Below, in pieces: positions 1-64,000 of a DNA stretch of 64,000 bases. Location of the stretch: positions 55,594 through 119,593 of IMG/VR virus record IMGVR_UViG_3300028797_000121. One strand, given 5' to 3'. Origin of the DNA: a virus. Lineage: Duplodnaviria; Caudoviricetes. A program made the position numbers and the translations under genes. The stretch's first letter is position 1; each line of letters begins with the position of its first letter. The notes beneath the pieces are model-generated. The model was not told the DNA's origin, searched no databases, and saw only the letters and a program-made list of their open reading frames with translations.

Positions 1-578
1 TAAATATCTCATTCAAAATCAATTCCTTCTTTGCGCATCATATCTCCCATTTGAAGCATTCTTTTCCATCCTTTTTCTGGGTCTATACGCATACAGCTAA
101 TAAATCTTAATTTGCGTTGATGTTTTTCTCCTAATATATTGCGGATAGTAATAGGATGATCATGCAATACTTTATCACTTTTACGAGATACATGTTCTGC
201 ACAACCTATAACTTCGTTAGTCTTTTTAAATGGATGATATTGTTCAAATAAAACACCACGATTAAATAATCATTCATAATCCGCATGTCTCATTTCAATA
301 TATCTATTGTCTAAAGAGGTTACATTTTCAGGAACTGTTCCCCATACAGAATTCCTAATAAATATATCACAAGTATATGATTTCTTTTTATCATATTTTT
401 CCATTTTAACTAAATCATTTAATCTTTGAATTTGTAGAGGGTCTCCATTTTCATATAAAATTGTTATATCATAATAATCTCTTAATTGAGAACATCAGTT
501 ATATAAGAATGTTTCAACCCCACCTATTTGACATAGATAAGATTGATATATATAAATTGTTTTTTGTTTTTCTTTCAT
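1..578 (-). CDS. Glycosyltransferase (GT-B/GT4-like), runs off window; code 4
   Basis: ATG at 578 overlaps upstream TAA (TAATG). MKEKQKTIYIYQSYLCQIGGVETFLYN*CSQL...RIDPEKGW. In-frame TGA at 495, 270 and 9. Absent from ORF track. Confidence 0.75.
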
Positions 579-1774
579 TATTTTCAACCTCCTTTAGTTA
601 AAGAGTTTGGAACGGTAGTGTTATAAATATATAAAATATCTGTTATATTGCCATGAGTTCCTTTTCTCACTCTTAAGTTAAAATCGTAATCTTCACCAAT
701 AATAATTTCTGGATTAAATCTTTCATTTCCTATTTCTGATTTTTTATAAATACAATTTCAAATTGATGTATTAGTTGCAGGAGGTTCATTTTCAATAATG
801 ACATCACCTCATTCTGAAGTTCAACTTATATAACAATAATTAAATGTATGTCCTTCATTATTAATTTTATTTACAATAGTAGAAATATAATTTGAAGTAA
901 CTAAATCATCACTATCTATAAATAATATATATTGTCCTTGCGCGTGATCGAGTCCTATATTTCTAGGGACGCTACCGCCGCCACTATTCTTTTCTAAGTG
1001 AATAACTTTTGCTTTTAATTTGTCTAATTCTTTTTCATTACATCCATCATCTACAACAATTCATTCTATATCATCTGTTAGTTGGGGTTCTAATACATTT
1101 GCTAATTTTTGAATATAATTTAATGTTCTATAATATGGTGTAATAATACTAATTTTATATGGTGAAAAGCAATCTTGAATCTCGTCTGAATAAATATTTT
1201 CTTTTATTAAAAAATCTTGAAACTCTTTTGACATTGTTCCGCGAGATATTCCTCAATTTAAGTCGTCTCTTTTACCTATATTTATAATATTAGCATCTTT
1301 ATTTATTAAATAAGTATAATTATTATTTATTGTTGTTAGTTCTCAAGTTCAAGCATCTTCGTTCTTTTGTAAATTATTAATAAATGCTTTTCTATTTCAT
1401 AGACTTGGTTGACAACTATGTAAATAAAATTGATTTTGTTTTTGTTTTAATCAATAATTAGAGAAAGATAATGCTTCTCTATAATTATGTTCAAAATTAA
1501 TTACAGCAATTTTATCATTTTTTTGTAAAACTTGAAAAGCATTATTAATTAAATCTTTATTAACGGGCTCTCTAATTAACATATCATCAAGAAAGAATAA
1601 AACATACTCATCTTGAATTTGTTCTAAACCCTTTCTCAATCTTTCTGTTCAACATCCTTGTCCATATATAAAATATATCTCAGGATGATTAGGATAATAT
1701 TTGTCAATACAATGCTTAAAAGCGGGAGTTAAACATTTATATTTATCGCAAGACATTACGACAATACTAAACAT
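578..1774 (-). CDS. Two-domain glycosyltransferase (C-terminal GT2), 398 aa; code 4
   Basis: Single frame 1774-578 with 11 in-frame TGA. Motifs FFLDD, ISIITPYY, E*IVVDDG, RNIGLDHAQGQYILFIDSDD, GEDYDFNLR. Contains track ORF 1451..1639. Confidence 0.85.
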
Positions 1775-2687
1775 TATCTTTTCTCCAATCATCAAGCATT
1801 TGTTTAATTTCCTCTTGAGTTAATCTTCCCGCAGTATAACTTGTTAAAGGTTCTGTATATATATAATCACTAATATAATCTTTATGAATTACATAATAAC
1901 TATAATATTTTTTACTGTGATTTAATTCATTAATTGTAACAAGAGCCTCATCATTTTTTTCTATACTTTCAGTTCCTATAACAATTTGATTATCACTAAA
2001 CGCATTGGCTAGTTCTTGAATTGTACAAGCCTTACTTCTATATACCCACAACTCTCCATTTTTACCTGCGTCAATAGCATCTAAAATAATATCAACACAT
2101 GCGGAAACAGGCATAAAGAATCGCGTCATATTGCCATTACGAACTGTTAATGGTTTATTTTGTTTTACTAAATTATCAAATATTGGAACAACACTACCCG
2201 TTGAACCAAATACGTTTCCATAACGAGTACAGATAATATCCGTATCGCTTTCATTTGCATATGCCATACATTCCATTAAGAATTTTGTACTTCCATAGCA
2301 AGTTGTTGCGGAGGTCGCTTTATCGGTTGATATAAGTATAAGTTTTTTAACTTTATTAGCGATTGCCGCATTTATTACATTCATACTACCAAGAACATTC
2401 GTTTTAATAGCTTCCATAGGTTGTTTTTCCGCAACTTCAATTCTTTTAATTGCGCCAGTATGAATACAATAATCTATTCCGACAAGAGCATCATTAATTG
2501 CTTGATAATCTCTAATATCACCAATAACAAATTCTAATTTAGGATTATTATTAAAATGTGTTTTTACTTCCCATTGTTCTTTCTCTGCTCTTGAAAATAT
2601 TTTTATTTTTTCTATTTCAGGTTTTTCTAATAGGGCGGAAATCAAATGCTTAGCTAAATAACCGCTACCGGTAATCAAGTATTTCAT
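1767..2687 (-). CDS. NDP-sugar 4,6-dehydratase/epimerase (PseB/FnlA/CapD-like)
   Basis: ITGSGYL Rossmann motif, GDIRD, ISTDKA, YGSTK, RYGNVFGSTGSVVP, MTRFFM. Confidence 0.9.
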   Translation of the reverse strand: MKYLITGSGYLAKHLISALLEKPEIEKIKIFSRAEKEQWEVKTHFNNNPKLEFVIGDIRDYQAINDALVGIDYCIHTGAIKRIEVAEKQPMEAIKTNVLGSMNVINAAIANKVKKLILISTDKATSATTCYGSTKFLMECMAYANESDTDIICTRYGNVFGSTGSVVPIFDNLVKQNKPLTVRNGNMTRFFMPVSACVDIILDAIDAGKNGELWVYRSKACTIQELANAFSDNQIVIGTESIEKNDEALVTINELNHSKKYYSYYVIHKDYISDYIYTEPLTSYTAGRLTQEEIKQMLDDWRKDNV

Positions 2688-2697
2688 ATTTTCCTCC

Positions 2698-2889
2698 TTA
2701 TATAGACACTACTCTTATTTCCTCTTTTGTGTGTTTAGGTTTATAGTGTTTCTCTTCATGTTTTGGTTTATATTCTTCTTTTTTTATGTTATCATTATTT
2801 GAATTATGTGAGTGGCTCTTTGCTATTGTTGATTGCGTCATCATAGTATTGCGTTGAGCCATCAATAAAGCTAAAAGACCCGCATTCAT
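2698..2889 (-). CDS. Hypothetical protein
   Basis: Fills the gap between dut and the dehydratase; YKPKH repeat. Confidence 0.5.
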   Translation of the reverse strand: MNAGLLALLMAQRNTMMTQSTIAKSHSHNSNNDNIKKEEYKPKHEEKHYKPKHTKEEIRVVSI

Positions 2890-2890
2890 A

Positions 2891-3421
2891 TTAAGCTCCT
2901 GTAGAACCAAATCCACCGTCGCCGCGAACAGTATCTGTTAATTCTTCTTTTTCGGTAAATCTAACAGGTACATAAGGCATAACTACTAATTGAGCTATAC
3001 GATCGCCGCCTACAATAGATTTAACTTCATCTGTATCGTTATGAAGAGCTACTATTACTTCTCCTCTATAATCAGAATCAACAACACCTACACAGTTAGC
3101 AGGGCGTAGTCCTTGTTTTGTAGCAAGTCCGCTTCTAGCAAATATTGCACCAAAAGTGTTATATGGTAATTCAATAGCAATTCCAGTTCCTACTTTTACT
3201 GTTGTGTGCGGAGCAATTTCGATTAATCCATCTGATTCTAGGCTATACAAATCATAACCTGCGGCAGCCCCACTTCCTTGAGTTGGAACCTTTGCATCAT
3301 CTTTTAATTTTTTATAATAAACATCAGTTCTTCAATTCATTTTTCCGTCAATTACTTTTACATCACTCATAGTCATACAAGTATCTGAGTTGTCTACTGT
3401 ATAAGTTACTAAATTATCCAT
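2891..3421 (-). CDS. dut: Trimeric dUTPase; code 4
   Basis: Motifs AGYDL, RSGLA, GVVDSDYRGE, GDRIAQL, RGDGGFGSTG. Motif 1 lies upstream of the track start and needs read-through of TGA 3332-3334. Confidence 0.95.
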
Positions 3422-3423
3422 AA

Positions 3424-3675
3424 TTAAAATGCACTCCCATCCTTATAAACAACTTCTGTTGTTCCTTCAGGTTCTTTTTCATTTGTAAAATATTTAGTTA
3501 AAGTAACTTTATACCACATATCAACTACTTCACCTTTCTGTTTTCTTTCTTTTACTTGAGAAGTATGTTTTTTTAATATATAGTGATTATCTCTTTTTGC
3601 AGCCTCGATTAATTCAGTAACTTCTTCTTCTGTACTGACTCTATAAGACTCAGTTGTTTCTAATAAATATTTCAT
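3424..3675 (-). CDS. Hypothetical protein
   Basis: AGGAG RBS, own promoter. Confidence 0.75.
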   Translation of the reverse strand: MKYLLETTESYRVSTEEEVTELIEAAKRDNHYILKKHTSQVKERKQKGEVVDMWYKVTLTKYFTNEKEPEGTTEVVYKDGSAF

Positions 3676-3747
3676 AGTTTATCTCCTTTTATTTCCTCGT
3701 ATATTATATTATACTACATATTTTTATTTTTTTCAAAAAAAGATAGA

Positions 3748-4008
3748 TTATATACACTCTATCTCTAATTCTTCATTATTTTTATATTTTGCTTTGTAGC
3801 ATTCTCTAATCTTATCACCAATACCTTTTGTGTAAACTTTATTACCTGATAATAATATTTTTTTACACTCATAAGTATTAGCTAGTTGACTAATAACCTC
3901 AGGAAGGTTTTTCATAGCCGCCTTTGTTGTTGTAAGTACTTTATCTCCATCCATAACTACAATGTTATGAGCAAAAGTAAAAGTTTTTAAATTTGCAATA
4001 ATTGTCAT
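3748..4008 (-). CDS. Hypothetical protein
   Basis: AGGAGG RBS before ATG 4008. Confidence 0.7.
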   Translation of the reverse strand: MTIIANLKTFTFAHNIVVMDGDKVLTTTKAAMKNLPEVISQLANTYECKKILLSGNKVYTKGIGDKIRECYKAKYKNNEELEIECI

Positions 4009-4018
4009 ACTGCACCTC

Positions 4019-4474
4019 CTAACATTCAATGATAGCTGTGTCATAAGGGAAAAACATATAACAATAACTTTCTCCCTCTATTGAAATCCATATTTCAACA
4101 GCATCTTGATTTTCAGTTAATTCTATTGATTTTGTGCGGCCGCGGTTAGGAAGACATTCATCTATTAATACATTCCATAATCTATCACGGTCTGGTGCTT
4201 CAATATTATCTAAGAAATCATCATTTTCATTTATTTCTCTTCTAAAAATTGTATAATCTTTTCTATCATTACATAATAGCATATAATATTGATTGCCCGT
4301 ATTATTAATAAAATCAATAATTAATGTTTTTTTATTTTGCATTTCCTCATCTGTTAAATCAGGAATTTGTTTTTCAATTAGACTTTTATTCATATCATAT
4401 AAGGAAGTTCCTAAACTTACCTGTCTACTTGTGTTGTTCTTTTTTTTCTTTTTTGGAAAAATCATCCCAGTCAT
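4019..4474 (-). CDS. Hypothetical protein
   Basis: RBS, operon-packed ORF. Confidence 0.7.
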   Translation of the reverse strand: MTGMIFPKKKKKNNTSRQVSLGTSLYDMNKSLIEKQIPDLTDEEMQNKKTLIIDFINNTGNQYYMLLCNDRKDYTIFRREINENDDFLDNIEAPDRDRLWNVLIDECLPNRGRTKSIELTENQDAVEIWISIEGESYCYMFFPYDTAIIEC

Positions 4475-4589
4475 CCTCCTTATAGTATTCTTCTAAATCG
4501 TCATCATAGTCATCACCTATGTAAGTTAATAATCATGCACATAAGAAACAAGCAATAAAACCAAAGACAAAATATAAAGCTGGGCTCAT
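4425..4589 (-). CDS. Small membrane protein; code 4
   Basis: MSPALYFVFGFIACFLCA*LLTYIG then acidic tail; TGA 4533-4535 lies inside the TM helix. Confidence 0.55.
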
Positions 4590-4590
4590 A

Positions 4591-5136
4591 TTAATCATCA
4601 ACTTGCTCCTTTATATTTTTTTCAATTATTGATAAGAAATCTTTCATAAAATCTCTTTGGGTTACGGGAACATCTAAGCTATCTATTATATCATAATATT
4701 TTGAATAAGGGTCGCTCTTTCTCGCAATCCAATCAATTAAGTTTTCAACGCAAGCTAATTTAACATCTAGAGTTAAAACATTATAATCTTTTCTATATTG
4801 CCAATGATGGTCATTAGTGCGGTAATGATGTTCTAAAGCCTCTTCAAATTTTTCTTCATTATCTATTTTTTCATAAATATCAATAGGATAATAATGGGCT
4901 CTAAATGCTTTATACTCCGCCTTACTATATAAACTATCATCGTGCTCTAGAATTCTATACCATAATTCATTTAATATTCTTACATCTTTTGTAATCCATT
5001 CACAATCTTGCCATTGTAATATTTCATAAAATAATTTTATCATTTTTGCTTTATGTTGAAAAATATAATTGTTAAATTTCTTTTCTTGTTTTTTTCTTTG
5101 TCTATATCTTTTTATAAAATTAAACATTTTCTTCAA
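4591..5136 (-). CDS. HD-like protein (DUF5662-like)
   Basis: HDDS...E...HHYRTNDHHWQY His pattern. Confidence 0.55.
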   Translation of the reverse strand: MKKMFNFIKRYRQRKKQEKKFNNYIFQHKAKMIKLFYEILQWQDCEWITKDVRILNELWYRILEHDDSLYSKAEYKAFRAHYYPIDIYEKIDNEEKFEEALEHHYRTNDHHWQYRKDYNVLTLDVKLACVENLIDWIARKSDPYSKYYDIIDSLDVPVTQRDFMKDFLSIIEKNIKEQVDD

Positions 5137-5599
5137 CCCCCGTTAATTGTGCGGACGCTTGGTCATACGCGTCGAATAACGAGCACTTACCTTCAAAATG
5201 GTCTAGCTCATGTTGAGCGATATAGCTACCATTTCCGCCTTCCGCATACTCAATTTCCTTTCCGTTCTCATCTAGTGCAGTAATCCACACCTTTTGAGCT
5301 CGTTCATGGTCAACAAAAAGACCTGGAACAGAGAGGCATCCTTCTCTCATTGTATGGATACCTCTTGACCTTGTGATTCTAGGGTTAACTAGCACATGGA
5401 TTCCGTCCCAATTTATTACACAAATACGATAAGGTTTACCAATTTGTATTGCAGATATCCCAGCTCCACCAGAGTTTTTTAAAGTATCAATTAAATCTGT
5501 AATAATACTTTTTATTTCCTCATTAAATTCTGTAACTTCAAAACTTTTTTTAGTTAATATATCTTTATCCTTTGGATATGTAAAAATTGGTCTTATCAT
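5120..5599 (-). CDS. def: Peptide deformylase
   Basis: GAGISAIQIG, EGCLS, QHELDHFEG. Confidence 0.95.
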   Translation of the reverse strand: MIRPIFTYPKDKDILTKKSFEVTEFNEEIKSIITDLIDTLKNSGGAGISAIQIGKPYRICVINWDGIHVLVNPRITRSRGIHTMREGCLSVPGLFVDHERAQKVWITALDENGKEIEYAEGGNGSYIAQHELDHFEGKCSLFDAYDQASAQLTGVEENV

Positions 5600-5650
5600 A
5601 TTTATTTCCTCTTTTCTTATTATATATATAAATATTATAATATATTTTTT

Positions 5651-6442
5651 TTATTTTTTCAACACTTTTTGTCTGTGTTCATTATATAAATCATATCTAG
5701 TATTCATATCTAATAAGTCAGAAGTGCTTAAATCTTTTGCAAAACTGTTAAATAATCCACAGTTTTTATATTCAGGGCAGCCGCCACATCTTACACATTG
5801 AGGCACACAAGCCCAATAAATATCTTCATCATATTTTTTAATTTCGTTTACTAATGAAGTTCAATATTGTCTAGTAAGCGGATCTGCGCAAGTGCACAAT
5901 CTTTTATAAGAAATATTTAATAATGCTTGAATATTAGCATCCATCTCCATTTTAACTGGATCCATTTGACTTCTAGTCGTTCTATCCACACCAGTTCTAT
6001 CTTGTCTTGATGTACTAATAAACTTTTCACAGCCTTCGTGGTGTCTTGCAAAGTGAGTTGAAATAGCATAAGGAATTTCTTCCCATTTCCAGCTTACAGT
6101 TCCTCTACGAATAGGACTGTGTTCACATAATAATAGTTTTCTTTTCCATTCGTGTGAAGGTTCTTTATCTCCTGCATCTTTTGAAATAGTTGTCATACAA
6201 GCTGCTTTAATATTTTTCCAATTAACATTAAAATTAGTAATTTTAGTTGTTGTATTATATTTTTTACCTTCAGTTTTTATTTCTTCTTCTGGGATCTTTT
6301 TTACTACTTCCCCGGGTAAATATATTGCTTGCATACCAATATACTTATCTTTATATTTTTCTAATACCGCAGAGAGCTCTATCATTTCATTTATTTCTTC
6401 AATTTTTTCACCCTCTGTTGTTGTTAATATAAGTCTAAACAT
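5651..6442 (-). CDS. thyX: Flavin-dependent thymidylate synthase-like protein; code 4
   Basis: HSP, HFARH, SRQDR, KRLC. Read-through of TGA 5861-5863 adds the C-terminal VPQCVRCGGCPE segment. Confidence 0.75.
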
Positions 6443-7023
6443 TATTCAAATTCTCCTTTAAGTTTTAAATAACAATCTCCGCATATACTACAATATTTTA
6501 CATCATCTTGATTATCAATAGAAACTTGTTCACCTGTAAATACTGGTCTTCCATTAACCAAACGAAGATTTTGTGTTGCCTTTTTGCCACAAGAGCAAAT
6601 AGTTTTTAATTCTTCTAAATCATCAGCTATTTCTAATAATCTTATAGAACCTGGAAATCCTTTCATTTGAAAGTCACATCTCAATCCATAAGTTAATACA
6701 GGAATATTCAATGTTTTAGAAATAAAATATAATTCATCTACTTGCGCAGGTGTTAAAAACTGTGCTTCATCAACGATAATTGCATTTACTTGAATATCTC
6801 TATCTGGCAAATGTGGAATAATAGTATCATTAGGTTGTAATAATACATCTACTTTACGAGAAATACCAAGTCTACTAACAACAGTATCATTACCTTTTGT
6901 ATCGATTGATGGTTTTATTAAAAGAACTGTCATACCTTGTTCTTCATAATTATGGGCTACTTGTAATAATGCGGTTGTTTTTCCGCAATTCATAGCACCA
7001 TATCTAAAATATAATTTACTCAT
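6442..7023 (-). CDS. tdk: Thymidine kinase
   Basis: YGAMNCGKTT, VDEAQFL, YGLRCDF, Zn site. Confidence 0.95.
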   Translation of the reverse strand: MSKLYFRYGAMNCGKTTALLQVAHNYEEQGMTVLLIKPSIDTKGNDTVVSRLGISRKVDVLLQPNDTIIPHLPDRDIQVNAIIVDEAQFLTPAQVDELYFISKTLNIPVLTYGLRCDFQMKGFPGSIRLLEIADDLEELKTICSCGKKATQNLRLVNGRPVFTGEQVSIDNQDDVKYCSICGDCYLKLKGEFE

Positions 7024-7294
7024 CCTTTTCCTCCTCCAATTCTAAAACAGCTAATATAGCATAATTTGCCATATCTAATAAAGTATCTTTCAATTTTTCA
7101 TCTTCTACCATTTGAGATTTGGAGCTAATTGTTCTAGCTCTATTTAATTTATCTTCTAATCTTACAAGAAAAGAAGTAATACCATATTTTTTATATGTAT
7201 CATGCACACTATCACCATAATCGTGATTTTTTGCAATATACATATTATGTAAGTAATCTAATAATTCTTTGTGTTTTTCTATTTTAGTTTTCAT
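7016..7294 (-). CDS. DUF1599-like (nucleotide-modification-associated) protein
   Basis: KNHDYGDS...RLEDKLNR...DTLLDMANYAIL. Confidence 0.75.
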   Translation of the reverse strand: MKTKIEKHKELLDYLHNMYIAKNHDYGDSVHDTYKKYGITSFLVRLEDKLNRARTISSKSQMVEDEKLKDTLLDMANYAILAVLELEEEKDE

Positions 7295-7296
7295 AA

Positions 7297-8229
7297 TTAT
7301 TTCTTTTTTATATAAACTTTCTTATCTCCAAAATTTTCTAATTCAGGAGTGATAGAATAAATATTGCCTTTGTCATTAAAATCTATATCTAATCACCAAC
7401 AAGATTTATCATTACCTAATCCAAGACTACGGCAATAAGGTGTTTGATCTTCTAAACAGCTTGTTTGAAAACAATGTGTATTATCTTGTTTCATATAGAA
7501 ACTTTGATGAATATGTCCTGTTTGTAGAATATCTGGTCTATCTTCAAGAGGAGTTGCATCTAAATATTTTTGTAACTTATATGATTTAGCATATGCAAGC
7601 CCGCCTACACCGTGGAATAATCTAATTTTTAATTTGCCAATTTTTAAGTCTGCGGAATCCGCACCTAAGTATTTGATGTCATCACGATCTTTTGCGATTG
7701 ATTTAAGAATTTCACTTCCTGTACTCTTGTACCACCAATCATCATGATTACCTTGTATAGCATAAGTATTGCCGCTAAATTTAGGATATTTTTCAACACA
7801 ATATTCAACTTGTCCTGCATATGAAGGTTCTTTTAGTTCATATATATGTTCAGGTCTGGTAGATCTTCCATCTGTAAAATCGCCAGAATGAAGTATGTGT
7901 TTTACTCCTTTATCTTCAGCTTTATCATATAAATATCTTAATATATCCAATCTATCGTATTTAGAACATAAATGAGTATCACTAATTAATAATAGTTTTA
8001 AATGTTCTAAATTATACGGAATTTCATATGTGTCTTGATTGCGTTTAGGAACTTTCCTTAAAACAATTTCTCCGTCTATGAAATCAATATTATAACCCTC
8101 TCTTGACATAAGAGTAACTAATCCTACGATTTCATAATCTTTTAATCCAAGTTGTTCACATATTTCTTTAAAAGAACGCCCTTTCTTAGTCATGTAATAA
8201 ATTTTATCACATATTTCCTTGTTTTCCAT
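7297..8229 (-). CDS. HTH plus calcineurin-like metallophosphoesterase; code 4
   Basis: SDTH, GDFTDG, GNHD, GHIH. TGA 7393-7395 read through to TAA at 7297, abutting the next gene. Confidence 0.85.
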
Positions 8230-8297
8230 AAAACCTCCAATAGAAAAAAGAGGTTAAATTATTATTTGTTTATTTTTAATAATTTAACCTCCTTATT

Positions 8298-8798
8298 TTA
8301 TTTTTTTACATAATACCCATATAAATCATTGCTATAAAGCAATTTTAATTGAGGATATCTTTCTAACATATTTTCTTTTGTTAAGTCGCCTTGTTTATGT
8401 TCTGCAAAAGCATTATCCCCTTCTGCTCCTTGTGGATATAAGTAAGGAACTGCTACAATAACTTCTTTGCATCTTTTACAAGCATATTTTAAAACTTTTT
8501 GAGCATCTTCCACTGTTAAGTGTTCTAATACATCACCAAAGATAATAATATCATAATAAGCATATTTAAAATCAGTAATATTTTTATTATATACTTTTCT
8601 ATATTTTTTCTTTAGTTCAAACTCATCAATAATAGGTTGATATACCTCTACTGCATCCATTGCTTTAAAATAATCTCTTAAATAATTAGAATATGTTCCA
8701 CAACCAGGTCCAACATCTAAGATTGTTGCACTTTTAGGGAATTTATCTTTTAAATATTGAGCTACCTCATCTTTAAAAAATGAATAAGAACTTGCCAT
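8298..8798 (-). CDS. Class I SAM-dependent methyltransferase
   Basis: ILDVGPGCG, YDIIIFGDVLEHL; AGGAGG RBS before ATG 8798. Confidence 0.85.
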   Translation of the reverse strand: MASSYSFFKDEVAQYLKDKFPKSATILDVGPGCGTYSNYLRDYFKAMDAVEVYQPIIDEFELKKKYRKVYNKNITDFKYAYYDIIIFGDVLEHLTVEDAQKVLKYACKRCKEVIVAVPYLYPQGAEGDNAFAEHKQGDLTKENMLERYPQLKLLYSNDLYGYYVKK

Positions 8799-8811
8799 TT
8801 CTTCCTCCTTT

Positions 8812-8973
8812 TTATTTATTTCTAAACAATAATGCTGTATATAGTAATGCAGCTCCAAACCATTGTAATGTTACAGGCCAATTAGCTCTATCAGTAACAA
8901 TGTTTAAAACACAACTACCTACAGCCCCAGTTACCATAAGAGCTGGGAAAAATATTTTTAAAAAATTAATCAT
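8812..8973 (-). CDS. Small two-TM membrane protein (53 aa)
   Basis: MINFLKIFFPALMVTGAVG...WFGAALLYTALLF; overlaps the nrdG stop. Confidence 0.6.
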   Translation of the reverse strand: MINFLKIFFPALMVTGAVGSCVLNIVTDRANWPVTLQWFGAALLYTALLFRNK

Positions 8974-9463
8974 TGATGTTTTCTCCTGTTCTCATATTTA
9001 TAACTCTTTGATTGCGGCTGCCGCGCCATTTAAGTGTTATGTCGCGTTCTTCTAATATAAAAGGACCTTCAATCAAATAGTCTATATTTTTTAAAATGTA
9101 GTCTGTATTACTCTCTTTTATTAAATCTTCATATGTATATCCTGTCCAGACTACTATTTTGATATCAGGATATCTATCTCTTGTTTTATATATTAATTGT
9201 TTTACAAATTCTCTTTTATCATCAGTATCTAGTGGTTCACCACCAAGAATACTTAAATTTCTTTGTATTCCATTTGCGGCGATCAATTCAATAATATGCG
9301 CGATTAATTCATCTTCATACCAAGCATCTCCGCCTTCAGGATTCCAAGTTTCAGGATTGTGGCATCCTTTACAATGAAAATGACAACCTTGAAGGAATAA
9401 GCTAACGCTTACACCTTCTCCATTGACAAAATCATTTCCATTTAACCCAGCAATTCTAATCAT
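8966..9463 (-). CDS. nrdG: Anaerobic RNR activase
   Basis: CHFHCKGC radical-SAM motif, RGSRNQR; adjacent to nrdD. Confidence 0.95.
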   Translation of the reverse strand: MIRIAGLNGNDFVNGEGVSVSLFLQGCHFHCKGCHNPETWNPEGGDAWYEDELIAHIIELIAANGIQRNLSILGGEPLDTDDKREFVKQLIYKTRDRYPDIKIVVWTGYTYEDLIKESNTDYILKNIDYLIEGPFILEERDITLKWRGSRNQRVINMRTGENIND

Positions 9464-11699
9464 GCCAGTTCTCCAATTTTTTACTATGTTTATATCTTTG
9501 TTCAGTTTCTTGTTGTTTACCTTTATTAAATGCTGTTTTATAATCTCCTGTTAAATATCCAGTAACACGTCTAAGTTGTTGAATATGCGTACTGCCGCAC
9601 ATTGGACATTTATCATTGAATTCATCAGTGTAACCACAATCTAAACATATATCATTTGGAACATTTATTGCGAAATATGGAATATCTTTATCCATAGCAT
9701 AATTAACTATTTCTTCAAGAGCCTCAAGATTATGTTTAACTCCGCCCTCTAATTCTACATAAGTAATACATCCTGCATTACTATATCCTGTTAATTGACT
9801 TTCAATATCAATTTTTTCAAATGGACTCATTTCTTTCCATACAGGAACATGAATACTATTTGTGAAATAATCTCTATCACTTACATTAGGAATAATTCCA
9901 TATTTTTTTCTAAATTTTTTCATAGATGTATAACACATATTTTCAGCAGGTGTATAATAAACACCAATATTTAAATGTAATTCTTTTTTAAATTCAGCAC
10001 ATCTATCTTTAAATAATTGTTCAATTCTCTTTGCTAACTCCATTCCTCTAGGTTCTGTATGGTCACAACCAATTAAAATTTGTAATGTTTCAGCCATACC
10101 AATTTGACCTATTACAAGAGTTCCATGTTTCATAGCACTTTCAACTGTCTTACCATCATAACCAAGCATTAATCCATTTTCATACATGAATTTTGCAGAT
10201 TCAGGATTTTGACTAATAATCCATTTATATCTTTCAACTAACATATCTCTAGCTTCATGAATCTTTTTATCTAATAGCGTCATAAATAATTCAATTTTAT
10301 CAAAATATACATCTGCTCCCTCTCTAAATCTTTCAGCTTCTTCTTTAGCTTCCATAGCTAATGTTGGCATTACAATAGTAACTGGACATATATTGCCGCG
10401 GCCGTCTTTAGTTTGAGGATTTGTACCAGGTTCAGCATTAATATCCGCACCATTATAAGTTCTGCAACCCATAGTTGAAACATATGTTTTAGGATCATTA
10501 ATATCATATCCTGCGTTAGTAGACCAATCTATATTAACATAATTAGGATATAATCTTTGAGCTGTTGATTTTAATGCTAATTTAAATAAATCATAATTAG
10601 GGTCTCCAGGAGCACGATTAACACCTTTCATACATTGGAATATACCACAAGGGAATATAGGAGTTTTTCTTACTTTTCCTACACCCTCAATAGAACCCTC
10701 TAATAATGCTTTTGTAACCATTCTACCTTCAGGTAAAGTACAAGTACCATAGTTAATAGAAGTGAAAGGTAATTGATTTCCGCTTCTAGATTGTAATGTA
10801 TTTAAGTTATGATACATACCTTGAACAGCTTGCATAAGTTCCTTTGTTGTCATATCCATTGCATATTGATATACTTTTGGTTCATTTTGATATAGTACAT
10901 CTTCAATAGATAAATTTTCTGGATAGTAGGCATCTTCAACACCCATTAAATATTTCATACCATCTTTAAAATGTTTTTTAAAAGACATACGAACATATGG
11001 AACCATAGTCCAATCTAAATGACTTGCGCTAACTCCTCCAAATTGTTGAAGTGATTGTAATTGAAATAAAACTGCAACTAATTGAAATGCTGTGTTGATT
11101 GAACGAGCTGGTCTAACATCTGTTTGTCTTGTGTTAAATCCTTCTGCTAATAGTTTATCAAAAGGAATAGTTAAACAGTTATGCATACCAACAGCATAAG
11201 CATCTAAATCATGAATATAAATTTCATTATTTAAATGATTTTCTCTTGCCATATCAGATACTAAATAATTTAATGCATAATCTTTCATTAACTCACTGCG
11301 GGCTTCACCCATGCGGCCGCCAAAAGAATATTCATCAATATTAGCATTTTGATTTTGAACATCTGATGCTTCAATCTTTTCCTTAATAGCCTTCATTAAT
11401 TGACTATTAGAATTTCTAATTTTATTTCTTTCTTCCCTATATAAAATATAGGCTTTTGCAACATCTTTTCTTTTTGTTGCCATTAGACCTTTTTCTACTA
11501 GGTCTTGGATATCTTCAATATTAGGTGTTTCATCAACATCTAAATAATATCCTTCAATATAACTTGCTATATTTTCAGCTTTATCTTTAGCGTAGTCAGA
11601 TATTTCACCATCTACATCCTCGAATGCTGCGAGAATAGCTCTCTCGATTTTCTTTGGGTCGAATTCTACTAAACGACCATCACGTTTAATGACTTGCAT
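9456..11699 (-). CDS. nrdD: Class III ribonucleotide reductase with ATP-cone
   Basis: VIKRDG ATP-cone, MGCRT, TPAE, CxxC..CxxC, RRVTGYL. Confidence 0.97.
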   Translation of the reverse strand: MQVIKRDGRLVEFDPKKIERAILAAFEDVDGEISDYAKDKAENIASYIEGYYLDVDETPNIEDIQDLVEKGLMATKRKDVAKAYILYREERNKIRNSNSQLMKAIKEKIEASDVQNQNANIDEYSFGGRMGEARSELMKDYALNYLVSDMARENHLNNEIYIHDLDAYAVGMHNCLTIPFDKLLAEGFNTRQTDVRPARSINTAFQLVAVLFQLQSLQQFGGVSASHLDWTMVPYVRMSFKKHFKDGMKYLMGVEDAYYPENLSIEDVLYQNEPKVYQYAMDMTTKELMQAVQGMYHNLNTLQSRSGNQLPFTSINYGTCTLPEGRMVTKALLEGSIEGVGKVRKTPIFPCGIFQCMKGVNRAPGDPNYDLFKLALKSTAQRLYPNYVNIDWSTNAGYDINDPKTYVSTMGCRTYNGADINAEPGTNPQTKDGRGNICPVTIVMPTLAMEAKEEAERFREGADVYFDKIELFMTLLDKKIHEARDMLVERYKWIISQNPESAKFMYENGLMLGYDGKTVESAMKHGTLVIGQIGMAETLQILIGCDHTEPRGMELAKRIEQLFKDRCAEFKKELHLNIGVYYTPAENMCYTSMKKFRKKYGIIPNVSDRDYFTNSIHVPVWKEMSPFEKIDIESQLTGYSNAGCITYVELEGGVKHNLEALEEIVNYAMDKDIPYFAINVPNDICLDCGYTDEFNDKCPMCGSTHIQQLRRVTGYLTGDYKTAFNKGKQQETEQRYKHSKKLENWHD

Positions 11700-11773
11700 A
11701 GTCTCCTCCTTAGTATATAAATCATTTCAAGGATTTTAACCTCTATCACAATATTATTTCTTGCTTAATATAA

Positions 11774-12127
11774 TTAATCATGTTTGTCTGAACATTTGTG
11801 GCAGGTACAATCTGAGGAATATTTTGTTACAGATGTATTTTTTAATTCTCCACTATATGTAAAAGGACAAGTATTTTTAGGATAGTTAAAAGTCCAATTT
11901 AAGATAGGAAATTTTCTTTTACACTCAGGACAGAAAATTTCATAACTTTGTGCGGTTCCAGTAGTAATACAACAACCACTAACTGTAATATTTGTATTAT
12001 CATATCTCCAAGTTGGACCTCAAGTTGGACTAATTACATCTTCCCATTCAAATGAAAACTTGCAGCCGCAGTATGGACAGGTAGTTTCCATATAATTCAT
12101 AAAACCATGTTCAATAATCTTTTTCAT
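11774..12127 (-). CDS. Cys-rich zinc-ribbon protein; code 4
   Basis: CPYC...CPEC; TGA 12020-12022; AGGAG RBS; absent from track. Confidence 0.7.
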
Positions 12128-12135
12128 ATATTCTC

Positions 12136-15100
12136 CTATTCTTCTGCGGCATTCTTTCTTTCATGTTCAAGTTTCATATTGCCGCCATCTATTTCTAATA
12201 TTTTATATAACTGATGAGTTTGTGTCTTTGTATAAGTTTTAGCTATAAACATATCATCTCTTCTAAAACCTGTTATCATTACTTTTGTTCCTCTTGTGAA
12301 CCAACCTTTTTCAGTTATTTTCTTTGTTCCATCTTCTTGTATCTCACTTAATTGACGATTATACATTGCATAATATTCTTTTGTGAACTTAACAACTACT
12401 ATACCATTTGTCGTTAAAATAGTTATTGAGTTTCTTGTATCATTTTTATTAATAACCGTTCCTATTATTTTAAATGTTTGAAAGATAGGAATCTCTTTAC
12501 CATTTCTCTTAAACATTGAATCAATAGGAGGGTTAGTTGGCAAATCAAAGAAGTTTACAATTCCATATTTATATGTATTAACATGTGCTAACTCATGTTC
12601 ATGATAATAGAAACATAATGATTCCATTTCCCATGCGGAGATATTTCCTTGTGCATATTTATCCCAACATTCTTTAAATAATAATGTGTTAAATCTTTTT
12701 AACATTTCTTCTTGATGTTCTTGTAACCATGTGCGGGCATCCGCCATAACATCTTGATAAATCTTGTCCCATCTTGTTTGAAGGATACAAGTTAAACCAT
12801 TTATTATTTCTAAATTATCTGCATCAAAGAATTTATTATAAAATTCTTCACAAGCACTATCAAATACATAATATTTTCCAACTTTTTTATTTGCTTTTAA
12901 ATATTTATTAAATACAAAAGTTCTTTTTTGCAAATCTAATTCTTGAGGAATAAGTTCATGTTGCAATAGACCATTAAAGTTTTGCAAAGTTAATCTTTTC
13001 TTTGCATCACATACTTTACTTAAATAATACACCATAGTCCAGATACGAGGCTCTACACCCGCGGCTGCCGCATTATCTTTATCTACTTTATCAAATGCCC
13101 CTGCTTTAATTAAACTAATCATTGCACTTTTATTTAATGGACATTTTGACATAAAATCTGCGATTCCCGCATATGGACGACCTGTTTTTATTTGTTCAAT
13201 AATCGGACCGCCAACATTATTTAATGCTTTCATACCAAATAATATTTCATTATTATCTACATCTGGTTGAAAACTATAATCTGACCTATTTATATCAACT
13301 AAACTAACTTTAATTCCTTTATTAATTATATCTCCTAACGCTTTTGCTATCTTACTATAATCTGTTGATTTTTCTTTCTTTTCAACAACATATCCATCTT
13401 CATCTTCTTCAAAATCACTATCTTCTTCAAGACTTCCGCTATTAACTATTAAACACGCTGTGTTCCAATATATCGGATTCCATCTTGTCGCTATATACAT
13501 TGTTTGAAAACCTATGAAACTATATGCTAATGCGTGAATGATACTAAATGAATAACCCATCTGAGGACCAACACCGCACTTCCATATATAATTACCCATA
13601 CATGGACTTGATGCTTGATCTAATACTTGTTGTCTTAATGCGGGGATCTTATTCATTTGTTTCTTACCAACTATCTTACGTGCGGCATTCGCTTCCGCGA
13701 GAGTGAAGTTACAAATCTTTTCATCCATTAACATTCTCATTAACTGCTCTTGACTTGGAGGAACACCATGTGAACTCTTAAAATATGGCTCTAATACTTT
13801 TTGTTCTTCTTTTGTTAGACCATATGAGTCCATTTCTCTATACCATAAATTTATATTATTCTTAAATCTTATATATTTTTCCATTGGAGTTTCTTGACCT
13901 TTTTCTGCGGTCATTAATCTCATCAAACCATTTGCATCCGCCATTTCCATTATATTTGTTGGCTTAATCTTTTTTGCAGCTTGACCTCCAACATCACTAT
14001 CAAACTGAAAGATATTTAATACACTATTGTCTTGCAATACTTTCCAATATTTATTATCTTCAATAGGAAGAACATTTGGATGAAAATATTTATCATATAC
14101 TTCTCTTAATGTAAAATCACTTTCAATTTCTCCATAATCTTGCAACATTTTAATTGCTTCCGCTAATTTATCTTGAACTTCTGTTACTAAGAAATCATAT
14201 TTTGTCATACCACATGCTTCACACATATGTAAATCATATGCTGTGATAACTTCACCTTTTGGAGTTCTCATAAATGAACCAAACTCATATGGATCTTCAT
14301 CAAACAAGATAACTCCTGAAGCATGACTACTTCTTTTATTTACTAAACCCTCAATACCAGACATAACATCTAATAATCCAGGGAACATATTTACTTCATT
14401 TATAAATGTTTTAATTGGCTTTCTACCTTTTTCTTCATCACCATTAATAACATCATTAAGCGGCCATAAGAACCCACGCTCACTTGGGATTAATGATGAT
14501 AAATACTGTGCTGTATCAACATCTATACCATCTGGATACTCTTCACTTCTATAACCACGACATGCAGTTAATATTGTTGACCTTGTACCCTCTGTACCAA
14601 ATGTTGCTATCAATGTACAACCAAGATTTTTTCTACTTAAATCATCTATTTCCGCCTTAAAATTTTGTCCTCTTTCTTTTTTAATTTCATTTAAAATCTT
14701 AGGACGCTTACTTGGACATAAATCTAAATCTATATCACCTAACTCAACACGTTCTTTATTTAAATATCTCCAGAACGGAAGATTCCATTGTATCGGATCA
14801 AGTTGAGTTATACCTAATAAATAATGATTTAAACCTGAACAACTTGAACCACGACCTGCACCAACTATACTTCCGCACTCCCAAAACAAATTAACATAAT
14901 GTTGCAATGTTACCGGATATGCGAACATATTTGTACCTAATTTTTCACTAATTGTTCTTTTTATGTCTGCTTCTTCATTTAATCTATTTATATATTCTTC
15001 ATTATATTTATCTAATTTTTTTAATCTATTTAAACATTGATTTACCCAATATCTTTCTATTTTATCATCTGATGATAACATACTAGATAAAATAGGATAA

Positions 15101-16074
15101 TCGGGCAAACCATTAACTTTTTCATAATCTTTAACTTCAACATGCGGGATGGTTTGCGCATGTGCCAAACTATAATTTTCTATTTTTTCATATATTTCAT
15201 AACTATTTCTAAACATTTCATCTATAAATACATCATAAAAATCAGATGCTTTTAAATGTTCATATATTTCTTCATCATTTTGAAGATACGCAAATTCATA
15301 GAACTCATCTACTTCACGCTCTCCAAACTTACTATTAAGATATGCTTTATGAACATATCTATCTTCCTTTTTAAGATAATGTGCATCTGTTCCAATAACC
15401 ATTTTTAATCCAAATGCTTTTGCAATAGTTGGAAATCTTTTATTTACTAAAATTTGTTCACGACTTGTTCCTGGAGCACACTCAATATAAAAATTATCTT
15501 CTCCAAAAACTTTTTTACACCACAATAAAAAATTAACTATATTATTATGTGCGGCTGCCGCTCCATTGGTGTCATTAGTTTTTTCACATTTTATTAATTC
15601 TAATGTGTTTACACTTAATTCCCCACCTAAACATGCTGTTGTTCCAATTAAACTATTTGGATATTTTGCTAATATTTCTTCTAAATCACTTTTTAATGTT
15701 GGAACTCTTTCTAATCCTCTGTCCCAATAACTATTCATCCATGCTCTTGATGATAATTCTCTCAATGCACGATGACCCATTTTATTTTTTGCTATTAAAA
15801 TGAAGTGATAATATCTTTGTCCGTTATCTCTTGTGTCAGTTAAATATATTTCATTTCCTAAAGCTATTTTAAAATCAGGATGTTCTTTTTGAACTTCTGC
15901 CTGATAAAAATTAATCTCAGGATGAGAACTAATACATTCATGATCTGTGATTGCTATACCTGATAATCCTAGTTCAATAGCTCTATTAATTAAATCTTTC
16001 GGTCTATTAATACTATCTAATAAACGAAGATTACTATAATGTGTATGTGAATGAACCTCAAACCTCTTAATCAT
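12136..16074 (-). CDS. dnaE: DNA polymerase III alpha subunit (C family)
   Basis: PHP domain HSHTHYS/TDH, GRGS, DIDLD, HASG, KYDFL. Confidence 0.97.
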   Translation of the reverse strand: MIKRFEVHSHTHYSNLRLLDSINRPKDLINRAIELGLSGIAITDHECISSHPEINFYQAEVQKEHPDFKIALGNEIYLTDTRDNGQRYYHFILIAKNKMGHRALRELSSRAWMNSYWDRGLERVPTLKSDLEEILAKYPNSLIGTTACLGGELSVNTLELIKCEKTNDTNGAAAAHNNIVNFLLWCKKVFGEDNFYIECAPGTSREQILVNKRFPTIAKAFGLKMVIGTDAHYLKKEDRYVHKAYLNSKFGEREVDEFYEFAYLQNDEEIYEHLKASDFYDVFIDEMFRNSYEIYEKIENYSLAHAQTIPHVEVKDYEKVNGLPDYPILSSMLSSDDKIERYWVNQCLNRLKKLDKYNEEYINRLNEEADIKRTISEKLGTNMFAYPVTLQHYVNLFWECGSIVGAGRGSSCSGLNHYLLGITQLDPIQWNLPFWRYLNKERVELGDIDLDLCPSKRPKILNEIKKERGQNFKAEIDDLSRKNLGCTLIATFGTEGTRSTILTACRGYRSEEYPDGIDVDTAQYLSSLIPSERGFLWPLNDVINGDEEKGRKPIKTFINEVNMFPGLLDVMSGIEGLVNKRSSHASGVILFDEDPYEFGSFMRTPKGEVITAYDLHMCEACGMTKYDFLVTEVQDKLAEAIKMLQDYGEIESDFTLREVYDKYFHPNVLPIEDNKYWKVLQDNSVLNIFQFDSDVGGQAAKKIKPTNIMEMADANGLMRLMTAEKGQETPMEKYIRFKNNINLWYREMDSYGLTKEEQKVLEPYFKSSHGVPPSQEQLMRMLMDEKICNFTLAEANAARKIVGKKQMNKIPALRQQVLDQASSPCMGNYIWKCGVGPQMGYSFSIIHALAYSFIGFQTMYIATRWNPIYWNTACLIVNSGSLEEDSDFEEDEDGYVVEKKEKSTDYSKIAKALGDIINKGIKVSLVDINRSDYSFQPDVDNNEILFGMKALNNVGGPIIEQIKTGRPYAGIADFMSKCPLNKSAMISLIKAGAFDKVDKDNAAAAGVEPRIWTMVYYLSKVCDAKKRLTLQNFNGLLQHELIPQELDLQKRTFVFNKYLKANKKVGKYYVFDSACEEFYNKFFDADNLEIINGLTCILQTRWDKIYQDVMADARTWLQEHQEEMLKRFNTLLFKECWDKYAQGNISAWEMESLCFYYHEHELAHVNTYKYGIVNFFDLPTNPPIDSMFKRNGKEIPIFQTFKIIGTVINKNDTRNSITILTTNGIVVVKFTKEYYAMYNRQLSEIQEDGTKKITEKGWFTRGTKVMITGFRRDDMFIAKTYTKTQTHQLYKILEIDGGNMKLEHERKNAAEE

Positions 16075-16140
16075 ACTTCTTCTCCCTTCATTTTCTATCT
16101 ATATATATTATAGCATAAAATTTAATAGAAATCAAATAGA

Positions 16141-16608
16141 CTACCTGATAGGGTAGTCTAGTTCCTTACATTCTATTCCATGCGAATTAAAATAATTAAT
16201 TAAACTATGTCGTTCACTACAAGGGTTATTAGGAGCTTCATATACTATTAAAACTGCAATAGGTTCTTCTTTAATATTATTTTGTTGACAGTAATTGTTA
16301 CAAAAATCTGTAATACCCTTCATCATTTTCGGAAGGTCTATTAATTCTAATTCATGCTCATAATTACTTACAAAAAGACATTTTGTTGGGTCTTTTTCTT
16401 CACAGGGACACCCACAAGAACCATTATTACCTTGAACTATTATAGGATGAAGACGAAGTCCATTTAATATTCCTCGTTTATCTGTAAAAATATAGTCTTT
16501 ATCTTTAAAATCATGATACCAGGCTGGATCAGACATTGCCGTCGACATAGGAATCATATTTGGTTTAAAATTTCTTATTTGATAAAAATATGATAATCTA
16601 AGTTTCAT
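16141..16608 (-). CDS. Hypothetical protein
   Basis: RBS; YE...PCSERH motif. Confidence 0.65.
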   Translation of the reverse strand: MKLRLSYFYQIRNFKPNMIPMSTAMSDPAWYHDFKDKDYIFTDKRGILNGLRLHPIIVQGNNGSCGCPCEEKDPTKCLFVSNYEHELELIDLPKMMKGITDFCNNYCQQNNIKEEPIAVLIVYEAPNNPCSERHSLINYFNSHGIECKELDYPIR

Positions 16609-16621
16609 GCGGCTGCCGCTC

Positions 16622-16915
16622 CTACATTTGAGGGAACGAGCTGCGTCTTCCGCCTTTGGCTCTAACTCTAGGATTTAAATATGGCGTTTTATTAAAATTG
16701 CCAATGCAGTTAGATACAATTAATGAATCTGATACTTCTTGAGATTGACCTTCTCTAGGTTTATATCTAAATGCAAATCTGCATTTCCTAGTTCCAGAGT
16801 GAAGGTCTACAATTTTATATACACCAATTCGATTACCTCTTTTCTTATCAAAATCTTTATACCAAACTGCTCATCTATCACTGATAACACCTTTTATTTC
16901 ATATTTGTTATTCAT
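16622..16915 (-). CDS. Hypothetical protein; code 4
   Basis: AGGAGG RBS, one TGA at 16871, fills the gap exactly. Confidence 0.6.
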
Positions 16916-16927
16916 TAATTATACCTC

Positions 16928-18130
16928 CTAATCCTTTCTTATAATAACTAATTTTTTTGCTGCACGTGTTGCCGCCGTATATAACCAGCGGATGTGTTCA
17001 TCTTTCTGGAACGGGAATCCTTCTTCAATAACTAAGACATTATCCCATTCACTACCTTGTGCTTTATGACAGGTTATTGCATAGCCATAAGTAAAATTTA
17101 ATGGTATGCTATTTATATATTTTTTATTTTTACTTAATTTAAAATTTTCTTTAGTTGTTAATGTTGGTTCACCATCTAAAATCATTTTTTTATCCATACT
17201 TAAATTATTAAATACAGTTATTCCATCATCAGATTCAAAAGTTCCGTTAATAGTCTTAATTTGTGATAGCCTGCCGCCAGTTATATATGCGGGAATGTGT
17301 AATGCACTTTCAAAACTATTATTTAATTTACCTATTGTTCCATTTACAAGAGGTGATTTATCTTCACTTAATACATCCCAATAATTGCGGAGACAAATTA
17401 CTTTATCGCCATCTTCGGGATTATCGCCGCGTCCTAATAAATCTCTCATTTGTTTATTTAATGCTATTCTAGTTGCATTGGTTGAACAAATGATTTGGTC
17501 TGCCCACATAAGCATACCTGTTGTTAATTCTTCTTTATCTAATATTTGAACTTCTTTACCGACAAAATGATTTAATGGTTTACCAGCTCTAACATCCATA
17601 GTTAATTTAATTATTTCACTTTGTTCCTCTTGACGCATAATTTCATCTAAGAATACATGCGGAATGTCAAGCAAGTGATTATCTTCATCTTTGTTAATTG
17701 GTGGTAATTGACCTGGGTCACCTAAACAAATTATATGCACAGGATATTTTGCAAGTTGCAATAATAATTCTTTAGGCACCATACTACACTCATCTACAAT
17801 AACTATTTTATATGGTACTATTGCTACAGGCTTACGATAAAATGTTCCATCTGCTCTAGGAAAGTATTCATATAATAACTTATGTAATGTGCTTACATTT
17901 TTATTACCTTTCTTTTGTAATACTTGAGTTGCTTTACCTGTGAATGAGGTATAAACAACATCTTTATCTGGGTCAATGCCATCATTTTGTAATGCGGCAA
18001 TGATAAATTTAACGAGAGTTGACTTTCCTGTACCGGCATATCCGCTGATAATAGTAGTCTTTTCTCCATCTCTATATCTGGCTACAGCTAGATTAAGACC
18101 TTCAAGCTGTTTCTTATTTAACTCAATCAT
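16928..18130 (-). CDS. SF1 helicase (RecD/Dda-like)
   Basis: GYAGTGKS, DECSM, GDPGQLPP, TCHKAQGSEW, YTAATRA. Confidence 0.92.
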   Translation of the reverse strand: MIELNKKQLEGLNLAVARYRDGEKTTIISGYAGTGKSTLVKFIIAALQNDGIDPDKDVVYTSFTGKATQVLQKKGNKNVSTLHKLLYEYFPRADGTFYRKPVAIVPYKIVIVDECSMVPKELLLQLAKYPVHIICLGDPGQLPPINKDEDNHLLDIPHVFLDEIMRQEEQSEIIKLTMDVRAGKPLNHFVGKEVQILDKEELTTGMLMWADQIICSTNATRIALNKQMRDLLGRGDNPEDGDKVICLRNYWDVLSEDKSPLVNGTIGKLNNSFESALHIPAYITGGRLSQIKTINGTFESDDGITVFNNLSMDKKMILDGEPTLTTKENFKLSKNKKYINSIPLNFTYGYAITCHKAQGSEWDNVLVIEEGFPFQKDEHIRWLYTAATRAAKKLVIIRKD

Positions 18131-18181
18131 TTGCCGCCTCACTTTCATTTATATTATATTATATTTTTACATTTCTATCAA

Positions 18182-19987
18182 TTAAAAGTTATATTTACTT
18201 TGTCCTATAATTTCATAATCTTCTACTAATATTTGTGGTGTTACATTTCCCATTCATTCATTTTGATTACATTTACCAATGACATTTATTTCTACATAGC
18301 CATCGCTTAATAAATTTTCATATTCTTCTTGTGAACTACCAAATTTGATAAAACTTAATTTATTTGGTAATGTAATCTTTAAAGTAGGCTTTTTATCTGG
18401 TGACATTAAAACTAAATTATCTTTTGTCACTTTTAAATTTTCAACACAGATTAAACTTTCATCCATGTCTTGACCCCATATATCATTTAGATTAGCTATA
18501 TCTAAAATAGTTTCGGCTTTAACATCAACACCCTTAAATATATAATCTATATAATATAATGGTTCACTTTGTAAATCTTTTAATGCTTCATCTGTTAATT
18601 CTATAAATTTATCAATATATGCTTTTTTAATACTAATACCAAAAGCATTTTGATGTCCTTCAGCATATTCCACTAAGCCAGTTTCTTGACATATATCTTT
18701 AAAATTTTCAATTCCAGATTTAGAATATCCGCGGGCACTTCCGCGATAATATATATCATAAGCTGGTTTAGGTGGCATTGTTAATAATTGCATATTAGGA
18801 TTTAATACTTCACATTTAGTTAGCATAAGTACTGGTCTTTGATATTTAGCCATTATCTTATTTGCAATTAAACCCGCAATATTAGGATCTATTTGACCTG
18901 GCTCAAGTAAGAATATTAATACTTTATGTTGCATCATATTATTTGTTTCAATTTGAGATTCAACAAGAGCCATACCTTTATCTTGTTCTCTTGTTTGTCT
19001 ACTTTTTACATTAGTTGCAGTTCTTAGTGCTTGGTCAACTAATTTTTCTTCTTCACCTAATTTATGTCCACGCTTATTAGATAATATCATTTTAAATGCT
19101 TCATTTTTAAGCATTGATTTAAATAATATTTCTTTTTCTTCAAGAGTTCCACTTCTAACCATTGAGTTAACAAAAGGAACTATATAAAATGCTGCACCTA
19201 TTGGTGTTATTTTATTTCCTAATGAGTATGCGTTCTTTTCAGCCATACCATATATAAATGGGTTCTTTATATTTTCGTTGCGGAAACCCTTGGTTATAAT
19301 ATGTTTGGTCTCGATTGAGCGTAAACTCATCATGTCGCCGCAATTTCCTAGTGCGGCTAAATCTATATATTCATCTGCTGTATGTCCACCACGTATCTTA
19401 TCTAAATAACGACAAAACTGCCATACGACACCAGCTCCTGATAATTGTTTATTTGGATAATTTGATAATTGATTATTAAGCACAATAGCATCTTTAGATA
19501 CCATTGGTGCTTCATGGTGGTCTAGAATAATAATTGTACGACCCTCTTCTTTTAGTTTGTGATGATACTCATAATCATTACTTGCGGCATCAGGAATAAT
19601 AATTAATTTAAAATCATTTTTTTCTATGTAATCCATACAATCTGATAAACCATGCGTTTTATCTTCGTGCAAATAATATTTTAAATTATTTGTTACAAAA
19701 GTAGGGAATAAATCATATAAGTAGTTTATAAGTATTGCGGCAGATGTATAACCATCGCAATCGCAATCTACCAATACTAATGTTTTTGAATTATTATTTA
19801 TCGCTAAAATTAATGCGGCAGCGGCCGCTTTGATGCTCTCAGAACCGAGCATCTCCGCGTCCAAAATATCTGCGTCTGTTGTATTTAAGTAATGATGCAT
19901 ATCACTTAACTTAATACCTCTATTCAACAATATTTGCTGAATAGGACTTAGGGCTGGATCGACTTCATTGATTAACTTATATTTCAT
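18182..19987 (-). CDS. recJ: RecJ-like ssDNA exonuclease (DHH); code 4
   Basis: DCDCDG, DHH, RGSAR, GH..AFG. TGA 18254 restores the OB-fold NE*MG..PQ segment. Confidence 0.88.
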
Positions 19988-20197
19988 TTATCTCACCTTG
20001 CCTTTGTTTTCATAGTCTCGATAATTAACCATACGTATCTGGTCATTGGCTCCACGAGTTATAATAATAGCTTCTTTAACTTGATTTTCATCAAGTTGAC
20101 TTAAAGCGGCATATTGCCCCGCTTCGGTTACTCAACCAAAGAACGTGAACGTAGGATTGTCTCAAGTTTTTATTCATAACTCGAGTTTATCGTTCAT
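19988..20197 (-). CDS. Hypothetical protein (69 aa, 3 TGA); code 4
   Basis: GGAGGAGG RBS; fills the primase-recJ gap; TGA at 20174, 20162, 20132. Confidence 0.6.
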
Positions 20198-20201
20198 ATT
20201 T

Positions 20202-21302
20202 TTATTCCTCCTCCAAACTAAATCTTTTATTAAATAATTCTAAGAATACTTCCTTACCTCTGTCGATAGGAGAATCCTTATAACCTAAAAGATTTTCTTT
20301 GTCAAAAATATAACTAATTTTTATATATTTACTATATTTTTTATTAATATCTTTTAATTTTTTAACCCAACCTTGATGTTCTTTATCACCAAGTTGTTGA
20401 AACTGTTTATCAAAAGCAATAACCATTTCTTCAATTCCTAAATCTAATAATAGTTGAACTTGATAGCTAGATAACGAGCTGCCGCATACAGCCACAGATA
20501 TATCATTCTCTTGTCCAAAATAACTAGGAAATAATAAACAACTTTTTTCACCTTCAAATATAATTGCTTTTTTAGTTTGCTTTATATTTTCTTTGCTATA
20601 ATTAAGATTATATAGATTAAATCCTAGCGGGTGATTATACATTTGTTTATTCAAATACATAGGTCTATATTTACCATAGATTTCATTCTCTTTTATAAGA
20701 GTTCTTTCTCTGATTCCTACTAATCTACCTTCAACATCATAATGAGGAATTACTATTGCTTGAGACGAAGGGTTATAACATATATTATGATAATTCATAA
20801 CTTCCTTACTAATTCCTTCAGCCTCCCATGGTAAAATGCGGGGACGCGGTAAGAATGATAAAATCTTATCATCATAAAACTTTATCTCAATTTTTCTTTC
20901 GCTATCCTCTTCTTTTAAATTTTTGCCATACCTGTTTAAAATTTGCCAATCAGATAGTTTATCTTTATCGTCAGGAAAATTTTTAGTTTCTACGCTTAAA
21001 TTAAAATAATTAATTATATAGTTGACAGCTTTCGGTAATGAGAATGTGCGGCCGCCGGTCGATTGTACTTTAACCACGAGTTGAAATACATCGAAGGTAT
21101 CACTACATTCTGTATAACAGCGGAATAGTTTTGTGTTATCATAATAGTATAATTTATGACTATCACCGCCATGACAGATTGTACGGCACATGATTATATC
21201 ATCCTTAAGCACGGGATCCGCACCTAAAGATATAAGCAAATCAAATATCTGGTCAATAGATAAATTATTTTTTATTTGCTCTAATTGTTCTTTATCATCC
21301 AT
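20202..21302 (-). CDS. DNA primase (Zn finger plus TOPRIM)
   Basis: CH..CYTEC, FEGEKS, AFD; next to the helicase. Confidence 0.85.
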   Translation of the reverse strand: MDDKEQLEQIKNNLSIDQIFDLLISLGADPVLKDDIIMCRTICHGGDSHKLYYYDNTKLFRCYTECSDTFDVFQLVVKVQSTGGRTFSLPKAVNYIINYFNLSVETKNFPDDKDKLSDWQILNRYGKNLKEEDSERKIEIKFYDDKILSFLPRPRILPWEAEGISKEVMNYHNICYNPSSQAIVIPHYDVEGRLVGIRERTLIKENEIYGKYRPMYLNKQMYNHPLGFNLYNLNYSKENIKQTKKAIIFEGEKSCLLFPSYFGQENDISVAVCGSSLSSYQVQLLLDLGIEEMVIAFDKQFQQLGDKEHQGWVKKLKDINKKYSKYIKISYIFDKENLLGYKDSPIDRGKEVFLELFNKRFSLEEE

Positions 21303-21319
21303 TGCCGCACTCTCCTTTC

Positions 21320-22861
21320 CTAAAATGCACTTGCTGACATACTAGGATTTATCTTAATTTTTAAATCAGGTAAATCAACAAGTTCATATTGATATGTTGT
21401 AGCAAACATAGGTTCTATTCTACAAGTACCTCTGTCTCCTTTACACCATAATAATATGTCTTTATATTGTCCACGTCTATTTTTATAAACAGACATTTTA
21501 ATAATTGGTTCAGGGAAGCCTTGCTTAACTAATATTGGCTTTAATGCCTCCTTATCTTCTTGACTAGTTTGTAGCATAATCGCACCGTAGTCAATTTTAT
21601 CCGCAATAGATTTTGCACCACGCAATAAGTTCTGGTCATATTGTTGTGCTGTTGTATATTCTGCATTTAATTGCGTTGATGTCATAATAAAGACACCATA
21701 TTCATTACATAAATCTTTTAATCTTATTGCTATCATAAAGAGAACATTATCTTCTCTTAAACCCTTTATTCCTGCCTTAGATGATACTTCACCTAAGATT
21801 TTTAATGATGTATGTAGATAATCAAAAAATACATATCTAATACCCCATTCGTGAATACCATATTTTATTGCATTTTCAATATCTTGTAAACTGAAATCAG
21901 GTAATCTTTTTATATGTAGCGGAGAGTTTTTAATAAGATTTGCCGCGTGCATAACACGCTCATATTCATCTGCTTCATACTTATTATATATAATATGTGC
22001 TTCATTAACATTTGATAAGAACGCTAACATCATTGTTTGAATTTCATCAACTTCCTGCTCGGTAGTTATAAATAATGTAGGTTCTTTCGTTCCATTAACT
22101 TCCCATTTATTTGTTTCCGCACTCCATATTTCATCACAAGCTATATTACATGCGTCAGCAATCATCGCCCTTGTTTTTCCTACACCGGTTGCCGCACTTC
22201 TTAAATATAGTTTCTTTAATCTTGCTCCTCTTGTTACTGTATTTACTAGAGGTCCATATAATGGATAACCAACCTCAGGATTACGCTGTAATCTTTCAAT
22301 TAAATCTGTGATTCCATCTCCAGCTTGAACATATTCTTCATCTGTTCCATCTACATATTTTAATTTTATATCAACTATTTTTTTATCTATCTTTTCTGCT
22401 ATTTCTTCAAGAGAGGTATTATCTAACCAATCTTCTTGTGCTTGTTTCTTTTTACTATCTAAAATATTATCTGGGTCATATAACCATTTTAAATCTAGTC
22501 CAGCTTTATTATACATTCTTAATAATGTCATCTTTTTCATTCTATTATAATAGTAATCAAAAGTTGCTAACTGAACTGTTTCAGATATTTTTTGTAAATA
22601 CTCTTGTCCATTATTACTTTGATATACACCATATGATTTAGGACGATTATATAAATAATCTTCAATAGTATTAACATTTATTTCTTTAGCTCCAAGCGTA
22701 TGTAAGTTATAGATAGTTCCAAACATAATCTTATGAAACTCACTAGGAAAATCTTCTTCATAAAATTTATATTTTTCATTATCTAATAATTTCGGATTTA
22801 AATATATATTACCTATAACTTGAACAATAGCTGGAATATCTACATACTTACTCATATTCAT
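21320..22861 (-). CDS. dnaB: Replicative DnaB-like helicase
   Basis: AATGVGKT, FDYL, TQLN, ADKID, KNRRG. Confidence 0.88.
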   Translation of the reverse strand: MNMSKYVDIPAIVQVIGNIYLNPKLLDNEKYKFYEEDFPSEFHKIMFGTIYNLHTLGAKEINVNTIEDYLYNRPKSYGVYQSNNGQEYLQKISETVQLATFDYYYNRMKKMTLLRMYNKAGLDLKWLYDPDNILDSKKKQAQEDWLDNTSLEEIAEKIDKKIVDIKLKYVDGTDEEYVQAGDGITDLIERLQRNPEVGYPLYGPLVNTVTRGARLKKLYLRSAATGVGKTRAMIADACNIACDEIWSAETNKWEVNGTKEPTLFITTEQEVDEIQTMMLAFLSNVNEAHIIYNKYEADEYERVMHAANLIKNSPLHIKRLPDFSLQDIENAIKYGIHEWGIRYVFFDYLHTSLKILGEVSSKAGIKGLREDNVLFMIAIRLKDLCNEYGVFIMTSTQLNAEYTTAQQYDQNLLRGAKSIADKIDYGAIMLQTSQEDKEALKPILVKQGFPEPIIKMSVYKNRRGQYKDILLWCKGDRGTCRIEPMFATTYQYELVDLPDLKIKINPSMSASAF

Positions 22862-23369
22862 CTTCTCCCTCTATATTAAATAATCGCGGCGGTTGCACAT
22901 ACACTTGTGGAGGCGCGATTTCGATAACTTCAACCTTAGTTTTATAATGCTCTAAATCCTTATTTTCATTAACTAATTGTGCAACATATAAACCATAATA
23001 ATAAGTTCGAGCATCATTATATATGTAAGGTAAAATACCAATACCGCCATTGGTCCCCTCTAGCGTGTGTCCTTGAACATCAAACCACCATTTTAATGCT
23101 TTAAGCATTCCGCTATAAGTAAAATTATAGGCTTTTTTATAATCTGTTATTTGTCTTGCTATTTTTGCGGGGATAGTTGAATAATTAAATTTTAATTTAA
23201 TATATTCAGTTAGTGCTTCAAAGTCTTTTTCGTCTTGACTTTTTCCGGCTTGAGCTTGTTCATGACATTTTTTATGAGCGTATCTTCTTGAATTGACAGA
23301 GACAAATTCTTCTTTATTTCTATCAAACTGCTCGCCGCAATAATAACATTTTGCAAGTAGTTTAGCCAT
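22848..23369 (-). CDS. Zinc-finger protein in the replication operon
   Basis: CYYC...HKKC. Confidence 0.7.
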   Translation of the reverse strand: MAKLLAKCYYCGEQFDRNKEEFVSVNSRRYAHKKCHEQAQAGKSQDEKDFEALTEYIKLKFNYSTIPAKIARQITDYKKAYNFTYSGMLKALKWWFDVQGHTLEGTNGGIGILPYIYNDARTYYYGLYVAQLVNENKDLEHYKTKVEVIEIAPPQVYVQPPRLFNIEGEDEYE

Positions 23370-23465
23370 TGCCGCACCTCCCCATCTGCATATTTATATC
23401 TAATAATATTATACTACTTATTTTATAAATAATCAAAAAGACGCACATGTAGTCGCGCCTTTCTA

Positions 23466-24491
23466 TTATTTTTCTAATTCTTTTAATTCTTCAACAATTA
23501 ATGATAATGCTTCAACTTGTTCTCTTGAGCATTGACTAACTTTATTACCTCTACCTAAATATTTATCAGTAATTTGAGTAATTTTTGGAGAATATTCACT
23601 TTGGAACACTTCTTCACTGTTAGCTTTCTTAATTAATCTATTAACAATGTCTTGGAATTCTAACATTAATTTGTCAAAATCTAATTCATTTTTTTCAGTT
23701 TTTAAATATAAATTACTCTTTTCATTAGTAAAGAATTCTTGTCCATCTTCTTTAGCTTGAGCATCAATAGCATCGGCAATAGCATTTGTTAAATTTTCAT
23801 AACTAAATTCAATATAGTCAGGGGTATATTTAAATCTTGATCCTGCCATATATCTATTAGTTCCTCTCATAAATAACATTGTTTTTTCTCCAGCATCTGT
23901 ATCTACAATTCTAGAGTAACCAATGATATCCGCCATTCTTGAAACTATATTTGTTCCTCTCTTGTCTAAAGTTGGAACGATTTGATTATACTCTTCACCA
24001 TTTTCATTTCTAAATGTTTTATCAGTTGCATGAGATATAATAACTAAACCATAGTCCATTTGAACGATACTTCTTAAACATTCATCGAATTCTTGTCCAA
24101 CCATACCATAACCCTTACCATATCCAATGTCACTGATTGAGTCTACACCAAATCCGCCATCAGAACGCTTTGCATTATCACAAATATATTTTGTGCAATA
24201 ATCATAAGCGATATCCGCAGTATCTATAATAATTGTTTCAAACTTTTGTTTAACTTCTTCTTTTTTTAATTCTCTTAGAACACTTCTAAAGTCAGACCAT
24301 CTATTAATAGGTTGAGCCATAATACCAGGAATAGCATTATAACCTTTTTCAAATGCTAATAATAGAGCCTTTGGAAAGTGAGAAGCTGTTGTAGTCTTCC
24401 CACTTTTTGGTTCTCCATAAAAGAATACTGAATATCCCTTTAAATCTCGGCTAACTTTATGTGGTTCAATTTCTAATAAATTTATAGCCAT
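23466..24491 (-). CDS. AAA P-loop ATPase (Sak4/AAA_24-like recombination protein)
   Basis: YGEPKSGKTT, IIIDT, ISH, ADIIGY. Confidence 0.8.
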   Translation of the reverse strand: MAINLLEIEPHKVSRDLKGYSVFFYGEPKSGKTTTASHFPKALLLAFEKGYNAIPGIMAQPINRWSDFRSVLRELKKEEVKQKFETIIIDTADIAYDYCTKYICDNAKRSDGGFGVDSISDIGYGKGYGMVGQEFDECLRSIVQMDYGLVIISHATDKTFRNENGEEYNQIVPTLDKRGTNIVSRMADIIGYSRIVDTDAGEKTMLFMRGTNRYMAGSRFKYTPDYIEFSYENLTNAIADAIDAQAKEDGQEFFTNEKSNLYLKTEKNELDFDKLMLEFQDIVNRLIKKANSEEVFQSEYSPKITQITDKYLGRGNKVSQCSREQVEALSLIVEELKELEK

Positions 24492-24506
24492 TATAAAGTT
24501 CTCCTA

Positions 24507-25442
24507 TTAAAAATTAAATTCTGCTGTTTTAGTTGCTGTTGTACCTGTAGCTGGAGTTGTTCCTGCTGCACGACTAGCTTTATATTCTTCTGCTCTCTTC
24601 TTAACATCTGCTAAATATACTTCTCTATTTTGAGCTGCTTTTGTTAATTCTGCTGCAGTTAAGATATTTTCATCACCGAAGTCATATGGTACTTTTGCAG
24701 TTCCTGTGATAATCCATTCTTTATTTGTATTTCTATAAGTTCTAACTGCTGCTTCACCAAATGCACTTTCAACTTCTTGAGTTGTAGTTTTAGTTTCAGA
24801 TATAATCTTTCCCCAAACTCTTGTGTATACTGGTTCAGAACCTGAAGCTCCTAAATCATCAAAATATTTAATACCAGCTTCATTTTCAACTTTAAACTCA
24901 ACAGGTAATAAATCATTTCTGAAGTTGAAGATTGCTCCTTTAACTAATGCATGTTCTTTAACATTTTTTTCATCATCTTTATCTACATGTGTTACACCTG
25001 TGATAACCATATCTACTGAGAATGTATTTCTCTCTTTAGGTTCTCCTAATTCATTAACGATAGTTACAAATCCACCCTCATTTGTCTTTGCAGATACTAA
25101 TTCATCATTATTATTATAGAAATCATTTAATGCTAATGCAGTATCAATTCTAACTTTAGTTGCTGCATCCTTTCCAACTGTAACGCAAGTTTTATTTTCA
25201 TCAATAATTTTCTTTAGAGTTGCATAAGTTGCATTTTTAGTTCCACTCTTACTTGTTTCAGTTACATAAGTGAAGTGAACTTTGATAACATTTAATAATT
25301 CTTCATCAGTAGCAACTTCAATATTACCAGAAATGAAATCTTTACCAAAATTTTCAGATGCTTGGTTTTGAACTTGCTTTACTGTTAAATCATGTTGATA
25401 AATTCTACCTTCAATTCTCTCTGTGTTTTGTGCTTTTCTCAT
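24507..25442 (-). CDS. Phage ssDNA-binding protein (putative)
   Basis: Beta-rich, aromatic C-terminal tail (EFNF), adjacent to the Sak4-like ATPase. Confidence 0.55.
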   Translation of the reverse strand: MRKAQNTERIEGRIYQHDLTVKQVQNQASENFGKDFISGNIEVATDEELLNVIKVHFTYVTETSKSGTKNATYATLKKIIDENKTCVTVGKDAATKVRIDTALALNDFYNNNDELVSAKTNEGGFVTIVNELGEPKERNTFSVDMVITGVTHVDKDDEKNVKEHALVKGAIFNFRNDLLPVEFKVENEAGIKYFDDLGASGSEPVYTRVWGKIISETKTTTQEVESAFGEAAVRTYRNTNKEWIITGTAKVPYDFGDENILTAAELTKAAQNREVYLADVKKRAEEYKASRAAGTTPATGTTATKTAEFNF

Positions 25443-25640
25443 TTTCTTTTTCTCCTTTACTTAAATTTCTTTTCAAATAATTTTTAAATCTCAATCTTAT
25501 TTATCTTTATGATTTACAATTATTCTCATAATAATTATACCAAAAAATTTTGCTGATGTCAAGTCTGTGTCTATCCCGGTGCTTTCAGCAATCTTTCTTA
25601 GATACTTATATTATATAAAAAAAATAAATAGTTATCAAAA

Positions 25641-26570
25641 CTACTTATTTATACCTGTGTTACTGTTATAGCCGAACTTATCGGACTGATATAATTGTAT
25701 ATAAAATCTTTCTTTTTCATTAAGCTGATCGCGGCTGCACTCTTCTAAAACCTCAAAAGAGAATGATTCTAGTCCATCGTCTAACATAGCTTTATATAGT
25801 TTATTATTTGCGGGAGTGTCGATTCCTAGACCGGCTTTCGCATGGTTTTTCCAACGAGTGGCTATATCAACAGCTTGACCTATATATACTAAATCAGTTT
25901 TTTGATTTGTAATTTTATATATGCCGCACTTTTCTGCAGTATTGCCGCCTAATACATTAGCACATACTTGGTTCATAGGTTTTTGATAATATGATTGCCA
26001 TATTAACATACGCAAGATGCGGGGATTGTTTAATTTATATTCTATATCGTGTAGAGTTTTAGCATCTTTAAGGTCGGCTTCAGGAACTTGTGGACAATAG
26101 AATGCTTGTTTATCTTTAACCTCTTGTTCTTTAAGTTGAGCATCCATTGCGGCAGCTCGGGTTGATGAAATTTTCTCGAGTTCTTTTCTGATTTTATCTG
26201 TTTCCGCCATTAAGTTTTTTTGTATTTCATCATAAGCCTCTTGCAATGAATCAATAGCTTCATCATATTCTTCTTCTGTTAATTTATAATTAGTGTCTAA
26301 TGATTCACAATATTGGGTAAAAGCGTCATAGGCGGCCGCATTAATATCCTTTGTAATATCTGTTATTTTCTCTAGTTCTTTACTTTTTTCTAATTTTGAG
26401 TTATTTAAAGTGTATATATCTTCAGTAATTAAATCTCTTTCTCTTCTTAAATTTTCATTGTAATTTTCTATATCTTTATTAACTTCATAAATTTTTCATT
26501 TTTTAAATATTAATATTACAAATAGAATACAACACATTATACCCAAAAATATAGTTATAAAATCTTGCAT
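25641..26570 (-). CDS. TM anchor plus coiled coil plus GIY-YIG nuclease; code 4
   Basis: AGGAG RBS and ATG at 26570, TM segment, TGA 26496-26498; GIYKI...YIGQA...RW..H...GYN. Confidence 0.8.
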
Positions 26571-26634
26571 AAATTCTCCTAATAAAAAAAGATTGAATAG
26601 CATCCTTCAACCTTTTTTAAAACTTTTTTATAAA

Positions 26635-26904
26635 TTATTCAGCGTCATCTTCAGCTTCTGGATCGAATGCTTCGCCTTCAGCAGTTAATTTGATTAATTT
26701 GATAGCTTTATGAGTACCATCTTCTAATTCAATTTCAGCTGGAACTCTTTCCATTAATCCTTTTCTTTGGAATGCAGATGTAACGATACCATTTACGCTT
26801 CTAACTGCTAATCCAGTTCCTTCAGCGATATCATTAGCTGTAATATTCTTGTCTCCATTTTCTTTTACATAGTCATAAACTAATTTACTATTTGGTTTTA
26901 ACAT
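26635..26904 (-). CDS. Winged-helix DNA-binding protein
   Basis: ITANDIAEGTGL...RKGL...LTAEG. Confidence 0.7.
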   Translation of the reverse strand: MLKPNSKLVYDYVKENGDKNITANDIAEGTGLAVRSVNGIVTSAFQRKGLMERVPAEIELEDGTHKAIKLIKLTAEGEAFDPEAEDDAE

Positions 26905-26973
26905 AATCTTCTTTGTCTCCTTTTCTTTAAACCTTTTTATTTTTTTATATATGAATATTATAACTAAAAATTT

Positions 26974-27156
26974 TTATTTTCTCAATAGATAATTTTTAAA
27001 TATATATTCATCTACTTCTAATAGCTCTTCGAGTGAAAGAGTCTCGGTCAGTTTTTCAATTTCTTGTTCAATATCTGTATTTTGAGTAGTTCGATATTGT
27101 GTTTCTAAATTGAAAATCTGCTGTGCTATTTCTTTTATTTTTTCTTCATCTTTCAT
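26974..27156 (-). CDS. Hypothetical protein
   Basis: Short acidic ORF behind a promoter. Confidence 0.5.
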   Translation of the reverse strand: MKDEEKIKEIAQQIFNLETQYRTTQNTDIEQEIEKLTETLSLEELLEVDEYIFKNYLLRK

Positions 27157-27195
27157 ACTATTATTATATTCAAAATTTTTTATAGTATCAACGTA

Positions 27196-29115
27196 TTAAA
27201 ACATTAACCTTAATTCTTCCTCTGTAATAATTGGAATATTCATTTTCTTTGCGGCGATATTTTTACTTGAGGTGCTCATTATATCATTATTAACTAGATA
27301 ATTAACATTTCCGCTCATTGAGCCAACCACTTTACCGCCTTGCGCTTCTATTAATGCTTTAAGCTCATCTCTATTTTTTACTGTATGAACTTTTCCTGTA
27401 ATACAGAATACTATATCTTTTAATTTTGAACCTTCCTCTTCATCTTTTTCTTCTTGGATTGTAAAAGCATAGTTAACAACTTCATCAAGCTCTGTATAAT
27501 CAAAACTTAATAGAGCGTCATTCATTACTTCTCCAAATCCATCATATTGGGTGAAGTCAAAACCTGAATTAATTTTATTTCTAAAATCTTCATAGGTTTT
27601 TATATATTTACACAACTCTTTCGCAACAGCGCGTCCTATCAAAGGAATACCGGCTGCCGCAATTACTGCTTCAAGAGTTGGATGTTTACTATTGTTGATG
27701 GCTTCCAAGATCCTCTCTACTGACTTTTCTCCAAAACCAGCTTTGTTTTTCCATTCATTTGACTTGTTTTCTAATTTATATATATCTACATAATTAGAAA
27801 TCCAGCCCCAGTTCACAAGTTTCTCGAGAGTTGCCGTTGAAAGCCCTCTTATATCTAAACCTTTCTTGCCACAAAAATGGTCAAGACGGTTTATAAACTT
27901 ACCTTGGCATTGCGGATTGTCGCAATATAATACCTTAACACCATCGTTGTCTAATACTTCAACCGGTTCGTTACATATTGGACAAACTTCTGGCATCCTT
28001 ATTACACCTTCATTATAACCTAATTTTTCGGCTCTTTCAACTTTTGGTATAATCATATTTCTTTTTGTAACCCAAAGTTTTTCATTGATATAAGGGGTGC
28101 CTAATGTATCTTCTAATACTGATACATTTGATAGACTTGCTCTTGATACTTCTGTTCCATCAATTTCAATAGTATCAAATATGGCTACTGGTGTTAAAAC
28201 TCCTGTTCTACCCATACTCCATTCAATATCTTTTAAATATGTTTCATATTCTTCATCATAAAATTTATATGCCATACCACCTTTAAAATGATGGTCAGTT
28301 TTACCTGCGGCAATATAATCACTGTTTTTGTCATATTTGAATACTACTCCATCAATTGGATATCCTAAAACTTTAGCACTTTGTTGTATTAAATCAATAC
28401 TTTTTTCTATTGTATCATCTGTATAATATGGAACTATTGTGAAACAAGCAAATAAATCTTGTAGTTCATATAGTTTTTCTGATAGTGTTTCACACCATTC
28501 TAGTCCTTTTATTACATCCCAAACAACAAAAGTTAAATGTCTAGAAGCACTTTCTTTACTATCTAATAATCTTATGCTTCCACTAGCAAAATTTCTAGGA
28601 TTTTTATACTCATCTTTAAATGGTTCAAAATCATTATAAGTGCAAATAATTTCTCCATCTAAAACTAATTCATCTACATAATTAATTTTATTAGGAATAT
28701 TTTTAACTTGTAAAGCATTATGTAAAATATCTTCACCTATAACCCCATTTCCGCGGGTTTCCGCAGATATAAGTTTACCATTTTGATATTTAATTGAACA
28801 AGTTAATCCGTCCATTTTTGCCATAGCGATATATTTTTTATTATCAATAAAAGATTTGATAACATCTATATCTTTTGTTTTATCAAGGGATAACATTGGA
28901 TGATTATGTTCTACTTTTTTAAGTTCATTAACAACTTGATAATTTACACATTGAGTAGGACTATCTTCATAGAAAATACCAGACTCTAATTCTTTTGCTT
29001 GCAACTGATAATACATCCAGTCCCAATCTGCATCAGATATTTCTGGATGTCCTTCGTCATAAAGCTTAGTATAATAATTCAATTTATCAATTAAATCTCT
29101 AATTTCTTTATCCAT
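27196..29115 (-). CDS. ligA: NAD-dependent DNA ligase
   Basis: KMDG, TRGNG, DGVV, Zn finger, BRCT. Confidence 0.97.
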   Translation of the reverse strand: MDKEIRDLIDKLNYYTKLYDEGHPEISDADWDWMYYQLQAKELESGIFYEDSPTQCVNYQVVNELKKVEHNHPMLSLDKTKDIDVIKSFIDNKKYIAMAKMDGLTCSIKYQNGKLISAETRGNGVIGEDILHNALQVKNIPNKINYVDELVLDGEIICTYNDFEPFKDEYKNPRNFASGSIRLLDSKESASRHLTFVVWDVIKGLEWCETLSEKLYELQDLFACFTIVPYYTDDTIEKSIDLIQQSAKVLGYPIDGVVFKYDKNSDYIAAGKTDHHFKGGMAYKFYDEEYETYLKDIEWSMGRTGVLTPVAIFDTIEIDGTEVSRASLSNVSVLEDTLGTPYINEKLWVTKRNMIIPKVERAEKLGYNEGVIRMPEVCPICNEPVEVLDNDGVKVLYCDNPQCQGKFINRLDHFCGKKGLDIRGLSTATLEKLVNWGWISNYVDIYKLENKSNEWKNKAGFGEKSVERILEAINNSKHPTLEAVIAAAGIPLIGRAVAKELCKYIKTYEDFRNKINSGFDFTQYDGFGEVMNDALLSFDYTELDEVVNYAFTIQEEKDEEEGSKLKDIVFCITGKVHTVKNRDELKALIEAQGGKVVGSMSGNVNYLVNNDIMSTSSKNIAAKKMNIPIITEEELRLMF

Positions 29116-29177
29116 ACTTATCTCCTTATATATAAATTATACTATATTTTTTAAATTAAATCAATAAAAAAATGTTG

Positions 29178-31499
29178 TTATAGTTTAACAACATTTTTAA
29201 TTTCATTTTTAGCTACCTTTACACCAATAGTTGTTCTACTTTGTTCAGGTAATTCACTAGCTTCGATGCATATGCTATTAGGTTTGCCAATAAGTAATAA
29301 ACTATCTTCATTACTTACTAATGCGGCACCCGCAATCTCTTCACCGCATCCTTTAACCCCTTTACCGCCTCTTCCTTGAGGAGTGAATTCAGTTAAAGCA
29401 CATCTTTTACCAGTTCCATTTTTATTTATTAATGCTAATGATTGACCTTCTTTTACTATTACTCCGGCAAGAATTTCATCGCCATCATTAAGTTTAATAC
29501 CTCTTACACCAGCTGTTACTCTTCCAATAGGGGCAATATCACTGGTTGTAAATCTAATCATCATACCTTTTTTAGATATTAAAATTAAATCTTCTTGTTT
29601 CATAAACAATACATTAGCAATACTATCTCCATCTTTTAACTTGATAGCTTGAGCACCAGTTGATTTTTTAAGACCTGTATATTCAGTTAATAAAGATTTT
29701 TTCACAGTTCCTTGTTTAGTTACAAATACTACATAGTCAGCGTCCACACCTTTATCTAATGATGCTGCCGCCATCACTTTTTCATCTGACTCTATTGATA
29801 CTAAACTAGCGATATTTTGTCCTTTTGAAACATTTGTTCCAACAGGTAGCTTATCAACTAATATCTTATACATTTTACCTTTATTAGTAAATAATAGTAA
29901 GTTATCAACAGTATTAGTTTTTATAGAGGCTAATGTTGCATCATCTTCAGATTTTACACCTTTACCATTTCTTCTTTGTGTTCTAAAACTTGATTTAGGT
30001 ATGCGCTTAATATCACCTGTTTGAGATAACATTACAACTACATCTTCAGGAACAACTGCTTGAACTTCTTTTTCAGCTTTAGGAAGGTCTATTTGTGCTA
30101 ATTCAGTTCTTCTAGCGTCTCCATATTTCTTAACCAATTCATTTAATCTATCTTTTATAATAGAAATTTGAATATCTTTTGAACCTAATACTTCTTTCAT
30201 ATCTTCTATATCTTGAACTAAACTAACTTTTTCTTCATTTAATTCTACTTTTTCTAATTTAGCCAAGCTACCTAATCTCATAGCAACAATAGATTTTGCT
30301 TGAGGTTCAGTAAATTTATACTCTTTGATTAATCCATCACGTGCGGCTGCACTTGATTCAGACTGCTTAATAAAGGCAATTATATTATCAATGTCTGCTA
30401 ACGCCTTTAACAAGCCCTCTACAATCTCTAGGCGGGCTTCCGCAGCTTTTAAATCATATTCAAATTCTTTAACTAAACAATTAACATTATGGTCTAAATA
30501 TAATTTTATACAATCTTTTAAATTAACTTCTGTTGGAGTTTTATTAATTAAAGCAACTTGATTGTATGAAAAACTACTTTGTAAATCAGTTTTTAAGAAT
30601 AGTTTATTTGCTATTGAGTCTGGATTAATACCTTTTCCACATTCAACTACAATTCTTAAACCTTTTTTATTACTTTCATTTCTAATATTTGTAATCTCAG
30701 GAATATCCTTTTCAGCTATTTCCCCGATTTCCGCAATTAAACTTTCAGTTGAAGTTCCATACGGTATCTCGTAGAATACTATATTTTGTCCTTCAAGTTT
30801 ATATTTTGCTCTAATTTTTACACTACCATGACCTGTTTTCATAATGTTTGGTATATCATTTTTATTAATTACTACACCACCTGTTGGAAAGTCAGGACCT
30901 GGTAACATTGGATCTTTGCCCTCAATATAGTCGCATATAGCTTCCGCAACTTCTTTTAAATTATGAGGGGCAAAATTACACGCCATCGCAACACCAATAC
31001 CCGTATTTGGATTACATAGTAAGTTAGGGAATATTGCAGGTAATGTAACTGGTTCTTCAGCGTCCTCAGAGTAGTTAGGAATAAAATCAACATTTTTCTT
31101 TTTAATTCCTTTTAACATACCATCTTCCGCAAGTTTTGACAATCTTGCTTCAGTATAACGCATATGAGCTGGTCCATCGCCATCAATGTTTCCATTAGAA
31201 CCGTGCCAATCAATAAGCGGGTATCTCATAATCCAAGGTTGAGATAATCTTACAAGAGCTCCATAAATAGAACTATCGCCATGTGGGTGATATGTTCCCA
31301 TTACATCTCCAACAATTTTAGCTGATTTAACATGAGGTTTAGAGAATGTATATCCTTTTTCAAAAGCTCCCCATAAAATTCTGCGGGCTACAGGTTTTAA
31401 TCCACAAGTTGCGTCAGGAATTGCTCTATCTGTGTTTACCGCTACTGCATATTCAATAAAATTTGTGCTTAATTCATTTAAAATATCATTATTCTGCAT
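29178..31499 (-). CDS. gyrA: DNA gyrase/topo IIA subunit A
   Basis: YHPHGD, MRYTEARL, GPDFPTG, CTD with QRRNGKG. Confidence 0.93.
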   Translation of the reverse strand: MQNNDILNELSTNFIEYAVAVNTDRAIPDATCGLKPVARRILWGAFEKGYTFSKPHVKSAKIVGDVMGTYHPHGDSSIYGALVRLSQPWIMRYPLIDWHGSNGNIDGDGPAHMRYTEARLSKLAEDGMLKGIKKKNVDFIPNYSEDAEEPVTLPAIFPNLLCNPNTGIGVAMACNFAPHNLKEVAEAICDYIEGKDPMLPGPDFPTGGVVINKNDIPNIMKTGHGSVKIRAKYKLEGQNIVFYEIPYGTSTESLIAEIGEIAEKDIPEITNIRNESNKKGLRIVVECGKGINPDSIANKLFLKTDLQSSFSYNQVALINKTPTEVNLKDCIKLYLDHNVNCLVKEFEYDLKAAEARLEIVEGLLKALADIDNIIAFIKQSESSAAARDGLIKEYKFTEPQAKSIVAMRLGSLAKLEKVELNEEKVSLVQDIEDMKEVLGSKDIQISIIKDRLNELVKKYGDARRTELAQIDLPKAEKEVQAVVPEDVVVMLSQTGDIKRIPKSSFRTQRRNGKGVKSEDDATLASIKTNTVDNLLLFTNKGKMYKILVDKLPVGTNVSKGQNIASLVSIESDEKVMAAASLDKGVDADYVVFVTKQGTVKKSLLTEYTGLKKSTGAQAIKLKDGDSIANVLFMKQEDLILISKKGMMIRFTTSDIAPIGRVTAGVRGIKLNDGDEILAGVIVKEGQSLALINKNGTGKRCALTEFTPQGRGGKGVKGCGEEIAGAALVSNEDSLLLIGKPNSICIEASELPEQSRTTIGVKVAKNEIKNVVKL

Positions 31500-33408
31500 T
31501 ATATGTAGCCTCCTCACTATGAGCTTTTATAAACTCTTTACGAGCAACAACTCCTGTTCCCATTAGGTCATTAAATAATTCATCTGCGGCCTCCGCATCT
31601 TCAACTGTAATTTGTTTAATAATTCTATTGTTAGGGTCAGTTAATGTTTCTTCTGTTTCATCAACAGACATTTCACCTAAACCTTTCATACGATTTACAG
31701 TTATTTTTTTATCACCTATTGTCTTTTTAAACTCTTCTAATTCTTCATCATTTTTAATATATTTATATTCTTTACCTATTGTTACTTTATATAATGGTGG
31801 AACACCTGCATATATATATCCATCTGCAATTAATTGTGGACAGAAGTTCCATATAAAAGTATAAAATAAGTTTTTGATATGGGCGCCATCAACATCCGCA
31901 TCAGATTCAATAATAATCTTTCCATATCTTAAACTACTCTTGTCATAAGTAACGGTCATAGTCTTAGTATCGATATACAATCCAAAGGCATCAATCATTG
32001 TCATAATTTCTGCATTTTTTTGTATCTTATCTAAACTAGCCTTTTGTGTATTAAGTATCTTACCACGAACAGGCATAACAGCTTGGAATTCATTATTTCT
32101 TGCTGATTTTAAGTTTCCACTTGCTGAATCACCCTCTGTGATATAGATTTCACATTTACTTCTATCTTTTGAATAGCAATCAGCTAATTTACTATCAAAT
32201 TTTAATGCTTTTTCTTTTTTCTTATTATTTTCTCTAACTCGTTCACGAGCAGATTTAGCTGCCTCTCTAGCTTTTCGTGCGGCCGCCGCTTTATCAAATA
32301 TTATTTTTATTTCTTTTTCATTATTTGCTAACCAATATTGTAAGTTTGTTGCAATAACAGTAGCAAAATTACTCATATCTAATTTAGTTACAGTTGATTT
32401 AACTTGTGCATCATATGCAACATTAGGGGCTGTAATATTAAATACAATATACATACCCTCTTGTATATCATCACCTGTTAAATTCTCTTCTTTATCTTTT
32501 AGCCATTTTTTATCTTTAAAGAATTTATTAAATTCTCTTGTAATTATAGATTTAACTTGCGTAATATGAGGTCCTTTTTCTGTAAGACCTGTATTAACAT
32601 AAGGAACTAATATAGAAGAATAGTTTGATGTATATGTTAATACCATATCTATTTTTTCTTTACCTTCTTCATATTTTAAATTAAATCTGTTAGCTATAAT
32701 TTCTTTATTTTTTACTGCTTCATCAACTAAATCATTTATACCATTTTGTGAATAATATTGAATTAAAGTTTCACCACCATTAATATTCAAGTTAATAGTC
32801 AATCCAGGACACAAACAAGTGATAGTGTTAAATAAATCTTTAATTTTATTTTCTTCTATTGTTGTATGTGTAAAGAATTGTTCACTTGGAGACCATTTTA
32901 CAATAGTTCCAGATGGGTGAACTAAATTACCAGTTTTTCTTTCTTGAAATACTCCCTCTTTAAAAATAACAGTTTCATATTTGTTATCTCTATATGTCGT
33001 TACTTCTAGTTTATGAGATAAGAAAGTTGTAATTTTAGAACCAATACCAAATGAACCTAGTGATGTTCCTTCATATGTACCATCTTCACGATATTTACCT
33101 GAAGTATTTAATACACTGAATGCGGCCTCTAATACAGATTTACCGTCATCTCGAATTTCATTAGGAATAAAACCTTGACCAAAATCTTCAACTGTAACAG
33201 TAGTATCTTTATCTTTATTAGAAATGGTAATATTGATTTTATCACCATGACCTAGTCTATATTCGTCAACAGCATTAGATACAATCTCTACTAATAATTG
33301 TGTTGAATATGTTGTATCACCTGCATAAACACCCGGTTTAAGACGAGTAAACTCTAGAGGTGATAATGATTCAATACTATCTTTAGTATATAACTTTTTA
33401 TCCGCCAT
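31489..33408 (-). CDS. gyrB: DNA gyrase/topo IIA subunit B
   Basis: NAVDE, EGDSA, PVRGK, DADVDGAHI, KGLGEM. Confidence 0.93.
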   Translation of the reverse strand: MADKKLYTKDSIESLSPLEFTRLKPGVYAGDTTYSTQLLVEIVSNAVDEYRLGHGDKINITISNKDKDTTVTVEDFGQGFIPNEIRDDGKSVLEAAFSVLNTSGKYREDGTYEGTSLGSFGIGSKITTFLSHKLEVTTYRDNKYETVIFKEGVFQERKTGNLVHPSGTIVKWSPSEQFFTHTTIEENKIKDLFNTITCLCPGLTINLNINGGETLIQYYSQNGINDLVDEAVKNKEIIANRFNLKYEEGKEKIDMVLTYTSNYSSILVPYVNTGLTEKGPHITQVKSIITREFNKFFKDKKWLKDKEENLTGDDIQEGMYIVFNITAPNVAYDAQVKSTVTKLDMSNFATVIATNLQYWLANNEKEIKIIFDKAAAARKAREAAKSARERVRENNKKKEKALKFDSKLADCYSKDRSKCEIYITEGDSASGNLKSARNNEFQAVMPVRGKILNTQKASLDKIQKNAEIMTMIDAFGLYIDTKTMTVTYDKSSLRYGKIIIESDADVDGAHIKNLFYTFIWNFCPQLIADGYIYAGVPPLYKVTIGKEYKYIKNDEELEEFKKTIGDKKITVNRMKGLGEMSVDETEETLTDPNNRIIKQITVEDAEAADELFNDLMGTGVVARKEFIKAHSEEATYNAE

Positions 33409-33472
33409 ATTTTCTCCTTTCTAAAAATCATCTAATATAATTATATCAAAATTTTCCTCTAAAATCAAAAAA

Positions 33473-34018
33473 TTACTCTATGGCAAGAGTAATATTATTT
33501 TCTTTTAAAATTTTGGCTAATTTTGTTGCATCTCCGCTTTTTTCCGCAACAGCATAGGCATCCGCAAGTTCATTTCCAATTTCATTATTATGACCCGCAA
33601 TTTTATATACGCCATAGTTGGGGAAATCTACTTTTGTATATTCATATATTTTTTTAACTAAATCTAAGTTTTTAACTTCTTCTTTTGAACTATTTATCCA
33701 ATTATTTTTAGCTCAACTGTATATTCAAGTATTAAACATATTAACGACATAAGCGCTGTCGCTATATATTAATACATCACAATCTTGATATTTTGTAGTG
33801 GCTAATTCTAATGCTTGTATTAGACCTTTTAATTCCATACGATTGTTTGTTGTTTCTTTCTTTTGCATAAGGTGTCCATCCATATAGGTCTCTTCTCCGC
33901 CTGTATAAGCATCGTATATAGTATTAGTTTCTGCGTCATATCTTACACAACTTCAACCGCCGATACCAGGATTGTTATTACAAGCTCCGTCAGTGTATAA
34001 ACGAATAATTTTTCTCAT
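33473..34018 (-). CDS. rnhA: Ribonuclease HI (181 aa); code 4
   Basis: YTDGACNNNPGIGG*, TTNNRMEL, SDSAYV, *IYS*AKNNW, GH...NELAD. TGA at 33953, 33725, 33713. Absent from ORF track. Confidence 0.95.
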
Positions 34019-34044
34019 ATATTATCAACTCCTTAATAAAAAAA

Positions 34045-34506
34045 TTAGTCCTCAGGAACTAATTTCTTTTTTTCTCTGTTTTTATTTATTGTTTCTATAA
34101 AATGTTCATGGTCTTTTCTATAATTTTCCATTGAATAATTAAGATGTTTTTTTATTGCAATTATATCATTTTCTAAATTTTTCTTTCTGTCAAGTAAATC
34201 ATTAAGTTTTGTGCTAACACATTTTACTTCTTTTTTATTTTCACTATAATATTTCATATTTTTAAAATTTAGTAATACATCTTGTAAAGTTTCAATTTTT
34301 ATTTTTAAAATATCAATTTCTGCTTTATAGAATGAAATAACAGCTCTTAGTTCTGCGTAACGACAACCTTCAAATTCAGAAGCAATATCTTTATCATCGG
34401 GGTGAAGACAACTAACACCATCAAATCTTCCTAAATGAGTTGAAATTGAAACACAAGAAACACCATCTTCTTCATCAAAAACAGCACTTTTAATTTTCCA
34501 TTTCAT
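34045..34506 (-). CDS. Hypothetical protein
   Basis: AGGAG RBS; HPDD motif plus coiled coil. Confidence 0.7.
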   Translation of the reverse strand: MKWKIKSAVFDEEDGVSCVSISTHLGRFDGVSCLHPDDKDIASEFEGCRYAELRAVISFYKAEIDILKIKIETLQDVLLNFKNMKYYSENKKEVKCVSTKLNDLLDRKKNLENDIIAIKKHLNYSMENYRKDHEHFIETINKNREKKKLVPED

Positions 34507-34541
34507 AATTTTATTCTCCTATGGTTATTATATTAAAAATT

Positions 34542-35126
34542 TTATTGCTTATCAATACTATCTTGTAAGTTATCACATTCTAATTTTTTTGCTTTAATAT
34601 CCGCAATAATTTCATTAATTTCAACAGGATAATTATTATGTGCATCTAGTCCTACATTATACATATATGGATTATTATTATAAAACTTTTCTTTTTGATG
34701 TGTATGACCAAATAGATTAATTAAATGCATAGCCCACGGTTTTTGGTCATCATAGTTTGCGGTTATCACTGGATAGTGGCATAAAAAGAAATAATTTTTC
34801 TTATATTTTAATTGAGTTGCATAAGTTATTTCAACAACATTAGGGCGTCTTCTATATAATTCTGCTCTTGTCGCTGTATCATGATTACCTAAGATAATAT
34901 GAATATGTCCATTAAGCATACCAACACAATGTAATCCTTTTTCATTATCTACTAGCATCATATCACCTAGATGATATATTTCATCATCTGGTCCTACTAC
35001 AGAATTCCAGTTGCGAATAATTTCCCAATCATGTTGTCCTATTGATGCAAAACCGCGAGGTCCATATAAAAACTTTTTATCATGTCCAAAGTGAGTATCA
35101 CTCGTAAACCAAATTTTCTTTTCCAT
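34542..35126 (-). CDS. Calcineurin-like metallophosphoesterase
   Basis: SDTHFGH, LGD, GNHD, HYP, GHTH. Confidence 0.9.
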   Translation of the reverse strand: MEKKIWFTSDTHFGHDKKFLYGPRGFASIGQHDWEIIRNWNSVVGPDDEIYHLGDMMLVDNEKGLHCVGMLNGHIHIILGNHDTATRAELYRRRPNVVEITYATQLKYKKNYFFLCHYPVITANYDDQKPWAMHLINLFGHTHQKEKFYNNNPYMYNVGLDAHNNYPVEINEIIADIKAKKLECDNLQDSIDKQ

Positions 35127-35127
35127 A

Positions 35128-35379
35128 TTATACCTCATCTGTATTTATAATTACATCTCTGTTTATAGCAATTCTATCTGTCATATCAAAAATATAATGA
35201 ATTTTTTTAATATGGTCTTGCTCTAAACAGTGATATAATTCGTCCCTACCAATACAATGTTCTATTGTATTATCCCAAAAGACTACAATAAATTCTTGTC
35301 CTTCTAATTTTTCCCAACTTTCTTTTGCAACTCCTGATTTTAATTTTTTTAATTTTAAATATCTACATATTGATTTCAT
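35128..35379 (-). CDS. Hypothetical protein
   Basis: Operon-packed. Confidence 0.6.
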   Translation of the reverse strand: MKSICRYLKLKKLKSGVAKESWEKLEGQEFIVVFWDNTIEHCIGRDELYHCLEQDHIKKIHYIFDMTDRIAINRDVIINTDEV

Positions 35380-35392
35380 TAACTTCTCACCT

Positions 35393-35845
35393 CTATTCTA
35401 TTGTCCATATTTCATCAAATCCTTCTTTTTTTGTTGGTGGAGTAAGTATTCTGTACATATCATCTATTACTTTTTCGGGAACTAATGCAAGACCAGTTCT
35501 TTGAGCATTTTGTTTACGAATAATTTCAAGCGGTTTTTTAATATATATTGCAATAATTTTATCTGGCTTTTTTTCCAAATGACTTAATAATTTACTACGT
35601 GAACCTTGATTAAGAGATGTTTGATCAACATAAAAAGTTAAATTAGCTGTGATTGCTGCATTAATTTGAGAAATAAATTCTTTATAAACTTTATCTTCTT
35701 TTATAAAGAAAGTATCTCCGTCTTGAATCATACTTAATCTAATTTTATCTCTTGAAATAACTATTTCATTTGGTTTAATATGTTCTTTAATAAAAGATGA
35801 TTTTCCCGCTCCAGCACATCCTACCATTAAATACATTTTACTCAT
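35393..35845 (-). CDS. Polynucleotide-kinase-like P-loop kinase (AAA_33)
   Basis: GCAGAGKS, SRDKIR, DQT, PP...EGFDEI. Confidence 0.8.
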   Translation of the reverse strand: MSKMYLMVGCAGAGKSSFIKEHIKPNEIVISRDKIRLSMIQDGDTFFIKEDKVYKEFISQINAAITANLTFYVDQTSLNQGSRSKLLSHLEKKPDKIIAIYIKKPLEIIRKQNAQRTGLALVPEKVIDDMYRILTPPTKKEGFDEIWTIE

Positions 35846-36194
35846 TTTTATCACCTTCCTTGATTGGTTTATATCCACAATTATTTGAATTATTACTATT
35901 CCAGCAACGACCATTTATATTGAAACGACAAGCTGTATTAGAACATTGAAGCAAGTTTTTGTTTTCAACTCTTTGTCCGTTTTGAAATCTACCTAATTCA
36001 AATTCTCTTCTAAAATCTTCTTCTGTGTATCCACCTATTTCTCGCACTTCTGCGTGATTTACTTCTTTACCACAATGTAAACAATAAAGTTTCTTTAAAT
36101 GTCCAGGCTCTCTTTGTTGTCCGGCAGGACGCATTATAGGAATACCTTCATTTCCACATTCAGTGCAAAAAAATCTGCTTTGAGATATATTCAT
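35838..36194 (-). CDS. Zinc-finger protein
   Basis: CTEC, CLHC, C-terminal Cys cluster. Confidence 0.7.
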   Translation of the reverse strand: MNISQSRFFCTECGNEGIPIMRPAGQQREPGHLKKLYCLHCGKEVNHAEVREIGGYTEEDFRREFELGRFQNGQRVENKNLLQCSNTACRFNINGRCWNSNNSNNCGYKPIKEGDKNE

Positions 36195-36490
36195 TGTTAT
36201 CACCTTTCTTTCTTACCTCATATATTAATATTATATAATATTTTTAAAATTTTTTCAATTATATAAAAAGGTGCGGGTGGCCGCTACCCAACCTTATTTT
36301 AATATACGCGCGCGTGTGCACGCGTGATTATATAATATTTTTTTATAAAAATCAATAAAAGAAATGCGGCCGCAGGTCCTTCCTGGGGTACACTCATGGT
36401 TAAAGAAATGATTGACCGGCCGCCGCAAGAACTTATTGATTATTTATAAAAAATATTATAAAATATAAATGTAGAAAGGAAATAGTAGAT

Positions 36491-36688
36491 ATGACTAGAG
36501 AAGAGTATTGGAGAGAAAAAAGAGAAGCAGAACATTATATGAAAGCAGAAGAACAAGAAATGAGAAAAGAATTTGAATCTGATGCAACTGATTTATTTTT
36601 AACTCTGTTTGGTGTTTTAATAATGGTTATTATGTTTGTTATCTTTTGTCTTGGAACATACTATTTTGTAAAAATAATAATTGGTTAG
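36491..36688 (+). CDS. Small membrane protein
   Basis: Promoter and RBS; C-terminal TM. Confidence 0.65.
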   Translation: MTREEYWREKREAEHYMKAEEQEMRKEFESDATDLFLTLFGVLIMVIMFVIFCLGTYYFVKIIIG

Positions 36689-36700
36689 TAAAAAGGAGAG

Positions 36701-36985
36701 GTGATAGATATGTTTAGATTTGAAAACCCACTAGACCCAAGTAAAGATGGAGATAATCCATTTTTAGATGGAGTTAGATTTCATATTCGTAATAGTGTTA
36801 GCATTAAAGAAGAATTAATGCCGCACATTGGATATTACATCTATTGTGCAAATGAAAATGATAGTGCTTTAGATATACTAGAAAGAATGTTAGTTGCATA
36901 TAACTATAGAATAGATGAATTAACTGTTGCAGATGAACATGATTTATTGGAGGCAATCCAATCTCATATGAGCTGGATAGGTTAA
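36701..36985 (+). CDS. Hypothetical protein
   Basis: AGGAGAGG RBS. Confidence 0.65.
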   Translation: MIDMFRFENPLDPSKDGDNPFLDGVRFHIRNSVSIKEELMPHIGYYIYCANENDSALDILERMLVAYNYRIDELTVADEHDLLEAIQSHMSWIG

Positions 36986-37064
36986 TGGGTTCAGTTGAAA
37001 GACTGAAAAAATTATAGTATAATGGTAATGTAAAAAAATTAAGAAAAGGAGAAATTTTAAGATT

Positions 37065-37451
37065 ATGGAAAACGAAAAGAAAATGACAAAAAGAGATTAT
37101 TATGAAGAAATTTTAAGTATTTTAACAGAAACAGATTTAACAGATGAAACAAGTGCTTTAGTAGACTTCGTTAGAAATCAAATTGACACTCTTGATAAGA
37201 GAGCTGAAAAAGCAAAAGAAAGAGCTGCTGAAAAGAAGGTTGAAGGAGACGAGTTAAGAGAAACTGTAAAGAATGTTTTAACTAATGATTTCCAAACTGT
37301 AGAAACTATTGTAACTGCTCTTGATAATGAAGAAATTACAAAGGCAAAAGTTATTGCTCGTTTAACACAATTAGTTAACTTAGGTGAAGTTGAAAAAACT
37401 GACATCAAAGATGAAAGTGGAAAAACTAGAAAAGCATATAAATTAGCATAA
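37065..37451 (+). CDS. TKRDY-family wHTH protein, paralog 1
   Basis: MTKRDYY...LVDF...C-terminal winged helix; homologous to 55258, 60761, 63376. Confidence 0.8.
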   Translation: MENEKKMTKRDYYEEILSILTETDLTDETSALVDFVRNQIDTLDKRAEKAKERAAEKKVEGDELRETVKNVLTNDFQTVETIVTALDNEEITKAKVIARLTQLVNLGEVEKTDIKDESGKTRKAYKLA

Positions 37452-37498
37452 TAAATAAAAGTGTTGGAAACAACACTTCTTTTTATAAGAGGTGGATA

Positions 37499-38371
37499 AT
37501 GAAATATTGTATTGATTTTCAGGGAAAACAATTAGATATATTTAATGAAGTTGATGAAATAAATATTGATATTTTAAAAACTAATTTAGAGGATTTAAAA
37601 GAATATTGTGAACTTCATAAAGACCAAAGAATTAATTTATGTATTAACAATTATGATGATGCAATAGATAATAAAAAGTTCTTTGTTCCTTTTGATTTTC
37701 AAAAAGATAATCCTTCATATAATGTAAAGATTAGATTACCTGAATGAGATGAAGCATATTTTAAAGATGTTAAAAAAATATATCCTGAGTGCAAAATATA
37801 TTTTAATTTATATATAAACGATTGGGATTTACTATATGAGTTTTTAGATCGAGGTGTTTCAGATGTTTATATCGTTGAACAATTAGGTTTTGAATTAGAT
37901 AAAGTAGCTCAAGTTGTTCATGATAAAGGTGCTCAAATTAGGGTATATCCTAATGTAGCACAATCACAATATAAAGCATTAGATGATATATTAAAATTCT
38001 GGATCAGACCTGAAGATGTTGAGGACTATGAACCATATATAGATGTTTTTGAATTCTTTGGAGATGCAAATAAACAAAATTTATATTATGATATATATAG
38101 CAAAGATAAAAAGTGGATGGGCGACCTTAAAGAGATTATTATTGATTTAGAAAACTCATTAGATAGCACTTGTTTAGTTCCTAGATTTTGTAAAAAAAGA
38201 ATAACATGCGGCCGTAGCTGTATGAAGGGCGGGAACTGTAGAATGTGTAATCATGTTATTGCGTTAGCTAAATCATTAGGTGAAACCCCACTAAGAATCA
38301 TAAGGGAGGATTTTGAAGATGGCGAGAGGACAGGTAGCGAAAGCGGAAATACAAAAGAAGATATTGAGTAA
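37499..38371 (+). CDS. U32-peptidase-like protein; code 4
   Basis: TGA 37745-37747 joins track ORFs 37499 and 38117 in frame; FWIRPEDV and terminal Cys cluster. Confidence 0.55.
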
Positions 38372-38630
38372 TTTTGAGGGTTCTTTTCTATATAATGATG
38401 GTAAAGAAATAAGAATTCCAATTCAAGAAAATGGAGAACTTATTCAAATTAAAGTTGCTTTAACTGCGGCTAAAGAAAATGTTGAACAAGGTACTGACAA
38501 TGCTGTACCAGGTGCTGCCGCAGAAAAGATAGATTTTGAAAGTGAAACAAAGACAACTAAACCTGTTGTAGAAGCAACCAAAGAAGAAAAGAACAATGTT
38601 AATGATTTACTTAAAGCATTAGGTTTATAA
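38319..38630 (+). CDS. Hypothetical protein
   Basis: GGGAGGA RBS. Confidence 0.7.
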   Translation: MARGQVAKAEIQKKILSNFEGSFLYNDGKEIRIPIQENGELIQIKVALTAAKENVEQGTDNAVPGAAAEKIDFESETKTTKPVVEATKEEKNNVNDLLKALGL

Positions 38631-38698
38631 TAATTGATATAATAAAAAAAATATTGTATAATATTTATGTCAGTATGAAAAAAGAAATAAAAGAAATA

Positions 38699-39170
38699 TT
38701 AGGAGGAAGCGATACGCTCCTAAAGAGTTTATAGGTTTACTTAATATGGATTTTATTTTTTAAGTAATATTTGGCAATATCAATATTGGTTAGGGCTAAA
38801 GAAAATCTTTGTAAGTTTGGTAAAATCTTAACCTAAGTCCTATTTTTAAGGAAACTTACCGAAATATACATTATGGTTAAATTACCTCGGACCTGGTATC
38901 AGGTTCTTTGCTAAAAGTCAGGGTTTAACTGCAGCACAGACTCCTCCGATAAGTAAATGAATAAGTATTAGAGTAGCTCTTTAAGAAAAATAATTTACTT
39001 TATGCAGTAAAGTAATTTGTAAAATGAATTGGAGGTTTCCTAAAGTGTATATGCGGCGATCGTATATAGAAAGGGTCGCCGTTGTATTTTTACTTAATAA
39101 AATACATAAAAAGGGTATTTTTAAATATTCTACTTTACCTACTTTTGAAAAAGTATTAAGGAGGAACTTT
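38699..39170 (+). ncRNA. Putative large structured ncRNA
   Basis: ORF-free about 470 nt behind promoter 38634-38662; several hairpins. Confidence 0.4.
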
Positions 39171-39234
39171 TTTATATATTGATTTTTTATTAAAAATATA
39201 ATATAATTAATATATAAAAAGGAGATGTGATAAT

Positions 39235-39453
39235 ATGAATTCAAAAGAAAATAATACATATTATGTTACTATAATAGAAACTCTTAAAAAAAGGGTTGAA
39301 GTAGAAGCCCCAAGTGAAGATGAGGCTATTTATAAAGTTGAGCATGCTTATAATAAATGCGATATTATTCTTGATGAAAATGATTTTACAGGAGTAAAAT
39401 TTAAAGTTAAGAAAGTCGTTGCCGGCGATACTGAAGAGGACGACGAAGAATAA
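39235..39453 (+). CDS. DpnD/PcfM-like protein
   Basis: VTIIETLKKRVEVEA.SEDEA...IILD.NDF. Confidence 0.7.
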   Translation: MNSKENNTYYVTIIETLKKRVEVEAPSEDEAIYKVEHAYNKCDIILDENDFTGVKFKVKKVVAGDTEEDDEE

Positions 39454-39634
39454 TATTAGGGCGGGACCAGGTACTTAGTAAGAAGGGCTGAATACCGCAA
39501 TATAAATTAGGAAAGTTTCTTACTATACTTACTACTCAAGAGGTAGATAAGTCATATCTATGACTTTTGTCATAAGATTTAGCTCATTGACCAAGTGTTA
39601 AAAGAGCGGCGGATGTGGAAACACATCCTTTAAT

Positions 39635-39710
39635 GCCAACTTAGCTCAATAGGTAGAGCAACTGATTTGTAATCAGTAGGTTGTGGGTTCAATTCCTACA
39701 GTTGGCACCA
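39635..39710 (+). tRNA. tRNA-Thr(TGT)
   Basis: Cloverleaf, ACTGA-TT TGT AA-TCAGT, CCA. Confidence 0.95.
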
Positions 39711-39713
39711 TAT

Positions 39714-39787
39714 GCGGATGTAGTTTAATGGTAGAATTACAGCCTTCCAAGCTGTTTGTAGGGGTTCAATTCCCCTTATCCGCTCCA
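39714..39787 (+). tRNA. tRNA-Gly(TCC)
   Basis: Cloverleaf, U73, CCA. Confidence 0.95.
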
Positions 39788-39795
39788 ATTTGTTT

Positions 39796-40021
39796 AAAAA
39801 TGGCACGCTATTCTAGTTATAAGGCAAATTATTGCTAAGGAAAACTTCTAGAGCGATATTTATTAAGTTTGAAGTGTGTACTAAGTGGTAATCAAGTCAT
39901 ATGCAGGGTAACCGCATATCGAGATTTTAAAACGAAAGTGCAATTTTGGTAACGAAGTGTAATCTTTGGAGAAACTCAACTTGACCTAAGACATAGGATT
40001 ACTTAATAGATTGCCATTTTT
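39796..40021 (+). ncRNA. Putative structured ncRNA (about 225 nt)
   Basis: Closing stem AAAAATGGCA/TGCCATTTTT and inner helices. Confidence 0.5.
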
Positions 40022-40082
40022 TATATATATTGATTTTTTCATAAAATTATTATATAATTATTATATAGGAAGTGATGATTTT

Positions 40083-40463
40083 ATGGGAAAATTTAAGTTT
40101 TTTGCTAAAAATGATTGTTTAACTGAGTATGAATGGGCTTTTGACAGCAACTTTTTACAAAATTTATTTCAAGATAATTATAAACATAAGTATTCATTAT
40201 CAGGTAATGGAATATATAATTTAGTATTTATGGATAATAAAATCTATGATATTGAATTAAAAAAAGCAACTTCATTACTTGCGAATGATGGTAAAAAAGC
40301 ATTTAGAGATGCTACAAAAGATGTTATAGTTGAAATGATAGTAAATAAATTAAAAGAAAATAATGTAGATTGCACTGTTAATAGTGGTAAGTTTATATCA
40401 TTTAAACATTATGATTATATATTTAAGATAGAAATTACAAAAAAGACTTCAATACCAAATTAG
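40083..40463 (+). CDS. Hypothetical protein
   Basis: Promoter and RBS before ATG 40083. Confidence 0.65.
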   Translation: MGKFKFFAKNDCLTEYEWAFDSNFLQNLFQDNYKHKYSLSGNGIYNLVFMDNKIYDIELKKATSLLANDGKKAFRDATKDVIVEMIVNKLKENNVDCTVNSGKFISFKHYDYIFKIEITKKTSIPN

Positions 40464-40543
40464 AATAGATGCCCTCGGAAGTTTTAGGACCGCCCGTGAA
40501 AGCTCAGGAAACCCGCGTGGACCGTGAGAAAGGCAACAATTAT

Positions 40544-40620
40544 GGCTCTATAGCTCAACTGGCTAGAGCGTTCGGTTCATACCCGAAAGGTTCTAGGTTC
40601 AAGTCCTAGTTGAGCCACCA
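40544..40620 (+). tRNA. tRNA-Met(CAT), elongator type
   Basis: TTCGG-TT CAT AC-CCGAA, CCA. Confidence 0.9.
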
Positions 40621-40794
40621 AAATAGGCATAACTAGACATATGGGAGGGGTTATCGATTGGCGGTACTTTATGGGTTCGACTCCCACCTTTCCTATGCCT
40701 AGTTTATATGGAGAGACTGCGGTGGTGATGTTCCAACTCCTTAAAAAGAAACATGAAACCAGCCTCGTGGCAGGTGTATAATAGCCACCTTAAT

Positions 40795-40870
40795 GGGGAG
40801 CTAGCTCAGCTGGGAGAGCACCTCGTTTGCACCGAGGAGGTCAGGGGTTCGATCCCCCTGCTCTCCACCA
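40795..40870 (+). tRNA. tRNA-Ala(TGC)
   Basis: G3-U70, CCA. Confidence 0.95.
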
Positions 40871-40909
40871 TTTTGAAATTTATTGCGTTATGCAAAGAAA
40901 GTAGGACTT

Positions 40910-41113
40910 ATGGAAAAACAAGAACTTTTAGAGCAAGAACAGGAGGCATTCCTGAAATATTGCGATTATATTGCAAATGGTCAGGATATTCTTGCTTCAT
41001 ATTGGTTTAAAAAATTTAAAAAAATAACTAATATGAAAAGACTTGCAGCTGCTTTGACAAAAAGACAGTTAAAAGCGAATGGGATTACAAAGTTAAATAC
41101 TATAAAGATTTAG
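40910..41113 (+). CDS. Hypothetical protein
   Basis: AGGA RBS. Confidence 0.55.
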   Translation: MEKQELLEQEQEAFLKYCDYIANGQDILASYWFKKFKKITNMKRLAAALTKRQLKANGITKLNTIKI

Positions 41114-41158
41114 CGGAACGCGGTTCGTCATATGATTAACCGGCGGCCGCAATTATAT

Positions 41159-41233
41159 TCGGGAGTAGCCAAGCGGTAAGGCACAGGACTTTGACTCCTG
41201 CATTCGCTAGTTCGAATCTAGCCTCCCGAGCCA
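41159..41233 (+). tRNA. tRNA-Gln(TTG)
   Basis: Cloverleaf, CCA. Confidence 0.95.
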
Positions 41234-41298
41234 ATATATATGTAAGCTCTATATTAAGGTTTTTTATTTTTTATTTTATTTTTAGGAGGTTTTTTAAT

Positions 41299-41709
41299 AT
41301 GAGTTTATTTTTAGACAAGCCAGCATTATTAGACTGGCCTATTAACCCATTTGATTGGGATAAAGATTTTTACAAATTTATGAGAGATGAAAAGGATATG
41401 CATCCTTATTCAGTAATCAAAAACAAAGATGGTTCTATTACTATTGTTCATAATGTATTAGGACTAGATAAGAAAGATTTAAAATTATCTACAAAAACAA
41501 TTGGTGGAAAAGTATTTATTGTGATTGAAGGTAAAACAGAAGATGAAATTACTAAGAAAATATATTCTGTTAACTCTAAATTCTCTTGCGACATTGACGC
41601 TTGTGATTTAGATAATATTAAATCTACAATGAAAAATGGTTTATTATATATTACCATTGCAACTAAAGAGGCTAAAGAGCCTGAAGAAAAATTCATAGAA
41701 ATTATTTAG
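41299..41709 (+). CDS. Small heat-shock protein (HSP20)
   Basis: GLDKKDLKL...IKSTMKNGLLYITI; AGGAGG RBS. Confidence 0.8.
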   Translation: MSLFLDKPALLDWPINPFDWDKDFYKFMRDEKDMHPYSVIKNKDGSITIVHNVLGLDKKDLKLSTKTIGGKVFIVIEGKTEDEITKKIYSVNSKFSCDIDACDLDNIKSTMKNGLLYITIATKEAKEPEEKFIEII

Positions 41710-41761
41710 TTAAGCCCTTAATATAGAGCTTTACTAATTTAATTTAAAGGAGGAAAAGAGT

Positions 41762-42112
41762 ATGTATTTTTTATCAATGTTAAATATTGATGATGGAGAG
41801 GTAACAGATTTTAAAACACTAGGTTATGTTAGTGATGAAGAAGAAGCAGAAGAAAAGATTAGGGCAAATGAGAATGCTATTTTTATTAAAGGTGAAGATA
41901 GTTATTATGATTACGCTATTATTTCAGATACAACTTCAGGTTTTTCAGTTCGTATTAGAAATTTAAAATGGTTTAAATATAATAGAACTGAAGAAGATGT
42001 ACCTGTAGAACTTTCAACTGGTCCATCTACTGTTAGAAGAGTAGATATTAATATCGATGAAGTTGAAGCACCAGAAGGTTTTGAAAATTATCAACCACAA
42101 ATTTTAGCATAA
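41762..42112 (+). CDS. Hypothetical acidic protein
   Basis: AGGAGG RBS. Confidence 0.7.
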   Translation: MYFLSMLNIDDGEVTDFKTLGYVSDEEEAEEKIRANENAIFIKGEDSYYDYAIISDTTSGFSVRIRNLKWFKYNRTEEDVPVELSTGPSTVRRVDINIDEVEAPEGFENYQPQILA

Positions 42113-42150
42113 TTTATGTTTTATATGGCTCTGAAAAGAGCTTTTTCTGT

Positions 42151-42228
42151 CGGGGATTAGCCCAATTTGGCTAAGGCGCTTGGTTTGGGTCCAAGAGATT
42201 GGGAGTTCAAATCTCTCATCCCCGACCA
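42151..42228 (+). tRNA. tRNA-Pro(TGG)
   Basis: Cloverleaf, CCA. Confidence 0.95.
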
Positions 42229-42288
42229 TTTTTTATTTGACTTTTTAAATTATTTATAATATAATATATGTATAAATAGGAGAAAATT

Positions 42289-42702
42289 ATGAGATTATGG
42301 CATACAAAACTAATTAAAGCATTACCAAAAATACATCTTGTGGCTCAATGGCGAGAAGTTTCTGCTATTGCGGGAGCTATTCAAAAGAATGGGACACCAA
42401 ATCATGTATTAGTAAACTTTGTTTTAGATTATGATTATGATAATTTAATTTCATATGCATATTATTTAAGAGAGGAAATGAAAAATAGGGGTATTAGAAC
42501 TATGGATTCAGTATGGCAAAAGATTGTAAGTTTAAAACCTGATTATACATTATTACCTCTTGAAGATGTGTATAAAGATAAAATGAATGATTTATACTTA
42601 AAAATATGTTATTATAATTTATATGAAAAATATTTATGTGGTATGTTTGATGAAATCGAACCTATTAACAAGGTTTGTAAAGATATACTAGAGTTGGTGT
42701 AA
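42289..42702 (+). CDS. Pyrimidine-dimer DNA glycosylase/endonuclease V-like protein
   Basis: MRLWH...LP..HLVAQWRE...EEM..RG. Confidence 0.7.
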   Translation: MRLWHTKLIKALPKIHLVAQWREVSAIAGAIQKNGTPNHVLVNFVLDYDYDNLISYAYYLREEMKNRGIRTMDSVWQKIVSLKPDYTLLPLEDVYKDKMNDLYLKICYYNLYEKYLCGMFDEIEPINKVCKDILELV

Positions 42703-42761
42703 TGATAGCACGTTAGTTTGTGGCACTGAAGGCGAGGGTTTGATCCCCTCACTCTGGTCCA
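42688..42761 (+). tRNA. tRNA-His(GTG), atypical acceptor end
   Basis: TTAGT-TT GTG GC-ACTGA; U73 then CCA; overlaps the upstream ORF end. Confidence 0.8.
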
Positions 42762-42776
42762 TTAAAGGAGATTATT

Positions 42777-43139
42777 ATGGAATTAAAGAAAATAGAAGAT
42801 TATGAATTAGAAGAATTAGGTAAAAAAAGATTACTTATTAATAAATATGGTATGGATTTATTATATACATATGAAGTAAATAGGTATTGGAAAGAATTCT
42901 TTTTTGATGTAATTGATAAATTAGCTCAAAAGAGTGGTTTTATTATTAGACAAGATGAAAAATCTTTATTTGATGATTTAAAAAAAGATTATTATAATCT
43001 TATTGAAAGAAATAATTTAAACATTGATATTAACGATTATGTAGAAATAAATGATTATATTACATTTGAAGAGTGGTTAAAAGATGAAAACCATGACTAT
43101 GTAATTGTTAAAGATGGCATATATTTATTAGTTAAATAG
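42777..43139 (+). CDS. Hypothetical protein
   Basis: AGGAG RBS. Confidence 0.7.
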   Translation: MELKKIEDYELEELGKKRLLINKYGMDLLYTYEVNRYWKEFFFDVIDKLAQKSGFIIRQDEKSLFDDLKKDYYNLIERNNLNIDINDYVEINDYITFEEWLKDENHDYVIVKDGIYLLVK

Positions 43140-43233
43140 GGGCTTAGTGTAATGGTAGCACAACGGTCTTCAAAACCGTAAAGACGGGTCTCCAAAACCC
43201 GGGGTGTGGGTTCGAATCCTACAGCCTCTGCCA
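43138..43233 (+). tRNA. tRNA-Trp-like gene with two tandem anticodon arms (UCA then CCA); candidate UGA decoder
   Basis: Acceptor AGGGGCT/AGCCTCT, G73, CCA; arm 1 ACGGT-CT TCA AA-ACCGT; arm 2 CGGGT-CT CCA AA-ACCCG; normal D and T arms. Confidence 0.85.
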
Positions 43234-43358
43234 TATGAATTTAAGGTTAATTGGAAATAGTTATTAATGTGAAGCAGCCATATGGTGATTGCACGAAACT
43301 GAACCGCATCCGACGGGGAATTGATAGCTGAAGTATGATATAACTAGCCTTATTAAAT

Positions 43359-43432
43359 AGGGATATCGTTCAATGGTAGGACTGCGGTCTCCAAAACCGC
43401 GTATCTGGGTTCAAGTCCTAGTGTCCCTGCCA
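43359..43432 (+). tRNA. tRNA-Trp(CCA)
   Basis: GCGGT-CT CCA AA-ACCGC, G73, CCA, 74 nt. Confidence 0.95.
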
Positions 43433-43456
43433 AAATTTAAAAAGGAGAGGAATAAA

Positions 43457-43714
43457 ATGGCTAAAAGAAAGAAAGGTAAATCTGGTAGTGGAGAATCTCA
43501 ATATCTTATTACGCAATTAAATTTAGATAGAAAAGGTAAAACTAATAAGAAATTAAAGAGAAATCCTATGGCTCAAAAGAATTTAACAGCCAGAGGAAGA
43601 GAGCTAAAAGAGGCTGCCGCAGAGTATGTAAAATTACACCCTCCAGGTAGCGGAAAGAAAAGACAAGCAAAAATGAACCAAATAGAACAAAGAGTAGCAC
43701 AAGCAAATAATTAA
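43457..43714 (+). CDS. Small basic protein (RKGKTNKKLK family)
   Basis: RBS before ATG 43457; motif shared with 63815..63961. Confidence 0.7.
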   Translation: MAKRKKGKSGSGESQYLITQLNLDRKGKTNKKLKRNPMAQKNLTARGRELKEAAAEYVKLHPPGSGKKRQAKMNQIEQRVAQANN

Positions 43715-43730
43715 TTAATAGGAGGATATT

Positions 43731-44042
43731 ATGTTATTTAAAAGTAAAAAGCAAAAAATTAAAGAAGAATGTTATGATGTAAGTTACTCTTTCATAGAGT
43801 GGTTGAATACAAGATTAAAAGTATTTAGAGAAGACGCAAGTCAAACTATTGATTTAAAATTTCATAAATTTGAGTATAAGGAACAAGAATATGATTTAGG
43901 AACATTACTTAATTTAATGATTGATATAAGTGATGGATTACTTTATGAACAACATTATTATGATTACTCAAAAGATGTTGATGAAAAAGTTGATATGTTA
44001 TTAGATATTTTTAAACTAACTTTTCACTACCTATGGTGGTAA
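43731..44042 (+). CDS. Hypothetical protein
   Basis: AGGAGG RBS; ends LWW. Confidence 0.7.
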   Translation: MLFKSKKQKIKEECYDVSYSFIEWLNTRLKVFREDASQTIDLKFHKFEYKEQEYDLGTLLNLMIDISDGLLYEQHYYDYSKDVDEKVDMLLDIFKLTFHYLWW

Positions 44043-44055
44043 AAAGTTTTTTTAT

Positions 44056-44141
44056 GGGTAATCGGCGAAGATGGCGAGTCGCGGCAGACTGTAAATCTGT
44101 TACCTTAGGTTGAGGTGGTTCGAATCCACTGTTACCCACCA
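44056..44141 (+). tRNA. tRNA-Tyr(GTA)
   Basis: Class II cloverleaf, CCA. Confidence 0.93.
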
Positions 44142-44142
44142 T

Positions 44143-44218
44143 GGCACTGTAGCTCAGTCGGTAGAGCAAGGGACTGAAAATCCCTGTGTCGGTGGTTCGA
44201 TTCCACCCGGTGCCACCA
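44143..44218 (+). tRNA. tRNA-Phe(GAA)
   Basis: Cloverleaf, CCA. Confidence 0.95.
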
Positions 44219-44221
44219 TAT

Positions 44222-44308
44222 GGAGAGTTGTGATAATTGGTAGTCGGGCGGTCTTGAAAACCGTTGGTCTTTGCGGACTTCAGGGTTCGAGTCCCTGGCT
44301 CTCCGCCA
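44222..44308 (+). tRNA. tRNA-Ser(TGA)
   Basis: Long variable arm, G73, CCA. Confidence 0.92.
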
Positions 44309-44309
44309 T

Positions 44310-44386
44310 GCGGGATTAGCTCAGTTGGTTAGAGCACCGATCTGATACGTCGGGGGTCCTAGGTTCAAATCCTAGATCCCGCACCA
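44310..44386 (+). tRNA. tRNA-Ile(GAT)
   Basis: CCGAT-CT GAT AC-GTCGG, CCA. Confidence 0.9.
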
Positions 44387-44389
44387 TAT

Positions 44390-44465
44390 GCACCCATAGC
44401 CAAGCTGGATAAGGCACTGAACTGCAACTTCAGCAACGTAGGTTCGAATCCTACTGGGTGCTCCA
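44390..44465 (+). tRNA. tRNA-Cys(GCA)
   Basis: U73, CCA. Confidence 0.93.
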
Positions 44466-44467
44466 AT

Positions 44468-44557
44468 GTCCAGTTGGGGGAGATGGCTTAACCCAGCACT
44501 TTGCTAAAGTGCCGGCCGTTATGCGGTCCGCTAGTTCGAATCTAGCACTGGACGCCA
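44468..44557 (+). tRNA. tRNA-Ser(GCT)
   Basis: Long variable arm, G73, CCA. Confidence 0.92.
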
Positions 44558-44558
44558 T

Positions 44559-44643
44559 GCGGGAATGGCGTAACGGCAGCCGCGCTGGTCTTAGAAACCA
44601 GTGAACCTAGTTCGTGCAGGTTCAAGTCCTGCTTCCCGCACCA
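44559..44643 (+). tRNA. tRNA-Leu(TAG)
   Basis: Class II, CCA. Confidence 0.93.
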
Positions 44644-44661
44644 AAAAGATAAGGAGAAAGT

Positions 44662-44862
44662 ATGACACTATTAGAATTAAGAACAGCACCAACTGTTGAA
44701 TTAATGAAACATTTAAGTGAAGAAATATCAAAGGAAGAGTATAATGCTATTATTTATGAATTAACTTGTAGAATGTATGTTCCATTTAATAATATGGGTA
44801 TATCATTTGATGACCTATTGTTACAAAATGGATATAATTATACTGAAACAAAGCATAAATAA
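44662..44862 (+). CDS. Hypothetical protein
   Basis: AGGAG RBS. Confidence 0.65.
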   Translation: MTLLELRTAPTVELMKHLSEEISKEEYNAIIYELTCRMYVPFNNMGISFDDLLLQNGYNYTETKHK

Positions 44863-44874
44863 TATGCTTTACTT

Positions 44875-44951
44875 GCCCTCTTAGCTCAGTAGGATAGAGC
44901 AACGCCCTTCTAAGGCGTGTGTCCGGGGTTCGAATCCCTGAGGGGGCGCCA
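44875..44951 (+). tRNA. tRNA-Arg(TCT)
   Basis: Cloverleaf, CCA. Confidence 0.95.
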
Positions 44952-45009
44952 TTTTGTTTTTATTGATTTTTATTAAAAAATATAATATAATATATATGTA
45001 ATCAAATGA

Positions 45010-45179
45010 GAGATTAGTAGTATAAGATGATACAGAACCTAGGCGGGCCCAAAATCTAACAGAGCCTATGGGTGTGTAAGTCTGCTAGTCCATTATATGA
45101 GGCACTGCAGAAGTCTATATAATGTCCAGTACATTGCACGTGGAGTGCAAAAGTTTAGGTGTGAGTCCTAACTAATCTT
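45010..45179 (+). ncRNA. tRNA-shaped RNA with large insert
   Basis: AGATTAG/CTAATCT acceptor, GTAT/ATAC D stem, TTAGG-TGTGAGT-CCTAA T arm. Confidence 0.6.
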
Positions 45180-45187
45180 TTATATAT

Positions 45188-45262
45188 GGCGGCTTCGACA
45201 AGTGGTTAAGTCACCACCCTTTCACGGTGGTATCACGGGTTCGAATCCCGTAGCCGCTACCA
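45188..45262 (+). tRNA. tRNA-Glu(TTC)
   Basis: Cloverleaf, CCA. Confidence 0.93.
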
Positions 45263-45265
45263 TAT

Positions 45266-45352
45266 GGGAGCGTGGCGGAATAGGTAGACGCACAGGACTT
45301 AAAATCCTGTGGTCGTAAGACCGTGAGGGTTCAAGTCCCTCCGCTCCCACCA
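45266..45352 (+). tRNA. tRNA-Leu(TAA)
   Basis: Class II, CCA. Confidence 0.95.
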
Positions 45353-45390
45353 TTATTAAAAACCCTGTTTTATTTTTAGGAGTAAAAAAT

Positions 45391-46335
45391 ATGAATGAAA
45401 AAAACAATGAGTATCTGCCCTCGTTAGAGAGGGTGTTGAAAAAGGTATTTATTTGTTTTATAATTATGATGATGTTTGTTCCTCCTATCTTAACCTCTTG
45501 TTTCGCGGCTACTGAAGTAGAAACAACACAACAAGAGATTTTTGTAAATGAAATTATTAATAATCATATACAAGAAATTAAAGATAAGGGGTATACAGAT
45601 GTTAGATATATAGTATCGCCGCTTTCAGAAATAAAGGGGCATAATTATATATCTAATAATTATGAAACAAATATAGAAAAATTGGTTTTAAAGGAGTATG
45701 TTTTTTCCGTAAAATATTTTGTTGTTTCAAATAAAAAGAATACAATATATTTTAAAACTGAAAAAGAAAAGAAAGATTTTATTAAACAAATAACAAAATA
45801 TCAAAAAAATGATTATGTGGAAAAAATAATGTGGAAACAAATAGGGATTGAAACCGAACAGAAACAAGTCAATAACATTATCAACAAGGCAAAACAAGAT
45901 TATATAGCAAGACAAAAACAAAAAGCTAAAAAGAAAACAACAAATAAAGTTATATATACATCAGGCAATATAGATACTTCTAATGCAATAGTGAGATATG
46001 CTATTCAATTTAATGGAAATCCGTATGTTTCTGGCGGAACTAGTTTAACTAGGGGGGCTGATTGTAGTGGTTTTACACAAAGTATCTATAAGCATTTTGG
46101 GGTTAGTATACCAAGGACACCTGCTGCTCAAGCTAAAGTTGGGAAAAAAGTTAGTTTTAATGAACTTAAATCAGGAGATTTAGTTTTTTATAGCGGCAAC
46201 GGTGGGAAAAGTGTTACGCATGTCGCTTTATATATTGGAGGCGGCAAGATAATTCATGCAAGCACACCAAAAGGTGGAATAAAAATATCCACAGTTAACA
46301 TTATGATTAAAATGACTGCTCGTAGGATTATCTAA
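45391..46335 (+). CDS. Secreted or membrane NlpC/P60 peptidoglycan endopeptidase
   Basis: N-terminal TM; GNPYVSGG, DCSG, GDLVFY, HVALY, IHAS. Confidence 0.92.
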   Translation: MNEKNNEYLPSLERVLKKVFICFIIMMMFVPPILTSCFAATEVETTQQEIFVNEIINNHIQEIKDKGYTDVRYIVSPLSEIKGHNYISNNYETNIEKLVLKEYVFSVKYFVVSNKKNTIYFKTEKEKKDFIKQITKYQKNDYVEKIMWKQIGIETEQKQVNNIINKAKQDYIARQKQKAKKKTTNKVIYTSGNIDTSNAIVRYAIQFNGNPYVSGGTSLTRGADCSGFTQSIYKHFGVSIPRTPAAQAKVGKKVSFNELKSGDLVFYSGNGGKSVTHVALYIGGGKIIHASTPKGGIKISTVNIMIKMTARRII

Positions 46336-46388
46336 AAATAAGACAAATAAAACAGGTGGTTGGAACATATATTATGTTCCAATTATAT

Positions 46389-46465
46389 GGGTTGTTAGTG
46401 CAGTGGTCTACCACGCCTGCCTGTCACGCAGGAGATCACGGGTCCGAATCCCGTACAGCCCGCCA
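46389..46465 (+). tRNA. tRNA-Asp(GTC)
   Basis: Cloverleaf, G73, CCA. Confidence 0.92.
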
Positions 46466-46476
46466 TTTTGTTAATA

Positions 46477-46740
46477 ATTAAGTGTGGCGAAATAGGTAGC
46501 CGCTAAAAGGAGAAGATGCAGGAGTCCGTTAGCTTCAAAGGGTCTAATGGCTGGGGTAGCGTTATGGACATAACATTACAATATGATTATTTATCATAAT
46601 GTTTGGTCGTGCATTCATTCATTATAAATATGAGTAGAGTTGTGGTTCAGACAGTCCAACGAAAAACTAGACAACGAGGCGTCCACGAAACGCCTACAAT
46701 GTTTTGACTTCATGTGAGGTGCAAATCCTCACCACTTAAT
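46477..46740 (+). ncRNA. tRNA-shaped RNA with about 200-nt insert
   Basis: ATTAAGTG/CACTTAAT stem, Leu-like D arm GCG-AAATAGGTAGC-CGC, T arm GTGAGG-TGCAAAT-CCTCAC. Confidence 0.7.
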
Positions 46741-46750
46741 TTTTATATAT

Positions 46751-46827
46751 GGAGGTGTAGCTCAGTCGGTTAGAGCACTTGCCTTACAAGCAAGGGGTCC
46801 TAGGTTCGAGTCCTAGTACCTCCACCA
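46751..46827 (+). tRNA. tRNA-Val(TAC)
   Basis: Cloverleaf, CCA. Confidence 0.95.
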
Positions 46828-46831
46828 TTTT

Positions 46832-46908
46832 GCCTCAGTAGCTCAGTCGGTTAGAGCATCTGACTGTTAATCAGAGGGTCGGAGGTTCAAGTCCTTCCTG
46901 AGGCGCCA
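46832..46908 (+). tRNA. tRNA-Asn(GTT)
   Basis: Cloverleaf, CCA. Confidence 0.95.
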
Positions 46909-46911
46909 TAT

Positions 46912-47329
46912 GGGGATGTTTCTGGTTTCGACAGGAGCAAGCGAACCATCACAATACAAGTCGTAGTTATGCGTTAAATAACACATAAAAATTAAATGGA
47001 AACATTTTATCAAAAATTACTAATAAAGTTAAATCTTTATTCGCATCTAATTGCGTAGCCTTTGCGTAAGACTAAGTAGCTTTTATATGAAGTATCAGCA
47101 GCGGACAGAGAAAAATATAATCGTATTAACTAACAAAGACCGCCATTAAGGTGTCAGCTATCTATGCCAGCCGCACTTAATGTTTACTTTTAGCATAGAC
47201 TTACTCTTGAGATTTGCATATGGTAAAGAGTATAGATAGAACGGTATGCACAAAACTTGTAAGGTAAGAATGAGATTTGTGATTAGTAGTTGTTTTTGGA
47301 CACGGGTTCGAGTCCCGTCATCTCCACCA
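46912..47329 (+). ncRNA. ssrA: tmRNA
   Basis: GGGGATG...GGTTTCGAC 5' end, T arm and CATCTCCACCA 3' end, G3-U; tag ORF 46998-47069 GNILSKITNKVKSLFASNCVAFA*. Confidence 0.95.
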
Positions 47330-47332
47330 TAT

Positions 47333-47415
47333 GTACTCGGATAGTTCAAAATCGGATAGAACACTTAATATTATATTAAGAGGTTAGAGGGTTCTACTCC
47401 CTCCCGGGGATGCTA
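47333..47415 (+). pseudogene. Degenerate tRNA-like element (TTA at loop centre)
   Basis: D arm, CTTAA/TTAAG stem and T arm present; acceptor broken, no CCA. Confidence 0.55.
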
Positions 47416-47416
47416 T

Positions 47417-47492
47417 GCTTCGGTAGCTCAGCAGGTAGAGCATTTGACTTTTAATCAAAGGGTCGAGAGTTCGAATCTCTCCCGAGGCACCA
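47417..47492 (+). tRNA. tRNA-Lys(TTT)
   Basis: Cloverleaf, CCA. Confidence 0.95.
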
Positions 47493-47601
47493 TGAAGAAC
47501 TAATCGCGGTCTGCCGCGTGTTTATTTGATAAATTATAAAAAATATTATATAATATTAATGTAATGAAAATTGAGAAATGAAAAAAAGTTGTAAAAACTT
47601 T

Positions 47602-47630
47602 TTGACAGTTTAAAAAATTTTTGTTATAAT
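47602..47630 (+). promoter_or_regulatory. Perfect sigmaA promoter TTGACA-N17-TATAAT
   Basis: Exact consensus upstream of ORF-free structured RNA. Confidence 0.85.
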
Positions 47631-47855
47631 TATATTACCAAAATTAAATTGGTAATCAATTAGGGTTTTGGTTGTGTGGTAAGGCACTAATTCTTATAGG
47701 TAGCTGACCTTTAACCAGCGGCTTGATAGGGCTTCTACTATCGGTAATTAATTACGTTCGCACTTATATCCATGGGAGTGCAAACGAAATGCAATAGTTA
47801 TTTCATTTCAAAGGTTTTACGGTGTGGTTGTCCTCCAATCTAATCACCCATCATA

Positions 47856-47942
47856 TGTTTCTATCGTTCAATAGCAGGACGGCGATGGCTCCTTGTTTAC
47901 AAGGCGAACCCGCTATACTGGTGCAATTCCAGTTATGAAACA
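47856..47942 (+). ncRNA. tRNA-shaped RNA with TGCAATT T-loop
   Basis: TGTTTC/GAAACA, GTTC/GGAC D stem, ACTGG-TGCAATT-CCAGT. Confidence 0.55.
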
Positions 47943-48070
47943 CCTAAAGCGAAGTTGTGATGCTTTAAAATAATAACAATTTCATATTTTCATTTCTTCC
48001 AAAGAGAATATATTAAGTTAGAGGGAATTTTTAAGCAAGTTCCCTTTAATCTGTAATGAAAGGGAAAATT

Positions 48071-48622
48071 ATGGAAACAATTAAATTAGATGATAAAAAA
48101 TTTAAAATAAAACTTCCAAAAAAGAAAACTTTATTTTTGTTTCTAGTTCCAAGTGTAGTTATATTATTCATTGTTTTATTTAAAATATTTTTCAAAGTGG
48201 GCTATGCTTACTATGAAATTCAAGAAACTGGTGAAAAGATTAAAATAGGGTATTCAGTTAATAAAAGTTTAGTTGAAGATACTATGTATGACTATATGAA
48301 AGAAATTAAGGAACAAGGGTATGATATTATTGAATTTAATATGAAAAAATATTATACTAAAAAGTTTGCTATTTTTCCAAAGAGTAAATATAATTACTCT
48401 GAGGTCATTTCACGCATAAAAGAGGGAACCTATGTATCAATAGATGCAAGTAAGATTACAGTTAATAATGTATTTATTTATGTAAACTTTAAAGAGGGTA
48501 AAAATATTTTTGAAAAATTCAAAAAATTTAAACCAACTTTGGAAAATGTATATGTTGATATTTCTCAAATATGAACAAGTGATGAGATAGAAAATTATTT
48601 TAATGAAATATCTAAAAAATAG
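48071..48622 (+). CDS. Membrane-anchored hypothetical protein; code 4
   Basis: N-terminal TM; TGA 48572 read through to TAG 48620-48622. Confidence 0.65.
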
Positions 48623-48672
48623 TTGAAAGTTTTAAAAATTTTTTATATAATAAATATGTAATTAATAATTAC

Positions 48673-49296
48673 GAAATGTTCTTTGATAAAAAAAATAATT
48701 TTGAACCATATGAAAAACCTAGATAGACTTCTAGGGATGGACACAGTGCCTCAACTTCAAGATTTAGAGTGAAAACTTTAGATGGACGGAGACGCAGCAA
48801 AAGGTAACGATTGCCGCAAGATGTGCTAATAACACAAAAAGGAGGATTGTGGTGGGAATAATTATATTTAAGTAAGGTATACTATCCTATTGTTGACAAT
48901 TCTGACAGCCCTGTGGGTGTGTAGGGTATGGAACTGGTAGCGTGGTGGCTATAGGTTGAAACCATATTAAGACCAATAAGTCATTGTGTAGTTGAGGCGT
49001 GGTAACACGATATAAAAATGGATAGTAGTACGAGTAGCGGAAATCTACACATTTACTGTTTAGTTTCGAACCGTGCGATGGTTTTATGAAAAAGATAAAT
49101 ATTTGGAAAATTGCCTGTCGCCCGTGAAAGTAGCAAGTATTGACCTTGTTTAGTTTTGGGAACATCTGTTCTGGATAAAGAAGATTATGGGGTCGCTACC
49201 CATATGAGGCTCTTTATTCGCTAATGACCGAAGTTTACTTATATTATTCTTAATGTGAAGAACATCAAAATTACTTTTTTTGTCAAGGAACATTTC
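48673..49296 (+). ncRNA. Large structured ncRNA (about 620 nt; ROOL/GOLLD-class candidate)
   Basis: 32-bp closing stem, internal GCCTCAACT/AGTTGAGGC helix, own promoter, directly upstream of a tRNA. Confidence 0.7.
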
Positions 49297-49318
49297 AATC
49301 ATTAATTACACCTGATAT

Positions 49319-49395
49319 CGCGGGGTAGAGAAGTGGTCATCTCGCCGTCCTCATAAGTCGGAAACCGATGGTTCGAATCCATCCCACCGCAACCA
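49319..49395 (+). tRNA. Initiator-like tRNA-Met(CAT), atypical
   Basis: CGCGGGG start with C1:A72 mismatch; anticodon stem lacks the 3 G-C pairs. Confidence 0.8.
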
Positions 49396-49707
49396 AGGTT
49401 ATAACATCTAAGGATGTTTATAATACATTCTTTAAATAAAAAACCGCCATTCCCAAGAGGTACTCATTTGCAAGAATGGCTGAACAATGACGGAGGTCTG
49501 TTAATGAGAGACAAGACGGTCATTGGTTTAAAGAAATGCCTATCTTATTTGATACGGCATTGAATATCTTATGTAAAGCCTACTAATAGTGTTTATAATT
49601 TTTTTAATAATATAATAGTAACAATCAGGTTATAAGATATTCAATGGCGTATCAAATGATATGCTATAAAATTTGCAAAAACGAAAATTTTTCGTTATAA
49701 TGTATAT

Positions 49708-49781
49708 GTAGATAGGAATTATATTCCTGTCTATGTTCAATCCCTTTCCAACCCAGCTCCTTCGGGAGACTGGGTCTTTTA
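49708..49781 (+). ncRNA. Putative sRNA (hairpin, CU-rich linker, terminator)
   Basis: Promoter TTGCAA-N17-TATAAT at 49673-49701; two hairpins; U-tract. Confidence 0.5.
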
Positions 49782-49840
49782 TTTTGCATTGATTTTTATT
49801 AAAAAATATATTATAATATATATGTAAAATGTAAAGAAAG

Positions 49841-50041
49841 GTGATGGATATGAGAAGTAAAGAAAGAATTGATGAATTTTGCAGCAAGTTAGCAGAGTTA
49901 TGGAAAGAAAATGCTCAAGATTGGAGATTTGGACAACTAATTGTTAATGTATTTGGAACTTTAAAAAGAGACCCTTGGTTTTATGAAGAAGAAGAAATGA
50001 TGAAAGTTTTTGAAGATTTTTTTAATAGAAAAGGGGAATAG
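49841..50041 (+). CDS. Hypothetical protein
   Basis: R..ERID...W...DWRFGQL...DPWFYEE. Confidence 0.7.
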   Translation: MMDMRSKERIDEFCSKLAELWKENAQDWRFGQLIVNVFGTLKRDPWFYEEEEMMKVFEDFFNRKGE

Positions 50042-50043
50042 TT

Positions 50044-51249
50044 ATGATTAATCCAAAAACAAAGGAAAGAGAATTAGCATATATAGTTCAAATTGATGAC
50101 ATATTACCAATTGAGGGTTCTGATAACTGCGAATGTGCAGTTGTTGGCGGCTGGCATATAATGGTTAGAAAAAATACATATATTCCAGGCAGTATTGCAG
50201 TATATTTTGAAATTGATAGTAAATTACCAGAAACCGCAGAATGGGCGCAATTTCTAGCACCAAAACATTATAAAGTAAAAACTCAAAAATATACATTTGG
50301 GGGTAAGGGTAATTTCATATCTCAAGGTTTACTTGTTTCATTTGCGGACTTAGGTTGGGAAATGGACGAACATGAACTTGGAGATTTTGTTACAAAAGAA
50401 TTAGGCGTAGTTTATTCAGTGGCTGATGATAATAAAAGAAAAACAACTGTAAATAAATATGCAAGAATGAAACAAAGAAATGCTAAATTATTTGCAAAAT
50501 ATAACTTTTTAAATAAAATGTATAAAAATAACTTTGGTAAGAAAGTATTATTTTTATTCTTAGGTCGTAGAAGAGATGCTAAGGCGTCATTCTGGCCCGA
50601 TTGGGTAGTTAAAACAGATGAGGAACGTGTTCAAAATTTACCTCAGCTATTCCCGCCAGACAATACTACGTGGATTGTAACGGAAAAGATAGATGGAACT
50701 TCAACTACCTTTACCGTAAAAAGAAAAAATAGAAAAAAATATGAATATTATGTATGTTCAAGAAATGTATGTTTTGATAAAGCTGATAAACAATGTTTTT
50801 ATGAAACAAATGTTTATACAGAGATGGCAGAAAAATATAATGTGGAAGAAAAATTAGTTGATTTATTACAATCAAAAGATTTAGCTTTTGTAACTCTTCA
50901 AGGAGAAACTTACGGAAAAGGAATTCAAGAACGTGATTATCATATGGAAGATATTGATTTTATGGCATTTAATCTAATATTTGGATATAAAGACGGATCT
51001 ACTCAAAGATTTAACCCAATAGAAATGACACATATACTAGATCTTTATGATATACCTTGCGTTCCTATATTAAATATAGATTTTATTCTTCCAAATTCAA
51101 TTGATGAAATGGTTGCATATGCAGATGGAACTTCTGTTGTAGACGGCGACTATCGTGAAGGTGTTGTATTAAGAACATATGATGGAGTAAATTCATTTAA
51201 AGCAGTAAGCAACACGTATCTATTAAGTAAATTCGGAAATAATCAATAA
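50044..51249 (+). CDS. RNA ligase (Rnl2/DRB0094-like)
   Basis: N-terminal OB fold, KTDEER, TEKIDGTS, SRN, QGE, EGVV, FKAVS. Confidence 0.9.
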   Translation: MINPKTKERELAYIVQIDDILPIEGSDNCECAVVGGWHIMVRKNTYIPGSIAVYFEIDSKLPETAEWAQFLAPKHYKVKTQKYTFGGKGNFISQGLLVSFADLGWEMDEHELGDFVTKELGVVYSVADDNKRKTTVNKYARMKQRNAKLFAKYNFLNKMYKNNFGKKVLFLFLGRRRDAKASFWPDWVVKTDEERVQNLPQLFPPDNTTWIVTEKIDGTSTTFTVKRKNRKKYEYYVCSRNVCFDKADKQCFYETNVYTEMAEKYNVEEKLVDLLQSKDLAFVTLQGETYGKGIQERDYHMEDIDFMAFNLIFGYKDGSTQRFNPIEMTHILDLYDIPCVPILNIDFILPNSIDEMVAYADGTSVVDGDYREGVVLRTYDGVNSFKAVSNTYLLSKFGNNQ

Positions 51250-51307
51250 TTAATTGATTATTTCTTTTTTTTATTATATAATATAATTAGAGAAGGAGAA
51301 AATAGAT

Positions 51308-51415
51308 ATGTGGTATTGGTATGTTTTAACATTTTTAATAGGTAGCATTGTTGGTTTTGGTCTTGCTTCATTATTAGCTGCTGCCGCAATGTCTGATGAT
51401 ATGCACGACGAATAA
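51308..51415 (+). CDS. Small membrane protein (35 aa)
   Basis: AGGAG RBS; TM; TAATG coupling to the next gene. Confidence 0.6.
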   Translation: MWYWYVLTFLIGSIVGFGLASLLAAAAMSDDMHDE

Positions 51416-51762
51416 TGAGAAAGAAAAAAGAAGAAGATTTAAAATATTTAGTTTATGACACAATGAGAAAGTATGTAGCAGATCAAATTGAGGGCTATAT
51501 AGAAATTATTTTTGGTAGAGAATTCTATGAAAAAGGAATGGACTTATCATTTTATTATGAAAGCAACTGTTGTGAATTAACAGTGTATGTTGATGATAAA
51601 GAATTAATGGATGAAGACGGTTTCTATGATGGCATATGTGAATTAGGACATATGCATCCAGAAGACTTCTTATATGTGATAACTCATATGGATGAAGAAA
51701 TTCAACATATAAGAGAGCGATTAAACAAGTATTTAGAATACAAGAACTCAATAGATAAATAA
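51415..51762 (+). CDS. Hypothetical protein
   Basis: Translationally coupled ORF. Confidence 0.65.
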   Translation: MRKKKEEDLKYLVYDTMRKYVADQIEGYIEIIFGREFYEKGMDLSFYYESNCCELTVYVDDKELMDEDGFYDGICELGHMHPEDFLYVITHMDEEIQHIRERLNKYLEYKNSIDK

Positions 51763-51817
51763 TCTATTGATTTTTTTTATAATTTATTATATAATATATA
51801 TGTAATAAATAAAGGAG

Positions 51818-52240
51818 ATGATAGAAATGGGATTAGACAATGGTATTGTAATGAAAAAAGTTAAAAGGGAAAGTGTATTAAAATTCCCTGCATTTGTAAA
51901 ATATGAAATGTGGGATAATATGCAACATAATGCTGAATTTGTTGATGTTGAAATTGCCTATTGGAGAAAATGTTGGGGCATAAGACAAGCAATTATAGAT
52001 GCATTTAATTTAGATGAAGATGATGCAGATTTTGATATTGAAGCAGAAGATATTCCCGCACTTAGCAGAGCATTATATCCATTTTTATCAAAAGAGTATT
52101 GGGATGAAAACTCTGAGTCAATATGGACATTTGATGAACAAATAGATGAAATGATACAAATATTAATAAACTTAAAATGGCTACAAACTTATTTAGCGAA
52201 GTATCCAGATACTGAAGTTAAGTTTTACGATAGCTATTAG
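51818..52240 (+). CDS. Hypothetical phage protein
   Basis: MGLD...EIAYWRK...FYDSY pattern. Confidence 0.75.
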   Translation: MIEMGLDNGIVMKKVKRESVLKFPAFVKYEMWDNMQHNAEFVDVEIAYWRKCWGIRQAIIDAFNLDEDDADFDIEAEDIPALSRALYPFLSKEYWDENSESIWTFDEQIDEMIQILINLKWLQTYLAKYPDTEVKFYDSY

Positions 52241-52269
52241 AATAATATATTGGAAAGGGAGATGATAGT

Positions 52270-53823
52270 ATGTTAGCTAAAAAAACTTTAATAGATAAAT
52301 TAGGACAGGAATATGAACCTATGATAAATAAAATTAGTATTCCTGATTTTACTAAATGTATTGCTCAATATTCAGGGCTATCTATGCAATATATTAAAGA
52401 TGAAATAATTGAAGATTATTTAACAAAATGGGCTACAAATAAAAAATACCTATTTGATTTATTTGGTGGCGAATTAAGGGCGGATATGCCTATCACTTAC
52501 CGCGATGAACAAAGAGATTATAAAGAACAATTATTAGAAATAGGAAGAAAGTATATTGTTTATTATCCTTGGTTTGATATGTTTTCAAATCATTGTGATA
52601 ACAAAATCCGCTATCAAAATATGGGGTGGAATGAAAGAAGCTTATTAGATACAGTATTCCCAGGTAAGATTGAAGGAACATCAATTACACATTTCTTTAA
52701 AAATAAGTTAAATGCATCTGATGAAATCGTTACTGAAATAGGAAGAGTATTTGAAAACGCTGAATTAAATGCAACATATACTCTATCTATTGACCCTGTG
52801 GATATAATGTTATCAAGTGAAAATCCTTATAATTGGACTTCTTGTTATAGATTAGAGAATTTTGAAGAAAGCCATGCTGACGGTTGTTTAGCGGGTGTAT
52901 TAGATAAATCTACTGTAATTAGTTATGTTTGGACTGATGCAGGTAAATTTGTTCTATATAATAAATATGATTTTAAAAATATAAGATATAAAAGACTTCG
53001 TATAACATTAGCTTTTAATTCAACTTTAAATGCTATACATTTTAATAATGTATATCCTTGGAAGCGTGATTGTTCTAATGAATTTATGAAAATGATAAGA
53101 AATAAGGTAGAAGCTTTCATATGTGAAAAAACAGGAAAAGAAGATGTATGGAGAAAATATCAATTTGAAGATGATTTAACTCCATATAGACGCCATGAAG
53201 AGTATGGTTATAGCGAATATAGCGGGGATAATGTATATATATTAAAAAATGAAGATGAACATAAACCATTTGAAATATACAATGAGGAAATAATATGTCC
53301 TTGCGGTTGCGGTCAAATATATGGTGGTAGTGATGAGGTTGAGTATATGGAATTCAATGGTGAAGGTCATATATGCGAAAACTGGTATGAAGAGAGCTGT
53401 GATGAAGAGTGGTGTGATTATGCCGGTGAATATGTAGAATGCGACCATGATTGTGAAAACTGTCGTTCATATCTTTGGGCACATGCTCATTGTGTAATAG
53501 ATGGTGAAGAGCATGCTTGTTCAGAACGAGACCTATGGGATGCTGAACGAGATGGAGATGCTGACTTTGATAGTAGTAGTGTTATAGAATGTAATCCAGA
53601 AGCTTGTGCAAACTGTCCTTTCTATAAATTACATCATCCAGAGCTTCAAGAAGCGGATAATGCGGCAGAAGAACCCGCTGATCAAGACCCTGCAAATGAA
53701 GAACCAGCTGCCGCACCAGTAGAAATTCGTATAAATAATGATAATACTCTTACTGTAAATACAAATCCAAATATAACTTGGACTATTCAAAGTCCATATA
53801 CAACATGGCGACAACCTATGTAA
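52270..53823 (+). CDS. Large hypothetical protein with Cys-rich C-terminus
   Basis: LSIDPVD...S....WTSC motif, many CxxC. Confidence 0.75.
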   Translation: MLAKKTLIDKLGQEYEPMINKISIPDFTKCIAQYSGLSMQYIKDEIIEDYLTKWATNKKYLFDLFGGELRADMPITYRDEQRDYKEQLLEIGRKYIVYYPWFDMFSNHCDNKIRYQNMGWNERSLLDTVFPGKIEGTSITHFFKNKLNASDEIVTEIGRVFENAELNATYTLSIDPVDIMLSSENPYNWTSCYRLENFEESHADGCLAGVLDKSTVISYVWTDAGKFVLYNKYDFKNIRYKRLRITLAFNSTLNAIHFNNVYPWKRDCSNEFMKMIRNKVEAFICEKTGKEDVWRKYQFEDDLTPYRRHEEYGYSEYSGDNVYILKNEDEHKPFEIYNEEIICPCGCGQIYGGSDEVEYMEFNGEGHICENWYEESCDEEWCDYAGEYVECDHDCENCRSYLWAHAHCVIDGEEHACSERDLWDAERDGDADFDSSSVIECNPEACANCPFYKLHHPELQEADNAAEEPADQDPANEEPAAAPVEIRINNDNTLTVNTNPNITWTIQSPYTTWRQPM

Positions 53824-53901
53824 AAAAGTTGCCGCTTTTTACTTTCCTATTGATTTTTTATTAAAAATATTATATAATATATATGTAAATAAGAAAGGAA
53901 A

Positions 53902-54153
53902 GTGATTGTTATGTTTAAAATAACTTATGAAGGTGAACCATATTATTATAACAGTGGTAAACAAGCATATACAGCAAAGGCTGAAATAATTATGGATAAC
54001 GAGGCTAGTTTAGAGGATATAATAGAAGGTATGTTAAAAATAACTGAATTTGCAACATATGCTAAGCAAACCCGCAGCCGCCTAAAAGACATCATAGATA
54101 ATTTAGACTATAACTTTGCTGAAGAAAGAGAGGAGATTGAAAATGTTGAATAG
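53902..54153 (+). CDS. Hypothetical protein
   Basis: Promoter and RBS. Confidence 0.6.
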   Translation: MIVMFKITYEGEPYYYNSGKQAYTAKAEIIMDNEASLEDIIEGMLKITEFATYAKQTRSRLKDIIDNLDYNFAEEREEIENVE

Positions 54154-54406
54154 TGTAATGTTAGTAGGAAGATTAAAAGACTTCCAAGGAAATTCTTTAT
54201 TAATATCAATTCCAAGGGCATATAAAAATGAAAAAGGTAAATATGAAACTGATGAACTAATTGTTCGTGTGCCAGATGGAATTGCTAAAAATGTTAAAAA
54301 ATATTGCAATCGTGGAGCAGTAATTGGAATAAAAGGTAGAGTAAGCAACGGTAATGTAATCACAGCTGAGAAAATAACATTCTTATCTACACCAAAGAAA
54401 AAATAA
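54143..54406 (+). CDS. ssb: Short bacterial-type SSB lacking the acidic tail
   Basis: MLNSVMLVGRL...YETD...GIKGRV...AEKITFL. Confidence 0.8.
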   Translation: MLNSVMLVGRLKDFQGNSLLISIPRAYKNEKGKYETDELIVRVPDGIAKNVKKYCNRGAVIGIKGRVSNGNVITAEKITFLSTPKKK

Positions 54407-54926
54407 TTGATTATTTTAAAAAAATATTATATAATTATAATGTAATAAATAAATAAAACATATTTATAGAAATTGGTCGTTAGAGGCGTAGAACTAACCT
54501 AAGGAGTGGAAATGGCTACCACCGCCTGATATGGCAACTCAAAAATAAAGTCGTGCACTGGTGCAAGTCCAGTAAAATATTAATGCTGTGCGGAGGTTGA
54601 AACACCCTTTGAGTTAAAATATATATGGTTTGAGGGAACAACCCGCGTTAGCTAATCCTTGCGTCATAGCGGGAATGCCAATCAAATGTTTCCCAGGCGG
54701 CGACAGGTCTATACGGGTGTCGTAGAGTGTTTAGTTGGTTATAGTTTATCCCGCAGGGTCACGGCTTTAGGAGAACCTGATAAAAACTACTTAAATTGAT
54801 TATTTTTAAAAAATATTATATAATTAATATGTAAATAAGAAAAGAAATATTTACAAATTAATTAAAGTCTGTTGGTTCCAGTAATAAATAACCCTTATTG
54901 ATTATATTAAAAAAATATTATATAAT
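54407..54926 (+). promoter_or_regulatory. Three tandem copies of the phage promoter TTGATT-N17-TATAAT (54407, 54796, 54898)
   Basis: Near-identical units; the same motif recurs across the window (e.g. 53850, 56608). Confidence 0.8.
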
Positions 54927-55257
54927 TAATATGTAAAAAGAAATAAAAATAATTAAAAAAAAAAGAGTTTGTGAAACCCACTGGTGAACAGGGTAATGCT
55001 TAAACAGGAGGTTCTCTTTAAAAAACTACGGCAATAAGTCCACTAAGAAATCTATGTAATTGCGTGGAACGTGTGCTACTTAGTAGCTGTAAATGCGTGG
55101 AACGTTTTAGATTTCACATATGCTATCTCTTTGTAGATAGCACCTAGAATAAATGTAAACTGATAATATATTTATTCTAGGTGGTGTTTACAAAAAGAAA
55201 GACACCAAAAAAGTTATCTTAAAATAAGAAATATGAAGAAAAGGAGAGTGAATTATT

Positions 55258-55602
55258 ATGGAAAAGATGACAAAAAGAGATTATTTTGAGGCATTAAAAG
55301 GAATCGTTGCAGGAAACGATAGAGAGGCTGAATTCGTTGAATTCTTAGACAAACAAATTGCATTAGTATCTAAGAAAAGAACTGGTGAAACTAAGGTTCA
55401 AAAAGAAAATAAAGAAGTAGTTGAAAAAATCTACAATTATATGGTTGAAGCTGGTAACGCAGTAACTATCAATGATATTATGGATAATTGTGGTATAGCT
55501 TCTAGTCAAAAAGCATCTGCATTAGTTAAGAAATTAGTTGATACTAACAGAGTAACTCGTGGTAAAGATGGTAAAAAAGCAATCTACACAATCGCTGAAT
55601 AA
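55258..55602 (+). CDS. TKRDY-family wHTH protein, paralog 2
   Basis: MTKRDYF...SSQKASALVKKL...KAIYTIAE. Confidence 0.8.
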   Translation: MEKMTKRDYFEALKGIVAGNDREAEFVEFLDKQIALVSKKRTGETKVQKENKEVVEKIYNYMVEAGNAVTINDIMDNCGIASSQKASALVKKLVDTNRVTRGKDGKKAIYTIAE

Positions 55603-55709
55603 TTAATCGTTAATATATAAAAACTCATATGGCGACCTCGGGATGAGGCTCGCCTATTTGAGGTCTATGGAAGATTAGGCACGTGCTGCCGCGAAAGGGA
55701 GTTGATAAT

Positions 55710-56555
55710 ATGAAACTAAATATAAATGATATTCAAACATATTTACGACAAATTGGTGAATATGAAATATTAAGCGAAGATGAAGAAAAGAAATTATTTC
55801 AAGAATTAAAAGCAGGAAACTCTGCCGCACGTGATGAAATAATAGACAGAAATTTAAAATTAGTTGTTGCTATTGCTAAAAAATATAAAGGTTCAGGTTT
55901 ACAATTTATGGACTTAATTCAAGAGGGTGCCTTTGGACTAATGGCGGCTGTTGATAAGTTTAATGTAGATTTAGGATATAAATTTTCAACATATGCAACA
56001 TATTGGATAAGACAAGCAATAACTAAAGCAATCATAAATAAGGGTAGAGCAATTAGATTACCCGCCCATATAAATGATAAGTATTATAAACTTAGACAAA
56101 CTGAGAAGCTATTGTCAAATGAATTAGGAAGAGAACCAAAAATTGAAGAGTTAGCAGATAGACTTCATATGGACGTGCTAGAAGTTAAGAATTTGTTTGA
56201 TATGGGGCAATATCTAATATCATTAGATACGCCAGTAAGCGAAGAAGACGATGACTGTTTAATAGACTTTGTCGAGGACAAGCATTTCGTATCACCTGCT
56301 GCCGCAGTTGCTAAAATGGATTTAAAAGAACAACTTTTCAAAGTTATGGATAGTTTAGAAGAAAGAGAAAAAGAGGTTCTTATAAAAAGATATGGTTTAC
56401 TTGATGGTGAACCTATGACATTGGAAGAAATTGGAAAAGATATGAATTTATCTAGGGAGCGTATAAGACAAATTGAAGAAAAGGCTTTGCGTAAAATGAG
56501 AAACCCTATAAGAAGTAATCAACTTAGAGCATATATGGATGAATTGGCGGCATAG
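55710..56555 (+). CDS. RNA polymerase sigma70 factor (RpoD-like regions 1.2-4)
   Basis: YLRQIG, NLKLVVAIAKKY, DLIQEG, FSTYATYWIRQAI, SRERIRQIE. Confidence 0.95.
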   Translation: MKLNINDIQTYLRQIGEYEILSEDEEKKLFQELKAGNSAARDEIIDRNLKLVVAIAKKYKGSGLQFMDLIQEGAFGLMAAVDKFNVDLGYKFSTYATYWIRQAITKAIINKGRAIRLPAHINDKYYKLRQTEKLLSNELGREPKIEELADRLHMDVLEVKNLFDMGQYLISLDTPVSEEDDDCLIDFVEDKHFVSPAAAVAKMDLKEQLFKVMDSLEEREKEVLIKRYGLLDGEPMTLEEIGKDMNLSRERIRQIEEKALRKMRNPIRSNQLRAYMDELAA

Positions 56556-56690
56556 TCGCCAATTTTTTAGTCCATACGATTTTTTTCAAAAATTATAGCG
56601 AAACTATTGATTTTTTTTAAAAAATATTATATAATATATATATAATAAAAAAATAAATAAAAAATATTGTTTAAAGGGAAGGTGATTGAT

Positions 56691-56900
56691 ATGTGGAGTG
56701 TTTATAGGTGGCTTGAAAAAAGTATTTATGATGAAGAAGGGTATCTTATTCATCAAGGACAAAGTTGGTATTTAGTAGGTAGTTATGATACGATAGATAG
56801 TGCCGCAAATATTGTAAAGCAAGAAATCTATTTATACAATTGCACTGCCGCAGATGGAGACCCAAATCCACAATTTAAAATTTTAAGTAATTTAGAGTAA
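56691..56900 (+). CDS. Hypothetical protein
   Basis: Promoter and RBS. Confidence 0.6.
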   Translation: MWSVYRWLEKSIYDEEGYLIHQGQSWYLVGSYDTIDSAANIVKQEIYLYNCTAADGDPNPQFKILSNLE

Positions 56901-56909
56901 GAAAGGAAA

Positions 56910-57107
56910 GTGATTGATATGTTAAATAAGTATGCGATTATTGATTATGTAGGGGATTGGTGTAGTAATTATAATGATGACATTGAAATGGGGTTCACGC
57001 TAGATAGAATATTAGATGGTTATGAACGCTATGAATTGCCTATTGTTGTTGAAAGATATAATAATGGTAAAGTATATGTAATTAAATTTGGAAAGAGAGG
57101 GAATTAA
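56910..57107 (+). CDS. Hypothetical protein
   Basis: RBS. Confidence 0.6.
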   Translation: MIDMLNKYAIIDYVGDWCSNYNDDIEMGFTLDRILDGYERYELPIVVERYNNGKVYVIKFGKRGN

Positions 57108-57108
57108 T

Positions 57109-57519
57109 ATGTTTGATTATAAGTTAGAAGATGGAAAGATAATAAGAATAAGTGAAAAGACAATAACTAATTTAATGACACAATTAGGGCTAGATAGAGA
57201 AGATGCTATTCAAGTATATCTTGAAGATGAAGGTTATGAAATTAACGAGGAGCAAGAAGAATTAACTAAAAAAGCAAAGGATAATAAAATAACTGCAACT
57301 ATTCATAAAGCAGAGGCTAAGAAAAAAGAACGCAAGAAAGTTGAAAGAAAACCAAACCCTGATAAAGAATTCTTAATTTCAATGTTGGCTGAAGATTTAG
57401 ACGAGTGCGAAGATTGTGCTAATGTTAAAATTGAGAATGTTGGTAAGTTAATCACATTTGAATATAAAGGTAAAAAGTTTAAGTTAGACTTAATTGAAAC
57501 GAGAGTTACGAAAGATTAG
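57109..57519 (+). CDS. Hypothetical protein, paralog of 60237
   Basis: NEEQ.EL.KKAK.NKI...ERKPN...ENVGK.ITF...FKLDL. Confidence 0.8.
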   Translation: MFDYKLEDGKIIRISEKTITNLMTQLGLDREDAIQVYLEDEGYEINEEQEELTKKAKDNKITATIHKAEAKKKERKKVERKPNPDKEFLISMLAEDLDECEDCANVKIENVGKLITFEYKGKKFKLDLIETRVTKD

Positions 57520-57530
57520 GGGGTTGCCGC

Positions 57531-57791
57531 ATGAATGAGATATATGATTATGTAAAAAATTGGGGCGATGAAATAGATATGCTATTTAACGATGACGGTA
57601 GCATAAGCCATATATATTGGACTTTTGAAAAGCATTACTTTTGTGTTACAGAACCTCATTCAGGCAATTATTATAACTATTTATTAAGAGTTGCTAATAA
57701 AGATACTTTTGATAGATGGAGTGGTGCAGAAGTTGAAATATATGCTAAAAATCCTCAACAAATTATATTAACTTTAATAGAATATATATAA
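57531..57791 (+). CDS. Hypothetical protein
   Basis: Operon-packed. Confidence 0.6.
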   Translation: MNEIYDYVKNWGDEIDMLFNDDGSISHIYWTFEKHYFCVTEPHSGNYYNYLLRVANKDTFDRWSGAEVEIYAKNPQQIILTLIEYI

Positions 57792-57877
57792 AAATACGGG
57801 CTAGATATCTAGCCTTTTTATTTGCGGGTAAAGTTGCATCAAAGCAAGCATTTCCGCAAAGCATATAAAGGAATGGT

Positions 57878-57924
57878 TGTGAAGAACTGTTGTGAAATTG
57901 TGAGATTGTGACGAAAAAATGCGA
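57878..57924 (+). repeat. TGTGA iteron cluster 1
   Basis: TGTGA at 57878, 57891, 57899, 57907, plus TGCGA. Confidence 0.6.
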
Positions 57925-57997
57925 AAAAACATCTGTAATTTTCACTGGAAAAAATGAAAAATTTTAGTTATAATATATATGAAAAGGAGATGTTTAT

Positions 57998-58240
57998 ATG
58001 ACTTTAAAAGAGTTTTGCAATAAGTATGATTACAGTGAAAGCACTGTAATAAAAACATTTCCGCAAGTCCAAAGTGTGATATTAAAAAGATATGGAATAA
58101 AAGTTGATAAGATAGGTAGAGGGAAAAAAGCACAATATATAGAAACACAAAAAAGTGAAGAAGAACAAATGGCGGAATTACAAGAATTTTTAAAGACACA
58201 TCCTGCCGTAAAAGAATACTTTGAGGGTATTGAAGGGTAG
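57998..58240 (+). CDS. Small HTH-like protein
   Basis: MTLKEFCNKYDYSESTV. Confidence 0.65.
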   Translation: MTLKEFCNKYDYSESTVIKTFPQVQSVILKRYGIKVDKIGRGKKAQYIETQKSEEEQMAELQEFLKTHPAVKEYFEGIEG

Positions 58241-58248
58241 GTGCGGAG

Positions 58249-58698
58249 ATGGGAAAATTAGGCGCTACCTTTACATATAATGAAAGGTATTTAGAAGCAG
58301 TAAATGAAATACAAGATGAACAATTAAGATATAGACTTAATTATGACTTATGTTATTACGGGGTATATGGAGATTTGCCGCCTGATGCTGGAGATGTATC
58401 AAAATTATTTATAACTAGTGTTAGGGCGCTAATAGAAGGTTCACACGAATATGCAGCTGCACAGTCTGGAAAAGGTAAAAAAGGAGGGCGTGCTTCCGCA
58501 GTATCTGACGCAGAAATTGAAGGGGCTATAGTTGAGTTTTATAGGGGGCATGGAAAATTGCCGAGCAATACTGAATTAGGGGCTATAGTTGGTTTAAGCG
58601 GGGATGCTGTCCGCCATAGAGAACCTTGGAAAAATAAAAATAAAATTGTGTGTGAACAATGTGAAGAATGTGAACAATATGATACTCACGGTTTTTAA
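58249..58698 (+). CDS. Replication-initiator-like protein (DUF6291-like N-terminus plus HTH)
   Basis: F.Y...Y.EA......Q.......YG..G..P, GKKGGR, C-terminal HTH. Confidence 0.55.
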   Translation: MGKLGATFTYNERYLEAVNEIQDEQLRYRLNYDLCYYGVYGDLPPDAGDVSKLFITSVRALIEGSHEYAAAQSGKGKKGGRASAVSDAEIEGAIVEFYRGHGKLPSNTELGAIVGLSGDAVRHREPWKNKNKIVCEQCEECEQYDTHGF

Positions 58699-58829
58699 CA
58701 ATCTTTGTGAAGTGTGAAGAATAAGTTGTGAATTGTGAGAAACTATTGTGAAAAATGTGAAGAATTGTTGTGAAAATTTTGTGAAATGTGACATTGTGAG
58801 AAAGCCTAAATATAAATATGTTTTTCACA
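58651..58829 (+). repeat. TGTGA iteron cluster 2 (13 direct, 1 inverted)
   Basis: Counted by eye at 58651-58799; TCACA at 58825. Confidence 0.8.
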
Positions 58830-58898
58830 AAACATCCCTAACGGGCTGTTAAAGTGAAAAACCATGCGCCTCACGAATTAGATGAAAGGATAAATGAG

Positions 58899-59291
58899 AT
58901 GGAAGATAAGACATATGTAGTATATGGAATAATAGAACCATATAGTAAGGATATAGTATATATAGATTTATATACATTAAGTGAAGATACTTATCCTAAA
59001 AATGATGAATATATAGATTATAGTATAGAAACAATGCAAGATACTGGTAATGTATATTGAAGAGATTTACATAATATGAATAATATATATCCATATGGTA
59101 GTAGTGATAAGATTGGTGTAGTAATATTAGATAAATGGAAATATAAAGATGAAACATATGAAGAATATGCGTGGGATAAAATAGTATATTGAAGAAAAGT
59201 ATTTAAACCAAGATATAATACTGAAGAAGAGTGTGAATATAGTAGTAAACATACAGAGTGTGGATGCGGATGTGGTTGCATAAAGTTCTAG
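58899..59291 (+). CDS. Divergent GIY-YIG-like protein; code 4
   Basis: YVVYGI...IVYI...KPRYN; two TGA read through; RBS GAAAGGA. Confidence 0.55.
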
Positions 59292-59532
59292 TTGCCGCAT
59301 TGCCGCCTTTTATCTGTGCTATTGTTTGTTTGAATGATGTTTAGACAGATGGATTGAGCTATTGTGCATATGAGGTATAATATATAATATATTTTTATTA
59401 TATGGTTGGTTTGAATAGTATTTGGCTATTGTTTGTAAGGAAATGTAGATGGTTTTGATGATTTGATATAAGTGTGGTGCGCGACCGCGTCCCCAACCAT
59501 ATAAATCAAATTAAATTACGATTACGGATAAG

Positions 59533-59560
59533 AAAAGAGTGCCCTGACCGCACTCTTTTT
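59533..59560. terminator. Bidirectional intrinsic terminator at the strand convergence
   Basis: AAAAGAGTGC-loop-GCACTCTTTT. Confidence 0.7.
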
Positions 59561-60033
59561 ATTATTCACCTCTTGACTTGACAATTATAAAAAAATATGA
59601 TAATTATTATTATTATTCATCCCCATTATAATTATACTATATTTTATTAATTTTGTCAATTACTTCCACTTTTGTCTCTCATTTTTTTGTTAGGCTCTTG
59701 TGCTAAAATTTTGGCAGGAAAAGCTGAAAAAGCTCTTTTACGATATTTTGTGCGTTTATGGAGAAAATTTTTATGCGTGCGGGAAGCCGGTCGTACCCCT
59801 TGTCTGAGCAAGGGAAAATTAGTTTTTTTTATACATTATACTCCAAAATTTTTGTGTAATCAATGCGGAGATCCTTGGATCGGGACCCGCGCCTTTACCT
59901 CATTTTGGGATTCATATGTCTGGTCCCGCTCGCCGCACTTTCAATTGAAAATTTTGCCATATGGGACGCGGCCGACTTTACGGAGAGATCTCGACCATAT
60001 ACGAATGGAACGCGGTCGCCGCCTAATAGCGTG

Positions 60034-60210
60034 TTGACACTCGCTTTACGCTTGGTTGACATGTCAAATTGTGTCAATTTTTGGGAAATAATTTTTTTTG
60101 TAAAATTTTGCATTTTTGCTTGACAAATTTTCAAAACTGTGGTATAATAGAAATTTTCGGCCTCAGCGCGTGCGCTGACAGGCCGTTGACATGTAAATTT
60201 ACATGTAAAC
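60034..60210. repeat. TTGACA/TGTCAA-rich element A
   Basis: TTGACATGTCAA and TTTACATGTAAA palindromes. Confidence 0.75.
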
Positions 60211-60236
60211 CTTAAATAAAATAAAAAAAGTGTGAA

Positions 60237-60665
60237 TTATTCACACTTTTTAACGCGTTTTTCAGTTAAATCTAACTTAAATTGCTTATTTTCGTAAGAA
60301 AAAGTGATAATTTTACCCACATTTTCTACTTTTACATCAGTTGCGAACGACCTTACACAACTTTCTAGGTTTTTTATTATGTTTTCCTTTACAATGTTAG
60401 GTTTTCTCTCACGAATAACCTTTTTTCGTTCAGTTTTTTCAGTTGCACCTAGTTTTATTTTGTTTTCCTTTGCTTTTTTGTCAAGTTCATTTTGTTCTTC
60501 ATTTTCTAGGTAGTCGTTATCCTCTAACCACATTTCAAGAGCACTGTCAACATCAATGTCAAGTTTTTGACAAGCAGTGTCAACCCATTTTTTAGCAACT
60601 TTTACATTTTTACCATTTTCTAATTCAATAGTAAAGTAGTTTGCATTTTCAGTATAATTTTTCAT
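60237..60665 (-). CDS. Hypothetical protein, paralog of 57109
   Basis: Shared motifs. Confidence 0.8.
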   Translation of the reverse strand: MKNYTENANYFTIELENGKNVKVAKKWVDTACQKLDIDVDSALEMWLEDNDYLENEEQNELDKKAKENKIKLGATEKTERKKVIRERKPNIVKENIIKNLESCVRSFATDVKVENVGKIITFSYENKQFKLDLTEKRVKKCE

Positions 60666-60760
60666 TTTTATCACCTCACATTATAAGTATAACATAACTA
60701 GGTTTATTTGTCAATAGTTTTTTCAAAAAGTTTTAGAGAAGGGGAACAAGTCCCCAACTC

Positions 60761-61114
60761 TTATTCACTTATTGTAAAGTATGCTTTTTTCTTATCAACA
60801 ACACGAACGATAACATTTGTATCTTTTAATTGTGTTAATAAAGCACTTATTTTTTGATTTGATAGATTTGCTAATTCAGTGTTAGCATTTTGAATATCAG
60901 TTATTGTAGAAGGTTTGTTTAACTCTCTTAATGTTTCAACGATAACATTTTTAATAGTTTCGTTTTCAATTTGAGTTTTGCTAGGAGTTTTAACACTTGC
61001 CTTACGATTTAATAACTCTAATTCGTGGTCAATAAACGCAACTAGGTTTTCATTGTCCTTTACAATTTCCTTTAATTGATTAAAATAATCTCTTTTAGTA
61101 ATTCTTTTTTCCAT
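60761..61114 (-). CDS. TKRDY-family wHTH protein, paralog 3
   Basis: About 83% identical to 63376 (20/117 differences by eye). Confidence 0.85.
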   Translation of the reverse strand: MEKRITKRDYFNQLKEIVKDNENLVAFIDHELELLNRKASVKTPSKTQIENETIKNVIVETLRELNKPSTITDIQNANTELANLSNQKISALLTQLKDTNVIVRVVDKKKAYFTISE

Positions 61115-61377
61115 CATAATCACTCTCCTTTTCTAAATGGTTTTAAATTACTTTTTGTAAATAAGTTTCATTTCTTATTTACATATTAATTATAACATAA
61201 TAAGATTTAAAAGTCAATACTTTTTTTAAATATTTTTTATTTTTTTATTTTGTATTTCCTTTCCCTTTCTTATTACATTATAATTGTATCAAATTATAAT
61301 AAAAAAGTCAATAGTTTTTTAAAAATTTTTTTATTTTTTTTACCCTTATTTGCGGCAACAACTCACCCAGGCGTGTC

Positions 61378-61550
61378 GCGGAGATCCCTTAATTTCGGGA
61401 TTTACGTCAATTGACATGTCAATGGACATGTCAAATCGAAAACTTTACATGTCAATTTACTGTAAAATTCCGGGCCGCCCAGACCAATGCGGGCGACCGC
61501 GGCCCGCCAAGTGTCAAATTGTGTAAACCATTTAAAAAAGGGGTGTAAAC
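61378..61550. repeat. TTGACA/TGTCAA-rich element B
   Basis: Three ACATGTCAA, GC-rich core, shared 17-mer. Confidence 0.75.
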
Positions 61551-61558
61551 CCCTTGAA

Positions 61559-62032
61559 CTAGATTTGTAAACCAAGTGCTGCCGCAAGTTGTAAACATTT
61601 TTCTTGATTTTCTTTGAAATATTGAACTCCCCACATTGTTGCTTTTCGTTCGTTTTCAATATTCCAATAAGCGAAATTGATTTCTTTTTCATTTATGTAA
61701 TAATTATCATACATAAATATTAACATTTCTTCAATTTCATTTCGTAATTCAAACTCTTGTTTATTAAATGTTTGAAAGTGTCCTATTTCGTGTAAAATTG
61801 ACATTAAAGTTTTATTAATTTTAATATATTCAGGTTGTGATTTGAACCACTCTTGAAAAAGTTTATTTTCTAATTTATCAATTTTTTTACTACCTAGATA
61901 AATTGTCTTTTTAGGAATATCACATTCAAATCTTTGTTCTTGTGAAACTCTTACTTTTAAACTTTTGTCTATTGAGTGAATAAACTCTCTAATTATTATT
62001 TTTTCTTGTTTAGTAAAGTTATATTTTTTCAT
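61559..62032 (-). CDS. Zinc metallopeptidase-like protein (HExxH)
   Basis: LHEIGH...E..A..WG. Confidence 0.75.
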   Translation of the reverse strand: MKKYNFTKQEKIIIREFIHSIDKSLKVRVSQEQRFECDIPKKTIYLGSKKIDKLENKLFQEWFKSQPEYIKINKTLMSILHEIGHFQTFNKQEFELRNEIEEMLIFMYDNYYINEKEINFAYWNIENERKATMWGVQYFKENQEKCLQLAAALGLQI

Positions 62033-62110
62033 ACTATCACTTCCTTACATTATTATTATACTATAAACTAATAAAAATGTCAATAGTTTTTTTAATAATT
62101 GAAGAAGAAA

Positions 62111-62851
62111 TTAATCTTCTTCAATTACCTTTGAAAAGTCTTTCCAAGTTGGTGTTACATTTAATGTAACCATTGTATTGCCTAACATTTCAATAGACTT
62201 TTTAAATATTTCAATTTCAATGTCAATGTCCTCAAGCCCAGTGTGTGCCTCTTCAAAATCAACATTGTTTGAAATGTAGCAATAAATTGCTTGTGCCGTT
62301 GTTCTAACACGACCACTATTTGTAATAAAGCAACTATCTTTTACACTATTTAATCTATCTTTATTTGCAATACAATAATTTGTATAATCTTTTGAATAAG
62401 TGATTACTTTTGATAATTCCATTGTATCAAGTAAATCAATATTTTCAAATGGATTATTTGTGCCAAACTCTTCAAAAAGTCTTGCCATAGCAGTTTTATC
62501 AAAACCACCATTGTGAGCAACCATTATTTTTACATTGTATCTTTGAATAGTTTTTTCAATATCGTTTGCAATATCATTAACACTACAAGTTTTATATCTT
62601 TTATCATTTTCTAATTTTTCAAAATAATTAGGATATTTTGTAGCACTAAATGTTGATAACATTATATATTTATTATTAAAGAACTTTCTTACTAGATAAC
62701 TTTTTTCTTTAACAACTTTTTCATTTTCAGTATCATAGATTTTCATACCAATTTCAAATGGTAGAACACTTTCTTTTACGAATAGAGAACCTATTGTTTC
62801 AGTATCAATAAACATTAAATATCTTTGAGTTTTTATATCAATTTTTTTCAT
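62111..62851 (-). CDS. DEDDh 3'-5' exonuclease
   Basis: IDTET, AHNGGFD, DT, AHTGLED. Confidence 0.9.
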   Translation of the reverse strand: MKKIDIKTQRYLMFIDTETIGSLFVKESVLPFEIGMKIYDTENEKVVKEKSYLVRKFFNNKYIMLSTFSATKYPNYFEKLENDKRYKTCSVNDIANDIEKTIQRYNVKIMVAHNGGFDKTAMARLFEEFGTNNPFENIDLLDTMELSKVITYSKDYTNYCIANKDRLNSVKDSCFITNSGRVRTTAQAIYCYISNNVDFEEAHTGLEDIDIEIEIFKKSIEMLGNTMVTLNVTPTWKDFSKVIEED

Positions 62852-62903
62852 TATAATTTTTCACTTTCCTTTTCTTAAATAGTTTTTGCATAAGGGAGAG
62901 AAA

Positions 62904-63026
62904 TTACTTTCTCTTACCCTTTTTGCTTTTTTGAGGTTTTATACCAAGTCTTGCATTTTTTCTATCTTGTTGTTGTTTTTCATACATTTCACGGATTTTA
63001 TGTCTTTGTGCTGGTGTCATTGCCAT
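62904..63026 (-). CDS. Small basic protein (40 aa)
   Basis: Promoter and AGGAAGTG RBS; MAMTPAQRHKIRE. Confidence 0.55.
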   Translation of the reverse strand: MAMTPAQRHKIREMYEKQQQDRKNARLGIKPQKSKKGKRK

Positions 63027-63213
63027 TTTAATCACTTCCTTTCCTTTATTACACTTTAATTATATCATAGTAGATTTTATTTGTCAATACTTTTTTTAAA
63101 TATTTTTTATTTTTTTTATTAAGGTGTAATTAACTTTTCTTTACATTATAATTATACCACATCTAGAAAATAAGTCAATAGTTTTTTGCAATTTTTTTAA
63201 AATATTTTTGGGA

Positions 63214-63328
63214 ATGTCAAGTGTCAAGCGGAATGTCAATTTCCAATGTAAAAAAGTGTAAAGTTTACATCTTGGCGTAAATTCGGCGCGCCAGGAACGC
63301 AGCCGCGCCGCTTGACACAATTTGACAC
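63214..63328. repeat. TTGACA/TGTCAA-rich element C
   Basis: TGTCAA/TGTAAA array, GC-rich core, 17-mer inverted. Confidence 0.75.
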
Positions 63329-63375
63329 TTTTATTTTACGCAACAAAAAAAGAGAGTTTACACTCTCTTTGACAA

Positions 63376-63729
63376 TTATTCAGCAATAGAGAAATATGCT
63401 TTTTTCTTGTCTACAACTCTAACTATTGCATTACTATCTTTTAATTGAGTAAGTAAAGCACTAATTTTTTGATTAGATAAAGCACCTAATTCAACATTTG
63501 CATTTTGAATGTCAGTAATAGTTGAAGGTTTTGCTAATTCTTTTAAAGTAGCAACGATAACATTTTTGATGCTTTCATTTTCAAGTTGTGTTTTACTTGG
63601 AGTTTTTACACTTGATTTTCTATCAAGTAATTCAAGTTCGTGGTCGATAAATGCAACTAAATCTTCACGATTTGCAACTATTCCTTTCAATTCATTAAAA
63701 TAATCTCTTTTTGTAATACGTTTTTCCAT
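63376..63729 (-). CDS. TKRDY-family wHTH protein, paralog 4
   Basis: See 60761. Confidence 0.85.
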   Translation of the reverse strand: MEKRITKRDYFNELKGIVANREDLVAFIDHELELLDRKSSVKTPSKTQLENESIKNVIVATLKELAKPSTITDIQNANVELGALSNQKISALLTQLKDSNAIVRVVDKKKAYFSIAE

Positions 63730-63814
63730 TTTCAACACTTCCTTTCTTCCTTATGGATTTCTTATTACATTATTATTATAACATTTTTAAATGTTATTGT
63801 CAATAGTTTTTTTA

Positions 63815-63961
63815 TTAAATTGCATATTTTTTTGCTTTTAAATTGCTTTTTAATTTTTTGTTTGTTTTACCCTTTCTTGCTAGGTTTGCTGCAGTTCTTA
63901 TGAATTGCATTGCGTTTTTGTCAACAACTGGTTTGCTAACTACTTTTTTTCTTTGTGCCAT
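63815..63961 (-). CDS. Small basic protein (RKGKTNKKLK family)
   Basis: MAQRKK...NLARKGKTNKKLKSN; GAGGTG RBS. Confidence 0.65.
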   Translation of the reverse strand: MAQRKKVVSKPVVDKNAMQFIRTAANLARKGKTNKKLKSNLKAKKYAI

Positions 63962-64000
63962 TTTAATCACCTCTTTCTTACATTATAATTATCTCATACT

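Follow-up and report, generated by a model that had tools for sequence, protein, structure and literature searches.

A single uncultured tailed phage, known from a record of 119.6 kb, very probably combines two properties: its genes use TGA as a sense codon for tryptophan, and a tRNA(UCA) of its own drives a switch of code during its expression. That TGA means Trp is established as far as sequence analysis can do so, and three independent tests support it, namely codon alignment with relatives, Pfam scores by residue, and repeat positions shared by TGA and TGG. Use of the codon is strongly mosaic, and this pattern fits a phage-driven switch in a host with the standard code better than it fits a code 4 extending to the whole organism.

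The window, that is, the entire 64-kb stretch analysed here, corresponds to bases 55594-119593, the right-hand 64 kb of a linear IMG/VR virus record of 119,593 bp that is ~80% complete (CheckV). The G+C content of the record is ~0.30, and its GC skew is strand-linked, tracking the gene blocks. Functions were assigned to genes using PHROGs and Pfam. Upstream of the window, in the left half of the record, lie the genes of a tape-measure protein, of tail proteins and of an endolysin, together with several that encode very large DUF285 (BspA-like) or Listeria-Bacteroides-repeat proteins. Four adjacent giants among these (754, 1024, 1373 and 673 aa; record positions 36183-48957) match the same DUF285-type PHROG families and contain up to 4.6% Trp, nearly all of it written TGA; no orthologues of them were found in the three related genomes introduced below, so these genes look like a fast-changing receptor-binding cassette. 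Within the window, positions 1-36,000 are occupied by minus-strand genes, beginning with two glycosyltransferases, an NDP-sugar dehydratase-like protein, dUTPase, thymidine kinase, phosphoesterases and NrdD, and also including a DNA polymerase III alpha-like protein, a Dda-like helicase, RecJ, a DnaB-like helicase, an NAD-dependent ligase, two type II topoisomerase subunits and RNase HI. On the plus strand, positions 36,000-60,000 carry the genes of 24 tRNAs together with those of an RNA ligase and a sigma-70-type factor. In this record, which is ~80% complete, we identified no terminase, and a domain search of it returned neither RF-1 nor a TrpRS (class-Ib synthetase) domain, either of which could be encoded in the missing part.

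Relatives were found through RNase HI, and three related records were compared over their full length: G001 (104.5 kb), G003 (136.5 kb) and G004 (131.6 kb, with direct terminal repeats and therefore complete); the present record is G000. A search of viral contigs with an 878-aa tail protein as query gave no related loci. The replication genes of the record are Firmicutes-like, and in INPHARED the polymerase best matches phages of Enterococcus and SPbeta-like phages of Bacillus, with 39% identity. One scan of genome contigs recovered endolysin homologues (N-terminal, 62-71% identity) on three low-G+C MAG contigs, all densely coding under code 11 and probably pieces of phages or prophages. The labels of these MAGs disagree (Coprobacillaceae, Muribaculaceae, Clostridiales) and are too inconsistent for a host to be named from them.

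Coding density, computed over the whole record from greedy non-overlapping ORFs of at least 60 aa, is 0.667 under code 11 and 0.908 when TGA is sense (code 4), a clear gain in the comparison of the two tables that the initial, sequence-only reading of the window had proposed as a check. Taking TAG as sense gives 0.704, and taking TAA as sense 0.826, a value inflated by the very frequency of TAA in A+T-rich DNA. All three relatives likewise gain density under code 4. In total, 324 in-frame TGAs fall in 135 ORFs, and in RNase HI, RecJ and the DUF285 proteins the Pfam match extends over such codons.

The RNase HI gene illustrates what is at stake. Under table 11 there is no ORF of at least 60 aa over 33473-34018, and under table 4 there is one of 181 aa that spans three TGAs. 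A hidden RNase HI with TGA in GG* and in *IYS*AKNNW (asterisks mark in-frame TGA) had been suggested at this place, and the ORF, the two strings, the Pfam match and the Trp columns all bear it out. The Pfam RNase_H domain (PF00075) covers residues 5-158 (6e-30; 104.7 bits versus a cut-off of 25.8) and crosses every one of the three TGAs. When solved RNase HI structures are aligned by phmmer, codon 22 meets a W (3h08) or a Y (Shewanella enzymes), and the two tryptophans of the W-x-x-x-W segment lie opposite codons 98 and 102; the acidic residues of the TDG, NNRMEL, SDS and late AD motifs are aligned with those structures and kept. Stopping at the first TGA would leave a product of 21 residues and hence no active enzyme. 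Relatives carry TGA or TGG at these sites and nothing else, and the TGA/TGG counts among the RNase HI Trp codons of the four related genomes are 3/1, 3/1, 0/6 and 5/0, every Trp of the G003 enzyme being TGG.

Which amino acid TGA stands for was studied at the codon level by aligning the genes of the record with those of the three related genomes (60,826 aligned codon cells). Opposite our own TGAs lie 213 cells, which contain TGA (119), TGG (50), Tyr codons TAT/TAC (13), the Phe codon TTT (5) and at most four of any other residue. Among all aligned subject codons TGG has a share of only 0.74%, and the substitution spectrum of TGA mirrors that of TGG. Columns of Gly or of random residues, named in the sequence-only reading as the outcome that would speak against Trp, were not seen: Gly codons occupy 2 of the 213 cells, and TGG and TGA dominate. 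Homologues at a greater distance point the same way. Between the glycosyltransferases and distant TGA-free homologues, TGA stands opposite TGG in 60 of 88 positions (6 of them gaps); for the gene at 578..1795 the figure is 52 of 71 aligned cells with standard-code IMG/VR homologues; and for the endolysin it is 3 of 3 against the homologues on the code-11-dense MAG contigs.

In a Codetta-like test, a kind of analysis that had also been proposed, TGA was translated as alternative residues and each version of the protein was scored against Pfam. Trp scored highest in both domains that discriminated. For DUF285 in the 1373-aa protein, which has 51 TGAs, the scores were 506.5 bits with W, 443.6 with Y, 369.9 with L, 362.1 with C, 334.5 with G, 334.1 with R and 325.7 with S; for RNase_H they were 104.7 (W), 95.3 (Y), 93.5 (C), 91.4 (R) and 89.6 (G). 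Scores of the GT2 Pfam domain failed to discriminate between residues. The same 1373-aa protein offers an internal comparison, as each of its 26-aa repeats begins with a conserved W that is written TGA in most units and TGG in few.

Beyond RNase HI, at least 14 other repaired genes had been announced, and we count ~16 in which the TGA is required by a Pfam domain or spanned by alignments to relatives (Table 1). Both glycosyltransferases are restored by read-through and have Pfam matches. The dUTPase needs it too, its code-11 ORF beginning at codon 58, within the Pfam domain. The strings quoted for RecJ and for the phosphoesterase are present as given, and the RecJ site is TGA in two relatives and TGG in one. 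Also present, on the minus strand at 12008-12028, is the duplicated motif SPT*GPTW, with TGA and TGG at equivalent positions. Two of the proposed labels found no support: the gene called ThyX, which we assume to be the one at 5651-6442, has no Pfam, PHROG or PDB sequence match, and ThyX (PF02511, Thy1) has no match anywhere in the record; the U32-like gene, assumed to be the one at 37499-38371, is without Pfam, PHROGs or PDB sequence support, and peptidase U32 (PF01136) is likewise without a match anywhere in the record. Two GIY-YIG proteins had been listed, of which the one at 25641..26603 holds and the second does not, the record containing a single GIY-YIG match. As to the small ORFs, relatives span the TGA in several of them, and a number of those in the tRNA region overlap tRNA genes and are regarded as spurious. 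In the sigma-factor ORF, translation probably starts downstream of the two TGAs found at its 5' end.

Table 1. Features of the window discussed in the text; positions are counted from the first base of the window, and asterisks stand for in-frame TGA.
Feature	Position	Strand	Details
RNase HI	33473..34018	-	181 aa; 3/4 Trp codons are TGA
RNase HI in-frame TGAs	33953-33955 (PGIGG*S); 33725-33727 and 33713-33715 (NT*IYS*AKNNW)	-	codons 22, 98, 102
GT4-type glycosyltransferase, 5' part	1..587	-	382 aa; 6 TGA overall, 3 within the window, the rest upstream; PF00534 1.4e-13
Family-2 glycosyltransferase	578..1795	-	405 aa; 11/11 Trp codons TGA; PF00535 8e-19
dUTPase	2891..3421	-	TGA codon 30; Pfam domain residues 42-175
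263-aa protein, family unassigned	5651..6442	-	1 TGA; relatives spanning the site carry TGA or TGG
Calcineurin-like phosphoesterase	7297..8229	-	TGA codon 279 (CW*LD)
117-aa Cys-rich protein	11774..12127	-	duplicated motif SPT-TGA-GPT-TGG
97-aa ORF	16622..16915	-	1 TGA; site TGA or TGG in relatives
RecJ-like exonuclease	18182..19987	-	601 aa; Pfam DHH + RecJ_OB; TGA codon 578 (NE*MG), within RecJ_OB 482-590
69-aa ORF	19988..20197	-	3 TGA, 0 TGG
GIY-YIG endonuclease	25641..26603	-	320 aa; TGA codon 36, upstream of the domain
143-aa ORF	37100..37531	-	1 TGA; TGA in 4/4 aligned cells of relatives, alignment runs beyond
290-aa Cys-rich protein	37499..38371	+	1 TGA
188-aa ORF	48056..48622	+	TGA codon 173; TGG in one relative
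126-aa hydrophobic ORF	60708..61088	+	4 TGA; sites TGA, TGG or TGT in relatives
Contrast: DNA polymerase III alpha-like	12136..16074	-	1312 aa; 0 TGA, 19 TGG
Contrast: NAD-dependent ligase and two type II topoisomerase subunits	27196..33408	-	0 TGA, 16 TGG
tRNA(UCA), reads UGA	43138..43233	+	ARAGORN; Infernal RF00005 60.6 bits; anticodon loop CUUCAAA
tRNA-Trp(CCA), ordinary	43359..43432	+	125 nt downstream of tRNA(UCA)
tRNA-Arg(UCU)	44875..44951	+	Infernal: perfect ACGCC/GGCGU stem, loop CUUCUAA; only Arg tRNA of the 24

Termination in this genome appears to rely almost wholly on the two other stop codons. It had been claimed that every credible gene ends in TAA or TAG, and the count of 100 TAA and 35 TAG agrees, but under code 4 this is true by construction. 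No conserved gene needs TGA as its stop, and the C-terminal TGAs of RecJ and of the ORF at 48056-48622 are TGG in relatives, from which it follows that the 15-aa tail of the latter is coding. Three further TGAs lie close to the end of their genes (584-586, 61077-61079 and 60035-60037). In two of these genes the TGA is two codons ahead of the TAA stop, and in the third, which has no homologue, 17 codons ahead. They may represent former TGA stops, each followed by a reserve stop.

A tRNA gene able to read UGA is directly evident in the window, next to an ordinary tRNA-Trp(CCA). It encodes its CCA end and has an A1-U72 pair and G73, which in bacteria are Trp identity elements. Its acceptor stem of 7 bp argues against a selenocysteine tRNA, the acceptor stem of bacterial tRNA-Sec being 8 bp long. 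It also possesses a 23-nt extra arm with a 7-nt loop (CUCCAAA) that repeats the anticodon-loop sequence of the tRNA-Trp(CCA) next to it. The core without this arm shows 75% identity to the phage tRNA-Trp(CCA) and 77% to tRNA-Ser(UGA); being about equally near to both, it leaves the Trp identity to rest on A1-U72, G73 and the codon evidence. The tRNA(UCA) is conserved in G001 (98%) and G003 (83%), and the extra arm is kept in both of them and in the 3' half of the gene of G004.

In G004 (C1:106277-106978) the gene is split in the anticodon loop, after U34, by an insert of ~616 nt that carries a 153-aa ORF matching PDDEXK_5 in Pfam (1.5e-16) and 2ost in PDB (E 0.002). Rfam reports no group I intron in this insert at E <= 0.01. 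Its layout recalls what we take to be a comparable arrangement, the Synechocystis tRNA-fMet group I intron with I-Ssp6803I, and the code-switch tRNA of G004 may need splicing. One other call in the tRNA region was rejected: the tRNA-Pyl(CUA) that ARAGORN places at 44875-44951 is a misfold needing a C-C mismatch, and Infernal identifies it as tRNA-Arg(UCU). There is thus no amber suppressor and no sign of TAG recoding, which was likewise discarded as a candidate, given that TAG as sense barely lifts density.

We then come to the distribution of the codon, in which the initial proposal of code 4 held for the meaning of TGA and did not hold for uniform use across the genome. Late genes of at least 100 aa have 254 TGA and 68 TGG (TGA share 0.79), and the minus-strand nucleotide-metabolism and replication block has 9 TGA and 97 TGG (0.08; Fisher odds ratio 40, p = 7e-40), a mosaic that is a direct observation on the sequence. 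At third positions, A is preferred to G in either block, with shares of 0.82-0.95 for the Lys, Glu, Gln, Leu, Arg and Gly pairs; since the preference for A is equal, the replication block must be avoiding TGA as such, an effect that mutation bias does not account for. NrdD and the DnaB-like helicase lack TGA altogether, as do the ligase and the topoisomerase subunits, which are TGA-free in all four related genomes. The early/late divide is blurred in G004, where TGA accounts for 3 of 18 Trp codons in the polymerase and 4 of 5 in the Dda helicase.

Inside the replication block (window 1767-35914), TGAs sit mainly in the nuclease-type genes for RNase HI, RecJ, GIY-YIG and a phosphoesterase. Counted as TGA/TGG, nuclease-type genes against ten core replication genes give 6/8 against 0/56 in our record, 8/6 against 4/52 in G001, 11/3 against 9/47 in G004, and 0/11 against 0/58 in G003. 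The contrast reaches p values of 2e-5 to 1e-4 in G000, G001 and G004, with a grouping chosen after seeing the data, so that we regard it as a lead and not as a result.

These observations suggest the following model. The phage would supply its own tRNA(UCA), with tryptophan-type acceptor features, and the host TrpRS would presumably charge it, the record having no TrpRS of phage origin; once charged, the tRNA would compete with release factor 2 at UGA. The immediate-early genes (polymerase, NrdD, helicases, ligase and topoisomerase subunits), being TGA-free, would be translatable in an unmodified cell with the standard code, and the tail, tape-measure, receptor-binding (DUF285 repeat) and lysis genes, with ~80% of their Trp written TGA, would be made at full length only when the suppressor tRNA is present. 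The exceptions in the early-looking block (RNase HI, RecJ, the GIY-YIG nuclease, the phosphoesterase, dUTPase and the two glycosyltransferases) carry TGA and would depend on the tRNA as well. We infer the charging by TrpRS, the competition with RF2 and the timing role of the mosaic, together with a standard-code host, which is suggested by the avoidance of TGA in early genes and by the literature.

The mosaic could alternatively be a product of history without any part in timing, that is, of a recent recoding in which G-to-A drift has so far replaced TGG by TGA mainly in genes that evolve fast or were acquired recently. The degree of recoding does vary among close relatives, whose code-11 density goes from 0.67 to 0.77; in G004, TGA has begun to appear in the polymerase and helicase; and a preprint (bioRxiv 10.1101/2021.08.26.457843) describes genomes that differ in code despite an ANI above 90%. 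However, late genes are near the equilibrium expected from the A/G bias (0.79 versus 0.86-0.95) and early genes are far off it, at 0.08, and in three of the four genomes the replication block has its nuclease-type genes recoded and its core enzymes not (p = 2e-5 to 1e-4, for a post hoc grouping). As the whole explanation, drift is therefore unlikely; in part such a history is possible, and it is compatible with the timing model.

A host that itself uses code 4 (a Mollicute-like or other bacterium with TGA as Trp), with which the phage would simply share its code without any switch, seems to us more improbable still. The low G+C of 0.30 would suit it, as would the Firmicutes-like replication genes and the presence, in the heavily recoded proteins, of DUF285, a Pfam family named after Mycoplasma; and most cultured code-4 phages infect Mycoplasma or Spiroplasma (PMC11210395). 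Yet in such a host nothing should bar TGA from early genes, where it writes 8% of Trp, compared with 79% in late genes, both blocks sharing the A-ending bias, nor keep the ligase and topoisomerase subunits TGA-free in four genomes, nor leave the RNase HI of G003 with TGG throughout. The closest endolysin homologues lie on code-11-dense contigs, and standard-code hosts are predicted for such clades in the preprint (bioRxiv 10.1101/2021.08.26.457843). That TGA encodes some other residue (Gly as in code 25, Cys or Sec), or that we are looking at pseudogenes or assembly errors, has almost no probability left: code 25 phages do exist (same preprint) and ARAGORN labels the 96-nt tRNA 'SeC' for its long extra arm, but Sec and Gly are ruled out by the codon alignment, with its two Gly cells, and by the DUF285 scores, which lose 172 bits with Gly and 144 with Cys, and the TGAs are conserved as TGA or TGG across relatives, with the motif residues of RNase HI intact.

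If the switch operates as proposed, the suppressor tRNA might in addition act as a translational safety catch, the selective placement of TGA in nuclease-type genes and glycosyltransferases delaying enzymes that could harm early replication intermediates. In G004 the switch may itself require the splicing of the endonuclease-bearing insert out of the tRNA(UCA) anticodon loop. We offer this extension tentatively, and hold it to be a good deal less probable than the code switch itself.

In practical terms, gene calling under table 11 fragments or misses roughly a third of this record's coding sequence, and table 4 is the one to use. Lost under table 11 are nearly all tail and receptor-binding genes, as well as RNase HI, dUTPase, RecJ and the glycosyltransferases. 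Gene prediction tools already cover table 4 for phages (PMC11210395). The four related genomes, in which RNase HI goes from all-TGG to all-TGA, capture recoding in progress, and the phage would add a further well-documented case of early translation being separated from late translation by the meaning of a codon. In the papers compared here (PMC9523058; PMC11210395), code 15 (TAG-to-Gln) is the only phage recoding reported as validated by proteomics; the dense use of TGA in abundant virion proteins makes the present phage family a good target for TGA-to-Trp proteomics.

Recoding of stop codons is known from several systems with which our phage can be compared. Mycoplasma, Spiroplasma and their phages (code 4) share with it the reading of UGA as Trp through a tRNA-Trp(UCA) that exists beside tRNA-Trp(CCA), but there TGA occurs across the whole genome and in all gene classes, whereas here it is nearly excluded from early replication genes. 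The crAss-like and Lak phages with TAG-to-Gln recoding (code 15; PMC9523058), which has been validated by metaproteomics (PMC9523058), share the reuse of a stop as sense in late genes and a suppressor tRNA of phage origin; they differ in the codon and the amino acid, and our phage has no amber suppressor.

The closest parallel is the TGA-recoded 'Agate' lineage of Borges et al., phages of ~127 kb from the guts of cattle, pig and tortoise (bioRxiv 10.1101/2021.08.26.457843). TGA used as Trp with a late-gene bias is already published for gut and rumen phages, so that the finding made here is correct and the phenomenon is not new. Agate has its replication genes in the standard code, a suppressor tRNA(UCA) and close relatives that differ in code, one of which, a standard-code genome, uses 108 TAA, 34 TAG and 4 TGA stops. 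The model put forward for it is that TGA-free early genes are read in the code of the host, after which the suppressor tRNA enables the TGA-rich structural and lysis genes. Our phage resembles Agate and the other phages of that study in the Trp meaning of TGA, the phage tRNA(UCA), the TGA in structural and lysis genes, the standard-code replication machinery, the balance of stops (100 TAA, 35 TAG), a GC skew that tracks gene blocks and relatives that are unevenly recoded. The complete relative, G004, has 131.6 kb against the ~127 kb of Agate; the likeness is one of described features, no terminase having been identified here for placement. An extra arm with a CCA loop, as in our tRNA(UCA), was not found described in the passages of that preprint compared here. 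And unlike what is described there, the TGA exceptions in the replication block of our phage are mainly nuclease-type genes and glycosyltransferases.

Follow-up and report, generated by a model that had tools for sequence, protein, structure and literature searches.

The tRNA locus

The window analysed here is a 64,000-nt stretch of a viral genome (Duplodnaviria; Caudoviricetes), equal to positions 55,594 to 119,593 of the 119,593-bp IMG/VR record IMGVR_UViG_3300028797_000121. On its plus strand, at 43138..43233, it carries an opal-suppressor tRNA of 96 nt, the outline of which is given by the sequence, ARAGORN, Rfam and the MFE fold. The acceptor stem has 7 bp, with 43138-43144 pairing to 43223-43229 (A1-U72, G2-C71, G3.U70, G4-C69, G5-C68, C6-G67 and U7-A66). 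The D arm (43147-43161) has a 4-bp stem with a 7-nt loop and is followed by A26 at 43162, and the T arm (43206-43222) has a 5-bp stem and the loop UUCGAAU. The molecule is completed by the discriminator G73 at 43230 and an encoded CCA end at 43231-43233.

Between A26 and the T arm stand two hairpins of the same geometry, both present in the MFE fold, each with a 5-bp stem and a 7-nt loop. The first (43163..43179) is the true anticodon arm, lying directly 3' of A26 in the canonical place and exposing the anticodon UCA (43170-43172) in the loop CUUCAAA. A 5' linker, AAAGA (43180..43184), which takes in positions 44-45, leads to the second hairpin (43185..43201), which occupies the variable-arm position and exposes CCA (43192-43194) in the loop CUCCAAA; the 3' linker GGGU (43202..43205) takes in positions 46-48. 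This second hairpin, delimited by covariation and an invariant U-CCA, is called the decoy hairpin below, and the variable region that holds it measures 26 nt. An ordinary phage tRNA-Trp(CCA) of 74 nt is found 125 nt downstream on the same strand (43359..43432), and its anticodon loop, CUCCAAA, is identical to the decoy loop.

Direct reading bears out much of what a first-pass annotation had claimed of this gene from its letters: the coordinates, the two units, the two perfect stems and the two double-sided pair changes between them, the 74-nt length of the neighbouring tRNA-Trp(CCA), and the canonical 74-nt cloverleaf that is left in the window copy when either unit is deleted. The claim that UCA occurs as an anticodon once in the window also holds, and extends to the whole 119.6-kb record. 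The statement that a 22-nt unit occurs twice is correct as a description of structure, each unit in the window copy consisting of an A, an arm of 5 bp and 7 nt, and 4 nt more. It fails as a description of a sequence repeat, the units being identical at 13/22 positions and Tandem Repeats Finder reporting no repeat in 43100-43280. A recent tandem duplication was rejected on these two grounds, and the repeat in the 96-nt tRNA is structural, not a fresh duplication.

The assignment of the gene to a tRNA class depends on which elements are considered. The Rfam tRNA model (RF00005) matches 43138-43233 over its full length (1-71) at 60.6 bits, the gathering score being 29, which makes the gene a member of the tRNA family. 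ARAGORN reports 'tRNA-SeC(tca)' of 96 nt, reading the second hairpin as an extended variable arm. Bacterial tRNA-Sec has an 8-bp acceptor with a 5-bp T stem, a 6-bp D stem and a 4-nt loop, features that the 96-nt tRNA, with its 7-bp acceptor and its 4-bp D stem with 7-nt loop, does not share; nor does its second hairpin, with a 7-nt loop and linkers of 5 and 4 nt, resemble a class II variable arm with a 3-5-nt loop and 1-2-nt linkers. The bacterial Trp identity elements G73 and the first pair A1-U72 are both present (elements per PMC9976931). The B. subtilis acceptor set (G2-C71, G3-C70, G4-C69, G5-C68) is present as well, except for G3.U70 in the window copy, a pair that is G3-C70 in relatives and in most rumen contigs (43227 T>C). 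The third Trp element, C34 C35 A36, is missing from the anticodon, and CCA sits solely in the loop of the second hairpin. With a UCA anticodon in a genome that has in-frame TGAs at Trp positions, the gene is an opal suppressor, and it also belongs to the class proposed below, in which a variable-region hairpin with a covarying stem carries a loop made of U, the cognate sense anticodon and A, in a Trp and a Gln type.

A second suppressor candidate in the same array was rejected. ARAGORN labels 44875-44951 'tRNA-Pyl(cta)', which would imply amber recoding as well; the fold gives the loop CUUCUAA of a tRNA-Arg(UCU), TAG is an ordinary stop in this genome, and the gene is the Arg tRNA otherwise missing from the array.

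UGA as tryptophan in the phage genome

The use of TGA is strongly uneven along the record. When TAA alone is read as a stop, single large genes in its left 57 kb hold as many as 51 in-frame TGAs beside few TGG, and TAG is never internal. Counts over code 4 ORFs give 273 TGA vs 72 TGG for the left 57 kb and 18 vs 158 for the right part. The first-pass annotation had put the genes that need UGA=Trp at 15 or more, and the window does contain 15 ORFs of at least 90 aa with an in-frame TGA.

The meaning of TGA was tested on an RNase HI (33473..34018, minus strand) and a family-2 glycosyltransferase (578..1795, minus strand), two client genes that were chosen because the pfam and phrogs matches of the big recoded genes are too weak. 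All three in-frame TGAs of the RNase HI, which lie at conserved Trp positions, align with Trp of solved RNase HI; two of them match the WIHGW-type pair, and the third faces Trp in 3h08 and Tyr in other structures. The glycosyltransferase has 11 in-frame TGAs and zero TGG, and at 9/11 of these TGAs the alignment, which includes bacterial homologues, has W as the majority residue or as one of the leading ones, at a background W frequency of 1.6%; Ser or Gly is never favoured at TGA columns. By these alignments, TGA means Trp in this phage genome.

Searches of the record, which is estimated to be 80% complete so that a TrpRS could lie in the missing part, returned no match to PF00579 (TrpRS/TyrRS), and none to the release factor family PF00472. 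The RNA ligase that had been noticed in the first pass is confirmed as Rnl2-type (PF09414) at 50044-51249.

Assembly and natural variants

The stretch encoding the 96-nt tRNA is present in bovine-gut runs of 11 studies. Contigs (Logan) from three DNA runs of different studies and from one metatranscriptome run were aligned to the window, and such alignments show presence and indels, not transcript ends. A contig of 1,998 nt from an independent study covers 42700-44176 without a gap, and further contigs from DNA and RNA libraries cover 43137-43233, with DNA carry-over being possible in the metatranscriptome run. No indel and no 22-nt joint was seen inside 43138-43233 in the aligned DNA and RNA contigs, and the gene is thus bridged intact in independent studies; the assembly chimera that would have refuted the first-pass claim did not appear.

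The variants in these contigs preserve the stems. In pair 6-67, 43143 C>T goes together with 43224 G>A; G3.U70 becomes G-C through 43227 T>C, and A27-U43 becomes G.U through 43163 A>G. The summed contig depth over the tRNA is several-fold above that of its flanks, which implies that many related phages in the same samples share this tRNA.

A family of tRNA(UCA) with a second arm

IMG/VR was scanned in two ways. An exact pattern requiring both loops gave 21 loci, 17 of which are the same tRNA with different second stems. A second scan, requiring a UCA arm and a T arm with 5-35 nt free between them, yielded tRNA(UCA) of ordinary length and true Sec-type tRNAs, along with many in which a long variable region forms a hairpin with the loop N-U-CCA-A-N. 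In total the decoy design was found at 51 IMG/VR loci, comprising 41 distinct sequences. G73 is present in 41/41 of the distinct sequences, and pair 1-72 is A-U in 34, G.U in 5 and G-C in 2.

The loop is the most constant part of the design. Among long-variable-region tRNA(UCA), UCCA occurs in 39/40 of those with a 7-bp acceptor vs 0/13 of the Sec-type with 8 bp (Fisher 2e-11). When 34 distinct arms were aligned on CCA, U33, C34, C35 and A36 were identical in 34/34, and A37 was found in 31/34; these arms had been picked by the UCCA motif, so that the independent evidence for the loop is the unselected count of 39/40. The stem beneath it changes in a coordinated manner, with 92.4% of cells paired vs 54.9% in shuffled arms and double-sided changes at all five pairs. 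Its covariation score is 0.98 vs 0.25 when shuffled, 0/500 shuffles reach that value, and controls with the helix slid out of register stay at or below 0.26. The suggestion that both arms are under selection is strengthened by this covariation of the second stem over the 41 distinct relatives, and the search for the same double arm in related phages has found it in plenty. It is on the relatives, rather than on the window copy alone, that the case for a double-arm structure beyond chance stands.

In its conserved core the second helix has the geometry of an anticodon arm (5 bp and a 7-nt loop), and the folded stem ranges from 4 to 8 bp among relatives. Compared with 51 Ser/Leu/Tyr tRNAs taken from the same loci, the decoy arm is of another build: its loop has 7 nt in 30/39 vs 3-5 nt in the Ser/Leu/Tyr/Sec arms, and its linkers are 4-5 and 3-4 nt vs 1-2 nt. 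The design sits on several tRNA bodies, with a Trp-like D arm, with long Sec-like D stems or with a class II-like D arm, which points to selection on the loop rather than to shared descent alone. One relative (L071) has the same body and a variable region of 28 nt without the CCA hairpin. Taken together, the comparative evidence shows that the 96-nt tRNA and its conserved arm are real, and that the arm is old and maintained.

When genome contigs were scanned for the design, most matches were true tRNA-Sec genes of the 8/5 kind, from Caulobacterales and five other lineages, with UCCAAA in the variable loop, at about the number expected by chance among thousands of tRNA-Sec genes. Four decoy-type tRNAs were also recovered there, all on short MAG contigs. 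As for the synthetase, PF00579 was found in 0/32 IMG/VR records with a decoy tRNA(UCA), 12 of which are >=90% complete, vs 3/18 records with a plain tRNA(UCA) (p=0.04), a difference that points weakly in the expected direction.

A glutamine counterpart on amber suppressors

Several long tRNA(CUA) in the table of a 2025 preprint (bioRxiv 10.1101/2025.10.30.685624) have a variable-region hairpin whose loop is the anticodon loop of tRNA-Gln. A pattern for this Gln type, made of a CUA arm, CU(C/U)UGAA and a T arm, found 57 loci in IMG/VR. All of them are tRNA(CUA), and each has a small hairpin with a stem that covaries around CU-CUG-AA or CU-UUG-AA and reaches a length of 2-4 bp only. An unbiased scan for tRNA(CUA) with long variable regions added new loci, 11 with the Gln loop, 1 with a chance UCCA in a Ser-like stem and 5 with neither. 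The loop triplet tracks the suppressor type (41:1 vs 1:11, p=1.5e-9).

Both enzymes concerned read the anticodon of their tRNA. GlnRS depends on it, and so does TrpRS (PMC9976931). In phages whose hosts use the standard code, moreover, the two reassignments seen are those to Trp and to Gln (Borges et al., bioRxiv 10.1101/2021.08.26.457843).

Suppression data for the design

A screen in the 2025 preprint took 213 suppressor tRNAs of phages through cell-free reactions of E. coli, with readings listed in RFU_TAG, RFU_TAA and RFU_TGA columns (bioRxiv 10.1101/2025.10.30.685624). Thirteen tRNA(UCA) in its supplementary table have the decoy design, and 13/13 gave 26.7k-58.9k RFU with the UGA reporter in E. 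coli extract, between controls of 5.4k RFU without tRNA and 69.1k for wild-type sfGFP. The tRNA named tRNAUCA-6 differs from the window copy at two stem positions, the equivalents of 43163 and 43227, and reached 53.6k RFU vs the background of 5.4k, which indirectly supports Trp charging and UGA reading by the window copy. Another, tRNAUCA-10, comes from the 'Agate' genome that Borges et al. curated and likewise has the decoy design.

Among ordinary-length tRNA(UCA), 2/18 exceeded 25k RFU vs 13/13 of the decoy design (Fisher 5e-7; Mann-Whitney 1e-5), a contrast that may be confounded, as the inactive ordinary-length tRNAs may be poor predictions or may have no Trp acceptor elements. The two active ones are UCA-12 and UCA-18, and their activity means that the decoy is not strictly needed for E. 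coli TrpRS. AP1 and HF2 are phages with their own TrpRS; their tRNAs lack a decoy, and in the absence of that enzyme they are inactive (bioRxiv 10.1101/2025.10.30.685624). According to the accessible part of the preprint, intact-mass MS found Trp inserted by all 13 tRNA(UCA) analysed; these 13 are not named, and most of them must be of the decoy design because only 15 tRNA(UCA) are strongly active. What these data show is that tRNAs of the decoy design, assayed with the arm in place, receive Trp from a standard bacterial TrpRS and decode UGA.

Proposed mechanism and its alternatives

A recoded phage depends on its host to charge the tRNAs that read stops, and the host enzyme inspects the anticodon. 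Bacterial TrpRS recognises G73, the 1-72 pair and the CCA anticodon (PMC9976931), and a tRNA that decodes UGA has given up the last of these. We think it probable that in the 96-nt tRNA the UCA anticodon decodes UGA and that the CCA hairpin is a decoy in cis which satisfies the host TrpRS. The first hairpin would be the working anticodon arm, through which UGA is read as Trp mainly in the heavily recoded late or structural half of the genome. The second, placed at the variable-arm site of class II tRNAs and built like an anticodon arm, would display the U-CCA-A of a normal tRNA-Trp. With G73 and the acceptor elements remaining in place, the lost CCA element would be supplied in cis by the tethered loop, which may occupy the anticodon-binding site of TrpRS, and decoding (UCA) would thereby be uncoupled from identity (CCA). 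The loop of a variable arm normally lies far from the position of the anticodon on a synthetase. The decoy could therefore reach the site only if its linkers let the hairpin swing down, or if the two arms swapped places, and the purine-rich linkers could let it lie beside the real anticodon arm. We infer both the contact of the decoy loop with TrpRS and the mode of its docking.

Of the three models that the first-pass annotation had offered, the one in which the CCA arm recruits TrpRS and the UCA arm decodes UGA fits the tests best, with the recruitment itself an inference. That fit derives from TGA=Trp, from the record having no TrpRS, from the invariant U-CCA-A over a covarying stem, and from the Gln-type amber suppressors. 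To these can be added the near-identical tRNAs that strongly suppress UGA in E. coli extract and, as given in the accessible part of the preprint, the Trp inserted by the 13 MS-analysed tRNA(UCA). Seen over both types, a general design in stop-reassigning phages has, in our estimate, a slightly better than even chance of being right: the real anticodon reads the stop, and a tethered hairpin shows the sense anticodon to the synthetase, CCA to TrpRS and CUG or UUG to GlnRS. The proposed mechanism predicts that charging falls when the three loop bases are changed, and that a change of CCA to CUG changes the amino acid.

The hairpin might instead serve another partner, improving efficiency against RF2, stability, processing or the access of a modification enzyme, while TrpRS uses G73 and the acceptor stem alone. 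E. coli TrpRS can indeed charge the plain UCA-12 and UCA-18, so the arm may be dispensable, and Borges et al. cite the tryptophanylation of UGA suppressors in E. coli (bioRxiv 10.1101/2021.08.26.457843). Against this, a general role leaves the cognate triplet unexplained, CCA on UGA readers and CUG or UUG on UAG readers. Trp and Gln identities are known to depend strongly on the anticodon (PMC9976931 for Trp), and in the absence of a phage TrpRS most plain tRNA(UCA) show no activity, so that we regard a partner other than TrpRS as unlikely, if worth keeping in mind. A two-state tRNA is a closer relative of the proposed mechanism, in effect a variant of it with another docking mode, in which the place under the D stem can be taken by either hairpin: with CCA stacked, TrpRS would see a tRNA-Trp with a bulge, and with UCA stacked, the molecule would read UGA. 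Such a swap could also permit some UGG reading, which is unneeded given the normal tRNA-Trp(CCA) 125 nt downstream. It suits the window copy, where either unit can be deleted to leave a canonical cloverleaf and the core of the second helix matches an anticodon arm. In many relatives, however, the stem has 4 bp under a loop of 8-9 nt, or folds to 6-8 bp, neither of which could serve as an anticodon arm, and the Gln-type stems are too short to stand in for one. Short Gln-type stems and variable Trp-type lengths speak against a full swap as a general rule, and we consider a swap distinctly doubtful. The second of the three earlier models had named alternative folding together with excision and ligation; its folding half survives as this two-state reading, whereas excision and ligation have no support, since no 22-nt joint occurs in DNA or RNA contigs and in many relatives the removal of either hairpin leaves no normal tRNA.

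A class II tRNA of Ser or Sec type, charged by SerRS through the long arm, would make UGA mean Ser, or Sec or Cys after conversion. The ARAGORN label and the long variable region suggest such a tRNA, and G73 is carried by tRNA-Ser and tRNA-Sec too. The body, however, has a 7/5 acceptor and T stem with a 4-bp D stem and not 8/5 with a 6-bp D stem, the 7-nt loop and long linkers are unlike the Ser, Leu and Sec arms of the same loci, TGA aligns with Trp and never with Ser, and MS gave Trp in the accessible part of bioRxiv 10.1101/2025.10.30.685624. We exclude a Ser or Sec tRNA on body, arm geometry, alignments and, as far as that source goes, the MS result, and any residual probability is very small. 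Smaller still is that of an accident, whether two alleles joined into a chimera during assembly or a neutral duplication of recent date that is heading to decay. L071, which is without the CCA hairpin, would agree with decay, but the same 96-nt form recurs in independent assemblies from several studies, the units are identical at 13/22 positions, and 41 distinct sequences carry compensatory changes. The third earlier model, a frozen intermediate in the birth of a UGA-Trp tRNA, is contradicted by the same 41 sequences, by the several tRNA bodies and by an arm kept through compensatory changes.

Relation to known systems

Reassignment of UGA to Trp is familiar from code 4. The tRNA-Trp(UCA) of Mycoplasma and mitochondria has Trp identity, reads UGA and often stands beside a tRNA-Trp(CCA); it has an ordinary 5-nt variable loop and is served by a co-evolved TrpRS. 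The phage tRNA differs from it in its 26-nt variable region, in its second CCA loop and in having to use a foreign host enzyme. Among phages, the nearest parallel is the ~127-kb 'Agate' clade, which is alike in being a cattle-gut phage of about 120-135 kb with low GC and a single tRNA(UCA), and in using TGA for Trp mainly in structural genes while replication genes keep the standard code (Borges et al., bioRxiv 10.1101/2021.08.26.457843). That study does not discuss tRNA structure, does not contain the word 'anticodon' and does not describe a decoy arm. It left open how recoded phages get their suppressor tRNAs charged, supposing only that host TrpRS and GlnRS are 'susceptible', TrpRS 'intrinsically' so.

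Helical arms between positions 45 and 46 are also found in class II tRNAs, tRNA-Sec and allo-tRNAs, and UCA or CUA anticodons occur in the last two (Mukai et al., PMC5389517). The arm of an allo-tRNA recruits SerRS by its length and orientation, its loop sequence being free, whereas the phage decoy has an invariant loop equal to a sense anticodon, of 7 nt and with long linkers; Mukai et al. make no mention of Trp. Recognition of an isolated hairpin is known from the E. coli thrS operator and yeast AspRS mRNA, where a cognate anticodon loop suffices for synthetase binding, and swapping the triplet in an anticodon-arm mimic swaps the enzyme (PMC9976931). Those mRNA mimics are regulatory and never aminoacylated, while the phage mimic lies inside a working tRNA. 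Engineered variable arms with hairpins or aptamers, as described in the accessible part of PMC7590224, show that a foreign hairpin is compatible with translation; they are artificial and placed on allo-tRNA, and the phage arm is natural.

No description of the decoy arm was found in Borges et al., Mukai et al., the reviews of tRNA structure and identity, the theta-ribozyme and zeta-crAss papers or the 2025 preprint, and a full-text literature search outside subscription journals gave none either; within that literature, we found the design not described. The preprint (bioRxiv 10.1101/2025.10.30.685624) mentions no variable arm, hairpin or extra arm; it already offers 13 decoy tRNAs and a platform to assay them, the arm having escaped its authors. 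If the mechanism is true, it would explain how phage genes in code 4 and code 15 are translated by standard-code hosts when the phage brings no synthetase of its own. The decoy loop would then be a new kind of tRNA identity element, in which reading is separated from recognition, and would offer a design rule for suppressor tRNAs in genetic-code expansion.

There is also a consequence for annotation. ARAGORN gives decoy genes the label tRNA-SeC or 'undetermined', and filters on length may remove them. Such mislabelling may partly account for the finding of a suppressor tRNA in only ~1/3 of code 4 phages.

Variable-region hairpins with sense anticodon loops

The CCA hairpin of the suppressor tRNA(UCA) has a glutamine counterpart, which is carried by the amber-suppressor tRNAs(CUA) of other phages. 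In the IMG/VR loci L109-L165 and L166-L263, these tRNAs bear a small hairpin in the variable region, whose loop reads CU-CUG-AA or CU-UUG-AA, the anticodon loop of tRNA-Gln, and which combines covarying stems of 2-4 bp with long linkers.

Among about 50 loci there is a single exception of its kind, the tRNA(UCA) of L071 (2905-3002, + strand), which shares the Trp-like body and UCA arm of the suppressor tRNA and has a variable region of 28 nt from which the CCA hairpin is absent. This tRNA may represent a decayed copy, or a copy in a different use. UCCAAA also lies in the variable-arm loop of genuine 8/5 tRNA-Sec genes on bacterial genome contigs (L265-L292), from Caulobacterales and a few other lineages, and their count is about that expected by chance; they serve as a warning that not every UCCA loop is a decoy.

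Distribution of Trp codons

Trp codon use is sharply mosaic in the whole record, of which the window covers positions 55594-119593. In the left 57 kb, which encodes large tail-fibre-like and repeat proteins, TGA makes up 79% of Trp codons, reaching one TGA per ~26 codons in some repeat proteins; in the right part, with replication, nucleotide metabolism and the tRNA array, it makes up 10%.

Composition of the tRNA cluster

The array comprises 24 genes, with a sole Arg tRNA, at 44875-44951 (+). ARAGORN labelled this gene tRNA-Pyl(cta), a mis-call, since the fold gives a 5-bp stem and the loop CUUCUAA, thus tRNA-Arg with anticodon UCU. TAG is a normal stop codon in this phage.

Rfam places a full-length tmRNA within the array (46912-47329, +; 90 bits, model positions 1-374), and a strong, partial OLE RNA match at 39741-40012 (+; 100 bits, gathering score 50, E 8.5e-26), which is confined to positions 281-595 of the 616-position model and begins within or beside tRNA-Gly (39714-39787). 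An OLE-like domain is unusual within a phage tRNA cluster, and hints at a Firmicute host. The suppressor tRNA (43138-43233) is followed ~7 kb downstream, in the same cluster, by the gene for an Rnl2-type RNA ligase (50044-51249, +; PF09414 and PHA02142 OB domain). Nothing ties this ligase to the suppressor tRNA; its role is probably tRNA repair.
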